A stretch of DNA of 64,000 nt from an uncultured Nitrososphaeraceae archaeon (GTDB taxonomy: Archaea; Thermoproteota; Nitrososphaeria; Nitrososphaerales; Nitrososphaeraceae), in NCBI GenBank assembly GCA_963729045.1, contig CAVSMN010000015.1, positions 128,001 through 192,000 on the forward strand, in the 5' to 3' direction. Positions within the stretch are counted from its first letter, which is position 1. Each line of letters starts with the position of its first letter. Shown here one piece after another: positions 1 to 64,000 of this stretch. The notes under the pieces were generated by a model that made no database searches, had not been told where the DNA came from, and saw only the letters and a list, made by a program, of their open reading frames with translations. A program made the translations under genes and the position numbers.

Positions 1-945
1 AGTGTTACTATGCAATGTGGACTGGAAATCGAGAGGATTTTTGAAAAGATTGGCTTACCCGACAATGTTTTTAAAACAGTTATTGCTTCCTCCGTTGAAG
101 CGGAATATTTAATCGACTCTGATGATGTTAGTGCAGTTACTTTTACTGGTAGTGTACCCGTGGGTGCAAAGGTGGCCAAGCATGCAACCGCACAATTAAA
201 AAAAATAGTATTAGAGTTAGGAGGTAGCGATCCATTCATCGTATGCGAAGATGCAGATATTGATAAAGCGTCAAGTGGAGCTGTAAAAGGACGTTTCATA
301 AACTGTGGACAAAGTTGTATAGCATCTAAACGCTTTATTGTTGTCAAAAACGTAGCTTCTCAATTTATTGAAAAATTTGTTGAAAAGACAGAAAAATTAA
401 AAATTGGAGATCCACTTTCAGAAGAAACTGATATCGGGCCATTGGTAAACTCTTCTGCATTAGAAAATATTGACGAAATGGTAAAGAGATCTTTGAAAGA
501 GGGCGCAGAATTGGTAACAGGCGGACAGCGATTGGGTAGAAAAAATGAGGGTAATGAAAAAGGATATTTCTACAAACCAACTATTTTAAAAAATGTTACT
601 CCTAATATGGAAGTAGCTCGAGAAGAAACATTTGGTCCGATTGCTCCGGTAATAGTGGTAGAAGATGAACAAGAAGCATTGGAAATAGCAAACGATACAA
701 AATTTGGCCTCGGAGCAAGCATTTGGACTCAAAATTTGGGGAAAGCGGAAAAATACTCAAAATTACTACAGGCTGGAATTGTTACGGTCAATAATGTTGT
801 TGTATCAGATCCTAGAGTTCCATTCGGTGGAATCAAAAATAGTGGATTTGGGAGGGAATTATCAAAGCATGGAATGTTTGAGTTCGTAAACATCAAGTCT
901 ATAAGATTCTATGATCAGCTGATTCACCACCACTATGTTGAATAA
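1..945 (+). CDS. NAD(P)-dependent aldehyde dehydrogenase, succinate-semialdehyde dehydrogenase-like (5'-truncated by window edge)
   Basis: FTGS, LELGGSDP, NCGQSCIA (catalytic Cys), EETFGP and PFGGIKNSGFGRE motifs of the ALDH family. Confidence 0.92.
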   Translation, partial: SVTMQCGLEIERIFEKIGLPDNVFKTVIASSVEAEYLIDSDDVSAVTFTGSVPVGAKVAKHATAQLKKIVLELGGSDPFIVCEDADIDKASSGAVKGRFINCGQSCIASKRFIVVKNVASQFIEKFVEKTEKLKIGDPLSEETDIGPLVNSSALENIDEMVKRSLKEGAELVTGGQRLGRKNEGNEKGYFYKPTILKNVTPNMEVAREETFGPIAPVIVVEDEQEALEIANDTKFGLGASIWTQNLGKAEKYSKLLQAGIVTVNNVVVSDPRVPFGGIKNSGFGRELSKHGMFEFVNIKSIRFYDQLIHHHYVE

Positions 946-1270
946 AAAAAAGAATAAGAATCAATCTTAAAACGATTCTATTTTTTTGTTATATCGATTG
1001 AAGCAACGAAAAGTTGGTTGGTCGTTTAGTCTTATTGCCATCAAAAAGAAAATAATCCATGAAAAATCACTTTTGTAGTCGATAAATAACCAGCCTATCA
1101 GCCAGCCAGCCTTGTGATTTCGTCTTATTTTAGATTTGCTGCCTGAAATAGTAATGTTCGTAATTAAAATTTAGTAACATTCTTTGATATATTTCCTAGA
1201 TGCCCAAAATCTGGAGATTTCTAAAATTGGTTAAGTGATGTTTTAATATATTGTATCCCATTTTGTTTTA

Positions 1271-2231
1271 TTGAATGATGTTCGTTATTGCCTGGAAATT
1301 TGGGGAACGGATTATGAAAAAATTAAGCAAACATGTATGTTAGCTGAAGAGCTTGGATATTACGGATTTTATTATGGTGAGTCATTAACTGAAATTGACC
1401 TTGACTGTTGGACAGTTCTATCCACACTGATCCCAATTACTAATAAAATTAAACTTGGTCCCGTTATCACGTATATACTTCCAGATTATAGAAGCTTGGC
1501 CTTACTTGTAAAACAATCAATTACTTTTCAAGATGTTTCAAAAGGACGCCTTGAATTTAGAACCGGAGCTGGTGCAAGTCTAAAATATTCTCTTCAGTGG
1601 TGGTATCCTTATGGAATTGACTATTCAGATGCAATTTATCGTGTGGCTTTGTTTAACGAAGGAGTTCAATTACTATCAAAATTGCTGGGAAACCATGATT
1701 TAAAATATAGCCAGTCAGCGAGCACTTTAACAAATTTTGATGGACAATTTTATAAAATACGGGGTGCTTCATTTGTCAAACCTAAAATTAGAATTCCTAT
1801 AACGATAGCAGCCAAAAAAGATAGAATGATGAAAATTGCTGCAAATTATGCAGATGTATGGGAATGTTCCTATTTGACTCCCCATGAATATTTTTCATTA
1901 AACGAAAGATTTGAAAGATTATTAAAAACCCAAAATAACCAAGAATCTAAAGATCTACAGAATAAAGTGGTCAAGAGGTCGATTGAATTGGATGTTCTTA
2001 TTGCTAGTACCGAACAAGAACTCGAGTACAAGAAAAAAGTTTTTGCTATGGAGAGGGGGCCGGGTGTTTACAATCAAATACTAAAGAAGGGCCTTGTGGG
2101 AAATTCTGCTGAGGTGAGTGCCAGGATACAAGAATACGTGGAATCTAGGTATCAATCAGTTTTTTCTTGCATTTCAAGATCCGTTTGACCTAAAATCCAT
2201 AGAATTATTCATGGATGCCGTCAAAAGTTGA
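1271..2231 (+). CDS. LLM-class (luciferase-like) flavin/F420-dependent oxidoreductase; frameshift near 2145
   Basis: AEELGY, KIKLGPVIT, SKGRLEFRTGAG, IPITIAA motifs; the C-terminus LGINQFFLAFQDPFDLKSIELFMDAVKS* continues in another frame to TGA 2229-2231. Confidence 0.85.
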
Positions 2232-2461
2232 AATTCTTAATTTTTCTATCCTTCTGAGGATACCATAGAATTAAAAATGTTTTAATTCTTCTTACTTTTT
2301 TTGAATCTATCGATGTTTATTAACTCATTTTTTTGACATTTTTGGAGTTTTAGGAACATAGAGAAATAAATACGGCAAAATCCCCACAGATAATCACTAA
2401 TGATGATATTTTAGATTAGCAAAGATTTTTTACTTCTTGTACATCGTTTATGAGGTAGACA

Positions 2462-3254
2462 ATGAATTTAGAAATTGCAAATAAAAAAAGACATCATTTT
2501 TTGTTTGGAAAAACATGCATTGCATCAATTGTTTTTATGGCTGCGATGATATTTTTTTCTTATCAAGTTTCGTATGCTCAGCTGGACTTGTCTGATAACT
2601 TCAGCAGTAGCACCAGCAGTGGTGACAGTGGTAGACAGTGGCAGCAGTAGTAATAAAACAATTACTCCTTCTTTAATGGAGAACGGAAACGTATCAATTG
2701 GATCCTTTTCGAGCTTTGTTAATGACATTAATAGCCTTTTAGCGTCTAATTCCTCAAAATCCCTTTCAAATGGTACCTCAAATTCCCAGACTGATACACC
2801 ATCATTAAACTTACTAGCTTTGGATGAAATAACAATTCAAAACACTTCAATGTCGGTACCTGCACCGGTAAGACATCCAGGCCAGCCATCACACGAAGTA
2901 GTTTTTGCTCTTCCATTAAGAAATGATGGCAATATTTGGTCAGGCACAGTAACATTTACAGCAAGTAAACCGATAGAAGTCGAGGTCCTTCATACTTACG
3001 CACCAATGGAAAACCCCGATTCAACTCATGGTGAGCCATATCATGCAGTCTTGCCTGGAAATAAGAGCATTGCAATAACTCATCTTCGACATTTGGTTGA
3101 TGTGCCGATTGAAATCAATGGAACTGGAATAAGTTCAGGGACACTAAATTTTGCAGGTAACGCATTAGTATTTCACAAGACCAGCGGGGAGCCATTCACA
3201 GTAACCTATACTATTGATGCTATTGCAAAGGAATTAACTAAACTTAGAAAATAG
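2462..3254 (+). CDS. Secreted/membrane-anchored hypothetical protein, split by a frameshift near 2630
   Basis: Signal-peptide-like N-terminus in ORF 2462-2650, Ser-rich linker, His-containing C-terminal domain in ORF 2574-3254. Confidence 0.6.
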
Positions 3255-3781
3255 ATAATAATACCTCTGATCTTGTCAACTAGATACTAATCATTAGTTC
3301 CTTAATTCCAGATCCCAAATTAATTGAGTGGGTGGGGGGGGCGGAAGTTGAGACAATTTTTTTTGTTGGTTAATGACAGGACTAGAGGTCTTTTTCGTCA
3401 TTTGCTCCAGATTTTCTTTTTGAGATAGGTGGATTAAAAGTCATATTGGTTGCTCGTAGGATAATTGCAAATTGTATATAATACATAATGAAAAGAAGGA
3501 TCTAACTAGACTACTCTATGATTAACCATGCTTGATCTCAAATGTCCCAGCCGTATAACGTATTATCTATTAATAACTGCAAACTAGATATATCCATTAA
3601 TCAGACTTCGTAGAACATAAGAACAGTCTACTATCTGATTATGGTAAATACAATAAATTTATGAGACTTTGATTTGGTAATAAGGCAGTGATAGACAAAA
3701 AAAAGAATTATTGATTTGTGTTTAATATATCTAAATCAGGATTAAAAAGTAAGTCTCAAAAAAAAGCACCAACCATATTAA

Positions 3782-5095
3782 TTAGTTCAAAATGAATGAT
3801 TGTAGAGATGCAAGACGAGTATCTATATTATCAGTTCGGACATAGGTAAATCCCGAACCTTGATAAACTGTTTCTATGAATCCTAATCTATCCCTAATTT
3901 CCTCATGATCTTGCAGTTTAGAAGCGTCTTTTAAAGTCCAATACCATACCTCTTTTCCTGTACCGGGATCGATATATGCTTCTATAACACGTTTGTTATC
4001 TTCTGTCAAAAAAGTTTTCACTTTGAGGGTAACATTGTTAGTATTTGTGAGATCGTTTAGGAAATAGTCTTTGCTCTTATTGTCGTTTGAGTGAAAAATA
4101 AAATCATCTCCTGCTAGATTTTTTACATCATTAATTGTAAGTTTTAAGTATCTGCCATCATCCCGATAATCCATAATATACGGATTACTGCTATTTGAAA
4201 CGTCAAATACTACTCCTATTCCTCTCCGTTCGATATCGGGTGCATCAGATGCATGAAAACCGGTATTAAACATGATCTCAATATAAGTTTCATTATCAAA
4301 TTTATCCTTTGGTTCCTTAAAATAACCCAATATATTTCCCTTCCAAACTATCATTTGATTCTTTGCAGCATTCATATCTAAACTTCCGTTGATGTTTTCT
4401 CTTTCAATTTCAATCCTGGGTGAATTTATGTGTTTGTTGTGTCCTTGAGTGTGCTTTCCAAGATCCAAATTAACTCTTATTTTCTTGTCAGAATTAAGCG
4501 GATCAACTAATTCGTACGAATATTGTTTGTTGAATTTTGTATCCGCTATCAATAAGCCTTTTTCGTCAAAAATTTCATTATCTGGTATTTCTTCTTCTAC
4601 TTGCTCTTCTTCCTCTTTATTATTGTCCTCATCCTCCTCAACATTAGTTTGATTTACATCTTCTTTTGTGTAGCACATTATTTCCGATGAACTGTTTGCT
4701 TCTGTGGAGCAATCATATGGATACATTATTTTTAGAAATGGACAAATATTGGTGATCGTCTTAGAATCCTCGATAGGTTCAGGTTCGGTGATATTTCCTA
4801 TCCCGCTTTCATTATGGGGGACGGATATTATGTCATTTATAGAAGATTCAAAGGTATTATTTTGTACAGGATTATTGTAAAATTCTGGACAATTCTTGGT
4901 ATCTGTTGTATTTAGTAAAACATAGTTTTTCCCTTGAACATGACCTATTGTTTGAGCCATGGCAATAATTTCAATGTTAGAATCGGGACCTGCAATCAAA
5001 ATATTGATGTTCGCATAAAAGATGATAAAAGAAAAGACAATAAATGTGAAAAATAAGATAAAAAAACCGTTGGAAAAAGTATGTCTAGTTACCAA
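3782..5095 (-). CDS. Membrane-anchored extracellular hypothetical protein with acidic linker
   Basis: 437-aa ORF; N-terminal hydrophobic helix, Cys-containing segment, E/D-rich linker, beta-rich C-terminal region. Confidence 0.7.
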   Translation of the reverse strand: MVTRHTFSNGFFILFFTFIVFSFIIFYANINILIAGPDSNIEIIAMAQTIGHVQGKNYVLLNTTDTKNCPEFYNNPVQNNTFESSINDIISVPHNESGIGNITEPEPIEDSKTITNICPFLKIMYPYDCSTEANSSSEIMCYTKEDVNQTNVEEDEDNNKEEEEQVEEEIPDNEIFDEKGLLIADTKFNKQYSYELVDPLNSDKKIRVNLDLGKHTQGHNKHINSPRIEIERENINGSLDMNAAKNQMIVWKGNILGYFKEPKDKFDNETYIEIMFNTGFHASDAPDIERRGIGVVFDVSNSSNPYIMDYRDDGRYLKLTINDVKNLAGDDFIFHSNDNKSKDYFLNDLTNTNNVTLKVKTFLTEDNKRVIEAYIDPGTGKEVWYWTLKDASKLQDHEEIRDRLGFIETVYQGSGFTYVRTDNIDTRLASLQSFILN

Positions 5096-5720
5096 TTTTT
5101 TAAATACTATAAATCTTGTATTATATAAACGAATAAAAGCCGTTTGAGATAAGCTTTATATTTAATAACGTTTACAATGGTTTCAATATTGATTGAAATG
5201 ATCTTTTTTTGTTAAATATCATATTTTATTATTAATAATTTGATAATTTTACTAATAGATCATATAGTACAATTTTTAAAGTCTTAATAAGCTAACAAGT
5301 TTGATACGTTCTAATTAGACACATGTTACTGTGATCTTTTCCACTCATATTTTTTATACCCGCGTTAAATACTGATACTCCCAATCAAAATTAAAAATAT
5401 TCTTGATAATTTTTCTTGTTCTAAAGTCTAGACAGGATTACTGATACTTTTATACGACCAATCTTGCAAAACCATAATAACTGATCTTTAATGATACTCT
5501 GTTGTATCTTTTCTATAAATTATGAAAAATTTTAGTTTAATTAATAAAATAACTTAAATTCAAAGTCATAGTTAAATGCCCTTTGTTTTTTAGAGAATTT
5601 AAGCCCTTAACATAAATCAGATCAATTCAAATTTGTCATTATTTCGTCTCCCTGGGACTCTAAAAAGCACCCAAAGCAAGTGAATAAATCTAATAGGTGG
5701 TGGCTCACTAGACTATTTAT

Positions 5721-6299
5721 ATGAATGACCAAGCCGAAAATTCGAACAAATCTGATGGTTTTGAAGAGATAACTCTGGCAAATGGGTGCTTTTGGTGCAC
5801 AGAGGCCATTTTTAAGCGAGTTCGAGGGATTCTCTCAGTCTTACCTGGCTATTCGGGCGGGTTTCTAACCGATCCGTCATATGACCAAGTTTGTACAGGC
5901 GAAACTGGTCACGCTGAAGCTATCCAAATCCGATTTGATCCAAAAATCATTCCGCTAGAAAAACTTTTTGAAATATTTTGGTATACCCACGATCCAACTA
6001 CACTTAATAGACAGGGTAATGATGTAGGAACGCAATATCGATCTGCCATTTTTTATCAAACACCAAAACAAAAGGATACAGCAACTAAAGTGAAAGAAGA
6101 TATTGAGAAAAAGAAAGTATACTCTAATCCTATAGTCACTGAAATTACTCCTTTTAAAAATTTTTATCCTGCTGAGAAATATCATATGAATTACTACGAT
6201 AACAACAAGAATGTACCCTATTGTAGTTATGTGATTGATCCAAAAGTAGAAAAATTATTATCAAAATTTCAAGACAATGTAAAGGATGAATACTTGTAG
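5721..6299 (+). CDS. msrA: Peptide-methionine (S)-S-oxide reductase
   Basis: GCFWC, GHAE, HDPTTLNRQGNDVGTQYRSAIF, AEKYHMNYY motifs. Confidence 0.97.
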   Translation: MNDQAENSNKSDGFEEITLANGCFWCTEAIFKRVRGILSVLPGYSGGFLTDPSYDQVCTGETGHAEAIQIRFDPKIIPLEKLFEIFWYTHDPTTLNRQGNDVGTQYRSAIFYQTPKQKDTATKVKEDIEKKKVYSNPIVTEITPFKNFYPAEKYHMNYYDNNKNVPYCSYVIDPKVEKLLSKFQDNVKDEYL

Positions 6300-6613
6300 G
6301 TTTACAAGTTACTCATGATAGTAATACAAGTTATTGAAATCTTTTGAACTAAGTATGCCTTTTTGAGAACGTAACCTTAAAATCAATAGCATCAGCAAAT
6401 TCTCAATTTAGATTTTCTTATCTAGATAAAACTCTCCATAAAAGATGTTCCCTAGGGCTAATATGTCTATAGTTCATCTGAAGAAATATGATGATTATAT
6501 TGTCTATTTTGGCCAAACTATATATCGTACTGCCAGTCTCCAGGGAAGTTACAAGTACATTTATTATCTAAATACATTTATGAATTTAAATTCCATAGGA
6601 ATAAACAATAAGC

Positions 6614-7384
6614 ATGGAAGGCATTCACGGCGAATACCATGATGATGCGACTCAAATTCAGAAAATAATTGAAAAATCGGAAAATTTCGTATTTTTTACA
6701 GGAGCTGGGATTTCAAGAGAAAGTGGAATTCCTACATTTAGGGATAAGGATGGGCTGTGGAAAAAGTACGACCCAGCAAAACTTGCTTCATACTCTGCTT
6801 TTATTTCAAATCCAAAATTGGTTTGGGATTTCTTTTACTCACGACAGAGACTTGTATGCCAAGCTGAATGTAATGATGCTCATACAGCCATAGGGAGATT
6901 TGAAAACACAAGGCCCAAAAGGAGTCATGTTATAACCCAAAATATTGATAGACTACATCAACGAGGCGGTTCCCAAAATGTTATAGAGCTGCATGGAAAC
7001 ATTTTTGGAATGTTTTGTATAGCTTGTGGAAAAAGAGAACAGTATGATTATTTTAATTTTTTTGATAACTTTAATGAAGAAAAAATCCCAATTTGTCTAG
7101 TTTGTAATAATATATTAAAGCCAGATGTGGTGCTGTTTGAGGAGCAATTACCACAAGATGCTTGGAGTCAAGCCGTTCAATTGTCATCTGAATGTGACGT
7201 AATGTTTGTTATTGGAACATCATTAAACGTTTCTCCAGCTAATACTTTACCATATCATGCTGTTAAAAACCACGCAGTGCTGGTCGAAATAAATCCCAAT
7301 GTTACTGAAATGAGTTCACTAATGGATTTTTCAATAAGAGAAAGCGCATCAAAGGTCTTACCAAGAATACTAGATGTCGATTAG
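6614..7384 (+). CDS. cobB: NAD-dependent protein deacylase (sirtuin, CobB-like)
   Basis: TGAGISRESGIPTFR, ITQNIDRLH, ELHGN, two CxxC zinc motifs, KPDVVLF, IGTSLNVSPA. Confidence 0.93.
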   Translation: MEGIHGEYHDDATQIQKIIEKSENFVFFTGAGISRESGIPTFRDKDGLWKKYDPAKLASYSAFISNPKLVWDFFYSRQRLVCQAECNDAHTAIGRFENTRPKRSHVITQNIDRLHQRGGSQNVIELHGNIFGMFCIACGKREQYDYFNFFDNFNEEKIPICLVCNNILKPDVVLFEEQLPQDAWSQAVQLSSECDVMFVIGTSLNVSPANTLPYHAVKNHAVLVEINPNVTEMSSLMDFSIRESASKVLPRILDVD

Positions 7385-7605
7385 CATTTAATCAACATCA
7401 AGAGGAGAGCAGGTTGAGATTGATGATTTGAAATTTCTTTACTAGTTCGTCTACTGGAGAAGAAGTGACCATCTTTTTCTTGGGTGCAAGTTAGAATCTT
7501 CTTTTTACCTATCTAAATCCAGGAAATTGAAAATAAAATTGGCATAAGCAGCTTTGCAAATAATTATTATGGTTTAAATATTATTAATTTAAAAATTTAT
7601 AATAT

Positions 7606-8008
7606 TTGAAATGTCTTTCTTTAAAACAGCCTTATGCTGATTTGCTAGCAACTGGAAGAAAGACTATAGAAATCAGAAAATGGAATACCAACTTTCGAGG
7701 TCCATTCTTGATACACGCCTCAAAAAATGTTAACAAAGATGCTTGCTTGACTTTAGGATATGATGAAAGCAAGATAGTTAAGGGTGCGATTATAGGAAAG
7801 GCATTTGTGTATGATGTTATAAAGTATACAACTATTGATGTTTTTTTGGACGATCGCCAAAAGCATTTCTCAATTGAGGATATAAAATTAGATCATTCGT
7901 TTAAGAGATATGGATTTTTAGTAAAGGATGCTTTGAAATTTAGGGAAGATAATTCCTTATTTGGGGAAATTAGGCTTTTTTGATGTATCTGATTTGAGGA
8001 TGAGATAG
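7606..8008 (+). CDS. ASCH domain protein; C-terminal frameshift near 7948
   Basis: LSLKQPYA..GRKTIEIRKW..RGPFLIHASK signature; tail IPYLGKLGFFDV lies in a shifted frame ending at TAG 8006-8008. Confidence 0.88.
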
Positions 8009-8274
8009 AAAAGTGTTTTTACTCGATATATGAATTATTTTGTATGCTCCAGTGAACCTAATTGTTACATTACCTTCTGTGGGATATGAATAATAATAGA
8101 GAAAAAAGAGCAAGACAAGGTAAAGTAAAATGAGGAAGAGTTTCTTGATCTTTTTTAAGAGAGGTTGTTATCTGAAAGATTAGTAACTGTAATGGTGATG
8201 GCTAAAGGGATGGTGATGGCAAAGACAGACAGAAGGAAGGAGAGGAGGAGAGGAGGATTGATCAAACTCTTTCT

Positions 8275-10603
8275 TTACCTTGATCTTAGGATGTTAAGGG
8301 CAGAACCAGCACGAAACCACTTTAGTTGAGCATCATTGTATGAGTGTATTAACGGTATTTGTTCTTCAGTACCATCATTATGGTACAAGATAGCAGTTAC
8401 CACTCCTTTAGGTCTAAGATCTCGCAAATTAATTATGCTTATTCTATCGTCCTCTCTTATTTTCTCATAGTCAGATGATTCTACAAATGTTAATGCTAGA
8501 ATCCCTTGTTTCTTTAGATTTGTTTCATGTATTCTGGCAAAACTTTTTGCAATTACTGCAGCACATCCTAAATACCTCGGAGTCATTGCCGCATGTTCAC
8601 GGCTGCTACCTTCGCCATAATTCTTATCCCCAATGATTATCCATTTTAACCCGTTCTGCTTGTACTCCCTAGCGATATGGGAAAAGGTTTCAATGTTCTT
8701 ATTTAAAAGATTGAGTCCTTTACCTACTTCTCCGTCTCTAAATGCATTTACTGCACCCAGTAACAAATTGTCGCTTAATCTATCTAGGTGGCCTCTATAC
8801 ATCAACCAGGGACCAGCAGGAGAAATATGATTCTGTTGTACATTTTCCCTTTACCTTGGTCAATACCGGTAATTTGCTAAAGTCGTTTCCATCCCATTCT
8901 AAAAAGGGCTCTAATGCTTGGAGTCTTTGACTATTTTTGTCTATTACCACTGCCACACTTTCAGGGTCTATAGCAGGAGGGACATAGATATCGACCGTGT
9001 CTTTAAAGCCATCTTTTGGGACTTCTGGGGCTACTTTAGGGGGGTTTAGTTTGAATTTTGTTCCGTCGCTTGCTTCTAATTCATCCTTTAATGGGTTAAA
9101 GGAGAGTCGACCGCCTAGGGCTAGGGCGATTACAAGTTCTGGACTACCAATAAAGTTCATGGTTTCCCTTCTACCATCGTTTCTCCCGGGAAAGTTTCTG
9201 TTATAGGATGTGACTATTGTATTTGGTTCTCCTTTTTTTATTTCAGGCCTGCTCCATTGCCCAATGCAGGGTCCGCATGCATTTGCTAATACGTTTGCTC
9301 CAATATCTCTTAATAATTGGATCTGACCGTCTCTTTCTATTGTTTCTCTTATCATTTCTGAGCCCGGTGTAACTTGAAGAGGCGTTTTTGTCCTAATTCC
9401 TTTTTCTATTGCCTGCTTTGCTATATCAGCTGCACGGGACATGTCCTCGTAAGATGAATTCGTACAGCTTCCTATCAGGGAAACAGAAATAGTGTCTAGG
9501 TAGTTGTTTTTTTGAATGTCTTCAGCCATTTTTGAAATGGGTCTGGCCAGATCGGGGGTATGCGGACCAACAATGTAAGGTTCTAGTTCATCTAGGTTTA
9601 TTTCAATAAGCTGATCGAAATACTTGGAAGCGTTTTCTCGATTCTGGCTGATTTCTTTTTCAATGACTGGGTCTAGGGTCAGCAATTCTTTGTTTTTATT
9701 AGCAATATCTGCTAGGTCGTTTCGGCCAGTAGAAATCAAATAGGATTCCATTTTGGCGTCGTATGAAAAAACAGAGCAGGTAGCACCTATCTCTGCTCCC
9801 ATATTTGTAATGGTGGCTTTTCCTGTACAGCTAACATTTCTTGCCCCTGGTCCAAAGTATTCTATTATTGCATTAGTCCCTCCAGAAACGGTTAGCTTTG
9901 AGGCAACAAATAGGATAATATCTTTAGGGGATGCCCAACCACTTAGTTTTCCTGTTAAATATACTCCGATTCTTTTTGGATACAAAACTTCCCAGGGCAG
10001 CCCTGCCATGACTTCAGCAGCGTCTAGTCCGCCTACTCCTATTGCAAGCATTCCTAGTCCTCCGGCATTTGGGGTATGAGAATCTGTTCCAATCATCAAT
10101 CCACCTGGAAATGCATAGTTTTCTAGGACAACCTGATGTATTATTCCAGCACCAGGTTTCCAAAATCCTATTCCATACTTTCGGGAAGCAGATTCTAGAA
10201 ATTGATACACTTCATTATTTTCGTAAATTGCAGCTTTGGTGTCTGAATCGCTGCCCACTCTTGCTTGGATCAAATGGTCGCAATGAACTGTGGTTGGAGC
10301 CAAAACTTGTTTTATACCTGCCTGCATAAATTGAAGAATAGTTGTTTGTCCTGTAACGTCTTGAAGGGCAACTCTGTCTGGGTTTAACAAGATATATCCA
10401 TTTCCTGGGGTTAAACCATTAAAGGTCATAAAATCAGTTGATTCATCAAGGTGGCCTATTAGAATTTTTTCTCCAAGTGTAAGAGGCTTATTTGAAACTT
10501 GTTTAAATTTTAGAATATTTTTTTGTAATTTTTCATATACTTTGGAAACCAAGTCTGTCTTGGTTGTTTTTCCTTTCAATTTCAAAGAATTTTGACTTGA
10601 CAT
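8275..10603 (-). CDS. acnA: Aconitate hydratase, split by one +1 frameshift at about 8831
   Basis: DRVALQD, HCDH, DSHTPN, IGSCTNSSYED, NACGPCIGQW, NRNF; swivel domain GEGSSREHAA; KCTTDHISPAGPW is restored by removing one base. Confidence 0.95.
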
Positions 10604-10889
10604 ACAGAAGACACGTACTTTAAAATGAACTTGCCAATATTTATCACTAATGCATTAGTCTGTAATTTTAAGAAGTCAAAATTGAATGCTCGAATTCGGA
10701 GCAGAGGTATCAGGGTTTTTGGGATGTAGTATCTCCTTATCTTATTGTCTATTTTCTATTTCGCTCATCGGTATGAAGATAATCACAGATGATTATTTCC
10801 TAATCATGTCTTTTATTTCAGTTCAGATGGATGAGAGAAAAAAAATAAGCAAATAATTAAAATAAGTTATAGTTTAAACAAAAAGCCTG

Positions 10890-11443
10890 ATGTTTTCAAA
10901 GATCTTGGTTGCATTTGATGGGTCAAAACCTTCATTGGATGCCGTAGAAAGTGCTATTGAAATCGGCAATATATATAATTCTTCATTAATCATTTTGCAC
11001 ATTTTAGACGGTTACAAATATCCGTACTTACTTTCAAGTGTTGTATTAGCCCCGACATATGGTTCTGACAAGTTAGAAAAAGAACGTCAGAAATTTGAGG
11101 ATTTGATGAATTCACTTAAAGAAAAGTACAATGCAGGAAAGAGGAAGATACTGACCACAGAAAATGATAAATTGATTTCAGAAGGAACCAGTACTACTTT
11201 ACTAATGATACCAGCACAGCTGGTTCTACTTCTACTGATCCAACTGGTTTAAGCTTTGAAACTGCAATTATTGAAGCTGAAACTTCAGCTGCTTCAACAA
11301 TAGTTGATTACGCCGAATCCAAAAATGTCGACTTGCTAGTAATAGGAAGTAAGGGCCGTACTGGTTTGAAAAAAATGCTAGTAGGAAGTACTGCTTCAGA
11401 AGTGGTGAAATATGCACACTGCCCTGTCCTTGTGGTAAGATAG
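10890..11443 (+). CDS. Universal stress protein (UspA family); frameshift near 11200
   Basis: KILVAFDGSKPS N-terminus; downstream frame gives IVDYAESKNVDLLVIGSKGRTGLKKMLVGSTASEVVKYAHCPVLVVR*. Confidence 0.9.
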
Positions 11444-11598
11444 ATTCGAGCCGGAAAAAATATTAGACAGAGTAGAATGAATTTGCAATTTTGCGGGTTA
11501 ATTTATTATTGAAACACCCTTAGTCGACACCGACAAAACTGTCCTGTGTCCAAGCTGAATGGTATCTTGTATTCATATGGGGCCAATCAGATTGGTTT

Positions 11599-14082
11599 TC
11601 AAGTGGTATTTTTCTTGTTGCTATTGCTTGGGATTTTCAAAGGACATTGTGAATTAATACAAAACTCCCATTGGTATCTTTTTCCTTGATTATAACCACT
11701 ACCGGCTATGATAGGCCAACTACATTTTTCACACTTTTTGCCAGTACTTTTTTATTGTACCTTTTTGAGGTAATGGCGATGTAGCCAAGCATTTTGTTGA
11801 TGAATAGTTTGTACAACCTAGCAAATCTTTTTTTTGATTTTATCGCCTTTTTGATCATTAAATTTCCACTCTTGCAAACAGGGCAAGTGCCTAACGTAGC
11901 TAGGGCAGTAGGTTTTCGCGATGGGCTTGTTGTTCTATTTAATTCAAAGGCTAAAGATATTTCTTGGCCAATTTTACTTTCATTGAGATTAAAAGATTGT
12001 ATTGCATCTTTAATTTGGTTTCTTGCCTTTTCTACCACTTGTACACTTGTAGTATTGCCTGATTCAATTTGTTCTAACTGTGTTTCCATGTCTCGTGTTA
12101 GACTCGTTGAAACAATGTTAGGTATGTATTTCTTCATAGAACTTATTATTGCTATTCCAATTTCTGTAGGTCTTAATCCTGATTTTTGGATACCTACATA
12201 TTCAAGTTTGTTTGTTTGTTCCTTTTTATTATTGGAAATAGGAACGCTTTTCGATACCTTTGAATCATAGGTAACGGATTGCTTGGTAGCAGTAGCAGCA
12301 GCAGAGGGTACAAAATTAGTTATATAGTTTCTCTTAAACAATGTACTGATTATTTCAGACCTGGTTGCTTTGGTACCTATTTTTTCCCTTTCCATTTTTT
12401 GTAACAATGTTGATTGATTGTATCTGGGGGGAGGTTGGGTAAATTTTTCTAACAGTTCTATTTTTACATTTTTTAAAATATCGTTTGTTTTTAGAAACGA
12501 TAGTGAGTCCAAATTTACAAAGCCTGATAAATCAAAATAGGGTCTATAGTATTGAATCCATCCTTCAAATACAATTTTTTTCTCCTCTGCCTTAAAAGTA
12601 AATTTGTCTTTAACTGTTATTGTGATAGTAGTTTGACTAGATAATGCCTCCTTCCCAAATGAAGAGAAAAATCTCCTGATTATCAGATCTAACAGTTTTA
12701 ATTCTGTATCTTGAAGATTTTGTTTTGGTTTTTGGCCTGTTGGATATATGGCGGGGTGTGCAGGATCAGTCTCTTTTCCTTCATTTGGTTTAAGGGCCTT
12801 GTTGGCTAACAATTTTGAAGAGATCTCAGAATAAGAAAGAATTGATTTAGTTTTGTTACCATATGAATTATTTTGATGTAAATTATTATCTTGTTTTGAA
12901 ACTGCTTTGATGATTTTTTCATAATTAATTGAAGGAGGCAACTTTTGGCTTGATGTTCTTGGATATGAAATAAGGGCAGCCAGGTATAATTTTTCAGCGA
13001 TTGAAAGGGTGAAACTTGGGGTAAACCTAAAAAGCCTATAGGCTTCTTTTTGAAGGTCTCCAAGGTTAAAGGGAATTGGAGGCTTTATTGATGTTTTTTG
13101 AATATTAATGTCTGTTACTTTACCGAGTTGATTTTTGCAAGAGTTGATTATGTTTTCGGCAGTTGACTTTGAATCGATTTTTTGAGGATAATAATAGGTT
13201 TTGATGATCTGATTACTCTTTATCAAAATCCGCTGTAACATTCCAATAGGGTTCAAATATGTGATTTTCAATTTCCTTTTCCCTTTCTACAACAAATGCG
13301 AGAGTGGGGCCCTGGACTCTGCCTATCGATAATTGTAGATAACCATTCTTCTTTTCTTCTGATGAATCTTTCTTCTTGACGGAATTGGTAAGGGCTCTTG
13401 AAAGATTTATTCCATAAATGAAATCTATCATATGTCGGGATGTCCCTGCATCCTTTAGCTTTTCATTGGGAGGTAACAAATTGTTAAACGATTGTATTAT
13501 TTCTTCATCTGTAAGTGATGAAAATTTGGCTCGCTTTGAAATAGAGTATTTGTTGTTACACGCGTGCTCTAGTATGTTGTACCCTATGACTTCTCCTTCT
13601 TGGTCATAATCGCAGGCATGGATAAAGCCTGCAGCATTTTTAGATATTTGAGAAATTTCCCTTAATATTTTCTCAATCTTGAAAGCCAAAAATTTTGAAC
13701 CTGATCCTTTACTTTTTAGTATGGACAATGGTAACCATGTTGGATCAAGAACTGGGAATGCTTTTTTAGGTCCTTTATTAGAATCCGACAGTCCGTATAG
13801 ATGCCCTAATGCATGACAGATGATATAATTTTGACCATTCATCCCCCTAATAGTAGTAAATAATGTGGAAGATGTAGGTGGTGATGGTGAAAGTGTTGAT
13901 GATGATCTATTTTTTTGTTCTTGGTCTAAAGATTTGTCTGAATAATTATTATTGTGATGGTGATAATGCTGTACTGAGTGCTTGTGCAATTCGTTTTGCA
14001 ACAGAAGGTTTTTCACATATTACAACTATGGATTTATTTGCGATAGGAAAAGCACCAACCTGTGTAAATTATTAGGTTTCAT
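11599..14082 (-). CDS. topA: DNA topoisomerase IA with C-terminal zinc ribbons; about 5 frameshifts
   Basis: TOPRIM start VICEKPSVAKRIA (about 14030-13990, separate frame), HALGHL, ACDYDQEGEVIG, GRVQGPTL, active-site ISYPRT, AHPAIYPT, GTKATR, CPVC and CEKC ribbons. Confidence 0.92.
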
Positions 14083-14183
14083 TTCTTTTATAAATACCGG
14101 TTATTAGTTTATTGATAAATAAAATTACTAATTTATTAATAAAGATAGGTGATAACCCTTCCTTAAATCATCAAGAAAGTTTT

Positions 14184-14771
14184 CTATCTCCATTTCCAGA
14201 CCTTGGTAAGACCATTTCCCTCAGGGTCTACTGTTTTCTTGTAAATGCCAAATAAATTATCAAATTGTGTATAAAGTGAGTCTGTTGAATTCGAGGATAA
14301 GCTTGTAGAATTTGCTGAATTCATTTTGAAAGGCAAGTGGAAGACCATTATCCCACTATCTGAGAAACTTCCATCAGGATTGTAGTTACCTATTGATTCA
14401 GATCTGTAAGTTATGACTTGACCTGATGCTGTCAATATTATTGCTTGACCTTTAGAGGAAACTGTCCCATCATTATTCATCTTATCTACTATTGTACCTA
14501 TAGTTTGGGTTGGCGCTCCACCAATAGTACTGTTACCAGTATAAGTAACTTCAACAGTTGGAATGGGATCAATACTTGATACTTTAATGTTTGTTGATTT
14601 AGTATTTTCTGTATAAAATGGACTACCTAGTATATCGTAGTCATCCATGGTTGATAGATTAGAGTTAGAACTGTTTGCTTCTAAGGAACCAGTTTGACCA
14701 AAAGTGGATGATACGGCTGAAACTGACTCTATTATCATGAAAGAAGCCAATAGAAATACTACTAATAACAA
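14184..14771 (-). CDS. Secreted hypothetical protein
   Basis: Signal peptide, Ser/Thr/Asn-rich, ends in KVWKWR, a style of ending recalled from Nitrososphaeraceae hypotheticals. Confidence 0.65.
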   Translation of the reverse strand: MLLVVFLLASFMIIESVSAVSSTFGQTGSLEANSSNSNLSTMDDYDILGSPFYTENTKSTNIKVSSIDPIPTVEVTYTGNSTIGGAPTQTIGTIVDKMNNDGTVSSKGQAIILTASGQVITYRSESIGNYNPDGSFSDSGIMVFHLPFKMNSANSTSLSSNSTDSLYTQFDNLFGIYKKTVDPEGNGLTKVWKWR

Positions 14772-14982
14772 GAAACAAAGATATTCTTCTTAATGAATCA
14801 CTTAACATTGTACATTTAGTTTCTGATTCAATCATTATAGAAAAATCATATTAGGAAAATATAAAGGTTTAAGGAACTTCTTTTTACCTAATCACGTCTA
14901 TACCACATTGCTTGCCCTAATTATTGACCTAGGTCCTAATTTAAGTAAATATATTACGAATCCTTACCAGACGTTGACATAT

Positions 14983-17751
14983 TCATGAAATGGATCTTGA
15001 TTCAGAATTAATTAACAAGGGTTTGCTTGCCCATGTATGTATCCATTCTCTCACGATGTTTGCACTGTGTTCAGCCTTTCTTCTGACAAATCCGTCTAAA
15101 TCATTTTTTGCGACATCTATAAGCACTTCAATAGTTTCATACGTTCTCTTATCCGGTATAGTGTGAAATTTACCGTCTTTATCTGCCAGTGCAGAACATG
15201 CATTTATCTTTATCTTTCGTCTATCATCTCTTAACAAATCCTTAAGTCTGTTAAAGACCGCCTGGTTCATAGCACTGGTGTCGGCGTTTGCTGTGTCATT
15301 CTTGTTGATCAAAAACTTGGCCAAATTTGATGTCGCTTTTGCTCTAATAAAGTAGTCCTTTGATTCGAGTGTATTCTCTAGAAAAAAATGAGCTACCTCA
15401 ATGTTTATCTTGTAATCTCTATCCGTTGCTAACTCTTTTAGTCCTTCCAGAGCCCCAGTGGCTAAAACGCTTTGAAAGGTATCTGTTCCTTCAACAAGGT
15501 TTTTTAAAAGGGAAATTACTTGGACTTTATTCTCTATCGACTCTAAGTCCTTGCTGCTTTTTCCTAGTGCCGTTGCGGCGGAGGATTTTACAAAATTACT
15601 TTCGTCATTGGATTTGTGAATTAGATCTTTAAGCAGACTAATTGATTCAACTCTTTCAAATGTCCCAATATTTCTTATAATTGCTTTTTTGGTCTCTGAT
15701 CGTAAAGCATCAAAGGTTGATTTATTATTTAATATTGAAACTAAACACTGATATGAATTATCAGATTTTTCATAATCATTTTTATCATAAAAAGAACCAA
15801 TTGTATTAGTAGCCTCAACGGCTACTCCGTAAAATTTGTCCTGAACAATAGCATCGTATAATGCTCTAATTCCATCTTCTGAATATTGATTCTTAAGTAA
15901 TCTTATGGCGTTAATTCTTTCTATAATGGTTTCTCCATATTTCATCTGATTATAAAGCAGTCTTTTTAATTGAAAGTCTCTGGTTTCATTTACTACTTTA
16001 ATGGAACTTATTTCTTTTAGAATCTTAAACTCTGGATCAATGGATATGGATTCAATATTTGAATTATTGTCTATCTCAACAAACAACTCTGAATCATTAT
16101 TATCCACATTCATTATATGCACCAGGTGACTTTTTTGTCCCGATTTATCTACAATATTTATTTTAAATTCCAATTGAAATTGATAATATCTAGAGGAATC
16201 TTCATAGCTTTCATAATTGTTTTTCTGTAGGGTTTTGATTTTTAACTTTTGAGAATTTATACTATCTTTCTCTATTAAATTATTACGTGTCAGAGTGTAC
16301 TCAATTTCCAATTTAGGATGACCTTCTCTGTAAATCCATTGATCAAAAAATGATGCCATTTCTCTACCTGAGACTTCTTCAAGTACTTTGAGTAGGTCAA
16401 GTGAATCAGCCGATCTATTCTGGTATTTTTCCAAATAGACTTTAAGTGATTTTCTAAAATTCTGCTCTCCTATATGATTTCGAATCATATGGAGGATAAA
16501 ACCTGATTTTTCATATGAATGGGCATCAAACAAATCGTCTACATGTTTATATATATTAGTAACAATTGGTCTGTCATAGAGTTTATTTGATTCATCAAAA
16601 TAAATATCTGTAGCTTCTATCAAGTTATAGTGGAATTCATCTTTTCCCCGAGAATTTTCCCAATACAAAGATTCACAATAAGTAGCAAATCCTTCATTTA
16701 ACCAGATATGAGGCCAATCCTTGCAAGTAACCATATCTCCAAACCATTGATGTGCAAGCTCGTGAACCACCAAGAAGATATCATTTCTATAGTCTCTAGA
16801 AGCTGTCTTATCATGCAAAACTCTTCTAGTCAAGGTAGTGCAGGTGGTATTTTCCATACCTCCAAACTCAAAATTATCAACCGCTGTCTGTGAGTATTTT
16901 TGAAAAGGGTAATTAGTTTCGAAATATTCTTCAAAGAATTTTAACATTTGCGGAGTCTCAGAAAAAGTTAACATGGCATCTTCTTCCTTGATTTCCTCTG
17001 GCCAGTAATAGTAGAGGGAAACGTCCCTATATTTTGATTCATATTGTGAAAACGTGCCTACCACAACCGAAACAAGGTAAGAAGGAAGGGGTTTCTTTTC
17101 AACATACTTCCAAATTACATATTCATCTTTCATAACTTTTGATTCTAATAATCCATTTGAAATTACCATATACCCTTGTGGTGCGGAAATTTCGATATCC
17201 AAAGTAAATTTGACTTGAGGTGTATCAATAGACGGAAACCAGTAGCGTGATTCAGCTGCTTCACCTTGTGTCCAAGCTTGGTACGATGGAGATTGTTTAT
17301 CTTGATTACCCTTCGTAATAAAGTGAAACCCAGTTTTTGGAGGACCAAATTCTTCTTTGCCTTCAATAATGGTATAGCCGGCAGAATATGAAATATCTAT
17401 AATGATGGTACTTCCGGCTCTAAATTGTTCTAAAAATTCTATAACAACTTGTTTGTTATCAACGCATCTAAATTTTGAAATATTGATAGACTGTGAATTT
17501 ACCTTTGTAACTTTTAAATCAGAAATATCTAACACGATTTCTGATAAATCATTAAAAGCTCTTATCGTTATTTGCTGTTCGCAATCAATAAGAATATTGT
17601 TCACAAGATCTGGCTTTATCTTTAATGACATATGCTCAATGGTGTAGGACAGGAAGGGAATAGCGTGGATTTTACTTCCAGGAAATGCAAACCTTTTTTT
17701 TTCTGACTCTTTTTTTTCCCTTTCAACAGAATTTTTATTAAATTGTATCAT
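14983..17751 (-). CDS. M1-family zinc aminopeptidase with C-terminal HEAT-like repeats
   Basis: GGMEN, HELAHQWFGD...WLNEGFATY (HExxH-x18-E), helical repeats such as SAATALGK and NACSALAD. Confidence 0.93.
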   Translation of the reverse strand: MIQFNKNSVEREKKESEKKRFAFPGSKIHAIPFLSYTIEHMSLKIKPDLVNNILIDCEQQITIRAFNDLSEIVLDISDLKVTKVNSQSINISKFRCVDNKQVVIEFLEQFRAGSTIIIDISYSAGYTIIEGKEEFGPPKTGFHFITKGNQDKQSPSYQAWTQGEAAESRYWFPSIDTPQVKFTLDIEISAPQGYMVISNGLLESKVMKDEYVIWKYVEKKPLPSYLVSVVVGTFSQYESKYRDVSLYYYWPEEIKEEDAMLTFSETPQMLKFFEEYFETNYPFQKYSQTAVDNFEFGGMENTTCTTLTRRVLHDKTASRDYRNDIFLVVHELAHQWFGDMVTCKDWPHIWLNEGFATYCESLYWENSRGKDEFHYNLIEATDIYFDESNKLYDRPIVTNIYKHVDDLFDAHSYEKSGFILHMIRNHIGEQNFRKSLKVYLEKYQNRSADSLDLLKVLEEVSGREMASFFDQWIYREGHPKLEIEYTLTRNNLIEKDSINSQKLKIKTLQKNNYESYEDSSRYYQFQLEFKINIVDKSGQKSHLVHIMNVDNNDSELFVEIDNNSNIESISIDPEFKILKEISSIKVVNETRDFQLKRLLYNQMKYGETIIERINAIRLLKNQYSEDGIRALYDAIVQDKFYGVAVEATNTIGSFYDKNDYEKSDNSYQCLVSILNNKSTFDALRSETKKAIIRNIGTFERVESISLLKDLIHKSNDESNFVKSSAATALGKSSKDLESIENKVQVISLLKNLVEGTDTFQSVLATGALEGLKELATDRDYKINIEVAHFFLENTLESKDYFIRAKATSNLAKFLINKNDTANADTSAMNQAVFNRLKDLLRDDRRKIKINACSALADKDGKFHTIPDKRTYETIEVLIDVAKNDLDGFVRRKAEHSANIVREWIHTWASKPLLINSESRSIS

Positions 17752-18015
17752 ATCTTATTTCTTTTGTCATTTACCAGTAAGCGCTTATTCAAACATAAGT
17801 CTATTGAAATTAGAACGAACTAAGATTTTGAAAATGTGGTCATTTAGTGTTTGTTTGGGGGGCTGACCTTTCTAGTTTACTTTTCAACCCTTTGCTTGTC
17901 GGCGACCTCCATTCATCTAAATCCTCGCACATATCAACAACTTTTAGATGATTCATAATGGAAAGGCTTTGCATAGGAGCACTTGATTTTTAAATGATTG
18001 TTTGGTGATTAACTA

Positions 18016-18774
18016 GTGCTAAACATTTTTGATTTAGCAAATAATGGCCTTCCTTATCCACTCACAAAGGACATTCTTATTTTGTACAAGCAAGTGAGCA
18101 AGCAATATTTGGATAAGGCTCTACTTGAATCCATTAGGATGTTAGTGCCAGTCAAAATTAGAACCGAATTTGATATGGCAGTCGATGGAAACGTAAACTT
18201 GATGATACCTATGGCATTGCTGCTTAATTGGTTTAAACAGGATTTTATGAAATGGATGGACAAGAGCCCAGTATGTCCATCATGCAACTTATCATTGAAT
18301 CTCAGATATGTAAAAGGCAATTCTTGGATAGTAAGAGGTGTAGAGTATCATGAATGCCCTAAATGTTCATTTACAGTGGTGTTCCCTCGATATGGCGAAA
18401 TAGAAAATATAGCTTTTAATCGAGTCGGTAGATGCAGTGAATGGACGTTTCTATTTGGGGCTATACTTAGTTCTTTGTCGGTACAATCTAGAATAGTTCA
18501 TGATTTTCTCGATCACTGTTGGAACGAAGCTTTTATTGAAGGTAAATGGATTCATGTGGATTCAACTCTTGAATATCCCATTTCAATCAACCATCCTAAT
18601 TATTATGAAAAAAATTGGAATAAAAAATATCAATACGTGCTAGCGTTTTCAAATACTGAGATAACAGACGTTACAAAAAATTATTCTTTTAATTGGAAAA
18701 CTATCTTTGAACAAAGAAAAAAGCGAAAGAATAGTGATATGTCTAGAATCATAAATTGTTATGAAAAAATATGA
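18016..18774 (+). CDS. Peptide:N-glycanase-like transglutaminase-fold protein
   Basis: LLNWFKQDFMKW, CPSC...CPKC zinc site, FPRY, GRCSEW (Cys), DHCWNE (His), WIHVDS (Asp), NWNKKYQYVLAFS, DVTKNY. Confidence 0.8.
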   Translation: MLNIFDLANNGLPYPLTKDILILYKQVSKQYLDKALLESIRMLVPVKIRTEFDMAVDGNVNLMIPMALLLNWFKQDFMKWMDKSPVCPSCNLSLNLRYVKGNSWIVRGVEYHECPKCSFTVVFPRYGEIENIAFNRVGRCSEWTFLFGAILSSLSVQSRIVHDFLDHCWNEAFIEGKWIHVDSTLEYPISINHPNYYEKNWNKKYQYVLAFSNTEITDVTKNYSFNWKTIFEQRKKRKNSDMSRIINCYEKI

Positions 18775-19287
18775 TTTTTAATTACTTATCCATTCTTTTA
18801 TCACGGAACATGGTTCAAATTCATAGGTGATAGTCTTTCTTAATGATGATCCCTCATTTTTATATTTTTCAAAGTCTGAGAAATTATTCTGATTTTATGC
18901 TCTCAAGCACATCAACATTATGTTTGGTTCATCGGATTGATTCTCAAAATCATTTAATCATTTTTTCTAAAATTATCATCAAAGACTGATCTCCAGTAGC
19001 CTATTTGAGGGTTTCACTCACAATTCCAAAGCTACCTTTTTCCTAAGTTGTAAAATCTGTTTATTTTTATAGTAGATACCTCCAAGCCCTTGAATCTTTT
19101 TACCAAATTTCGGATTACCGCATCTTCTTTGGTCATAGCTACATAACTGATCAATTAAGAATTGATGTCACGTAGATGATAATGAATTTCTCAATTTTGA
19201 TGTATTTTCAATTAATCTACTAAAATAGGTAGTATGGGGACAATCTGAGATTATTAGAATTCACAAAACTTATCAGGTTCTTTTCTA

Positions 19288-19743
19288 TTATTTTTGCTTT
19301 TTTCTATTTGCATTAAGAAATTCTTCTAGTCTTTCTAGCGTTTCGGAATGTAGGTGATGCTCTATGCCCTCGGCATCTGAGTTTGCAATATCCTCTCTCA
19401 CACCTATGAAAGTAAAGAACTCTGTCAATAATTCATGCTTTCTTCTAATATTTTGGGCGACATTTGTCCCTTGTTGGGTTAATCGAACACCTCTGTATTT
19501 TTCATATTCTAAATATCCTGTGGTATCTAATCTTCTCATCATCTTGGTAACACTAGGGGCCGAGACATTCAAACATTCGGTAATATCAACACTGGTAGCA
19601 TATCCTTTTTGTTGGACTAGTTCGTAAATAATCTCAAGATAGTCTTCCATCCTATCTGTACGTTCCTTTCTCTGTGAACTATTGACCTTTTTAATAGAGT
19701 CGATTATTGTGTTTTCTCCAAAAGATGAAGTATTATTTGACAC
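19288..19743 (-). CDS. mntR: DtxR/MntR-family metal-dependent transcriptional regulator
   Basis: MEDYLEIIY, VSAPSVTKM, RRKHELLTEFF, DAEGIEHH. Confidence 0.92.
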   Translation of the reverse strand: MSNNTSSFGENTIIDSIKKVNSSQRKERTDRMEDYLEIIYELVQQKGYATSVDITECLNVSAPSVTKMMRRLDTTGYLEYEKYRGVRLTQQGTNVAQNIRRKHELLTEFFTFIGVREDIANSDAEGIEHHLHSETLERLEEFLNANRKKQK

Positions 19744-19750
19744 TTTCTAG

Positions 19751-19784
19751 TTCACCTAGTTAGTTATATAGAAACCAAGGTTTG
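19751..19784. promoter_or_regulatory. Candidate DtxR/MntR operator pair flanking a TATA-like box upstream of the regulator gene
   Basis: TTCACCTAGTTAG (19751-19763) and GAAACCAAGGTTTG (19771-19784) separated by TTATATA; same layout as 22872-22904. Confidence 0.55.
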
Positions 19785-19810
19785 ATAAAAAACTTTGCAA
19801 GACCATCACA

Positions 19811-21502
19811 CTACACCAGCAATCCTGTTATGTACATTATTAGCAATCCTATGATAAAGCCTGCTATTATTGCCGCACTGGGACTTTTCTCCTGGGAAGC
19901 TAGTAATTTCATTCCGGATCTAGCAGTTTTTTCTCCAAAATCCCCACTTTTGGCGTTGTCAGTCTTACTACTTTGCCTTAATGATTTACTCATCCAGACT
20001 GCGAGGGCATAAACAACCTGAAATATTGCACCTGCTCCAACCGACAAAAATATGATTGAAGCTAATGGGGAATATACAAATCCGCCAATCCAGGTACCTA
20101 AAATAGTAGGAACTCCTGCAATAAGTCCCATTGCAATTAATCGTCTTATCATTAACTTTCCTGTTTTTGCAAGGGGTGCAACGATAGCCAGTCCTTCTGT
20201 TGTATTATGTATTGTAAAGCCGATGATCAAAAAGGTGCTAAGTGCAATTTCACCCAGTAAAACTGCTGCTCCTATTGCCAAGCCCTCTCCGAAATTATGT
20301 AGGCCAATTCCTATTGCAACCATTAGAGATAGAGTAAGTGGCTTGATGATTTCACGCTTATCAATCAATCGGGTCAGTTTTTCTTCTTCTTCTCCTCTTT
20401 TCTTCTTCTCTTCCTTATCCTCTTGTTCATTTTGTGCTAGACCTATTGTATCATTTGAAAGCCGATTTGTCAGGGATATTGATGAAACCGTTGTTTTAGA
20501 CAGGGGTTTGACTGGGGATTTTAGAGAATTATTTTGAGCACTCAAATGATTTGTTTCATTTTGCGCTTTCTCCTCTTTTTCATATTCATACGATAACTTT
20601 GACTCTGCTCTCTTGCCGAAATATTCTGAGAGATAAAATAGTCCGAGGAAAGTCGCAATGATTATGACTGGTATTAAAAGTTGGCCATTAAATGTTGCAG
20701 CTAAATTATTCGCAGCTATTTCGTTACTTTCTAAAAATGCATCAATACCCAAGAATACCAGCAAACCTGCGGTCAAACTCAGAAAGAAATTATACTGATT
20801 TCTTGTTATTTTCCTCAGAAACGGATACCATGCAAGTCCAATTAGTACTGGTATCACACCTACGAATATTCCCAGCATCGCAAATACTGAGAACTGATTG
20901 ATGTTTGGAATTGGAGCAGGAGCAGCAGCCTCAATGACCTTGCTGAATCTTGTCCCGTCCGAAGTAGTTATGCCTACTTCATAAGGTTCTGCTGTGTTCC
21001 AAAAAAAGGGTATTATGACTTTAGCTTCTGAAAGCCTTGGCAATACCTGAGAGGGTTCAATCGCAGCAGATTGTATCCTATCATTAATGTCTGCTTGAGA
21101 AATCGTAACTTGCTCGGGACCCGTATTGCGGATAAAAGCCACCACTTGATTCTGATGAAATTCTACTTTTTCTATAGTTACTTCTGGTAGGGGAACACCA
21201 GTGTTTATCAAGTTTTGACCATATGGGCTAGAAAGAAAATAAATCATACCTGCTAGGATGATCAGCGGTGTAACGGCTAGAACTAATGAAGCAATTTTTC
21301 TTCTTTTTCCTTTGGATGCTTTTGTGTTTGCATTATCTGCGTTGATACCAATAGTGGTTGGCTCTTCTGCATCTGTAATATCTGGTTTACTTTGACTTTG
21401 TCCTTTGATACTGTCAATAGTGTTGGTGGTGGATGTTTTATTTTCCTCGTTCATCCCTAATTCTTCATCCTTTGCTGCTTTTTCTAATTTCTTATCTTTC
21501 AT
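19811..21502 (-). CDS. ZIP-family divalent metal transporter with an N-terminal extracellular domain
   Basis: GIGLHNFGEGLAIG and HNTTEG metal-binding helices, multiple TM segments. Confidence 0.92.
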   Translation of the reverse strand: MKDKKLEKAAKDEELGMNEENKTSTTNTIDSIKGQSQSKPDITDAEEPTTIGINADNANTKASKGKRRKIASLVLAVTPLIILAGMIYFLSSPYGQNLINTGVPLPEVTIEKVEFHQNQVVAFIRNTGPEQVTISQADINDRIQSAAIEPSQVLPRLSEAKVIIPFFWNTAEPYEVGITTSDGTRFSKVIEAAAPAPIPNINQFSVFAMLGIFVGVIPVLIGLAWYPFLRKITRNQYNFFLSLTAGLLVFLGIDAFLESNEIAANNLAATFNGQLLIPVIIIATFLGLFYLSEYFGKRAESKLSYEYEKEEKAQNETNHLSAQNNSLKSPVKPLSKTTVSSISLTNRLSNDTIGLAQNEQEDKEEKKKRGEEEEKLTRLIDKREIIKPLTLSLMVAIGIGLHNFGEGLAIGAAVLLGEIALSTFLIIGFTIHNTTEGLAIVAPLAKTGKLMIRRLIAMGLIAGVPTILGTWIGGFVYSPLASIIFLSVGAGAIFQVVYALAVWMSKSLRQSSKTDNAKSGDFGEKTARSGMKLLASQEKSPSAAIIAGFIIGLLIMYITGLLV

Positions 21503-22859
21503 TATCTAGTTGCTCCTTGGCTTGGCTTGGCTTGGCTGAGTTTGCACCGTACTGATAGGAAGAAATTACATCATTTGGATTGTTAGTATGTTGTTGGTTG
21601 TTATGGAGTGAGTTCTTATCAAGCTCATAGGAAGTGTGGTTATATACCATATTATTATTTTCTAAATCCGTATTCTTTACACCATTCTGACTAGAATCTG
21701 CTACGAGATAGGATTGATTGTTGGGAATAGATGCATTATTTGGGTTTTCTGCACTATTGCTCCTCAGATCAGCGTCATTTTTATCGTCTTGGCTGTTATC
21801 TATCACTTTGAACATACCCATCCAACCCTTTTCTGCAAATTCTGTTTTATGAGCGTGGAACATGTAATTTCCTGGATATTTATACTTGAATTCTAAGATA
21901 CCTCTTTCTCCTTGACTCATAGTTACGATGTCATTTAGCTCCGCAGGAGTTTGACTGGTTCCACTTGGATAATAGTTAAACATGTTAGCGTGCAAATGAA
22001 AGTTGTTTATTGGATCAAACTCTAGCATATTGACGAGATAAATTCTTGTTAGCTCATCCTTTTTGATCTCTATTGGATTGTGCATATAGAAATATGGAAT
22101 TCCATTTACAGTGTAAAAGTTATTTTCCGTGTCAAAGTCGGTATCATAACCATTCATAACCATGACCATTTCATCTGCCTGAGGTCTTGGAGTCTTTGGA
22201 TCAATAATCATCACACCATATAGTCCATGTGTTATATGTTCTTCTAGAGGTGTCATGTGACAATGGTATGGATAAACACCAAATGGTTCAGCCGTAAATT
22301 CATACGTGAACTTGCCCTTTGGGCCAATCATGTCAAAAACCCCGTCCATCTCTGCTGGATGAATTCCGTGGGTGTGCAGTGAATGAGGTTTTGAACCGTT
22401 ATTTATGAAATTGATCTTTAGGTGATCACCTTCTGTAGCTCGAATTGTCGGGCCAGGTATTGTGCCATTGTACGTCCATACATTGTAAAAAACCCCTGGT
22501 GACACTTCTTTTATTTCCGAATCCGAAGCAATTAGTGTGTATTCCCTTAGTGTGGTTCCATTTGGATATTTTGATACGTGTCCATAATTGAATTCACGTA
22601 AATATTGATTCGGATCTACTACTGCATTTTTTGAGTTGCCAGGAATAGAAATTGGATCTAGTATGTCTCCAGTTGATCTGAACACAGGATAGCCTGGAGT
22701 ATGACTTCCGATCATTTTCCTATTGTCGGTCGAGTTTTGAGCATGGGTATCAAAAGATGGATTTAATGGGTTAAGCAGGTAGGTAGACATAATCAAAGCT
22801 ACCGTAATTACAAATACAATTGAAAAAAGGGGCAATGCCAATCGCCTAAAATTTTGCAT
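21492..22859 (-). CDS. Two-domain multicopper oxidase (type-1 Cu ligands in domain 1)
   Basis: HSLHTH, YHCHMTPLEEHITHGLYG, FHLH, MFHAH; N-terminal membrane anchor; Asn-rich tail. Confidence 0.92.
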   Translation of the reverse strand: MQNFRRLALPLFSIVFVITVALIMSTYLLNPLNPSFDTHAQNSTDNRKMIGSHTPGYPVFRSTGDILDPISIPGNSKNAVVDPNQYLREFNYGHVSKYPNGTTLREYTLIASDSEIKEVSPGVFYNVWTYNGTIPGPTIRATEGDHLKINFINNGSKPHSLHTHGIHPAEMDGVFDMIGPKGKFTYEFTAEPFGVYPYHCHMTPLEEHITHGLYGVMIIDPKTPRPQADEMVMVMNGYDTDFDTENNFYTVNGIPYFYMHNPIEIKKDELTRIYLVNMLEFDPINNFHLHANMFNYYPSGTSQTPAELNDIVTMSQGERGILEFKYKYPGNYMFHAHKTEFAEKGWMGMFKVIDNSQDDKNDADLRSNSAENPNNASIPNNQSYLVADSSQNGVKNTDLENNNMVYNHTSYELDKNSLHNNQQHTNNPNDVISSYQYGANSAKPSQAKEQLDNER

Positions 22860-22871
22860 AATCTATATTAC

Positions 22872-22904
22872 TTAACTAGGTTAATAAATGTTAACCTTGG
22901 TTAA
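22872..22904. promoter_or_regulatory. Paired palindromic operator overlapping the MCO-ZIP promoter
   Basis: TTAACTAGGTTAA (22872-22884) and TTAACCTTGGTTAA (22891-22904), around a minus-strand TTTATTAA about 25 nt upstream of the ATG. Confidence 0.65.
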
Positions 22905-23209
22905 GTTTTTCATATTTGAGTTCTATGATCTGCGAACCATACCGTCGATAGGGTAAATCTACGTCCGTTTGAAAATCAAATGGAAATTTCAGTCGTCAAT
23001 TGCTTGAAGTCGGCATATTCTACTTTGATATCTAACAAGTCTAATCTTTTTGGCCCGAAAGTTGGAGAGGGGATCTGAAGAATAATACAAAACAAAACAT
23101 GAAAAGTATCTAATACTCAATCAATGTGTTTGTCTGCAGGACAACTAATTACTAAAAACAAGTGTCATGTTTTCCTATAAGACAAAAAAATCGTTAGTTT
23201 TAGATTAAT

Positions 23210-24133
23210 TCAGACAGGTTGAATTTCTCTGATACTAAGATTCTTAAAATCAAAAGCTACGTTGTCTGCTCTGAAACTTGCTATGGGTCCTGAATTAGTT
23301 ATGACGTAGTCCTTGGGTTTATTGCAATTTGCACTGCTAAATTCTTTATCTGAACTATTGGCAAACCAGCCACCATCATCAGTAATCTCGTTAACCTTCT
23401 TCCATACATTATCATTATTATCATCAATAAATGATTCCATTTTGACACTACTATCATTATCCTGGTTGTAAATTATTATCTTCCATCCGATCCATCTATC
23501 TAACAGAGGATTCTCAGTTGCCTTAGCGGAACCTCTAGAATCGGTGTATCCGCCGGTATGCCAGATTTCCTTCTTCCAAGCTGCCTCCATGTTTACCACG
23601 TCAATTCCTCCATTTAATGCGGTTCCTTCACAAGGATTTTGATTATTATGTGAGCCTCCCCGTGCACGCCATGTAAAATCAGGAGCCAAAGACTCCGAGT
23701 CCCCATTATCGGTTCCTCCTTCATTTTCTTGATTGGTATCATAAACTGACTTTATCTTGACATAACCAGTCATCTCAATATTTTTCCATGGTTGTGCATT
23801 AGCTGGAGTATTTACATTCATTCTTATCTGAGTATCATTGATTGACCAGGATAAACCATCTTCTGAATTCTTAACTATGGGAACATTTGATGTAATTGAG
23901 AAGGACTCGTCACTAAGAGGATCTTGCATGTCAATAAACCACTCTCTTCCATCTTTTGCTGTGGGATAAATCTCCTCAACTCCAAAAATATCTTTGCCTT
24001 CAGGAGTGATTACTTTTTGAGGCTCTGGTTGCTTCTCTCTCAATACAACTATCTCATAGTAATAGTAATATATTAGAATAATCGTTATGATTGTCAAACC
24101 TACTATAGCCAGATGAGGTTTTTTTATAATCAA
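23210..24133 (-). CDS. Membrane-anchored extracellular protein, possibly carbohydrate-binding beta-sandwich
   Basis: N-terminal TM helix; Trp/Gly-rich beta-strand pattern (WKNIEMTGYVK, RWIGWK, DDGGW, SFRADN); function is a guess. Confidence 0.6.
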   Translation of the reverse strand: MIIKKPHLAIVGLTIITIILIYYYYYEIVVLREKQPEPQKVITPEGKDIFGVEEIYPTAKDGREWFIDMQDPLSDESFSITSNVPIVKNSEDGLSWSINDTQIRMNVNTPANAQPWKNIEMTGYVKIKSVYDTNQENEGGTDNGDSESLAPDFTWRARGGSHNNQNPCEGTALNGGIDVVNMEAAWKKEIWHTGGYTDSRGSAKATENPLLDRWIGWKIIIYNQDNDSSVKMESFIDDNNDNVWKKVNEITDDGGWFANSSDKEFSSANCNKPKDYVITNSGPIASFRADNVAFDFKNLSIREIQPV

Positions 24134-24387
24134 CCTATAATTTGTTATTTTGAACCATTTTTAAACTTTGGTACTTTACATTTATTTGGCAGTAAAGGCC
24201 TAATTTTGAGCCAAAGTTTGAATGGCTCTCATCTTTTTTCTCTTGGCTCTAGATTAAAAGACCTTTGATTATCTATTAATTCTTAACCTAGTTAGTAAGG
24301 CAAATACATTCTAAAAACCTAATTTAATTAATAAACCAAATTGTATATTAATTAGGAATGCTCTATTCAAGTATCTTATGAATTCTA

Positions 24388-25057
24388 ATGAGGAATTATA
24401 ATGAAATGAAATCTGAAACCTTTTCACAATCTGATCCAAAAAGAAAAATACTGTATTATCTTAAAGTCATGAAGCAAGCAGGATTAAAGGACTTGTCAAA
24501 AGTTATGAAGATTTCTAGAATGGCTGTACACAAGCATTTGAGTGACTTACAAGATAGAGGGTTGGTTGAAAGCGCGGAAATTCGAAAAGGCGTGGGGAGA
24601 CCTACAATGCAATATTCATTAACAAGTACTGGTAAAACTGCATTTCCAAAATCATATGGTGAAATAGCAACACATGCTTTGGACTATCGTAGAAAAAAAA
24701 ATGGGTAAGGATGCAGTAGAGTCGGTATTGCGGGAGCGTCAAAAGGAGTTATTAGAAAAATATAGTATTCGTATGAAAGATATGAAATTCAATGAAAAAG
24801 TAAAAGAATTAGCAAGGATTAGGGATGAAGAAGGCTATATCGCCGAATCCAAAAAAGACAGAAAACGCAATTCTCATACTCTACTGGAGTACAATTGTCC
24901 AATAATAATGATAGCAGAAAAACATTGGGAGGCTTGCTCCATTGAAACAGAATTATTCGAACATGTACTGGATGCTAAAGTAGAAGTAACCCATAGAGCA
25001 GCCAAAGGAGATTCAATTTGTAAGTTCTTGATTAAAGAAAAGAGCGAGTATCTCTAA
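24388..25057 (+). CDS. Winged-HTH transcriptional regulator, SufR-like; frameshift in the A-run at 24691-24701
   Basis: ISRMAVHKHLSDL, GVGRP, FPKSY, EGYIAE, EYNCPI, ACSIE, GDSICKF (three-Cys pattern of SufR-like proteins). Confidence 0.8.
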
Positions 25058-25205
25058 TTTTTGTTCTAGTCACCTATTTAACATCTGTGAATTCTAATTT
25101 ATATAATTTGTAAACTATTATATTTATAAATTACCATAACGAATATGAATGTGTGAATAAAACAAATTATACTTTTCGGATCAATATAGGTGGTAGTTAC
25201 TAGAG

Positions 25206-25796
25206 ATGACCTTAAGGGTTCTAGGTGTTGGATCTAGTATGAGGCGAGATTCTTTTAGCACTGAAACTTTGAAGATCATATTAAACAAAGTTAACAAAAA
25301 TGGCGCAGATACTAGATTATTGAATCTCTATTCAAATCCTTTGCCCATGTATACTGCAGAATACAATGAAAAATTAGGTGGCATTAAACAAGCCGTTGAA
25401 TTGGTTAACTGGGCTGATGCTATTGTTCTTGCAACACCAGACTACCATGGTTCAATGGCAGGATCACTGAAAAACTTTTTAGATTACTTTTGGGCAGAGT
25501 TTGCCGGAAAGACATTTGGGTACTTTTGCTCCTCGCATGAAAAAGGCTTGACTGTAATGGATCAGATGAGAACTGCTATAAGGCAATGCTACGGTTGGAG
25601 TTTACCATATGGGATATCTATAAACTCAAATCAGGATTTTAATGCGGACCGCGAGATCATAAACTCTCAATTGCTCGGTAGACTTGAAAGTTTTGCAAGA
25701 GACTTGGTAGTATATGGTGGCTTAATTAGCAATCAATTTAAAAAGGATTTGAATTCAACAATACGAAATTCTTATGCAGTACACTACAGAAAGTAA
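25206..25796 (+). CDS. NADPH-dependent FMN reductase family protein
   Basis: GSSMRRDS, ADAIVLATPDYHGSMAGSLKNFLD. Confidence 0.9.
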   Translation: MTLRVLGVGSSMRRDSFSTETLKIILNKVNKNGADTRLLNLYSNPLPMYTAEYNEKLGGIKQAVELVNWADAIVLATPDYHGSMAGSLKNFLDYFWAEFAGKTFGYFCSSHEKGLTVMDQMRTAIRQCYGWSLPYGISINSNQDFNADREIINSQLLGRLESFARDLVVYGGLISNQFKKDLNSTIRNSYAVHYRK

Positions 25797-26022
25797 AAGC
25801 GGAATATTGGTCCCACACAATCAAGAACAAAGATATTTTGACTTTATTTCCTAGTAACAGGCTAAGATGATAAATAACCAATATTTCTTGAAATCCATTT
25901 AATAAAAAAGACACAATGTGAGTAGTTTTGGTAGCATGGGATTTAACTCTGCGTTAAAACTTAAACCACACTGTAACTCCTTTCCTAAGATACTTTGAAT
26001 AAAAAAAGGTAATAGCAAGAAT

Positions 26023-26961
26023 TTATTTTGCCTTGAAAGTTTTTTTTAATAGTAAAATCCCCACATAATAAGGAATATTGAAAAATGCAGCTAACGCAGC
26101 GACCTCAGTTCCAAAGAATTGTTGAGCAAACACCACTATCAAAATATTGTTAATGTATATCATTGAAATCATTGTTGATATTCTATCATCCTTTGATAGA
26201 CCCATCAACCTGGAGATGCCATAACCTGTCAATCCATAATAACCAAATAATATAAACGCTAAAATGATATTTTCTACAGTTACGAGGGAATTGGAAAAAA
26301 AGAAATAAGAATATTTGGCAAAAACCCCTAGATTGATTAGAAAAATGAAAACAAGTGAGAGGTTTAGTGATTGTTTATTGATTAGATCCGTGAGTTTAGG
26401 GGAAATCTTTTTTAAAAGCTGACTAGCTATCAAAGGCAGCATTAAAGCTACCAATAGAAGTACTATCATGTCGAAAATAGGAATTGCAAAGTTGCTACTA
26501 AAAAATAGAAATATTAAAATAGGTAACAAAAATGGAACAGTTAATGAAGTTGCTATTATTAATCCTACCACTATTGGTAATCTGCCTCCAACAAAGTTTA
26601 CAACAAAGGGTGATCCTAGCCCTGTTGATATGCCCGATAATAAAAACACTGACAACATTAAATTTGCACTTATAGGAACAATGGTAAGTGAAAACAGGTT
26701 CATTATTGCGTATAAACCGACCGGAATTAACACTAGTTTCGCTATTGTAAGTATTATCAGATTCTTCGGATGGGAAAACACTGTATAAAGTTCTGACAGA
26801 TTTATATTGATTAGATTAAACAAAAGTAAGAGTCCAAGCCACAATAACAAGTACGGTTCTACCAGGATTCCTATATTTGGGAATAATAAACCTAATATTG
26901 TCGAAAATAGCACCGATAAACCTAGGTAATAAAAAGTGCGACTAGAATTCGTCATGTGCAT
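26023..26961 (-). CDS. Bile acid:sodium symporter (BASS/Acr3-like) family transporter
   Basis: About 9-10 hydrophobic helices, 312 aa, GLGSPFVVNFVGG and YINN motifs. Confidence 0.7.
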   Translation of the reverse strand: MHMTNSSRTFYYLGLSVLFSTILGLLFPNIGILVEPYLLLWLGLLLLFNLININLSELYTVFSHPKNLIILTIAKLVLIPVGLYAIMNLFSLTIVPISANLMLSVFLLSGISTGLGSPFVVNFVGGRLPIVVGLIIATSLTVPFLLPILIFLFFSSNFAIPIFDMIVLLLVALMLPLIASQLLKKISPKLTDLINKQSLNLSLVFIFLINLGVFAKYSYFFFSNSLVTVENIILAFILFGYYGLTGYGISRLMGLSKDDRISTMISMIYINNILIVVFAQQFFGTEVAALAAFFNIPYYVGILLLKKTFKAK

Positions 26962-27230
26962 TTGTCATATCACCGCCATTATCATCAAATAGGTTTATTG
27001 AATAAAAAAGTTAGACATTGCAACACCCTGGAGTAATTCTACATCCCTTTCAAGAGTATTTTTGTTATATTCGTCTTCTTTGCTTTCTAAGATTTCAATT
27101 TTTGAAATAAACATCAATTTTTGTATCTTGACAATGAAATATTTTTGCTGGTTCATGGAATTTGCACCAAAAAGATTCCTTTTACATAGAGAGAACCGAA
27201 TTCATTTTCTAATAACCCACTATGTTACCA

Positions 27231-27587
27231 CTATAGTAACTTTAAATGCCCAGTCAATTTATCCAATTTTGTTGAATAATCTGGACCAAACCCGCAACAT
27301 GTCAAGGTGTTAGGTTCTATCTGAGTTTTTCCAGCATCTCTGATCACTGTAGTAATGATACCATATGCTTGAGCCTTTTTTATTATATCTATTAGTTCTC
27401 TTTCCGATTGGATCTTTAATACTGCTTTTTTTTGACCACCGTAATTAAACCAATTAGCAACATGGTCTGGGTTTTGCCACACTACAGAACTACATGCATG
27501 TCCTACTTGGCCAGCAATTTTTCCGACACCCATTCCAAGATCTTTTCTTACTACTACTACGTATTTTATGTCGTCACTGCTGTTCAA
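27231..27587 (-). CDS. pth2: Peptidyl-tRNA hydrolase Pth2
   Basis: VRKDLGMGVGKIAGQVGHA, GQKKAVLK, IRDAGKTQIEPNT, DKLTGHLKLL. Confidence 0.96.
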   Translation of the reverse strand: MNSSDDIKYVVVVRKDLGMGVGKIAGQVGHACSSVVWQNPDHVANWFNYGGQKKAVLKIQSERELIDIIKKAQAYGIITTVIRDAGKTQIEPNTLTCCGFGPDYSTKLDKLTGHLKLL

Positions 27588-27950
27588 TAATCTAAAAATG
27601 AGAATGAATTATATAAATTAAGCAAGATGGTAAATATGAATATTCTTGAAAATCTGCTAATTCTATCAATCTAATCCAAAGAATGTACGTTTCTCTGCAA
27701 TATTTCTAATAGATTGATGCATTTACTGCTCTCCTGTTTAGCTACTATGATTTCTATAAAACAATGCATCAGATTGCAATTGACAATTTTATTAACAAGA
27801 GCATAAGCTATGAAGAATAGTTACGATTTTATGAATTAATACCTTCTTCCTAAAAATGGTACTGTCATAAAGATTCACTATTGTTACCTCAGTTACATAT
27901 CAACTATGGTGATATATTTAGCTGGAGAAAAAAATCAATTCATATCTTAA

Positions 27951-28820
27951 TTAGTCGTCTTTATTTCCATCTGATGTCATTTTCTTTTTCATTATGAAGC
28001 TTATCTTACCGTTCGATTCCAATCGGGCATACTTAATTTCACTTGCATCTTCTAATCCGTTTAATCTCATTTCGGCCTCAAATTCTGCTTTATCCATTTT
28101 GGCTTTCTTTAGACCGTCATTGACAATCGATCCATGTTCTACTAACAAGATTGGTTTAGGTTCTATGGATTCTCTAAATCGCCTACTCTTTAAAGTCAAA
28201 TAGTCAATTACTTTAAAGAATATAACTGCAATTATGACGGCAGCCATAGCCTGTGGGATAGATATTTCTTTATAAATCATAGGATCGCCAATCGCTGATC
28301 CCAATCCAACTACGATTAATAATCCAAAAGGAGATAACTGCCCGATTCCTTTTCCACCAAGCCATTTTACTATAACAAAAACCAAAGTGGCGATTATTGC
28401 AGTTCTTATGATTACAGATAAAATAGAAGATGGGTCTGGAATTAAAGCGTCATAAATTACTTTGTAAGGTGAGGTACGAGAGTCCGCACTCTGTCCACCA
28501 CCGTCAGTCCCAGATTCCTGTGATTCAGATGACGTTGCGGATGACACGTTATTTAGCATTAGTTGTTCTGAAATACTATTATCGTTTGTACTATTGTTAC
28601 TACTGTTTTCTTCCACATGCAGTAAGCTTGAACTGTCTCGAGTTTTTGTCTTATAGGATGAAGAATCTTGTTCTAATACTGTGTTTAGTGTGACTGAAAT
28701 ACTATTAATCTGATAAACAAGAATTCCAAAAATTACTATCATTATTGCTAGCGGTATGACTGTTATTATTATCCATATTCTTGAATTATTTATCAATCTA
28801 TCAAGTGGGTATGCTATCAT
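27951..28820 (-). CDS. DUF421/YetF-family membrane protein
   Basis: GGKGIGQLSPF, IEPKPILLVEHG, ARLESNGKIS. Confidence 0.85.
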   Translation of the reverse strand: MIAYPLDRLINNSRIWIIITVIPLAIMIVIFGILVYQINSISVTLNTVLEQDSSSYKTKTRDSSSLLHVEENSSNNSTNDNSISEQLMLNNVSSATSSESQESGTDGGGQSADSRTSPYKVIYDALIPDPSSILSVIIRTAIIATLVFVIVKWLGGKGIGQLSPFGLLIVVGLGSAIGDPMIYKEISIPQAMAAVIIAVIFFKVIDYLTLKSRRFRESIEPKPILLVEHGSIVNDGLKKAKMDKAEFEAEMRLNGLEDASEIKYARLESNGKISFIMKKKMTSDGNKDD

Positions 28821-29256
28821 ATATGTTAATGTTAGTAACTACAATCAAATAGCAAAATTTCTAGGTGTCTAAAATTTAGTTATATGTTTTAAAAAAATTG
28901 ATAACGAAATTTCAACGTTTCTGCTTTGGTAAAGTCTTTTACATGCTAAACTGGTACAATCGAATTAGTCGGGTGTCCGTATGTGTGTAATCAATTACAT
29001 TTGTTAACATAAAATACATGTCTTTAGATATTTTACTAATATACAATTTGGTTGGGTGTCATCGTCTAATTGTCTTTTATTATGAACCTTTATCGATGTA
29101 AAGTCAGAAAAATCATTGCAAGTTAGTTTACTTTCATGACATTTTCGATATTTGCAAAAAGAGGATAATTAAGATACATTTTTTGTAAAGACAACTGGAT
29201 AGGGATACAAATTGATACTTGGTTTCTTATAACCTTTGTAGATTAAGATTTCATAG

Positions 29257-31062
29257 ATGCAAGATACCAAACCCATCGGAATTACCTTCGTATCTGAAAA
29301 TTTTTCAAATTCCATAGATTCGTTTTGGATCATAGTCAAACCTGAAATCCTGATAAATCCTTTTGACTTTATTAGTGTGGATAATGTTCAAAGCACCAAA
29401 ACTATTGGAATGGTTAAAGAACTCAAGAGGATCTATATAGATAGAGAAACTATTTCTAAAAATCAATATTCCTCTCAGTTTGATCTACTTTTAAATACGG
29501 AGGAGAAGGTGGGTGATGGCATGACAGTGGCAAAGGTTGATGTGATTGCCAATCGTCAATTTCACACGATTCAAGAGGAATTTTCTTCAAATACTTCAAG
29601 TCTCAATAAAATACCACTAAAACCAAAAAATTGGAGCATTAACATGCCCGTTCAAGAAGGAAAACTTGTTACTTTTGCAACTGCCGAGGAAGTCATTTCA
29701 TCTCTTGGAATTCCAGAAATGGAACATCCTATTCCTGCAGGAGTGATTTCGATGACTAACAATGCTAAAATACCCATAGATCTAGATGTAACGTACATTT
29801 TTGGGCCTGATACCACTCATGTTAACGCCACAGGAATCTCAGGGAACATGAAGACTGGCTACCTCCTATTTTTGTTACAGGTCCTTCACCAAAAACTATC
29901 GGAAGAAGGTATTTCTATAATTTTATTTAATACCAAAGAAAAAGATCTTTTATACATAGATAAAGAAAGAGATGAAGCCTATACTAGTGAGGATAAAAAT
30001 GAACTGGATATACTTGGTTTGAATTTAACACCATTTAACAATGTAAAATATTTTCTCCCAAGGGGAAAAGATGGTAAACCAAATTCTGCACATATTCCTG
30101 AGAAAAACTATTTCACATATTCTTTTGAATTATCAGATGTTTATGATCGCTTGGAATTGTTATTTTCCTCTGAAACAACTCTAGATCCTCAACACAATAT
30201 TTCATCAATCCTAAATTACATTTATGAATTATGGCCCAACTTGAGCCAAGGGGGTGATGATAAGGCAAGTCCTCACAAACTTGCAACCTGGACGGACTTG
30301 ATTAATTTTAGTGAATTTCCTGGAGAAATCGTTACCCATAAAAATACGTTGTTAAAGTTTCAAGGGATGATGCAAAAATATAGAAAGCCATCAACTCTAT
30401 TTGTAGATAAAAAGGTAACAAGCAGATATCTTGGTAATGAAATTAAAAAAATGAAGAAAAATGAAGTGTTTGTGATAGATATAGCTATGCTGCCTACATT
30501 AGACGAACAAGCATTTGTAGTTGGAGATGTAATGAAAACGATAAACGAGATGTACTCCCTTGGCCATGCAAATACTCCTGCTGACGATTATGAGGGTGGT
30601 AGTGATGGTAGTGTTGGTGAAAATGATGATGAAAAACAGAGGACAAAAACAGAGTTGACAAAAAAACCAAAATATATTGTAATCTTTATCGACGAAATTA
30701 ACAGATTTTTACCACGGGGGGAATCAGGTAATACGGGTCTAGGAATATCAATGTCTAATCGTTCGGCTGTTGCCGAAGAATTATTAAAAACCTTAATCAC
30801 AGGCAAGTCCAGACATTGCATACTTTTCTCTGCTCAACAATTCAAAAGTCAAATTGATCAGAGCATTAACGAAAATACTGGTTTACATGTTATCACCAAG
30901 TTGGGTTTGTCCGAACTTGCTTCAAAATCTTATTCAATGGTAGACGATGCTACCAAATCAGTTATTAGCAAATTACACAAAGGTGAGTTTATTTTGGTAC
31001 ATCCTGCCTTTAGACATCCTATCAAAATTGCTATACCAAAACCTACATTCAAAAAACCATGA
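29257..31062 (+). CDS. HerA/FtsK-superfamily ATPase with N-terminal HAS-barrel-like region
   Basis: HVNATGISGNMKT (variant Walker A), FNTKEKDLL, IFIDEINRF (Walker B), LFSAQQF, HPAFRHP. Confidence 0.75.
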   Translation: MQDTKPIGITFVSENFSNSIDSFWIIVKPEILINPFDFISVDNVQSTKTIGMVKELKRIYIDRETISKNQYSSQFDLLLNTEEKVGDGMTVAKVDVIANRQFHTIQEEFSSNTSSLNKIPLKPKNWSINMPVQEGKLVTFATAEEVISSLGIPEMEHPIPAGVISMTNNAKIPIDLDVTYIFGPDTTHVNATGISGNMKTGYLLFLLQVLHQKLSEEGISIILFNTKEKDLLYIDKERDEAYTSEDKNELDILGLNLTPFNNVKYFLPRGKDGKPNSAHIPEKNYFTYSFELSDVYDRLELLFSSETTLDPQHNISSILNYIYELWPNLSQGGDDKASPHKLATWTDLINFSEFPGEIVTHKNTLLKFQGMMQKYRKPSTLFVDKKVTSRYLGNEIKKMKKNEVFVIDIAMLPTLDEQAFVVGDVMKTINEMYSLGHANTPADDYEGGSDGSVGENDDEKQRTKTELTKKPKYIVIFIDEINRFLPRGESGNTGLGISMSNRSAVAEELLKTLITGKSRHCILFSAQQFKSQIDQSINENTGLHVITKLGLSELASKSYSMVDDATKSVISKLHKGEFILVHPAFRHPIKIAIPKPTFKKP

Positions 31063-31208
31063 CCTTGACTTGACTAGAATGCATCGGCTGAATTTGTAGT
31101 ATTATGTGTGTAGGGAGAGTCAATCAATTTGAAGAATTTAGTTCAGAACGCTTTCATTGTGAAAGTATTTAATGTTTGCTTTCAAATTATTAAATAAGAT
31201 AATACTAT

Positions 31209-32089
31209 ATGAGATTTGTTCAAATATCTGACTTACATATTGGTGGTTTATTTAAAAAGGATGTCTTTGATACTTTAGTAGATGAGGTAAATAATGAATT
31301 AAAACCTGATGTCATTATTATTTCAGGAGATTTAACTGATGACGGACTATTCTTTCAGTTCGAACAGGCACAGCACGAAATAAAAAAATTCTCATGCAAG
31401 AATCTAATAATTTTTCCAGGAAACCATGATTATAGGCACACTGGCTATCTTTTATTTAGACAATTCTTTCCGGTTTCTGCGCCAAGTGGTTCGAGGGTTT
31501 ACAAGTATAATAATCCAAAGAACAAGAACCAAACAGTAATAGTTACTACGGTTGGAACTGCAAGAGCAGATAGAGATGAGGGTGAAGTTGGATATAGACA
31601 AAACCTATGGTTAAACAAGATTCTAAAAAAATATCATATTCCGAGACCTTCTACTAATCAGAAACAACAAACACAAAAACCTCAAGATAAGATATAAGAC
31701 AATAATAAAGATTGTTGCAATGCATCACCACTTGATTGCCATACCTGATACAGGTTATACAAATGTAGTAGGAATATCTGATGCAGGTGATGTTTTAAGG
31801 ACATGTCTGGCTAATGATGTTGATATTGTTATCTGTGGTCACAAGCACAGACCTTGGATATGGGATCTGAGGTACAATGAAAATAGCCTATGCCGGCACA
31901 GCTTGCTCTTGGAGATATAGGGGGATTTTTGAGGATACCTATAATATTATAGATATAGGAGAGGATGGCAAAATCGAAATAGATATCAAAATAGTTGGGG
32001 GAAAAAGAATGCCATTGTCTGAGGTAGTTAATCAGTATAATCCGGAGGATAGGGTAACACGAATTGCCGATATGATGTCACCAGATTAA
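31209..32089 (+). CDS. Calcineurin-like metallophosphoesterase (Icc/CpdA-like); 2 frameshifts
   Basis: SDLH, SGDLT, GNHD, MHHH and GHKH motifs spread over three consecutive ORFs. Confidence 0.88.
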
Positions 32090-32313
32090 ATAACAGTTAA
32101 ATTATTATCGAGATTTCCTGGCAAGCCATTACAGATTTATTATTACATTATATTAAATGTTAGGATCCTAAAATAGAGGTATGCATAATAATGAAAATTC
32201 AAAATTTGTAGCAACGACTGTTGGCTTTTAGTTTTAAAGATGTTTTATCCAGATATTTGTTTGAGTGAATTATAGAGAATTAATATCTTTTTTACCAAAG
32301 TGCTACTGAATTT

Positions 32314-32641
32314 TCAACTTTTTGAAACATTAAATATGTACAAGACTACTAGTCTGTTCCTTGTTTCCATGGAAATAATGCTTTGTTTTTGATGGAACAA
32401 AAATACAAGAACCTTTTCTTATTTCATGATTCTTTTCTACCATATTGATATATCCTTTTCCTTCCATAACAATATAGAGTTCATCTTCAGAATGAGGTCC
32501 CTGTGTGTCCTTTTGACCTGGATTGAGTCTAAGCACCCCAACTTCAAAACTATTATTGTGCAAGAAATCTAAGAAATATGTTGAATTGTCTTTTTTATCT
32601 AGCTTTAACAGTATTGAATCAAGGTCAAAAATATTATCCAT
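32314..32641 (-). CDS. Cupin domain protein; C-terminal frameshift
   Basis: DTQGPHSEDELYIVMEGKG, FVPSKTKHYFH; tail LVVLYIFNVSKS* in a shifted frame. Confidence 0.85.
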
Positions 32642-32940
32642 GTCTTCTTACAATATATCCTAAATTAGTTTGTTCTCTTGCTGCTATGTTGGACCTAATG
32701 ATGTACGTTTGATGAATGAACAATTTAATTCGTAAATAAGACCGGGAGAATATACGATTTGGTTCAGTCCCTACATGAAATTTATTCGAAACATAACAAT
32801 GATTTTACCTACATTGTCAGGATCTAGATTATGATTTGAATTAACTGAAATATTAAAAAATACCTGTATTAAAACAACAGCCGCGAAGTGTTCCAAATAA
32901 TTTTGTTTCAGTTTAATACTGGAACTGTATATGTACTATT

Positions 32941-33621
32941 ATGAGCGTCTTGTTTCAGGATCGCGAGCAAGCTGGACACGAGCTAGCAAAAGAATTGGCA
33001 GTGATTCTGAAAAAAAATCAAATAGATTTATCTAATGCTGAAAATGAGTTAATTGTTTTAGCGATACCACGAGGTGGTATCATATTAGGTGACATCATAG
33101 CAAACCATTTCCAATGTAATTTGGATGTTATCATTTCTAGAAAGATAAGGGCTGAATTCAATGAAGAATTCGCAATAGGTGCAATGATGCCAGACGGAAG
33201 CTACTTTTTGAATGAAGGAATTGCACGCCTTTTCAATATTTCCCAAGCTTATTTAAAAAAGGAGATAGATTTTCAAAAAAAGGAAATCAGGAGACGTCTG
33301 ATAGAATTTAGAGGCGATATTTCCTATCATGATAAATTTGAGGGGAAAGTTATTGTCCTTGTTGATGACGGAATAGCTACAGGATCTACCATAATCGCCT
33401 CAGCAGAATGGGTAAAGAACAATTGTAATTGCAAACAACTTGTTGTTGCAGTACCTGTAGCACCCGCCAGAGATGAAACTGTGAATAAGCTTGCTAAAAT
33501 AGCTGACAATATTGTAATTTTGCATATGGAAGAGGCTTTTTCTGCCGTCGGTCAATTTTACAGAGACTTTGATCAAGTAAGTGACGAAACTGTAAAGAAA
33601 ATCATGATGAAATATCATTAG
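32941..33621 (+). CDS. Phosphoribosyltransferase family protein
   Basis: FQDREQAG, LAIPRGG, VLVDDGIATGST, AVGQFYRDFDQVSDE. Confidence 0.92.
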   Translation: MSVLFQDREQAGHELAKELAVILKKNQIDLSNAENELIVLAIPRGGIILGDIIANHFQCNLDVIISRKIRAEFNEEFAIGAMMPDGSYFLNEGIARLFNISQAYLKKEIDFQKKEIRRRLIEFRGDISYHDKFEGKVIVLVDDGIATGSTIIASAEWVKNNCNCKQLVVAVPVAPARDETVNKLAKIADNIVILHMEEAFSAVGQFYRDFDQVSDETVKKIMMKYH

Positions 33622-33757
33622 TCTATTTTGGATAATAACTTTTTATAAAGAATTAAAGTTAATATTGTAAAATGTATATGACTTCATTATCAATCTTGGT
33701 AAATACTATTGAGACCAATTTGGGCTATTAAAAAATAAATAACCGGATCGAATTTGG

Positions 33758-36173
33758 ATGATTGAATCTGCTGTGCCTTTACTACTGGCGGGACCCATTA
33801 TTCGTCGAGTTGACAAAACACAAGTGTGTATCTGGATAGCAACGAGCAAAGCCGTAAATGCAAAAGTAGAAATATTCAAATTCTATAGGTCAAAAAGTAA
33901 CTTTTTACTAAGCAAAACAGTTAATGAACATACTGATAACGAACTTGTACTACACTTCTCTCGATCTAATATGCATATTATAGGTAGTGGTAAATGTACT
34001 TCGCTGAAACTGGGAGATAACCTATATGTGAGCCTTATAATTGCTAGACCATTTTCCTATAATAAATATAATATAGATAATAAAACAAACATGTTATCCA
34101 CTTTTCCCACAGACGAGATCCTGGCTTATGATATTGGAGCTTTTTTTATCTAACGAGAGTAAAGAACATGGACTGCGCTTAAAGGATCTGGGATTATTAT
34201 CTGGGGAAAATACTATACTTTATGATAGTTCTAATCCTGAAGAACTGAACAATCACGACGAAAATCAAGACAAACCATTACCTCCTTTGTTTTCCTTGCC
34301 CACACTCTATATCCCTGCTGGGAAAAATAGTTCTCACCTAAATATTCTCTACGGTTCATGTAGAAAACTGCACGGTAATGATGGGGATAGTTTGATTATA
34401 GGAGATAAACTTCTTGCCTCTTCCATCTCTGATCTAAAAAAAAGACCAAGCTCACTCTTTCTAATAGGCGATCAAATTTATGCTGATGACGTAGCTGGAC
34501 CTCTAATAGGATATCTAGGAAGATTATCAAACGAGCTTCTTGGATGGCGAGAAATTGTTGATGGAATAGACAAAAATCTAGAAGACATACCAATTGGTGG
34601 CCGCAAGGAGATCGTAAGTTCCAAAGCTCAATTTACTTCGGAAGTATCTGACAATCACTTACTAGGATTTGGCGAATTCGCTGCAATGTATTTAGTTTCA
34701 TGGAATCCATTAATCTGGCCCAAAGAATTTAATCCCTATCTAGGAAAATTACATCATACTATCGAATCTAAACAAAAGTATGAAACAGAATTGAAGGATC
34801 TTGAAGAAAGTCGCAAAAATCTTAGAAAAATTAGAAGACTTCTTGCTAATGTGCCTACTTATATGATTTGTGATGATCATGAAATAACTGACGATTGGAA
34901 CATAGATCGGAAATGGAGCGACTCTGTGAGAAACAGTAAGAGCGGATCTCAAATAATTGCCAATGGTCTTGTAGCTTATTGGGCTTTTCAGGCTTGGGGG
35001 AACGATCCAGATTCGTTTGATGATGACTTTGTTGAAACAATCAAGATGTACCTTGATCTAAAAAAACAAAAGAGTTTGTTCCATTTTGACAAGACTTCAA
35101 AGATTTCGATTTTGAATGACGACCGTGAAGACAATGAAATTGATAAAACACAAATATGGAAGATAGGATTTGGGATATTAAAAAGTGGACGTATGTTGCT
35201 CCTACATATCCGCTTTCCATATTTTTAGATTGTAGAACACAGAGAGAATTTGTAAATCCCGATGGTCCTCCAGTATTATTAAATGATGAGGTCTTAGATT
35301 ACATTAAATCTGAAGTTTATAACTCTGGATATAAACGAGGTGACCCGCTCGTCATTATATCTCCGACACCAGTTTTTGGTTTTGAACATGCCGAAAGTGT
35401 ACAGCGATTTCTGACCTCCATTTCAGGAACTTATAAGTGGGACCTTGAAACATGGAGATCTAATGAAGCGGGATTCATAAAATTCTTGGCTTTTGTGTCT
35501 AATACGTTTAGCCCTGATTATTGCGTTATTTTATCAGGAGATGTTCATTATGCCTTTACAATGAAAGCAAGATTTGATCTATCCACTGCAGGGAATCACA
35601 CAAAGCAATTTGCTTTTGATTTGGGAAATAATATCCCGATATTATCTTCTTTATCATTTGCTCAATTGACTGCTAGCCCTTTGCGAAGTAACAGCTTGAA
35701 AAAGAGAAAGTTAGCAATAATGATTCTAAATTTGGTACATAAAATCATCATAACTAGAAAATGTCATCACGCATAGGCTTTCTTGACGCATCTTATGACC
35801 CTGGTTACAATAGTCATAGAATTTCAAAAGAATTAAAGGAAGATAACAGTATCCAAATAAAGAAAATCCAAATTATTCAAAACATGGAAAAGAAGTGTCA
35901 TTTCCTATTAAAATTAAGACTATCTATACAAGTTTGATTAATCGTTATTTTATTGATAAGGAGGCGAAGGCTGCTGAGCGATTTCCAAATTGGAGGGAGT
36001 CTAGAATGCTTGTCACACCAAAAGGTCATGGTACTACTCCCGTGTTAGCAAATAATAACATAGGTTCGGTTTCATTAAATTTAAAATCACGTACTGTAGA
36101 ACACACCTTATTTTTTCTTGAAAGTAATAAAGTACGATCTAGCATGGCCATAATTGAATTTGAAGATAGATAA
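33758..36173 (+). CDS. PhoD-like (alkaline phosphatase D superfamily) metallophosphatase, in four fragments
   Basis: LLAGPIIRR, YGSCRKLH, GDQIYADDV, MICDDHEITDDWN, LDCRTQR, LSGDVHY, QLTASP. Confidence 0.8.
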
Positions 36174-36453
36174 AAAGACACTGGACTGAATTTTCTTCTT
36201 CTTTTTAAAATCTAAAAATATTTAAAAGATTAAGAAGGTAAATGAAGAGGATAATTAAACTAATTGTTATTTAGATGACAAGTTATTATGATGCGATAAT
36301 CCATTACTATGACAATATTTTTAAAAAGAATTACTTGAAGATTACCTGAAGACTTTGTTCATGCTAGCAAAATGATAGGAAAATCTCTTGTTACCACTCT
36401 TACGAACCTGATTGAGATATTGAATAAATATTTGTAAAAGATTTTACTGATGT

Positions 36454-37668
36454 TTACTTACTTTTTTCTAACTTTTCTTCAGTTTTACTTTCGCCTTGAT
36501 CTATTAATTCCCTAATCGTTCTACTAGAGAAATCACTATTCTTTAAGATTGATGGAGATTCGATTTCACTTCTAATTATTCTAGTAACAGATTTAATTTC
36601 TGCCCCATAATTTTCAATCAAGTCTTTATATTCATTTTGGATATCATTTCTTTCCTGCTTGCTTAGCATGGAATGATCAACTTGTTTCTCAAATATTTCG
36701 TATAGTTTCTCTATTAATTTTATATGCCTAGTAACTAATCTTGCATTTTTAATACTTTCAATATCTTTATCACAAAATAAAATGTCCTTATATCTATTTA
36801 CCACTTCTATAAAATTGGAAGGAAGTCTATCGATTCTTTGGGGATAGTTTTCAACTATGAAAATATTCTTATCATTTCGTGGTGACACATAGAGTACTTC
36901 TCTTATTGGAGTATTGCTAAGCAAGCTTCCATCCCATGCTTTAATGTTATTTCCTAAATCGACCCAAGGAAATCCATATATTGGATATCCCGAACTTGCT
37001 AGAATATGTTCTGGTTTTATTTTCATCAGTGTATTATCAAAAATAAGTGGCCTGGCTGTCATAACATCCACTGCTGTCATTATTAACCTCAAAACGGAAG
37101 GCAACTCTTCTTTGGTTGCTGCAAGATTTAATTTTTCATAGTCTATGTATTTTTCTAGAGTCCCTACTAAAGGGGAGTGGTCATAAATAAATGTCCAATT
37201 TCTAGGATCAAAATACTGCTCTTCGAGTCTACCCATGATGCCATGAAAGTTCTTACTGGTATTCCACCACTGCCATCTTGGTATAAACATTTTGGGAACT
37301 CCAAAAAAAGCTGCATTTGCAGAAGCGGATGAAATGGTCTTAGGGACATACGTTCTTGTTCTACTGTCCCATCCATAAGCCCATAAATCTGGTATAATTT
37401 CAAGGCTACTCTCACCAATTTCCAGCCAAAAGTCTTCAAGGTCTTTTTCTGGGTGCCCGGATTTACTTCCAACTATTATGGCTGCGTTGACTGCACCTAT
37501 GGAAGTGCCTGCGACTATATCTATCTGCACCTTATGTTTTACTAATGCCTTAAACACACCACAAGCGAAAGCCCCTAGAGAGCCACCCCCTTGCATGACA
37601 AGAACATTTTCTATATTTCTAGATTCCTTGTGTCTTGTAGTACTGGCCTCTTTTATGGTATAACTCAT
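36454..37668 (-). CDS. Patatin-like phospholipase/esterase
   Basis: QGGGSLGAF, GTSIG nucleophile elbow, WDGSLLSNTP. Confidence 0.92.
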   Translation of the reverse strand: MSYTIKEASTTRHKESRNIENVLVMQGGGSLGAFACGVFKALVKHKVQIDIVAGTSIGAVNAAIIVGSKSGHPEKDLEDFWLEIGESSLEIIPDLWAYGWDSRTRTYVPKTISSASANAAFFGVPKMFIPRWQWWNTSKNFHGIMGRLEEQYFDPRNWTFIYDHSPLVGTLEKYIDYEKLNLAATKEELPSVLRLIMTAVDVMTARPLIFDNTLMKIKPEHILASSGYPIYGFPWVDLGNNIKAWDGSLLSNTPIREVLYVSPRNDKNIFIVENYPQRIDRLPSNFIEVVNRYKDILFCDKDIESIKNARLVTRHIKLIEKLYEIFEKQVDHSMLSKQERNDIQNEYKDLIENYGAEIKSVTRIIRSEIESPSILKNSDFSSRTIRELIDQGESKTEEKLEKSK

Positions 37669-37963
37669 CTGTATAACATAATTTACAAGAAAGCTTATTT
37701 AGATGAGCCATAAAAGATTTAAATATATTAGAAAAATTGACCAGAGTCCTTTCGCTACTCTAATTCGGCGTTATTATTTCTCAGATATGGGCATTAAAAA
37801 TTCAACCTTGAAATTGATTCTTATTTTTGTAGACAGATGAAGGAAAAATCATCTGATGATCTTACTATTGTAAACTAATTTCTGTTAGACCTATTCAAAT
37901 TAATTTGGTGATTAACTGCCTAGTAAAGCATGATTATAGAAGCCGCAGCGTACTGCACCATAC

Positions 37964-38845
37964 TTAACCAATTATGAATTCTGAAGAATCTATTTTTACT
38001 CTTGGAAATTCTGGTTTCATACTTTCCAATTTTTTTAAAATAATATAAGATATTGCCCAATTTCGAAAATGTTTTACGTTTGCAGGTATGATATACCAGG
38101 GTGCCCATTTCCTGTTGCATAAACTTATTACTTTTTCGTAGGCATCCATGTATTTACCCCAATTACGATGACTTACTAAATCACTTTCTTTTATTTTCCA
38201 CTGTTTTGTAGGGTCCTGTATTCGTTCTTGGAGTCTCTTTTTCTGTTCATCTTTGCTAATATTTAAAAAGAACTTTATTATGGTAACATTATTTTCTGAC
38301 AAATATCTCTCAAAATCATTGATTTGGTTGTACCTAAGATTCAATTGATCCTTAGAAACTAGATTGTTTACGCTAGGTTCTATAATGTCCTCATAATGAG
38401 AACGATTAAAAATTGCTATTTGACCTTTTGAAGGAACTTCGATATGAATTCGCCAAAGATAGTCATGAGATAATTCTGTTTCATTAGGAACCTTAAATGA
38501 CTTTACATAACAGTTTTGGGGATTTAATGCTTCCATCACTTGACGAATTGTTCCATCTTTTCCTGAGGCGTCAGCTCCCTGTAAGATAATTAATAAGGAT
38601 TTACTATTGGCTGCGAATAGCTTGTATTGTAATTCTGATATCCTTTTAGAAAATTGTTCCATTTCTGTCAACATCTCAATTTTACTTTTATTCCCGCTAT
38701 ATTGCGGATCCCAATCCTTTAATTTTATCTGATTTGCAGAGGATTTGGTTGGCTTTACTAAAAATTTTCTAAAAGGATCCATGACTGATCCAGATAAAAT
38801 GATACTGGATTTAAATCTGTATCTGCCATGCATTTTATAAAACAT
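37964..38845 (-). CDS. ppk2: Polyphosphate kinase 2 family (class III-like)
   Basis: QGADASGKDG, SFKVP, HDYLWR, FNRSHYED, KFFLNISKDEQ, APWYIIPA. Confidence 0.93.
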   Translation of the reverse strand: MFYKMHGRYRFKSSIILSGSVMDPFRKFLVKPTKSSANQIKLKDWDPQYSGNKSKIEMLTEMEQFSKRISELQYKLFAANSKSLLIILQGADASGKDGTIRQVMEALNPQNCYVKSFKVPNETELSHDYLWRIHIEVPSKGQIAIFNRSHYEDIIEPSVNNLVSKDQLNLRYNQINDFERYLSENNVTIIKFFLNISKDEQKKRLQERIQDPTKQWKIKESDLVSHRNWGKYMDAYEKVISLCNRKWAPWYIIPANVKHFRNWAISYIILKKLESMKPEFPRVKIDSSEFIIG

Positions 38846-39223
38846 TCAGAAGAATTGGCTACTTGGAAAGTATCTTGCTAAAAAGTGCAGAAAATGATAA
38901 AGTTATCTTTTATCTTTTTAAAACTTGAACTTGATCTCTATTAAAAAATATATAATTAACTACTACTAACGAATATTGTAAATATAAAAAATATTCCCAA
39001 TGAAAATAATTTTGTTAATTGTTATCCTACTTCATTAGTCCATTAATATTTTTTAAAGTATTAGAGGTCTAATCTTAAGGTCATGAAGGTGTTGAATACT
39101 TAGATGCGAATTTGCAACGAAATCTACAATCATATCATTTATGACAAAACAATGCCTAAAGCAACGATTAAACTAGTAAATGAAAGCAAATATTTAGATA
39201 ATATAAAATATTGACTATTATTT

Positions 39224-39747
39224 ATGCGAATTTCACCAGAAATGACAAAAGCAATTAATGAACAAATTTCTTATGAAGCCTCGTCCGCGAATGCATATAT
39301 TGCAATCGGATCATGGTGTGAGAGAACTGGATATGACGGTAGTGCAGCTTTCTTCTTTGAACAAGCTAGCGAAGAAAACCAACATATGCTGAGGTTCATT
39401 CATTATCTCAACGGTGCTGGTGCAGAAGCGATTGTTCCTGCAATAGATAAGCCTCAAAATAGCTTTGAATCACTTAAATCTGCATTTGAATTTGGTCTAC
39501 AAGGTGAGCAAACCGTATCCAAATCCATTTATGAGTTGGTGGATATGGCTGGAAAGAAAAAGATTATTCTACTTACTCATTTTTGCAATGGTTTGTAACC
39601 GAACAGATAGAGGAAGAGACATTATTTCAAACAATTCTCCAAAAATTTGATTTACTCGGTGGTGACAAATTGGCTATTTATCAGATCGATCAGTCTCTTT
39701 CTTCTATCAGATCCCAGATCGTGAGTAAGCAAGCAAAGCAGGGATAA
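39224..39747 (+). CDS. ftn: Non-haem ferritin; frameshift near 39555
   Basis: INEQISYE, EENQHM, then FLQWFVTEQIEEE in a shifted frame ending at TAA 39745-39747. Confidence 0.92.
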
Positions 39748-40056
39748 TCCTTATAGATGTAAAAATTCCAATTTATCTTTTTTAGTAATTCTCAGCTGGA
39801 AGTATTTCATTAACAAAAAATTTTGAACTCAAAATCTTTATTTTAGCCTCTTTTCTAGTAATCTTGTCTTACGCAATTTATTAATGTGTGTATTTTAATT
39901 GCTCTTCACTAACTCAATAAACAGATAGATTTCAGAGTCAATAAACATTTTAGACAATGAGTAGTGATTCGTTGCATTACCATTGATTACTTTTTTGAGT
40001 TTGAACATTAGACCTATATCCGATAGCATCCAAATGAACCGCTCAATCAACCTTGA

Positions 40057-40359
40057 ATAATACTTGGACGAATCATCCATATAATTACCTGTGAACTAGT
40101 AAGCTCGAGTGATCTCATATCAAGATTATTAATAAAAATATATGCCTCGAAACGTAAATTTGATGGCACTGTAAGAAAAAATTTAGTAGAACTATGTGAA
40201 TGCGAACTCGGCATAATGAATACTAGTTCATTCTGGAATGTCCATGTATTCAATAACGAAATTGAGAAGGAAGCGGATAACAAGAAATTTCGTGATGTCA
40301 AAGTGGATGAAGTAGATGGGGTTGATCAGGATTATTTAGATGAGCAAATTAATATGTGA
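40057..40359 (+). other. Open frame of about 100 codons without a canonical start; possible small acidic-tailed protein or gene remnant
   Basis: Stop-free from 40057 to TGA 40357-40359 (...KVDEVDGVDQDYLDEQINM*); absent from the ORF track. Confidence 0.3.
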
Positions 40360-41080
40360 TTCTTATTGGAAAAGATATTAAAAAATTTCAAAACTTAAGA
40401 CTTAATCGGATAAAACTGAGAACGAAAAAAATCAGATTTTTACTGATTCGCTATTTGAACACAAAATAACACCAACGATTTAGTCCAAATCTCTGAATTA
40501 CACACTGACTTTTGAAGCTCACTGAGAACCAAATTTAATTTTGTAAATTAATGCTTATCAAAATATTATGAAAATACCTCCATTATGCCGCGTCTTCGTT
40601 AAAAAATTTAGTAAAAAACAACCACTGGATTAAAAAAAGAAACCAAATTTAGACAAAACCATATTGCTGAGAATAATTCTATATATTCGTTTTTGCACTC
40701 AGATTTCTACAGAAGAACGGTATAAGGCAGTTTCTTCTACTTTCGCTAATAGGTCTATATTTAAGGAACCCTTGAAGAGTTATTTTGTAAAATTATTCTA
40801 AAGCCTTTCAAATAAAATTAAAAATATGACAATCATTAATTCTAGTTAATTACGTTATACTCTTCCGTTCTCTTACCTCGATAAAGTTGGTATTTGATGC
40901 TGGGCATTAGAGTCCAGTTTTTATCGTTTTCGATTACAAGTGTAATGGTTGATTGATTGCAAAAAATTGGATAGGATTTTTACCCTTTGTCAATATCTGA
41001 ATAATAATTTAAAGTTCAATAGTTAAAAGTATGTAACATACACTAGAAGCTCTTAAACGAGATGCATCTGTGCAAATATC

Positions 41081-41944
41081 ATGAGTCTCAACATTGCGGT
41101 AATTATTAAATTAGAACCGGATTTTTCTGACGGAAATGTAAGTTATAATCCGGATGGGACATTAAACAGAGCAGAAACTAAAACTATTTTGGGACATCAT
41201 AGTGCAATTGCATCACAAGCTGCCTTTTATGCTAAAGTAAAGTATGGTGCGCGTATATCTATTGGGACTATGGGTCCGCCAATGGCCGAATTGGCTCTTG
41301 ATCAATCACTATTATTATCTGACGCTGAAGAATTGCATCTATACAGCGACAGATCGTTTGCAGGTGCAGATACTCTGTCTACAGCAGAGGTTCTAAAAAC
41401 AGGGATATCCAAGATGAATGATGGAAAATCAATGGATATTGTATTTTCTGGCTTTAGAGCATCAGATGGTGAAACAGGTCAGACTGGTCCTCAAACGGCC
41501 TGGAAATTGGGTTTTACTTTCTTAGGTAATGTTATTAGCTACGAAATAGATATTGAAAAACGAGTAATAACTGCTGTCCGCCTTGTTTCATACGGAAATT
41601 ATAACCTGATAGAACAGGTGCAGGCACCTCTACCCGTTTTTATTGCTATAGATCCATCTTACAAATCTCCTTTTATGACAGTTTCTCAAAGATTAAGCGC
41701 ATCAAGATATCAAAAAGAAGCCACGATAAGATCGAGTAATTATAAATCAATTTTGAAAGTATTTAATGCTAAAGAATTGGGAGTTGATCCAAAATTAGTA
41801 GGGTTGCCTGGTTCACCTACAATTGTATATAAAGTGGAAAAAATTCCAAAAATAAAATCAAATAGGAGTGCACAGACCATTGAGAATATTGATACTGGTG
41901 AAATCTCTAACATTCTTGAGAAAATCCATGAAACAATTACATAA
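41081..41944 (+). CDS. fixA: Electron transfer flavoprotein beta subunit (FixA)
   Basis: TMGPP, SDRSFAGADTLST, GFRASDGETGQTGP, GLPGSPT. Confidence 0.92.
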   Translation: MSLNIAVIIKLEPDFSDGNVSYNPDGTLNRAETKTILGHHSAIASQAAFYAKVKYGARISIGTMGPPMAELALDQSLLLSDAEELHLYSDRSFAGADTLSTAEVLKTGISKMNDGKSMDIVFSGFRASDGETGQTGPQTAWKLGFTFLGNVISYEIDIEKRVITAVRLVSYGNYNLIEQVQAPLPVFIAIDPSYKSPFMTVSQRLSASRYQKEATIRSSNYKSILKVFNAKELGVDPKLVGLPGSPTIVYKVEKIPKIKSNRSAQTIENIDTGEISNILEKIHETIT

Positions 41945-41969
41945 ACAATGTGAGTGTGTGAATGAGTGA

Positions 41970-43305
41970 ATGAGCGTGAAAGAAATGAATGAAAATATGA
42001 ACAAGACAATAGATCAAACTGCTGCTTTGACGAAAGAGAAAGAGAAGGAGGTTGAGGTTAAGGAGGTTGACAACATCAATAAAATGAATGAGACAAGTAA
42101 ATACAGAAACTTGTATGTTATTATCGAACAAGTGGATGGTAAAATTATTCCTGTTGGTCTTGAAATGTTATCAGAAGCAAGGAGGCTTATCGATGATTTT
42201 AATAAAAAATATTCACTAAATGAAAAGGTAATTGCAGTAATTCTAGGCAATAATATTAAACATTTATGCAAGGAATTGATTTATTTTGGTGCAGACGCTG
42301 TCATTTTTGCAGACGACCCAAAACTAAATTATCATATAAATAAAATCTATACAAAAATAATTGTTCAAATAGCAACCAATGCAAAATATATCGAAAAGAT
42401 ATCGCCAGAATATTCTAAAGCGTTTAAACGACCTAGATACATGTTCTTTGCTGCCGATAGTACAGGACGACACTTGTCATCCACAGTTCTGGCAGAACTA
42501 GAATCTGGATTGGCCTCTGATATTAATAAACTGGTGATAGAAGATATCGACTTTAGACATGAACATAAAACAAAGGGACAAATGTTAACTTTTGAAAAAA
42601 CACTTAATGATGTATAGACCCGATTTCTCCGGATTTCTTTGGACTACTATTCTTTGTCTAGATAACAAAAATCCCGAAATAAAGAGGGATTATCATCCTC
42701 AAGCATGCAGTATTATTCCTGGTGTATTTGAACCATTAGAAAGAGATGTGTCTAGGACTGGGATAATTGAAGAATGTATTCCAGAGTTTGATACAAAAGA
42801 TCTTGAAATTAAAGTTCTAAGTAGAAATATTCTTAAAGACACGATCGATTTTGGCAGCTATAAAACAATAATAAGTTTTGGAAGGGGTATAAAAGAGGCT
42901 CCAGAAGAGAACATAAAGTTAATAGAAAAACTTGCAAAACTATTAAACGCTGAAATTGGTATATCACTTCCCATTTCAAAAAAACCTTTTAAGTTAAGTG
43001 ACAAAATGAATTCGCTCTATATTACTCCAGAAAGAGTAATAGGAACAAGTGGTCAAAAAGTCGAACCCACTATTTATATCGCATTGGGTATTAGCGGGGC
43101 CACTCAACATCTAGCAGGAATGAAAAATTCAGGATTTATTATAGCAGTAAACCCTGATGAAAATGCTCCAATAAAAAATGAATGCGATGTTTTCATTAAG
43201 GGAAGAATAGAGGATGTTTTACCAATCATGATAGAAGAGCTTGAGCGAGAAAAAATGACACAAACAAAAGAAGAAGAAGGTAGTGCCGTAGTTGGAACAG
43301 TTTGA
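41970..43305 (+). CDS. fixB: Electron transfer flavoprotein alpha subunit (FixB); frameshift near 42600
   Basis: FGADAV, SFGRG, IGTSGQKVEP, YIALGISGATQHLAGM, AVNPDENAPI. Confidence 0.92.
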
Positions 43306-45172
43306 TGTTGTAATAATTGGCGGCGGTTCTGCAGGTCTAGCTGCATTAAAGCAACTATCCTCTCAGGGAATTCAGGCAGTATTGATAGAAGCAGGATCTC
43401 CTGTAGGTTCAAAGAACGTCTCAGGTGGTATACTGTATTCAAAAAATCCTCAAACTGGTAAGGTTTATAATGTTGATGATATATTTGAAAATTTCCTACA
43501 GGAAAAACCATGGGAAAGACAAATTACAAAATATATCCTAAATTGTGTATCTAAAGACAAAGTCCTGTCAATCGATTTGACAGATTCCCATGATTATCAA
43601 TCTAATTTTGGTTGTTCTGTGTTATTAAATAAATTAAACTCTTGGTTTGCCAAACAATCTTTGGAGTCTGCGGAAAGAAATGGCGGAGGCATCGTAAGTG
43701 GAGTTCATGTTAGAAATATCAGATGGGATGATGAAAAAGGCAAAACAATTATCGAAACAGACGAGTTAGATGATTTTGAAGCCAAAGCTGTTATTGCTTC
43801 TGACGGAGTAAATTCAGAGATTGCAGAAATTACAGGAGCACGACAAAAATTTTCACCCCCGGAGTTATATCAAGGGGTAAAGGTTGTTATCAAATTACCA
43901 GAAGAAATAATAGAAGAAAGATTTAATCTAAATCCTGGGGAAGGAACAGCCCATATTTTTGCTGGCGACGTAACTCTCGATCACATTGGGGGAGGTTTTT
44001 TATATACCAATCTTGATTCTCTATCTGCGGGAGTTGTATATCATTATGACTCTTTGATTTCAAATCCAACAGGACCAAACAATCTTGTAAACGCGCTTCT
44101 AAATAATCCATTTGTCAAAGAATATATCAAAGATGAAGTAGCCTTAGAACCCTATCCAGACAAAACCTTATCTAAGATGGAACAATTACGCATTAAATTT
44201 GCAGTCAATAAACAGATAAAAAAATGGGAGAAATTGAGATTTGATTATTATTCGCATGAGGGCAAAAAGAGATTTCTTGAAGATAAAGAATTCAATTCTA
44301 TCGAGGAGGCAAAGTCAAAAATGGATGCTATTCACAAGGAATTACTTGAAAAATATAATACTAGATTTGAAACAGATTATGTAGAATTAGAGTATAGTAC
44401 GAAATTAATTCCGGACGGAAAACGCTGTAGAATGAAAAAGCCCTATATCAAAAACATATTATTCATAGGTGATGCTGCAGGAAGAGGATTATTCATTGGA
44501 CCACGAATCGAGGGATTAAATGTAGGAATTGATGATGCAGCAAGAGCATCTAACGCGATAAAACAAGCGTTAGAAAAAAATAATCTTGATATTACATCAA
44601 ACTATTTGGGTGAGCTTTATTCACAGTCTGTCCAACAAAGTCCTTATACAAGGGATATGGAAAGGATAGACAAGTATTATATCAAAACAATAATCGATGC
44701 TGCAGGCAAGCAAATTCCACCCCAACAGATAGGCAAGTATGGATTTCTTTTTAAGTTGTTTCTAAATGATAAATTAAGAAACGTGTCTATTGACATTGTT
44801 AACAAAATAGGGTACAATAATATGTTATCACTAATAGAATCAAAAGAGACATACATAAATACTCCAATAAATCTCGCAGAAAAACTCGGTACCAAAACCA
44901 TCTCTGAATATTCAATATCTATTCCAGAATTATCTCAACGGATATCGAGTTTAAGTTACAATGATGATCCACAAAGTCATATCAAAATAACAAACTCAAA
45001 AAGCGAATTTATGAAAAAAATGGTTACACTTTGTCCAACTAAATGCTACAGTCTTGAAGGAGAGGATGTAGTTTTGCAACATGAGGGTTGCATAGAATGT
45101 GGGACATGTTCCCCAGAAACAGAATGGAGACATCCAAGAGGTGAAAAAGGAATACAATACAAGTATGGATAA
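43292..45172 (+). CDS. fixC: FixC-like FAD oxidoreductase fused to a C-terminal FixX-like ferredoxin
   Basis: GGGSAG, GSKNVSGG, ASDGVNS, IGDAAG; tail LCPTKCY...GCIECGTC...WRHPRGEKGIQYKYG. Confidence 0.9.
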   Translation: MEQFDVVIIGGGSAGLAALKQLSSQGIQAVLIEAGSPVGSKNVSGGILYSKNPQTGKVYNVDDIFENFLQEKPWERQITKYILNCVSKDKVLSIDLTDSHDYQSNFGCSVLLNKLNSWFAKQSLESAERNGGGIVSGVHVRNIRWDDEKGKTIIETDELDDFEAKAVIASDGVNSEIAEITGARQKFSPPELYQGVKVVIKLPEEIIEERFNLNPGEGTAHIFAGDVTLDHIGGGFLYTNLDSLSAGVVYHYDSLISNPTGPNNLVNALLNNPFVKEYIKDEVALEPYPDKTLSKMEQLRIKFAVNKQIKKWEKLRFDYYSHEGKKRFLEDKEFNSIEEAKSKMDAIHKELLEKYNTRFETDYVELEYSTKLIPDGKRCRMKKPYIKNILFIGDAAGRGLFIGPRIEGLNVGIDDAARASNAIKQALEKNNLDITSNYLGELYSQSVQQSPYTRDMERIDKYYIKTIIDAAGKQIPPQQIGKYGFLFKLFLNDKLRNVSIDIVNKIGYNNMLSLIESKETYINTPINLAEKLGTKTISEYSISIPELSQRISSLSYNDDPQSHIKITNSKSEFMKKMVTLCPTKCYSLEGEDVVLQHEGCIECGTCSPETEWRHPRGEKGIQYKYG

Positions 45173-45568
45173 ATTCATCTCTCGGCCCTATTACGCCTTA
45201 AACTAATTTCATCTTCTGACCTGGTATATTTTATTTTACTTTGTTAAAACTCTAATTCCACTATTAAAGAAGGATAACATTTATCTATTTTCCTATGTTT
45301 TTTTAGCTTTGTAAATAAGATAGTTATTATAGTAACTTTGAAATGATTTGACCGTTAAGGAATTAATCAACAAAGAGAATCGAGCATGGGGGTTAACAAT
45401 AAAAGAAAAGCTATTTTTTGCTAGGAAAAATCAGCTCTATCATGTGTAATATTTTAAGACATTTTTTGACTTATTATTTAACAAATGATAAATAAATCTG
45501 TTAGCTATATATCAATTGTAAACAAAAATTGCAGACAAGTTTATCTTTTTTAATGTTGTCATATATCA

Positions 45569-47065
45569 ATGCAAGTAGAAAAAACCTTTAAAAATTCTGA
45601 AATGGATGTGATAAATGAATTAAAAAGATCTGGGATAAAATGGGTACGACTAAATTTTTGCGACCCTTTTGGATTTCTTCATCAAATATCTGTAAACAGC
45701 ACTGAAATTACAGAGGATGCATTTAAGCAGGGATTGCCTAGACTGGATGGTAGTTCCATAAAAGGATTCAAAGAGATATATGAATCAGACATGCTACTCA
45801 AACCAGACCCTTCCACTTTTGCAATCTTGCCAGAATATTTTGACAAGAATAATCATAACAGGAGAAATTATGCCTACCCTTCCATGGCTGCGCGTATGTT
45901 TGTTGATATTTATGACGGATATGGAGGGAGAAGGTATTCCAGAGATTGCAGATATATAGCACAAAAAGCAGAAGAATTCTTAAAGAACAAAGGTTTTGAG
46001 AAAAGTTATTGGGGACCTGAATTAGAATTTTTTGTATTCAATAAAATATCACTTCTTCCAAGTCCTATGTCTTCGGTAAATTGTTCTGGTGGATCAGGAT
46101 ATTCAATAGAGTCTGGAGAAGCACCATGGAATTCTTCAGGTGGTAATGATTATACGATCCCATTTAAAGGAGGATATTTTCCCGCACCTCCAGCCGACAG
46201 TTTAACAGATTTAAGAGACGAAGTATCAGAAACACTGCAAGAATTTTTTGGAATACAAGTTGATGCACATCATCATGAGGTTGCAACAGCCGGACAGTGT
46301 GAAATTCAAATGGTGTATGACGATCTTACTAGAATGGCGGATAAAGTTGTTACCTATAAGAAGACCGTAAAAGAAGTCGCTGCTAAACGTGAAATGATTG
46401 CAAACTTTATGCCCAAACCAGTTGCCCTTGACAATGGTTCAGGTATGCACGTAAGCCAGAGTTTATGGACAAAAAAGAAATACGGGCATGACGCAAACAT
46501 GTTCTTTGATGTTTCCGACGATTACGCAGAACTAAGTCAAACAGCACATTACTATATTGGAGGCATAATAGATCACGCTAGAGCACTATGTGCTTTAACA
46601 AATCCAACTACTAACTCATATCGAAGATTAGTCCCCGGCTTTGAGGCTCCAATTAACGTGGCGTGGAGTAAAATGAATAGGTCAGCTAGCATCAGAATAC
46701 CGTCTCATTATAAAAATATGGAGAAGCAAAAAAGAATAGAATATAGGACACCTGATCCGAGTTCAAACATTTATCTTGTGGAGTCGGCTTTATTACTAGC
46801 AGGACTTGACGGAATCAACAAAAAAATATCTCCTCCAGACCACGTGGATAAAGATATCTACAAACTCACAGAGCAAGAAAAGAGAGAATATGGGATTAGA
46901 AAATTGCCTACCTCTTTGTTAGAAGCTATCGAGTCACTAGAATCTGATGCTGATTTTTTGAATCCTGTATTTGCAGCCGACTTTATTGAGATGTATTGTC
47001 AGATTAAAAAGGATGAGCATGCAGCAGTAGCCGCAATACCTTCGCCTAGAGAATTCTATATGTAA
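45569..47065 (+). CDS. glnA: Glutamine synthetase type I
   Basis: DGSSIKGF, GPELEFF, KGGYFP, HHHEVATAGQCEI, FMPKP..DNGSGMH, NSYRRLVPGFEAP, NRSASIRIP, RIEYRTPDP. Confidence 0.96.
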   Translation: MQVEKTFKNSEMDVINELKRSGIKWVRLNFCDPFGFLHQISVNSTEITEDAFKQGLPRLDGSSIKGFKEIYESDMLLKPDPSTFAILPEYFDKNNHNRRNYAYPSMAARMFVDIYDGYGGRRYSRDCRYIAQKAEEFLKNKGFEKSYWGPELEFFVFNKISLLPSPMSSVNCSGGSGYSIESGEAPWNSSGGNDYTIPFKGGYFPAPPADSLTDLRDEVSETLQEFFGIQVDAHHHEVATAGQCEIQMVYDDLTRMADKVVTYKKTVKEVAAKREMIANFMPKPVALDNGSGMHVSQSLWTKKKYGHDANMFFDVSDDYAELSQTAHYYIGGIIDHARALCALTNPTTNSYRRLVPGFEAPINVAWSKMNRSASIRIPSHYKNMEKQKRIEYRTPDPSSNIYLVESALLLAGLDGINKKISPPDHVDKDIYKLTEQEKREYGIRKLPTSLLEAIESLESDADFLNPVFAADFIEMYCQIKKDEHAAVAAIPSPREFYM

Positions 47066-47098
47066 GAGAATTCTATATGAGGAATGTTTAGGTAATAT

Positions 47099-48565
47099 AT
47101 GTCGTATCCTAAAGATATATTAGAAATCAAAAGAAATCTTCTAAAAGAGGTTTCTTCTACCTCCGTTGTTGCCAAGAATGATAATTTAAATTTCTTATAT
47201 TACGATCAATCAAAAATTATTCTAGATGCAAGAAAAGCATTTGACGGTCTTATTCCTTATTCAGGGCTAGGCGCTAATTCCACAAATGATTATTTTTCTT
47301 CCATCGATCTCATTGGTGGATCTATTAAAACAGACGTTGATTATAGTAATGTCGATCTATCCTTAACTATTGGAGGCCTTTATTCAAACAGAAAAATAAC
47401 CACGGATATTCCGTTTTTTGTCTCTGGTATGAGCTATGGGTCATTAAAACTTCCTGCAAAAATAGCATTGCACCTAGCATTAAATCAGCTTGCTGATGAC
47501 GGAATAAGAGTTATAATGAATACTGGGGAAGGAGGAGCACTACCTTGGGAAGTTCATGATTTTGACAATGGTGATCCCAATATAACGGAATATGTATCTA
47601 GGCTACTTAAGGAACACAATTTAGACAGTATAGATAGAGAACAGCTTTTTCGCAGAAAGTATCCATTGGTGGTTCAATATGCATCAGGAAGATTTTGGAA
47701 AGATCCTGACTACTTGCTCAATGCAGATGCAATAGAGATCAAGATAGGACAAGGTGCAAAAATAGGACATGGTGGATTGTTACCAGGCTCAAAAGTGACA
47801 GAATTAGTGGCAGAAAACCGTGGTATACCTCCCTATAAGTCGGCTCATTCCCCATCAAGACACCTTGATATCTTGGGACCAGAAGATCTGGTTGCAAAAA
47901 TTCTTGAGTTAAGAGAGCTTACTAACTGGAATGTTCCTATTATTGTAAAAGTGGGGGCATCAAGAGTTCATGACGATATTGCCATAATACTCAAATCTTG
48001 TTCAGATGCAGCTGCTATTGATGGTTACGTAGGAGGTACTGGGGCTGCTCCTTGGGAGATTCGAGATAGTATAGGTGTAAACACAATACCTGCAATAAGG
48101 TTGGCTAAAGATGCAATAGACAATTATTATTCAGAGAGGGATATGGAAGAGTTTAAACTAATTGCTCATGGTGGCATTTGGGATTCAAAACGAATCGCAA
48201 AATGCATCGCTCTTGGGTCAAATGGAGTAGGTATAGGTACAGGGTTTCTCATATCGATGGGATGCACATTGGTTCAGGATTGTTATACCAATACTTGCCC
48301 TGCAGGATTAACTGGGTCGTATGAAAAATTAAACATACAATCCAGTGTAAAGAGAATAGTCAATTATATTAAGGGAACAAGGATCGAACTGCAAAATATC
48401 GTAGGTTCTTTAGGAAAGAATAGAATACGGGATCTCAACAAAGAGGATCTTTTTGCGACTGATGAGATATCCAACTTGGTATCAGGATTATCTACAAACG
48501 ATACGAATTACCATAACAAGATAAAGAGTAAGAATATACAGACACTAGGATGTATCGGAGATTAA
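47099..48565 (+). CDS. Glutamate synthase FMN-binding subunit (GltB2/GlxD-like) with [3Fe-4S] motif
   Basis: SGMSYGSL, NTGEGG, QYASGRF, EIKIGQGAKIGHGGLLPGSKV, HSPSRH, GGTGAAP, CTLVQDCYTNTCPAG. Confidence 0.92.
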   Translation: MSYPKDILEIKRNLLKEVSSTSVVAKNDNLNFLYYDQSKIILDARKAFDGLIPYSGLGANSTNDYFSSIDLIGGSIKTDVDYSNVDLSLTIGGLYSNRKITTDIPFFVSGMSYGSLKLPAKIALHLALNQLADDGIRVIMNTGEGGALPWEVHDFDNGDPNITEYVSRLLKEHNLDSIDREQLFRRKYPLVVQYASGRFWKDPDYLLNADAIEIKIGQGAKIGHGGLLPGSKVTELVAENRGIPPYKSAHSPSRHLDILGPEDLVAKILELRELTNWNVPIIVKVGASRVHDDIAIILKSCSDAAAIDGYVGGTGAAPWEIRDSIGVNTIPAIRLAKDAIDNYYSERDMEEFKLIAHGGIWDSKRIAKCIALGSNGVGIGTGFLISMGCTLVQDCYTNTCPAGLTGSYEKLNIQSSVKRIVNYIKGTRIELQNIVGSLGKNRIRDLNKEDLFATDEISNLVSGLSTNDTNYHNKIKSKNIQTLGCIGD

Positions 48566-48570
48566 TAAAA

Positions 48571-49695
48571 ATGAATATCAAAGAAAAATTTATAATACGA
48601 TCTTCAATCTTGGAATTAGCAGAAACAGGTCTTCCTCGCAATGTTTCCATAGATGATAAAATAAGACTTGAACAAAAAAATGGTGATGAGCCAAAAACTG
48701 AAGACTTGTGGAATTGTATTACTGCATTAGGTGCACAACTATCGCGACCCCCATACGATCCATATCGAGAAATAATTAATCTTGATATATCCATAGGTCG
48801 AAGACAATGTCCCAACAAAGTTATTCTATCAATGCCTTTGATAATTTATGATAATGACATGCAAATAGATGAAACGACGTTAGAGTCACTCCACGTTGCG
48901 TTAAATAAGCTAAAGAACTTTAACACAAACTTGGGGCTTATTTCAGAAAAGAGAATAAAAAATAGAAATTACCCACATTTTAGAAGATTAAATGAAAGAA
49001 CGGCAGTATTAGAGGAAGAAGAAGAAGACGATTATGGCACCGATGGCCTTGTATTTCAATGCAACGATGAAAAGTCCCTACAATTTCTGACTGATATAAG
49101 AAAAGAATTTAATGGGCCAATCCTTGTTGAGGTGGATAATTCTTTTGAAAGATTTCTTGGACCATTGTTAGACGCAGGAGCTGATGGGATTATTGCAAAT
49201 ACTATCAAAATAACAAATAAATCAAAATACAAAGAAATGCATGCAATAAAAGTTATACACGATATAAGATGCGCGATAGACCAGTACTATGCTGGAAAGG
49301 AAAATGATGGGACAGTACTAATAGTTGCTGGAGACGTTAATAATACTGGAAGGATTGTAAGAGCTGCTGCATTAGGTGCAGATATCATTGGATACTCCAC
49401 AAGCTTATTGATTGCTAATGCTGCTCATCACTATGAGGTTCAATCCAACCTGGATACAGTATCCGATAGGATATACAAACACGTGTTGGCTACTAAGGGA
49501 GAACTTAAAGGAGTACCTGCCGCATTAGGATATAGTAATTTCTATAATCTTTCATCCTCAGATTTGCGTACATCAAGTATTGAGGCAAGTATACAGGCAG
49601 ATATTGCAATAGAAGGAACAAACAAAACTTATCGTCAAATAATTGAGGATTTTATATATAAGTATACGACAGAAGAACAACTGAGATCTGAATAA
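48571..49695 (+). CDS. Divergent glutamate-synthase FMN-domain paralogue lacking the Fe-S cysteines
   Basis: AQLSRPPYDPYRE, LSMPLII, LIVAGDV, RAAALGADIIG, ALGY...DLRT; no EIKxGQG or CX5CX4C motif. Confidence 0.65.
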   Translation: MNIKEKFIIRSSILELAETGLPRNVSIDDKIRLEQKNGDEPKTEDLWNCITALGAQLSRPPYDPYREIINLDISIGRRQCPNKVILSMPLIIYDNDMQIDETTLESLHVALNKLKNFNTNLGLISEKRIKNRNYPHFRRLNERTAVLEEEEEDDYGTDGLVFQCNDEKSLQFLTDIRKEFNGPILVEVDNSFERFLGPLLDAGADGIIANTIKITNKSKYKEMHAIKVIHDIRCAIDQYYAGKENDGTVLIVAGDVNNTGRIVRAAALGADIIGYSTSLLIANAAHHYEVQSNLDTVSDRIYKHVLATKGELKGVPAALGYSNFYNLSSSDLRTSSIEASIQADIAIEGTNKTYRQIIEDFIYKYTTEEQLRSE

Positions 49696-49759
49696 ATCTC
49701 AAAAACAGGAACTAGTTGAATATCTGTTGATAAATAGGTAATGGAGGGGTGGAAGGAAC

Positions 49760-50638
49760 ATGTGTGGAATTTGTGGGATTATATTAAAAGAACATACCGA
49801 TTCAAATTTCTTAGTAGGTGCATTGCTTTACAAGATGATGGAAAGCCAGCAAGTAAGAGCACAAGATAGCGCCGGAATAGCCATTTATAATAATGACGAG
49901 AATTGTCAAAGTAATTCGTTTTCTAATCTTGCCTATCTTATGAAGTGTGAAAATGAATACGAGCTGAGGGAAGAAAGGACTACTACAGGATTTAAATATT
50001 CAAAAGAATCCGACCAACTAGTTTCCAGGTTAAAGAAAGACGAAAACGTTTCAATTATGGGTTATACTAAAGAAATGAAGTTGATAAAGAATGTGGGTCT
50101 AGTGAGAGACCTTGATAAAAAATACAATATAAGATCAATGAAAGGGACTCACGGGATTGGACATTTGAGAATAGCGACAAGCAGTAACGTCGATCCAAGC
50201 AATGCTCATCCATTTAGTACTACTGTTATGCCAGATATTGCAGTAGTACATAACGGAGAAATAGCAAATTATTCCAAATTAAGAAATATGCTAGAAATTA
50301 AAGGGTACCCCTTCTATTCTAGCTGTGATTCAGAGGTAATAGCAATATTTCTTGTTGATCAGCTATTACAGCATGGCGACCTAAAAAGGGCGCATGATGA
50401 ATTTATCCAAAAAGCTGATGGACCTTTTACATATATTGCTTCTACCAATCGTACATTGTCATTAGTAAGGGATAGATTTGGAACAAGAAAGGGTATTGTG
50501 GGGTATAATCCTGGGTCAGATGGGATTCCTGCATTTTGGGCAATGGCGACGGATCTATCTGCATTGGATATCATCGGAGCGAATAAAGACGTGAAAGCAG
50601 CGTCACCAGGTAAGTCGCTGATTTTTGCCATAGAATAA
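49760..50638 (+). CDS. Class II (Ntn) glutamine amidotransferase, GltB1/GlxB-like
   Basis: N-terminal MCGICG, DSAGIA, GIGHLRIAT, NAHPF, VHNGEIANY, CDSEVI. Confidence 0.9.
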   Translation: MCGICGIILKEHTDSNFLVGALLYKMMESQQVRAQDSAGIAIYNNDENCQSNSFSNLAYLMKCENEYELREERTTTGFKYSKESDQLVSRLKKDENVSIMGYTKEMKLIKNVGLVRDLDKKYNIRSMKGTHGIGHLRIATSSNVDPSNAHPFSTTVMPDIAVVHNGEIANYSKLRNMLEIKGYPFYSSCDSEVIAIFLVDQLLQHGDLKRAHDEFIQKADGPFTYIASTNRTLSLVRDRFGTRKGIVGYNPGSDGIPAFWAMATDLSALDIIGANKDVKAASPGKSLIFAIE

Positions 50639-50675
50639 ATAAATTAATAAGGCATGAATCAACGACCAAAGATTA

Positions 50676-51600
50676 ATGTGTTACATGTTAGATATAGATG
50701 AACTTGGGTTAATAGTAAAAGAAATAGGTTCAAAAATATCTAATCCGGATACGCAATTTGAAAGGGTTAACACTATATTTGAGCAACATTATGGGATAAA
50801 ACTCCCAGATGGTATAAAACGTGCATCGATTGAAAAATTTGGAGATATTGTAAGCTCCCCACTGATAATGGAACGAGCAATAAATTTAATCATAAGTAAA
50901 AAGGTGATCGAGGGCGAAACTAAGATCATAATAAAAAACCCACGGTCCCTATACAGAATAGGAATACTCAGTTTTGACAAGACAATAAAACTCGATCTAG
51001 TGGTAGATGGTAACGTAGGTAATTTTTTTGGAGCATTTTGCAATTTTGATGGCACATGGACAGTAAAAGGGAACAGCGAGAATGGGTTGGCAGATAAAGG
51101 TTATAAGGGCAAAATAATTGTAGAGGGCTTTGCCACGGAATTGGCATGTCAAAATAATCAAGCAACTGAATTTAGTACCGGTGTGGACGTCTTGATCAAA
51201 AAAGGATGTATGGAAAGGGCGATGGGACAGGCAAGGGGTGGAAGACTGGTAACTTTTGGCGCAGGATATAATTCGGGGTTGTATATGTCAGGTGGTATAT
51301 TGCTTAATTTGGGATTGCCAGGTGAATTATTTGGTCCAGGGATGGTTGGAGGCGTAATTTATTCTCCCAAACGGAACTACTGCAGCCGAAGGTGCACAAA
51401 TTGATAGATTGTCAGTAGAAGATTACTCAATAATAAGAGAAACACTGCTGGTATTTGAAAAAGAACTGTGTATTGAACAATTAAATGATTTTTCAATAGA
51501 AAACCCCATAATATCCCTAACGAATAAATCAATGGATGATAATCAAAAATACGATATGCGTGACTTTATCAAAATAGTGCCTGATTTAAGATCACAATAA
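50676..51600 (+). CDS. GXGXG-domain glutamate synthase subunit (GltB3/GlxC-like); frameshift near 51370
   Basis: DGNVGNFFGA, GAGYNSGLYMSGG, GELFGPGMVGGVIY; continues as GTTAAEGAQID into ORF 51409-51600. Confidence 0.82.
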
Positions 51601-52029
51601 CCTGAAATCTTCTTTCGCAGTAATTAAGACAATGTGGGTATTGGTTCTATCGATATATGGAAGTGATAAATCATGCTTGACAAAATCACTTAACTCCGAA
51701 CGATTCTTAAACTTTGCAATGATTATTAAATCAGTCAAGCCTGTAATATCATAAACTGCACAAACATTAGAAAATTTTGAAATATGTCTTTGTACCTCAA
51801 TTATTTTATTCTTAATGGCAGTAACTTCAATTACTGCTGTCAAATCAAACCCAATTTTTGCATAATCTACCATTGCCGAATATGATTTTATTACCTCATC
51901 TCTTTCGAGTCTTGATATTCGATTAAGTACGGTAGGTGGAGAAATTCCCAATTCAAACGCTATTTTTCTATACGAACTCCTAGCATCTGTTAGCAGTCTT
52001 CTTAATATTTTTGAATCTATTTCATCCAT
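51592..52029 (-). CDS. Lrp/AsnC-family transcriptional regulator
   Basis: DEIDSKIL..DARSSYRKIA..LGISPPTV HTH; VYDITGLTD. Confidence 0.95.
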   Translation of the reverse strand: MDEIDSKILRRLLTDARSSYRKIAFELGISPPTVLNRISRLERDEVIKSYSAMVDYAKIGFDLTAVIEVTAIKNKIIEVQRHISKFSNVCAVYDITGLTDLIIIAKFKNRSELSDFVKHDLSLPYIDRTNTHIVLITAKEDFRLL

Positions 52030-52452
52030 TGATAATTTCTCTATTATTGACTTTATAAATATAAAATGAATTTAACTTATTTTTGATAGATTTAAAATAG
52101 TATTGTCATAATACTTTTATTGTAAAAGATTTTCTAGCCTAATATTTTAGATTCTAAAAAGGTGGGCATGTATGTCCAGTTCAATTATGCTTATTTTCCT
52201 ATCCAGAAAATAAATTATAGATTGTCTTTCTTTTATCTTTAAAGGCTAAATATTAGTTTAAAATTTATACGACTCGTGATTAATAGGGCATTTTCTACTC
52301 TAGTAATTTATTGGAATAATCAACAAAGTATTAGATAAAAGCTTGATAACAAAGTTACTTTGAAATTTAGAAATTATTTAACTAACTAATAGCATCTATA
52401 AATTATTTCTGCAGTCATAAATAGAATTGTCTACTGACTATGATGATCAATA

Positions 52453-53619
52453 TTGGGAATAATTTTAATTCTAGTTCAAATAATTGTTATGTCTTTTGCT
52501 ATTTGTACAATTATAAATAATAATGCTTTTAGCTTTTCCATTCCTGAGGAGATGGATTATTCCGTTCCATTTGATTTTCTTTCCTCTGCCGAGGGTGATA
52601 GTTTAGCCCCTAATTCCCTCAATGATGATAATAGTACTAGTCCAAAAATGGATGATGCAAATTTTGCAGGCAGAGTCGACTCTGATATTTTTCTTGAACG
52701 TGAGAACGAGCATCTTAAAAACAATGATCATATTGACTACAAGTATGATAAAGATTTGAAGATTGATAATGTTATGAGCAAGTTGATTGAACCTGAATCA
52801 AATAATGCTAAAAATGAATCAAATTCACAATTAGATTTCTACAAAAATAAGTATCAGGAAAAAAATGATGAATTCAAAAGTGAAAACATAAAAAAAAATT
52901 CTAACATACCAATTAGTGATGGAAAAATTGCAGTAATCAATTTCGATGATAGCTGGAAAAGCCAATATGAAAATGCAAAAGCTATACTTGATGAATATCA
53001 GTTCAAGTCTACGTTTTATGTTGTATGTGATTACATAGATGGAAAAAATAGATTGACTTGGAAGCAAGTACAAACTTTACAAGAAGAAGGAAACGAGATA
53101 GGTTCTCACAGTATGAATCATGTAAATTTAGACCAAATAACACGGGATTCTAAATATAATGAAATCGTTGAGTCAAAGAAATGCCTTGAAGATAGAGGAC
53201 TTAATATTAACAGTTTTTCGTATCCTTTCAATTCAGGTGATGATGACCAGGAATCTTTGGACTTGGTATCAAATACTTATGATTTTGCTAGGACTGCAGG
53301 TGGCGATAGTCACACAGGTAGCGACCGTGTTGGAAGTCTTAAGGGCTATGAAAAATATACCATCGTGGGTTGGAGCCATGACGCCGAAAGAAATGAGAAT
53401 AATTATTCTGATTTACAAATGCTAGATGCGTTCAAAGCATATGTAAATCAATATAGTGAAAAAAGTCACAGTGTTGGTAGCATACCCATAATAATTTATC
53501 ATAATATTGATGATGATAGAGGTGAGTATAGCACGAGCATCGATTTATTTAGGTCTGAAATGAGATATCTTTACGATAGTGGTTTCAAAACAGTTACAAT
53601 GAATGAAGTATTTGGATGA
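52453..53619 (+). CDS. Secreted polysaccharide deacetylase (CE4/NodB-like)
   Basis: INFDDSW, STFYV, EIGSHSMNH, SFSYPF, IIIYHNI; N-terminal hydrophobic segment. Confidence 0.88.
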   Translation: MGIILILVQIIVMSFAICTIINNNAFSFSIPEEMDYSVPFDFLSSAEGDSLAPNSLNDDNSTSPKMDDANFAGRVDSDIFLERENEHLKNNDHIDYKYDKDLKIDNVMSKLIEPESNNAKNESNSQLDFYKNKYQEKNDEFKSENIKKNSNIPISDGKIAVINFDDSWKSQYENAKAILDEYQFKSTFYVVCDYIDGKNRLTWKQVQTLQEEGNEIGSHSMNHVNLDQITRDSKYNEIVESKKCLEDRGLNINSFSYPFNSGDDDQESLDLVSNTYDFARTAGGDSHTGSDRVGSLKGYEKYTIVGWSHDAERNENNYSDLQMLDAFKAYVNQYSEKSHSVGSIPIIIYHNIDDDRGEYSTSIDLFRSEMRYLYDSGFKTVTMNEVFG

Positions 53620-54017
53620 AAGCATTTGATAATAGAAGAATGAAATTAATTTTTCTTGCTGTCATTCTTTCAGATATGAGAAAGATAACAAGGGTATCAA
53701 AGTGACACATTGGATCAGCAATTTGGAAGAAAAAGATAAACAATTGAGCATTTTAAGCATGGAAAAAATCAAGAATTAATACCGTGTTCAGTAGCTAAAG
53801 TACTGGGCTGATATTTTTTAAACATCTCTTTTTGTTCAAAATATTTTGTTAATCAAGAAACGTGTAATGGGGGTTTGAATAGCGATCAGGTTGCAGCTTT
53901 TTCTGTTGTACTAAAACCTTTTGATGGTCGAATGGTTCTGAAAATACCATGAACTCATTTGCCCCAATATGAAATCATAATTAATTTATTCTGATAATAA
54001 CACTACACTCTCAGAGA

Positions 54018-54791
54018 ATGTCAGATCGATCCTTAAATAACAAAAGTATTGCCGATGAGCGCAGTGTACTTAATCTAGATAGAGTAGTATTCATAGGAAG
54101 ATCTTTATCAGAATACATGTGGATGTTTAATCTTGATTTGACCAATTTTAAAGATCTTGAAATACTTGATTGTCCCTCTGGTGCATCATCGTTTGTTGCC
54201 GAAGCTTCAGATGAATATAATGTTAAAAAGGCTATTGGATGCGATTTAATGTATGATAATGATCCATCAATCATAGAAAAAAGAGGAAGAGACGATCTTG
54301 AATATATGATTGATCGTCTATCTAAAGTTCCCGACTTTTACGACTGGAATATTTATTCAAATATTGAAGAGCTTCGCAAGGCAAGAGCCTCATCACTGAA
54401 GAAATTCATTTCAGATTATTCAACAAAGGGGATGGTAAATAATCCGTCTAAAAAATATGAAAGATATGTAAAAGCGATACTACCAAATTTACCTTTTAAT
54501 GATAAAAGTTTTGATCTAGTACTAAGCTCTAATTTCCTTTTTTACTATCACAATATGTTTGATTATACTTTTCATCATGATTCAATTTTAGAAATGCTGC
54601 GAGTTACTTCAAAGGAGGTAAGAATTTTTCCTATTCAAAAACCAGACGCGAAAATTCCTGAATATTTTGAAACATTGATGGAGAGCATAAATAAACATAT
54701 GAATAAAAAAATTTCATTTAGAATCGAAAAAGTAAAGTATGATTTTCGCAATGGAGTCAATAAGATGTTAGTATTAAATAGGGATGAATAA
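54018..54791 (+). CDS. SAM-dependent methyltransferase-like protein
   Basis: GRSLSEY..MF, ILDCPSGASSF, LPFNDKSFDLVLSSNFLF, EVRIFP. Confidence 0.82.
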   Translation: MSDRSLNNKSIADERSVLNLDRVVFIGRSLSEYMWMFNLDLTNFKDLEILDCPSGASSFVAEASDEYNVKKAIGCDLMYDNDPSIIEKRGRDDLEYMIDRLSKVPDFYDWNIYSNIEELRKARASSLKKFISDYSTKGMVNNPSKKYERYVKAILPNLPFNDKSFDLVLSSNFLFYYHNMFDYTFHHDSILEMLRVTSKEVRIFPIQKPDAKIPEYFETLMESINKHMNKKISFRIEKVKYDFRNGVNKMLVLNRDE

Positions 54792-55545
54792 TGGGATAAC
54801 AGAGAGTATGATTGCATTATTAAATCTCTAATCTAAATTCTGTTGTTAATAACTTTTCATTATTATCTTGTTTGTTGTCCCACGTCATTTGTTTTTGGAT
54901 TTTGGTTTGCTACGAAAATTGAAAAGTTCAATTTAGAAAATTAGTTTCTAAAATTATGCAGTCATCTTAGAATAAAAAAAATAATTAGTAATAAGTTAAA
55001 TATTGAATATGAATGTATTTAACATACAATTAAATGAAACAACGTATAAAACGGGATCTCAGGTTAGTGGTACCCTAAAAATACTAGGAGGTAGTATATT
55101 TAACAAATTTTTCATGCTCAAAATATTTTGATGACCAAGTGGGACATAATTATGATGTGAACAAAGATTATAAGGCATTTTTCTGTAATTCTAATATTTA
55201 TTGACCTTGTATGAATAAACTGCTTATTGTGATGATGTCCGTGGCCATTCTAGAAACTATTGGTATCAAAGTTGCTATCTTAGTATAACCGTCTAATAGC
55301 ATCACTGCAAGTTTATCTCAAAAATAATAAAATTCAATCACTATAATTGTAATTTGTTATTTTCTATTTACTTGTACTTAATCTGAAGTTAGACATATCT
55401 AAAATATACTCGTTTTCTATTTAATCGCTTGTCATATTATGCAGTGCAGTATTTGTTGTAATAATGCAATGTAGTTATGTTATCAATTAACATTGTTCCC
55501 GTCAAGCCTAAATAAAACATTATACTACTTATTATTGTATAGTAA

Positions 55546-56406
55546 ATGACAAAAGATAAAATATCGTTTTTTGCAAATTCTTTAAGACTTTGTACAGGTA
55601 GGTCATTAACACCTGATCAAAAAAATATAAGAATTCTGGTCCCAATTTTATTATTTATTTCATCAGTTTTTTTCTTTGGCTTTCTGCATAGCACTAGCAC
55701 TGCAGACGCAACCCCTACCTTAGACCAATCGATCCAACAGTTCCAAAAAAACTTACAATCGTCAATTACCAAAGAGATACAATCAATCGCTAATAATACC
55801 AATAATATTAATTGCAGCAATAGTATTTCAATCCAAACTCAAACGAATAATAATGGTCAAACTAGTAGTACTACTAAAAACGACTGTAATAACAAATCAA
55901 TTATCTCTTCCTCATCCATGAATCCCTTTATCAATAAGAACCTGTCAGGTGCAATAGTAAGCACCGAGTATGACCTACAAACTGGAAAAATCATTAGCAG
56001 CATTTTTGGAAACTGGTCACTAAAAACTAATAGTGATAACCAAATTGACTTTAAAACCACATTCACAAAACAGCCTGTCAATTTATCTCCTAGTCAAACA
56101 GAATCATCATCAGCTTCTAAGCAGTCCGATGTCGAAAATAATAAAACAGAGTACAATCTTTCAAATTTTAGAGTTACTACTGTAAATCAACAAGACTCTG
56201 ATATAACATACAAGGGTACTATAAATACAATCGAGAAGAATCTCTCTTCTGGTGTCAATGGATCAACCACAACTAACACGTTTGAAGATGCCAAAGTATC
56301 TATATCTATTTTGGATGGTCGGATTTTGGTGATCAACTTTGATAAACAAAGCAATTTATTCAATGAATTTAAAGACATTCCTTTAGTGGGTTTGGTAACA
56401 AAATAA
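55546..56406 (+). CDS. Secreted hypothetical protein
   Basis: Hydrophobic signal segment, Asn/Ser/Thr-rich, ends in IPLVGLVTK. Confidence 0.65.
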   Translation: MTKDKISFFANSLRLCTGRSLTPDQKNIRILVPILLFISSVFFFGFLHSTSTADATPTLDQSIQQFQKNLQSSITKEIQSIANNTNNINCSNSISIQTQTNNNGQTSSTTKNDCNNKSIISSSSMNPFINKNLSGAIVSTEYDLQTGKIISSIFGNWSLKTNSDNQIDFKTTFTKQPVNLSPSQTESSSASKQSDVENNKTEYNLSNFRVTTVNQQDSDITYKGTINTIEKNLSSGVNGSTTTNTFEDAKVSISILDGRILVINFDKQSNLFNEFKDIPLVGLVTK

Positions 56407-56993
56407 AAAATCTTTTTAACAAGAAAGTGATCAAACTTTTTTATAATTAACTGTTGTTATTATCTCCGTCTTTGAAAAAAGATTATTCTAATATTGAAGA
56501 GAACTATGAATGTGGCAGAAATCCTCTGCAAAGTCATATCGTCAATAGCGCTAAAAGCCAAGTATACACAAATCGCAAGAAAAGGTGCAACTTACAAAAA
56601 AATACCAACAACTATGTGGCGCTAGGCAAAGAAAAGTTAAACATTTTATGGTTAGAAGTTACCCAAGAGCTTGATTACTTCAAAGCTCCATGTTAGTCAA
56701 CCCATTATTAAGGGATATTCGTAGGATAAACCAGGGACATAACGAAAGAAGCAAGACCATACTGTCAAATAAGTGGCTGCTGACAAATATCTTGTCAGGA
56801 TAAATCGATGAGCAATGTGTATGATTATAGGAACTACTTGAACAAACAAAATCTCCAAACTTTTATCTGAAAATAATAAATTTGTTGGTTCACATTTCAA
56901 AAATAAACGCAAAGATGTCTAAGTTAGAGATATAGAATACGATTTTTACATTATTTCAAAAAATAATCAATACAAAATGTGGTAATTTGACGT

Positions 56994-58487
56994 ATGGGCT
57001 TATTATCTACCCTGTTAAAATATACTAAATTGAAATATACTGATGGTAGTAATTTTGAAGGAAATACAGCGCTTTTGACGGACTTTTATGAAATAACTAT
57101 GGCTGCTGGGTATTATTTCAGTCAATATCACAAAGATTGGGAAACAAAGGGTATCTTCGAATTATTTGTGAGGAGGCTACCTAAAAACAGGTCATATTTA
57201 GTAACAGCAGGATTGCAACAATCAGTAGAATATATTTTGAATTTCAGGTTTAACAAACATGAAATAGAATATTTAAGGTCACTAGATGTATTTAGAGGAA
57301 TAAGACAAGATTTCTTTGATTATCTGCTGAAAATGAGGTTTACTGGAGACCTATGGGCAGTGCCAGAAGGGACTGTTTTATTTCCTACTGAACCAATACT
57401 TAGAATCGAAGCTCCAATCATTGAAGCTCAATTATTAGAAACTTACCTTTTATCAACAATCAATTTTCAAACTCTCATCGCTACAAAAGCTTCTAGAATT
57501 TGTAATATTGCTAATAACAAACCGATAATTGAATTTGGTTCAAGAAGGGCACATGGACCAGAAGCTGCTCTTTTAGCGGCCAGGGCTGCTTATGTAGGAG
57601 GATGTGCAGGTACATCAAATACTTTGGCCGGCATGCAATTCGGTATCCCTGTTTATGGAACTATGGCACATTCATTTATTATGAGTTTTGATAGTGAAAT
57701 AATTGCGTTTAAAGAGTTCCAAAAATTATTTCCTGATGGTTACCTTCTAGTGGATACTTATGATACATTAAACGCTATAAAAATGATGATCAAAGAAGGA
57801 ATATTACCAAAAGGAGTCAGGCTGGATAGCGGAGACTTGTTGTATTTAAGTAAAAAGATAAGAGAAATGCTTGATGAGGCTGGGGACCGTGATCGTGATT
57901 ATTATAGTACAAAAATAATGGTAAGCGGTGACCTAGATGAAAATATTATAAAAGAATTACTCAAAAATAAGGCTCCAATAGATAGTTTCGCTGTTGGTAC
58001 GGAGCTTAGTACATCACGAGACGATCCGGTACTTAATGGCGTATATAAAATGGTAGCTACAATAGTACAAAGAGAGGACAAATTAAATCACAGTAATAAA
58101 GAAACTAAACTTTCCAATAATATTGAGAAAACTGACGGAAAAGCAAGTACACAAAAATCAATTATCTATAAAGTAAAAACAAGTCCTGGTAAACATACAT
58201 ACCCAGGTCCCAAACAAATTCACCGAATACTTGATGATAAAAGGATATTGATTCAGGACATAATTTCACTTGCCGACGAGCTCATTGAAGGCTCTCTACC
58301 GCTTTTGGAAAAGATTATTGAAAATGGCTCTATCGTAAAGTCGTTACCTTCACTAGATGCAACACAACTATATCATACTCAACAAGTTCAAATGATTCCG
58401 TTTCTAACGAATTTGGATCAAGTTCAGAGTTTTCCTGTAAGTTACAGTAAAAAATTGTTAAAGCTGACCGATGAATTAGGAGTATAA
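56994..58487 (+). CDS. pncB: Nicotinate phosphoribosyltransferase
   Basis: LLTDFYEITM, EFGSRRAHG, GTMAHSF, LVDTYD, GVRLDSGDL, SGDLDE, GVYKM. Confidence 0.96.
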   Translation: MGLLSTLLKYTKLKYTDGSNFEGNTALLTDFYEITMAAGYYFSQYHKDWETKGIFELFVRRLPKNRSYLVTAGLQQSVEYILNFRFNKHEIEYLRSLDVFRGIRQDFFDYLLKMRFTGDLWAVPEGTVLFPTEPILRIEAPIIEAQLLETYLLSTINFQTLIATKASRICNIANNKPIIEFGSRRAHGPEAALLAARAAYVGGCAGTSNTLAGMQFGIPVYGTMAHSFIMSFDSEIIAFKEFQKLFPDGYLLVDTYDTLNAIKMMIKEGILPKGVRLDSGDLLYLSKKIREMLDEAGDRDRDYYSTKIMVSGDLDENIIKELLKNKAPIDSFAVGTELSTSRDDPVLNGVYKMVATIVQREDKLNHSNKETKLSNNIEKTDGKASTQKSIIYKVKTSPGKHTYPGPKQIHRILDDKRILIQDIISLADELIEGSLPLLEKIIENGSIVKSLPSLDATQLYHTQQVQMIPFLTNLDQVQSFPVSYSKKLLKLTDELGV

Positions 58488-58890
58488 AGTTAATGTAAGA
58501 ATCATCAACGATTGCATATTGTTCTAATTATAACTATGTTCTATATCTCCCATATGGTTCTTTATTCATTTATAATTTTCTAATCTATATTTTGTATCTG
58601 CTGGTCGGATAAGGGACAGTTTGGGCCGCTTTCTGAAAAGGTTGAGGTAAAATCTTTTAGATGTTAAAGTAAAGATCATACTTCCCTCTATTGTTAATTT
58701 TTTAGATAGATAAATCTATAGAATGTTACTATCTCAGATTTATCTAATTCATTGATGCAATAATCATATTGTAAGTTATCATTAAGATCTTTTGGAATCA
58801 GGTCTAACTAAAAGCATCAAGATACCATACGTTATAATATTAGAAAGGAAAATATCAAGTACTAAAGTATTAGCTTAGTGTGAGAAAAAC

Positions 58891-59460
58891 CTGGCAAGAT
58901 ATGCAATTTTAGTATTGGACATGTTGAATGATTTTATTAAAGGTAGTTTAAAATGCGAGCGGGCGTTAGAGATTATTCCAAATATCCGCACTTTATTGGA
59001 TTTCGCTAGGAATGCTCAAATTCCTATCTTTTATTGTGTAGATGAACATCTTCCCACTGATAGATATGAATTAGACCTATGGGGACCTCATGCAATGAAA
59101 GGTACCATTGGACAGCAAATTATTGAGGAGTTGAAACCTCTTAAGAATGATAGCGTTATCACGAAAAGAACCTATAGCGCGTTTGATAGAACTAAGTTAG
59201 ACAGAGCTTTAACCAGTGCGTATGATGGAAAAGGCGTCGACACAATAATTATTACTGGAGTACATACACATATTTGCGGAAAACATACATCATACGATGC
59301 TTTTACAAGGGGATTGAAAATAGTAATAGCAGAGGATGGAGTGCAAGCCTTTTCAGAAGAGGAACACCTATCTGGCCTTGAATATATTAGAAAAATTTAT
59401 GGTGCAGATATAAAGAAAATAGACAAAATTATCGATCTTCTTGCTGTTAATACACGATGA
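58891..59460 (+). CDS. pncA: Cysteine hydrolase (isochorismatase family), probable nicotinamidase
   Basis: AILVLDMLNDF, DEH, WGPHA, KRTYSAF, GVHTHIC (Asp-Lys-Cys triad); lies directly after pncB. Confidence 0.8.
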   Translation: MARYAILVLDMLNDFIKGSLKCERALEIIPNIRTLLDFARNAQIPIFYCVDEHLPTDRYELDLWGPHAMKGTIGQQIIEELKPLKNDSVITKRTYSAFDRTKLDRALTSAYDGKGVDTIIITGVHTHICGKHTSYDAFTRGLKIVIAEDGVQAFSEEEHLSGLEYIRKIYGADIKKIDKIIDLLAVNTR

Positions 59461-60095
59461 CTAAAACCAGTATAAAGAGAGAATACCTATACCAAGTTTT
59501 CAATTAGGATCAGATTACAATTATTCAAACCTCTGCTACTACATAAAGACGTCAATTAAAACAATATGTCAGTATTAAATATTACATCATAAAATTTTTG
59601 AAATACATTATCCAATCTAAGATTGCTTTCATCTATTTTAATTAATCAATTTTTAACAATGTATGAAATTCACTATTTATCAGATATTTTTTAAGCTTTG
59701 AGTATTTTTTGAATCATTTCCAACTGTAAGTCTTAGGATAGAAGAAGTGGTAGTATTTAATTCATTAGACTAATTCAATGCTATGGATTATTTCATCTGC
59801 AACAATCCGTGGATAAGGCACTTTACTCATTGCTTTAAAGCAAAACGTCAAGAATTTTTTCATTGTATCATTGTAAAAAGATAATTGGACATCCTTATTG
59901 TTTTCATCAAACTGGTTAATTCCATTCCCCATTTTTATCATCTTCATACTTATTAGTAGGAACGACTATATCTTGTACGAATTTTGTATTTGTTACTCCA
60001 GGTCAATCAGAACATTTAGGTTTGTTAGTTCGTAGATTCTAAAATAGTTGTATAAAAAAAGTGGAGTTATTACAATAACCATTTTGTTGCCATGA

Positions 60096-60739
60096 CTAGC
60101 CTACTTGACCTAGTCCGGTAGCGTTGTCTGCGGCGTCCTTTATGCAATTATTAAGGAAAAATTGTGCGGCCGCATTGAAGCCAGATGCTATTAATAAGTT
60201 ATCAATTTCTCCAAGTAAAACAGAATAGTCGTTTCTGTCAAGTTTCCGTTAGTTAGTAGATTCCACAAGTCCGTCGTAGTTTGCGGTGTTGGAACACCTA
60301 CGCTAATAGCAATACCAATTATAACTTGGTCAGTAATGATTCCTCCTATAAAGTTCTTAACGGACTGAAAGTATTGTGGATTTATTTCTCCATAGGTTAT
60401 AAAGCATTGTTCTATGGGATTGTCAGAGGTACCTAACCCGGGGTCTTGATTGATTCCACCAGCACCCGATTCTATATTAGTGTTATCACTGTCAGTAACT
60501 ACAGGACTGTTTTGATTATCTTTGATGTTTTGGTTAGTACAATCAGAAGCAAAACAGAGATTGCCAATATTTATACTTGAATTACTTTTGACACCATCTA
60601 AGGAACCCAAGTCAAAAGCACTGACCATTGAAGATGATGTGGAAAATACTCTGACTGCTAACATCGAAACTAGTGCAATGGTAATGATAATTCTACTGCT
60701 ATTGTGAAAAGAACGATTTAACTTTTCATTAAAGTTCAT
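60096..60739 (-). CDS. Secreted hypothetical protein, probable C-terminal frameshift near 60220
   Basis: Signal peptide; alternative frame LLGEIDNLLIASGFNAAAQFFLNNCIKDAADNATGLGQVG* runs to 60096. Confidence 0.55.
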
Positions 60740-61147
60740 ATTAAATCTAATACTAAGATGTCCTATATCTGAGCTCTAGATTTAGATTACATTTGCTAAT
60801 CCCAGATCATTTAAACTGAAAGATGATATCATGTTTATAAAATAGGATCTTACTATGAAAGAAATTAATCAAGATAGATTTGAATATGTTAACTAATGGT
60901 GATGACGGGCCAATATTCATGGTTTCTTTACCCTTATACATGGACTGACATTTAGACCAAAAATGATATTGTGATTTTAGTTTCACCAAATCCTAATTCA
61001 AATTCTAATCCACTTTAAAAGGAGTTTTCAATCAATACTATATTATGACGCTAAGAACAATATCTTTTTTATTTTACCATAATAAATTATACTGGTTTCT
61101 GATTTGTGCTTTTACGTTTATTTCAATCAGTAATCTAATGCATCACA

Positions 61148-61747
61148 ATGAATAATAACGTCAAACAAAAACTATATTATATGACAAAACTTATTTCTAA
61201 TCAGAACTCATCTGCTCCTAATACTATTAATACAGCTATACGCATTCCGACTGATGTATACGAAAAGATCAATAATCAGGCAATTCAAGAGGATAAAACT
61301 GTTTCAAGTATAATAAATCATATATTAAGAAAATATGTTAGTTGGGATCAGTTTGTAAGCGATGTGGGGTTTGTCTTTTTACAGAAACCATTTGTACAAA
61401 GTATTTTTGAACATATTTCAGATGAAGATTTAGTAAAAGCAGCCAGAACCGTGTGTTATACTGGTATGCGGGATGCTATTTCATTTATTCATGGAAAAAA
61501 TGATGTTGATTCTATTATAGATGTAATAAAACTTTGGCTTTCTGCCTCTAAATTTACAAACACAGTAATCAAATCTGAAAATACTGTCGAATTAAGAATA
61601 CAGCATAATTTAAGCCAAAAATGTTCTTTATATATGGGTGCTCTAATTTCTATGCTATTTGCAGATTTGAACATGAAACCTGAAAAATCTCTACTAAGGG
61701 ATCATTCTTTAATTTTGACTTTTAAAATACCATCATCAAGAAAATAG
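61148..61747 (+). CDS. Hypothetical protein with N-terminal ribbon-helix-helix-like segment (putative regulator)
   Basis: TAIRIPTDVYEKI..A..EDKTVSSIINHILRKYVSWD; IQHNLSQKCS C-terminal motif. Confidence 0.7.
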   Translation: MNNNVKQKLYYMTKLISNQNSSAPNTINTAIRIPTDVYEKINNQAIQEDKTVSSIINHILRKYVSWDQFVSDVGFVFLQKPFVQSIFEHISDEDLVKAARTVCYTGMRDAISFIHGKNDVDSIIDVIKLWLSASKFTNTVIKSENTVELRIQHNLSQKCSLYMGALISMLFADLNMKPEKSLLRDHSLILTFKIPSSRK

Positions 61748-62117
61748 ACTATCTCATATCACATGAGGCATTCCTAATTATTTTAATTGATTAACATATA
61801 TAATTAAACGTAAAAACCTGTTAAGTCTTATATCACTAATCAAACTTGCACAGTAGAATTAAGACGATATTGGATTTAAATAGTGAATTTTATTATATGA
61901 TTTTCAATGTCTATCTAAATACCTGGTTTTCTCTAATCGGAAGGGTATGATAGTAATTGTGTATATGAAAATTTTTATTTTCTAAAAGGAACCCAAAATA
62001 TCTATGGGTGTGTTATTTGATGATCTTTCAGAGAAATGGAAATCTAGGTCCTACATAAAATGTTAGATGGTGAAAAAATACTTCGAGTAAAATGAGTTTG
62101 ATATTTATTTCAAAAAC

Positions 62118-62384
62118 TCAAACGGGTCTATGAGAACCTATTGCAGGTTGCTCATTCTTAAATGTAATAACAATCTGATCCCCTGCTTCATACTGACAAT
62201 TGTTTATTTGTCGTGGGACTTTATCAGATGCCTCTACTATACACACTCCATTTTGTTTTAGTAATACCGTAACTTCCTCTTCTGTACCGGGAGAGAATAC
62301 TTGGAATATTTGAAACCCTGAAATGAACATGACCGCTAACACTCCTATCGGAATGAGCATAAGTGCTATAAAAGTTGGAGACAA
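62118..62384 (-). CDS. Small membrane-anchored hypothetical protein
   Basis: One TM helix then a short beta domain with two Cys (CIVE...CQY). Confidence 0.6.
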   Translation of the reverse strand: MSPTFIALMLIPIGVLAVMFISGFQIFQVFSPGTEEEVTVLLKQNGVCIVEASDKVPRQINNCQYEAGDQIVITFKNEQPAIGSHRPV

Positions 62385-62437
62385 TTTTGATCAGGCTATA
62401 ATTATAATCCTTTATATTATTGTTATGAATGTATAAC

Positions 62438-62455
62438 ATTGCATTGCAATGCAAT
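62438..62455. promoter_or_regulatory. Perfect 18-bp palindrome, possible transcription-factor site
   Basis: ATTGCATTGCAATGCAAT equals its own reverse complement. Confidence 0.4.
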
Positions 62456-62493
62456 TAGTATGACCAATAAGACATACGACGAATGTGCAAAGT

Positions 62494-62619
62494 TGATAAC
62501 CTGGCAGAAAGCAAACTATTACTTCAGGTTGGGCATATTACGGAAATGAGACAGGTTTTTTGTAGGACCGTCACTCTAGTATTATATGTTGGGTTCTGAC
62601 TCATAAGATCGGGTTATCA
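62494..62619 (+). ncRNA. Candidate structured RNA (unassigned family)
   Basis: Nested complementary segments found by eye; several G-U pairs favour the plus strand. Confidence 0.3.
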
Positions 62620-62652
62620 CGGGCGATTGTGTGGCATCCTAAAGCTAAAAAA

Positions 62653-62692
62653 AAATATTCAAATATTCAAATATTCATATTCAAATATTCAA
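62653..62692. repeat. Short tandem repeat (AAATATTC)n, imperfect
   Basis: aaatattc aaatattc aaatattc atattc aaatattc aa. Confidence 0.8.
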
Positions 62693-62739
62693 CGCTTTCA
62701 CAATTAGTTTCATATAAAAGTTAATGAAAAAAAGACATT

Positions 62740-62860
62740 GAGGTATCATAAACAATCACACTTTTCCAATTGCTGATGTCTTTCATCCAATCAATTTCAA
62801 AACAGACATTTGGATTATTTTGTATTCCACTGGTACTTGCCTTGAATATTTCAATAGGTG
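62740..62860 (-). pseudogene. Remnant of a pyridoxamine 5'-phosphate oxidase/NimA-like flavin-binding protein
   Basis: Minus strand reads IQNNPNVCFEIDWMKDISNWKSVIVY, matching the NPxVCFEVD...WxSVI family motif; upstream sequence has stops and shifts. Confidence 0.6.
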
Positions 62861-63365
62861 TAATAATCCTTATAATAGGATCTAGATTAAATCCAGATAC
62901 TCGGGATGTGGATCTAAATTAACCTTAATTGACCATAATGGTTTGAGACCAATTAGTACTTTCAAAAGGAAAGGTTTTGCAGAAGGGTTAACTCACTTAA
63001 TAAAATCCCACCGGCTGGAGAAAGGAAGGCAATTACTGCAATAAATAGATGCACAAGCCTATTTTTTTACTCTCAAACGGAGCATTTTAGCTTTGAACCT
63101 ATTAGCCGACATACAATACTGTGGGATACTACAAGATATTCGAATCACCAGGGCTTCAAATTCGATATATAATCGGAAGACAAGACTCATACAAAACAAC
63201 AAGAAAGCCTATATAAACAACATCAGAATCCTTTGTTTTTAAATAATTGTTAAATTATCTTATTTCATCTGATTTTGCTCTCCCTAGAACGATTTTGCAA
63301 TAACAATTAGAATTATACTAGAACGATAACGAAAACTCTTTTTATTAAATTGTATAAATTGGATT

Positions 63366-64000
63366 ATGAATTTTTCTGATTTAGAAGCCAAGAGGATAAC
63401 TCATCTTCTAGGTGGTGGAAAAGAGAAACTAGAAGAACAGAGAAAAAAGGGTCAATTGACAGCGACTGAAAGAATCAATGCCTTATTTGATACAGGCAGT
63501 TTTGAGGAAATAGATCCTTTTGTAATTCACAATTGTCATGATTTTGGAATGGAAAATAAAAAAATTCTAGGTGACGGTGTTATAACAGGTTATGGAAGAA
63601 TAGATTCTCGTTTAGTCTATTCATTTTGTCATGACTTTACAGTCTTAGGGGGTTCACTCGGTCTTAGTTTTGCATCAAAGATATGTAAGGTAATGGATCA
63701 TGCATTAAAACAAGGGGTTCCAATAATAGGTATAAACGATTCTGGAGGTGCAAGGATTCAAGAAGGGGTCGAAAGCCTAGGTGGTTACGCAGATATATTC
63801 CACAGAAATGTTAGAGTCTCTGGCATAATTCCTCAAATATCTTTGATAATGGGCCCTTGTGCAGGAGGTGCAGTTTATTCTCCCGCTTTGACTGATTTTA
63901 TAATAATGACAAAATCAGCATACATGTTTGTCACTGGTCCAGATGTTGTGAGACAGGTCTCCAATGAAAATGTTACATCTACAGATTTAGGGGGCGCTTA
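63366..64000 (+). CDS. pccB: Acyl-CoA carboxylase carboxyltransferase (beta) subunit, 3'-truncated by window edge
   Basis: Own translation (absent from ORF track): [80 protein letters not shown]. Confidence 0.93.

What the first reader, a model, noticed from the sequence alone, without database searches (positions are those of the whole stretch)
41081..52029. fixABCX + glutamine synthetase + four-piece split glutamate synthase + Lrp: candidate low-potential nitrogen-assimilation module in an AOA
Seen: eight co-oriented genes (fixA, fixB, fixC-fixX fusion, glnA, FMN subunit, second FMN-like subunit, Ntn amidotransferase, GXGXG subunit) closed by a convergent Lrp. Gaps from glnA onward are only tens of bp. 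No NAD(P)H-binding GltD subunit is in the window. Known: FixABCX bifurcates electrons to ferredoxin/flavodoxin in diazotrophs, and GOGAT without GltD needs ferredoxin or another donor. From recall, AOA are usually described as using GDH/GS and often lacking GOGAT. Inference: Fix may supply reductant to a modular GS-GOGAT, giving an amino-acid-regulated, high-affinity assimilation route. The roughly 400-bp gap between fixC and glnA means adjacency could be chance.
Basis: partly seen in the sequence, partly recalled or inferred. Interest (0 to 1): 0.8.

Follow-up and report, generated by a model that had tools for sequence, protein, structure and literature searches.

The report
Split glutamate synthase cassette beside fixABCX
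A soil ammonia-oxidising archaeon carries a glutamine synthetase plus four-piece glutamate synthase gene cassette with its own regulator and promoter, already reported for its genus, next to a widespread electron-transfer flavoprotein operon whose role as the cassette's electron supplier is possible but not shown.

Summary
One correction: fixB is read in two frames here because of one extra base. That base is missing in 7 of 7 relatives and in 3 of 3 public runs that cover it, so it is probably an assembly error.

The stretch holds two units.

(1) fixABCX is an ETF system of the bifurcating type. FixCX was found in 141 of 151 genomes of the family.

(2) lrp plus glnA-gltB2-orf7-gltB1-gltB3 was found in only 24 of 151. 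It has an invariant gene order, its own TATA-like box, and two palindromes at -91 and -60 from glnA. orf7 is a degenerate paralogue of the FMN subunit and is predicted to bind it. No GltD was found, so the donor is probably a soluble ferredoxin.

The four-subunit GOGAT is already published for two Nitrosocosmicus species.

The fix-cassette adjacency is more than chance: 13 of 22 assessable genomes, in three arrangements, with two fix lineages. It is absent in 9 of 22, and one close relative has the same fix operon without the cassette. No shared operator or bridging transcript was seen.

Fix as the dedicated reductant supplier remains a hypothesis, at about 0.2.

The parts
41081..41944 (+). 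fixA / etfB-type small ETF subunit
   Evidence: PF01012, 68.6 bits. All 5 of 5 solved matches are small subunits of bifurcating ETFs, 7koe_A best at E 1.7e-28.
41970..43305 (+). fixB / etfA-type large ETF subunit, read in two frames in this assembly (41970-42617 and 42592-43305; one extra T near 42602)
   Evidence: ETF domain in piece 1 and ETF_alpha in piece 2. One continuous frame in 7 of 7 relatives. The extra base is absent in contigs of runs X1, X15 and X16; X2 has no cover there.
43292..45172 (+). fixC-fixX fusion (FAD oxidoreductase plus ferredoxin-like C-terminus)
   Evidence: NCBIfam FixC, 164.5 bits (below its cut-off of 610), at residues 3-256; FixX at 558-626. Solved matches are 7koe_C (E 4.5e-27) and 7koe_D (E 3.3e-07).
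45173..45568 (.). Intergenic region. It holds T-runs after fixCX (about 45228-45305), a distal palindrome at 45478-45491, a proximal half-conserved site at 45509-45522, and a TATA-like TTTATCTTTT at 45540-45549.
   Evidence: Sequence. The distal site lies at -91 in 20 of 24 loci and the proximal site at -60/-61 in 15 of 24, at up to 2 mismatches. The 55-nt two-site profile scores 47.7 here; the next best place in the genome scores 22.4. No RNA-library contig covers about 45273-45610, while DNA run X1 covers up to 45553.
45569..47065 (+). glnA, a cassette-specific type I glutamine synthetase paralogue
   Evidence: TIGR00653, 516.4 bits, above the cut-off of 429. It is 49% and 41-47% identical to the genome's two other GS loci. 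It lies next to gltB2 in every locus where that side is held: directly upstream and co-oriented in the family's loci, divergent in L059.
47099..48565 (+). gltB2, FMN / 3Fe-4S subunit of glutamate synthase
   Evidence: PF01645, 276 bits. It aligns to Azospirillum GltB 907-1161, including the Cys-x5-Cys-x4-Cys stretch. C389, C395 and C400 are invariant in 12 of 12 sequences.
48550..49695 (+). orf7, a degenerate paralogue of the FMN subunit. It may play the part of a central domain. The true start is probably the ATG at 48571.
   Evidence: No Pfam family at E 0.001. 25% identity to gltB2 over 198 aa, E 2e-9. Weak Glu_synthase hits in 14 of 14 members and weak Glu_syn_central hits in 6 of 14. The model (pLDDT 61) matches FMN TIM barrels at TM 0.36-0.48. 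Predicted complex with gltB2: score 0.85 against best control 0.51.
49760..50638 (+). gltB1, class-II (Ntn) glutamine amidotransferase subunit
   Evidence: GATase_6 and GATase_7. The sequence begins Met-Cys-Gly.
50676..51404 (+). gltB3, GXGXG subunit
   Evidence: PF01493, 47.7 bits, above the cut-off of 32.5. The only solved match is the C-terminus of the glutamate synthase large chain, 7mfm_G 1274-1405, E 0.0033.
51592..52029 (-). Lrp/AsnC-family regulator, convergent with the cassette
   Evidence: HTH_AsnC-type plus AsnC_trans_reg. It lies next to the cassette in 20 of 23 assessable family loci, in three placements.

Best explanation
The stretch holds two neighbouring but separately promoted units.

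Unit 1, fixABCX, encodes an electron-transferring flavoprotein of the bifurcating type with a FixCX quinone-reductase/ferredoxin-like partner. It is a near-universal gene set of this archaeal family, and its presence does not depend on glutamate synthase.

Unit 2 is a self-contained nitrogen-assimilation cassette. It comprises a dedicated glutamine synthetase, four separate polypeptides that together supply the parts of a glutamate synthase large subunit, and a linked Lrp-type regulator. The four polypeptides are the FMN/3Fe-4S subunit, a degenerate FMN-domain paralogue (orf7) that binds it, an Ntn amidotransferase, and a GXGXG subunit.

Inferred regulation: the regulator binds two 14-bp palindromes (TTAAC-N4-GTTAA) at -91 and -60 from glnA, upstream of a TATA-like box placed as for a leaderless or short-leader mRNA.

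Inferred chemistry: GS makes glutamine. GltB1 releases ammonia from it. The ammonia is added to 2-oxoglutarate on GltB2, and the iminoglutarate is reduced by FMN with electrons that arrive through the 3Fe-4S cluster. There is no GltD and no built-in 2x[4Fe-4S] domain, so the electrons most likely come from a soluble ferredoxin, as in ferredoxin-dependent GOGAT. Which system reduces that ferredoxin is not determined; candidates are Fix, 2-oxoacid:ferredoxin oxidoreductases, and ferredoxin:NADP reductase.

Shown here: gene content, domain families, conservation of gene order, conserved promoter architecture, distribution, and absence of GltD. Inferred: enzyme activity, subunit assembly, Lrp binding, and the donor.
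For: -
- Gene order glnA-gltB2-orf7-gltB1-gltB3 is the same in every family locus that holds the genes. In L059, from another family, glnA is divergent but still adjacent.
- Own promoter: the distal palindrome sits at exactly -91 in 20 of 24 loci. 17 of 24 loci have a site with at most 1 mismatch, against a shuffle mean of 0.91 and a maximum of 5 in 500 shuffles. This holds whatever lies upstream, whether fixCX, ACAD, fixA or lrp.
- The two-site profile has one outstanding place in the 2.85-Mb genome, 47.7 against a next best of 22.4.
- None of the 9 fixA upstream regions carries the two-site arrangement.
- Homology to G032 covers only 40957-45225, that is fixABCX alone.
- FixCX was found in 141 of 151 family genomes and gltB2 in 24 of 151.
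- orf7 with gltB2: predicted complex score 0.85, best control 0.51. That mark was reached by 116 of 157 solved complexes and 2 of 215 mismatched pairs. The runs agree in at least 91% of contacts, and the partner's pLDDT is at least 84.
- Natural fusions of an FMN domain with an orf7-like domain exist: P0158, P0165 and P0166.
- No Fer4_20/GltD was found in the own genome or in 4 of 5 cassette-holding relatives.
- Contigs from two RNA libraries of different studies cover all genes and bridge glnA-gltB2, orf7-gltB1 and gltB1-gltB3. None listed covers about 45273-45610.
- Published description of the four-subunit GOGAT in Nitrosocosmicus: PMC6657660.
Against: - No activity, transcript mapping or binding assay exists for any part.
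- The RNA evidence comes from assembled contigs of metatranscriptomes. These can hold DNA, cannot show transcript ends, and were listed only in part (181 pieces not shown).
- The promoter and operator conservation is among relatives, so part of it is shared descent.
- The complex prediction may partly reflect the solved FMN-central domain interface of bacterial GltS. One control, with chain 1 replaced, scored 0.51.
- The orf7 model is of middling confidence (pLDDT 61).
- The adjacency to fix is clearly non-random (13 of 22 assessable genomes), and every cassette holder examined has FixCX. A functional tie is therefore not excluded.
- The genome is only 87% complete, so a GltD or other partner could lie in the missing part. 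Against this, the 99%-complete G043 also lacks it.
Confidence: 0.6

Rival explanations
1. FixABCX is the dedicated reductant supplier of the cassette. It bifurcates NADH electrons to quinone and to a ferredoxin or flavodoxin that feeds the 3Fe-4S cluster of the split GOGAT. The two units then form one low-potential nitrogen-assimilation module.
For: - fix genes lie within 8 kb of glnA in 13 of 22 assessable species-level genomes, in three arrangements. They are co-oriented directly upstream in 8, divergent in 4, and co-oriented with lrp in between in 1.
- Two fix lineages sit beside the cassette within one genus. In the FixCX tree the window's type groups with g12/g5 (SH-aLRT 99) and the other g1 type with g8. 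Holding g1 together costs 24 log-likelihood units, AU p 0.034. In the GltB2 tree g1 is one clade, support 100.
- All 25 cassette-holding genomes examined have FixCX: 24 in the family, one of them only as a fragment at a contig end, plus G330 in a family where 30 of 151 have it.
- Within g1, 10 of 10 cassette holders are among the 15 of 22 genomes with FixCX.
- FixA and FixB match bifurcating ETFs over their full length. Non-bifurcating ETFs match only the C-terminal FAD domain.
- No GltD was found.
Against: - FixCX is in 141 of 151 family genomes but the cassette in only 24 of 151, so Fix has another, general role.
- G032 has the same fix operon without the cassette.
- Nine of 22 assessable genomes are unlinked, including large-contig genomes G078 and G012 and also G330. 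Metagenome loci L100 and L086 show no fix within 7.0 and 6.0 kb.
- The cassette has its own promoter and operators, and fixA lacks them.
- RNA-library contigs stop after fixCX and resume inside glnA (a weak hint only).
- Physical linkage and shared descent alone can produce the co-occurrence within g1.
- Other ferredoxin reductants are on record for AOA. OFOR and fnr appear in a figure legend of PMC7554672 (passages read).
- The AU p of 0.034 is marginal, and long stems (0.38 and 0.23) are in play.
Confidence: 0.2
2. The enzyme takes electrons from NAD(P)H or F420H2 through an unlinked or unrecognised partner. orf7 might be the docking subunit. This is what the published descriptions imply when they call the reaction NADPH-dependent.
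For: - PMC6657660 and PMC10432482 describe GOGAT as NADPH-dependent in general terms.
- orf7 has an FMN-oxidoreductase-type TIM-barrel fold and no assigned role.
- The genome is 87% complete.
Against: - No Fer4_20/GltD domain was found in the own genome or in 4 of 5 relatives. The one hit, in G012, lies on a different contig from the cassette.
- orf7 has no invariant cysteine. Where it aligns with gltB2 it lacks the Cys stretch and, by my reading of the alignment, the GGTGA-type phosphate-binding stretch (the motif name is recalled).
- The papers give no experiment on the donor in the passages read.
Confidence: 0.12
3. The four glt-like genes do not make glutamate synthase. They would make a related amidotransferase-type enzyme such as N-methylglutamate synthase (MgsABC) or a GlxBCD-like enzyme, with the GS homologue acting as a gamma-glutamyl-amide synthetase.
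For: - Split GltB1/GltB2/GltB3-like genes next to a GS homologue are also the layout of the methylamine pathway (recalled knowledge).
- The amidotransferase matches GATase_6/7 rather than the GltS-type GATase_2.
Against: - The GS passes the type I GlnA equivalog model (516 bits, cut-off 429). It fails the type III model (217 bits, cut-off 469.6) and the gamma-glutamylputrescine synthetase model.
- The three cluster cysteines are invariant in 12 of 12 sequences, which fits a redox enzyme.
- No sarcosine-oxidase-like mgd genes appear among the window's ORFs. The whole genome was not searched for them.
Confidence: 0.05

Closest known systems
Four-subunit 'archaeal type' GOGAT reported in Ca. Nitrosocosmicus arcticus (NARC_80135-80138) and Ca. 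N. oleophilus (PMC6657660; review PMC10432482)
   Same: Same genus-level lineage, and the same set of four subunit genes beside AOA genes. One orf7 homologue carries the name of N. arcticus. The window's cassette is 82-95% identical in protein to those of close relatives.
   Different: In the passages read, the paper does not mention the linked glnA, the lrp, the operators, the nature of the fourth subunit, the lack of GltD, or the neighbouring fixABCX. It calls the reaction NADPH-dependent. Its supplements were not opened.
Ferredoxin-dependent glutamate synthase (single-chain Fd-GOGAT; solved as 1llw/1ofd) and the alpha subunit of NADPH-GOGAT (1ea0, 2vdc)
   Same: Same cofactor logic: an Ntn amidotransferase, an FMN domain with one Cys-x5-Cys-x4-Cys cluster stretch, a GXGXG domain, and a second cofactor-less barrel-like module. 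gltB2 aligns to residues 907-1161 of 2vdc/1ea0 at E 2.6e-32.
   Different: Here the four modules are separate genes in the order FMN, paralogue, amidotransferase, GXGXG. The amidotransferase is of the PurF/GlmS-like GATase_6/7 type. orf7 reaches the central-domain model only weakly (6 of 14 members, best E 0.0013).
Glutamate synthase genes of non-AOA families of the same class (f10, f11): glnA, gltB1 and a GXGXG-2x[4Fe-4S]-FMN fusion
   Same: GS is linked to GOGAT genes, with the same three catalytic modules.
   Different: Those carry a built-in ferredoxin-type dicluster domain and no orf7. The window's type has orf7 and no dicluster domain.
EtfABCX of Thermotoga maritima (7koe) and FixABCX of Azotobacter
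   Same: Same four modules. The best solved matches for FixA, FixB, FixC and FixX are all chains of 7koe. That these enzymes bifurcate from NADH to ferredoxin and quinone is stated in abstracts listed.
   Different: FixC and FixX are fused here, and FixC carries a divergent C-terminal half. NCBIfam scores are far below the equivalog cut-offs. The organism is an aerobic ammonia oxidiser without nitrogenase. fixABCX in soil thaumarchaea has been known since fosmid work, with its function stated as undetermined (PMC3379541).

Membership tests
Glutamate synthase (GltS large-subunit type) | FMN-binding domain PF01645 above the curated cut-off | tested here: met
   276.3 bits against a cut-off of 20.4.
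Glutamate synthase (GltS large-subunit type) | Three cysteines of the 3Fe-4S cluster (Cys-x5-Cys-x4-Cys). Their role as ligands is recalled. | tested here: met
   They align to the GCIMVRQCHSNTCP stretch of 2vdc_A. C389, C395 and C400 are invariant in 12 of 12 sequences.
Glutamate synthase (GltS large-subunit type) | N-terminal-nucleophile glutamine amidotransferase with Cys directly after the start Met | tested here: met
   The sequence begins MCG. GATase_6, 63 bits, and GATase_7, 54.7 bits.
Glutamate synthase (GltS large-subunit type) | GXGXG C-terminal domain PF01493 | tested here: met
   47.7 bits against a cut-off of 32.5.
Glutamate synthase (GltS large-subunit type) | Central domain PF04898 | tested here: inconclusive
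   orf7 gave no hit at E 0.001. Six of 14 family members gave weak hits, best E 0.0013, below the cut-off. Fused relatives carry a partial Glu_syn_central match at the junction.
Glutamate synthase (GltS large-subunit type) | Glutamine:2-oxoglutarate amidotransferase activity | not testable with these tools
   Needs an enzyme assay.
NADPH-dependent GOGAT (GltBD) | GltD small subunit with a Fer4_20 domain | tested here: not met
   PF14691 gave 0 matches in the own genome, 87% complete. It gave 0 in G043, G073, G078 and G330, and one unlinked match in G012.
FixABCX / bifurcating EtfABCX | EtfB-like and EtfA-like subunits (PF01012, PF00766) | tested here: met
   The EtfA frame is broken in this assembly only.
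FixABCX / bifurcating EtfABCX | FixC flavoprotein and FixX ferredoxin-like protein at the curated equivalog level | tested here: inconclusive
   FixC model 164.5 bits against a cut-off of 610. FixX model 26 bits against a cut-off of 166. The best solved matches are 7koe_C and 7koe_D.
FixABCX / bifurcating EtfABCX | Second (bifurcating) FAD site and NADH-dependent ferredoxin reduction | not testable with these tools
   The only indication is full-length similarity to bifurcating ETFs, with only C-terminal similarity to non-bifurcating ones.
Lrp/AsnC regulators | AsnC-type HTH plus AsnC_trans_reg ligand domain | tested here: met
   53.9 and 42 bits, both above their cut-offs.
N-methylglutamate pathway (GmaS + MgsABC) | GS homologue of the type III / gamma-glutamyl-amide synthetase kind | tested here: not met
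   TIGR03105, 217 bits against a cut-off of 469.6. The type I GlnA model is passed.

The most novel reading that the evidence does not exclude
In soil ammonia-oxidising archaea of the Nitrosocosmicus lineage, a bifurcating FixABCX makes the low-potential ferredoxin that drives a split, ferredoxin-type glutamate synthase. Selection for this coupling would have brought two different fix lineages next to the cassette. The cassette's fourth subunit (orf7), a degenerate duplicate of the FMN subunit, would repeat in separate genes the step by which the bacterial enzyme's 'central domain' arose.
Probability: 0.2. Interest if true: 0.65.

Novelty: new member of a known kind. Interest (0 to 1): 0.35.

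Why it matters
Ammonia assimilation in AOA is usually described as GDH-based, with GOGAT lost in their ancestor (PMC7554672). The reason for GS-GOGAT in some Nitrosocosmicus is stated as unknown (PMC10432482).

This analysis adds several things to that picture:
- The cassette is wider spread than the two cultured species. It is in 24 of 151 family genomes across five genera, and in one genome of a second family.
- It always carries its own GS paralogue and usually an Lrp-type regulator with a conserved two-site operator.
- It has no NAD(P)H subunit, so the 'NADPH-dependent' label in print is unlikely to hold.
- Its fourth subunit is a lineage-restricted degenerate FMN-domain paralogue.

The link to fixABCX would give soil AOA a bifurcation-driven, high-affinity assimilation route. 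That would bear on their energy budget, but it is not established.

Tried and rejected
- A conserved programmed frameshift or natural split in fixB. I suspected this when both halves hit overlapping coordinates in all relatives. It was rejected because all 7 relatives read in one frame and only the window has an extra base.
- An acyl-CoA dehydrogenase as the conserved partner of the fix operon. It lies between fixA and glnA in G019 and G096. In the family it is in 91 of 151 genomes and mostly far from fixCX or on other contigs. It was not found in the window's genome at E 1e-60.
- A small ferredoxin gene in the long gltB1-gltB3 gaps of some loci. No ORF of 35 aa or more with a cysteine pattern was found in 9 gaps.
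- The cassette palindrome upstream of fixA or lrp. There is no two-site arrangement in any of the 9 fixA upstream regions, and only scattered single sites upstream of lrp. The single pattern is frequent by chance in this AT-rich window: 10 matches against 4.9 expected.
- Distant orf7 relatives (P0133-P0137, about 30% identity) as an independent test of fix linkage. They were not found in species genomes; all 28 loci are Nitrososphaerales. In metagenome contigs 21 relatives came back: 18 are the family's own cassette type and 3 are distant gltB2-like only. Their context therefore stays unknown.
- The listing of cluster members for the names of the distant relatives was not available.
- Profile search of orf7 against solved structures gave only weak TIM-barrel hits, best E 0.00088.
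- The search of earlier findings gave nothing.
- Parts of the stretch without cover in single runs (for example X1 at 47632-48379) are not read as absence.

Full report
**What is there.**
The window is G000:C15:128001-192000 of a 2.85-Mb, 22-contig genome that is 87% complete. It has about 33% G+C and carries an archaeal amoA on the same contig. Record titles of near-identical loci read Candidatus Nitrosocosmicus or Nitrososphaeraceae.

- fixA 41081-41944
- fixB 41970-43305
- a 626-aa fixC-fixX fusion 43292-45172
- a 396-bp gap
- glnA 45569-47065
- FMN subunit gltB2 47099-48565
- orf7 48550-49695
- class-II amidotransferase gltB1 49760-50638
- GXGXG subunit gltB3 50676-51404
- a convergent Lrp/AsnC gene 51592-52029

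Flanking genes are unrelated to nitrogen assimilation: PPK2, ferritin and a patatin-like protein upstream, and polysaccharide deacetylase, a methyltransferase and NAPRTase downstream.

**The fixB break.**
In this assembly fixB is read in two frames. Both halves hit overlapping coordinates in every relative, so I first suspected a conserved recoding event. Translating the junction showed one continuous frame in 7 of 7 relatives and one extra T in the window alone.

Contigs of public runs that hold near-identical DNA lack that base in 3 of 3 runs that cover it: X1 (DNA), X15 and X16 (RNA libraries). X2 has no cover there.

The same assembly shows two more frame breaks:
- Topoisomerase I is broken at about 13213-13271. 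It is one open frame of 815-871 aa in three relatives.
- A second glnA, on contig C14, is also broken.

I read the fixB break as an assembly indel, or at most a strain-level mutation.

**The cassette.**
glnA passes the type I GlnA equivalog model. It is only 49% and 41-47% identical to the genome's two other GS loci, so it is a cassette-specific paralogue. Two GDH genes are also present in the genome.

gltB2 aligns to residues 907-1161 of the Azospirillum large subunit, including the Cys-x5-Cys-x4-Cys stretch. The three cysteines are invariant in 12 of 12 sequences.

orf7 has no Pfam family at E 0.001. The evidence on what it is:
- It is a paralogue of gltB2 (25% identity over 198 aa, E 2e-9) without that Cys stretch.
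- Its members give weak Glu_synthase hits in 14 of 14 and weak Glu_syn_central hits in 6 of 14.
- A middling model (pLDDT 61, pTM 0.64) matches FMN-dependent TIM barrels at TM 0.36-0.48.
- The family is small. It has 82 representatives at E 0.001 among 1.84 billion proteins, and 11 at E 1e-30.
- In one genome per species of 185,579 species it was found only in Nitrososphaerales, at 28 loci.
- Proteins that fuse an FMN domain to an orf7-like domain exist.
- A complex prediction of gltB2 with orf7 scored 0.85 against a best control of 0.51. That mark was reached by 116 of 157 solved complexes and 2 of 215 mismatched pairs. The runs agree in at least 91% of contacts, and the partner's pLDDT is at least 84. 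The solved FMN-central interface of bacterial GltS may contribute to this pass by likeness.

The four genes thus supply the four modules of a GltS large subunit in split and permuted form.

**The electron donor.**
No GltD-type domain was found in the genome. None was found in 4 of 5 cassette-holding relatives of 98-99% completeness; the one hit, in G012, is unlinked.

Non-AOA families of the same class carry glnA, gltB1 and a GXGXG-2x[4Fe-4S]-FMN fusion. The window's type lacks that dicluster domain.

The cofactor set here is therefore that of ferredoxin-dependent GOGAT, and a soluble ferredoxin is the most economical donor. This is inference. The papers call the reaction NADPH-dependent in general terms.

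**Own promoter and regulator.**
The order glnA-gltB2-orf7-gltB1-gltB3 is the same in every family locus that holds the genes. In L059, from another family, glnA is divergent but adjacent.

lrp lies next to the cassette in 20 of 23 assessable family loci, in three placements: convergent downstream, divergent upstream, or co-oriented upstream.

The 100 nt before glnA are conserved whatever lies further upstream. They hold a TATA-like box about 20-30 nt before the ATG and two 14-bp palindromes of the form TTAAC-N4-GTTAA.
- The distal palindrome is at exactly -91 in 20 of 24 loci.
- The proximal one is at -60/-61 in 15 of 24.
- 17 of 24 loci have a site with at most 1 mismatch, against a shuffle mean of 0.91 and a maximum of 5.

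Relatedness inflates such counts, but the surrounding bases have diverged. A 55-nt profile of the two sites has one outstanding place in the genome: 47.7 here against a next best of 22.4. The window itself is 1 of the 21 training rows.

None of the 9 fixA upstream regions has this arrangement. I infer that the linked Lrp-type protein binds these sites.

**Is fix part of it?**
Evidence against a dedicated link:
- FixCX is in 141 of 151 family genomes (18 of 18 genera). gltB2 is in 24 of 151 (5 of 18 genera). These counts include genomes the tool flags as unpublished: G035, G077 and G099.
- G032 has the same fix operon at 88% DNA identity, but homology ends about 50 bp after fixCX and about 120 bp before fixA, and there is no cassette.
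- Nine of 22 assessable genomes are unlinked: L026, L034, L036, G078, G117, G138, L043, G012 and G330. Metagenome loci L100 and L086 show no fix within 7.0 and 6.0 kb.
- RNA-library contigs of two studies end 30-100 nt after the fixCX stop and resume at 45611 and 45682, while DNA run X1 covers up to 45553. This is a weak hint only, because contigs cannot show transcript ends.

Evidence for a link:
- 13 of 22 assessable genomes have fix within 8 kb of glnA, in three arrangements.
- All 25 cassette holders examined have FixCX. This includes G330, in a family where 30 of 151 have it (the 151 include unpublished G280).
- Within g1, all 10 cassette holders are among the 15 of 22 genomes with FixCX.
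- The fix operon beside the cassette is of two lineages. In the FixCX tree the window's type groups with g12/g5 (SH-aLRT 99) and the other g1 type with g8. Holding g1 together is marginally rejected (AU p 0.034). GltB2 of g1 is one clade, support 100.
- FixA and FixB resemble bifurcating ETFs over their full length.

Linkage and shared descent can explain much of the co-occurrence, and other ferredoxin reductants exist. I put the dedicated-supplier model at about 0.2.

**What is known.**
- The four GOGAT subunits are published for Ca. N. arcticus and Ca. N. oleophilus (PMC6657660, passages read) and repeated in a review (PMC10432482, passages read).
- GOGAT appears in a figure legend of a reconstruction for another soil clade (PMC11131427, passage read).
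- GOGAT loss in the AOA ancestor is inferred in PMC7554672 (passages read).
- fixABCX in soil thaumarchaea has been described since fosmid studies, with its function left open (PMC3379541, passage read).
- One preprint states that fixABCX is not in any Nitrosocosmicus (10.1101/2020.07.17.208546, passage read). That does not fit loci titled Nitrosocosmicus that hold fix genes: L021, L024, L025 and L027.
- I found no paper that links fix to GOGAT in AOA. The searches were made, in the held library only. Supplements were not opened.

**Verdict.**
The GS-GOGAT cassette is a further member of a published kind, now better defined: a dedicated GS, an Lrp operator pair, the orf7 paralogue, no GltD, and a wider distribution. 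The Fix coupling is a reasonable but unproven idea, with mixed comparative evidence.

Noticed in passing
window 11706-14016 (-), and G000:C14:35785-36892: Topoisomerase I is split into 267-aa and 521-aa ORFs inside its Topoisom_bac domain, while three relatives have one frame of 815-871 aa. A second glnA on contig C14 is also in two frames. Together with fixB, this points to indel errors in the assembly.
   Followed up: partly
window 48550-49695 (orf7), residues about 58-74: The invariant stretch GAQLSRPPYDPYRE of orf7 is predicted to touch gltB2 at residues 323-328 and close to 216-225 and 388-391. gltB2's own PF01645 match starts only at profile position 61. orf7 may supply in trans an N-terminal element that the FMN subunit has lost.
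   Followed up: partly
L060 (G159:C10) 9015-13449; L062 (G164:C33) 9416-12468: Non-AOA families of the same class have gltB1 and a 710-715-aa fusion of GXGXG, a 2x[4Fe-4S] ferredoxin domain and the FMN domain, without orf7. L060 also has glnA directly upstream. A gltB2-like match was found in 7 of 10 genomes of family f10 and 7 of 8 of f11.
   Followed up: partly
L059 (G330:C70) 6151-15746: The one cassette found in a second family (gltB2 64% identical) has glnA divergent from gltB2. It lies about 1.7 kb from a nitrite/sulfite reductase gene (NIR_SIR, 604 aa) and near a weak P-II-like ORF. FixCX of that genome is on another contig.
   Followed up: partly
L011 8415-9698; L012 9776-11059; L032 2675-3955: An acyl-CoA dehydrogenase gene lies between fixA and glnA in two g1 genomes and next to glnA in a third locus. 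Elsewhere in the family it is mostly unlinked to fix, and it was not found in the window's genome at E 1e-60.
   Followed up: yes
L013 9136-10029 (same genome as L029): Transposase remnants (HTH_32/HTH_33 and DDE_3 fragments) lie between fixA and glnA. This fits rearrangement at this junction.
   Followed up: no
L014 / L038 (G078:C8): This cassette looks decayed. gltB3 matches only residues 14-69, no lrp is nearby, and neither glnA palindrome is present.
   Followed up: no
window 22881-22904: Two overlapping matches to TTAAC-N4-GTTAA (0 and 1 mismatch) lie just upstream of a multicopper oxidase gene (21492-22859, -). Single matches are common by chance in this AT-rich DNA (10 found, 4.9 expected).
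   Followed up: no
G000:C5:13890 (-): This is the second-best match (22.4) to the two-site glnA operator profile in the genome. The gene beside it was not looked at.
   Followed up: no
window 39600-41080: About 1.5 kb upstream of fixA has only one 84-aa ORF without a family. Homology to relatives begins at different points here (40314, 40957, 41011), so the left border of the fix operon is a variable junction.
   Followed up: partly
L021, L024, L025, L027 (record titles Candidatus Nitrosocosmicus sp.): These loci hold fix genes, and 14 of 21 g1 genomes have FixCX. This is at odds with a preprint's statement that fixABCX is in none of the Nitrosocosmicus genomes it compared.
   Followed up: partly
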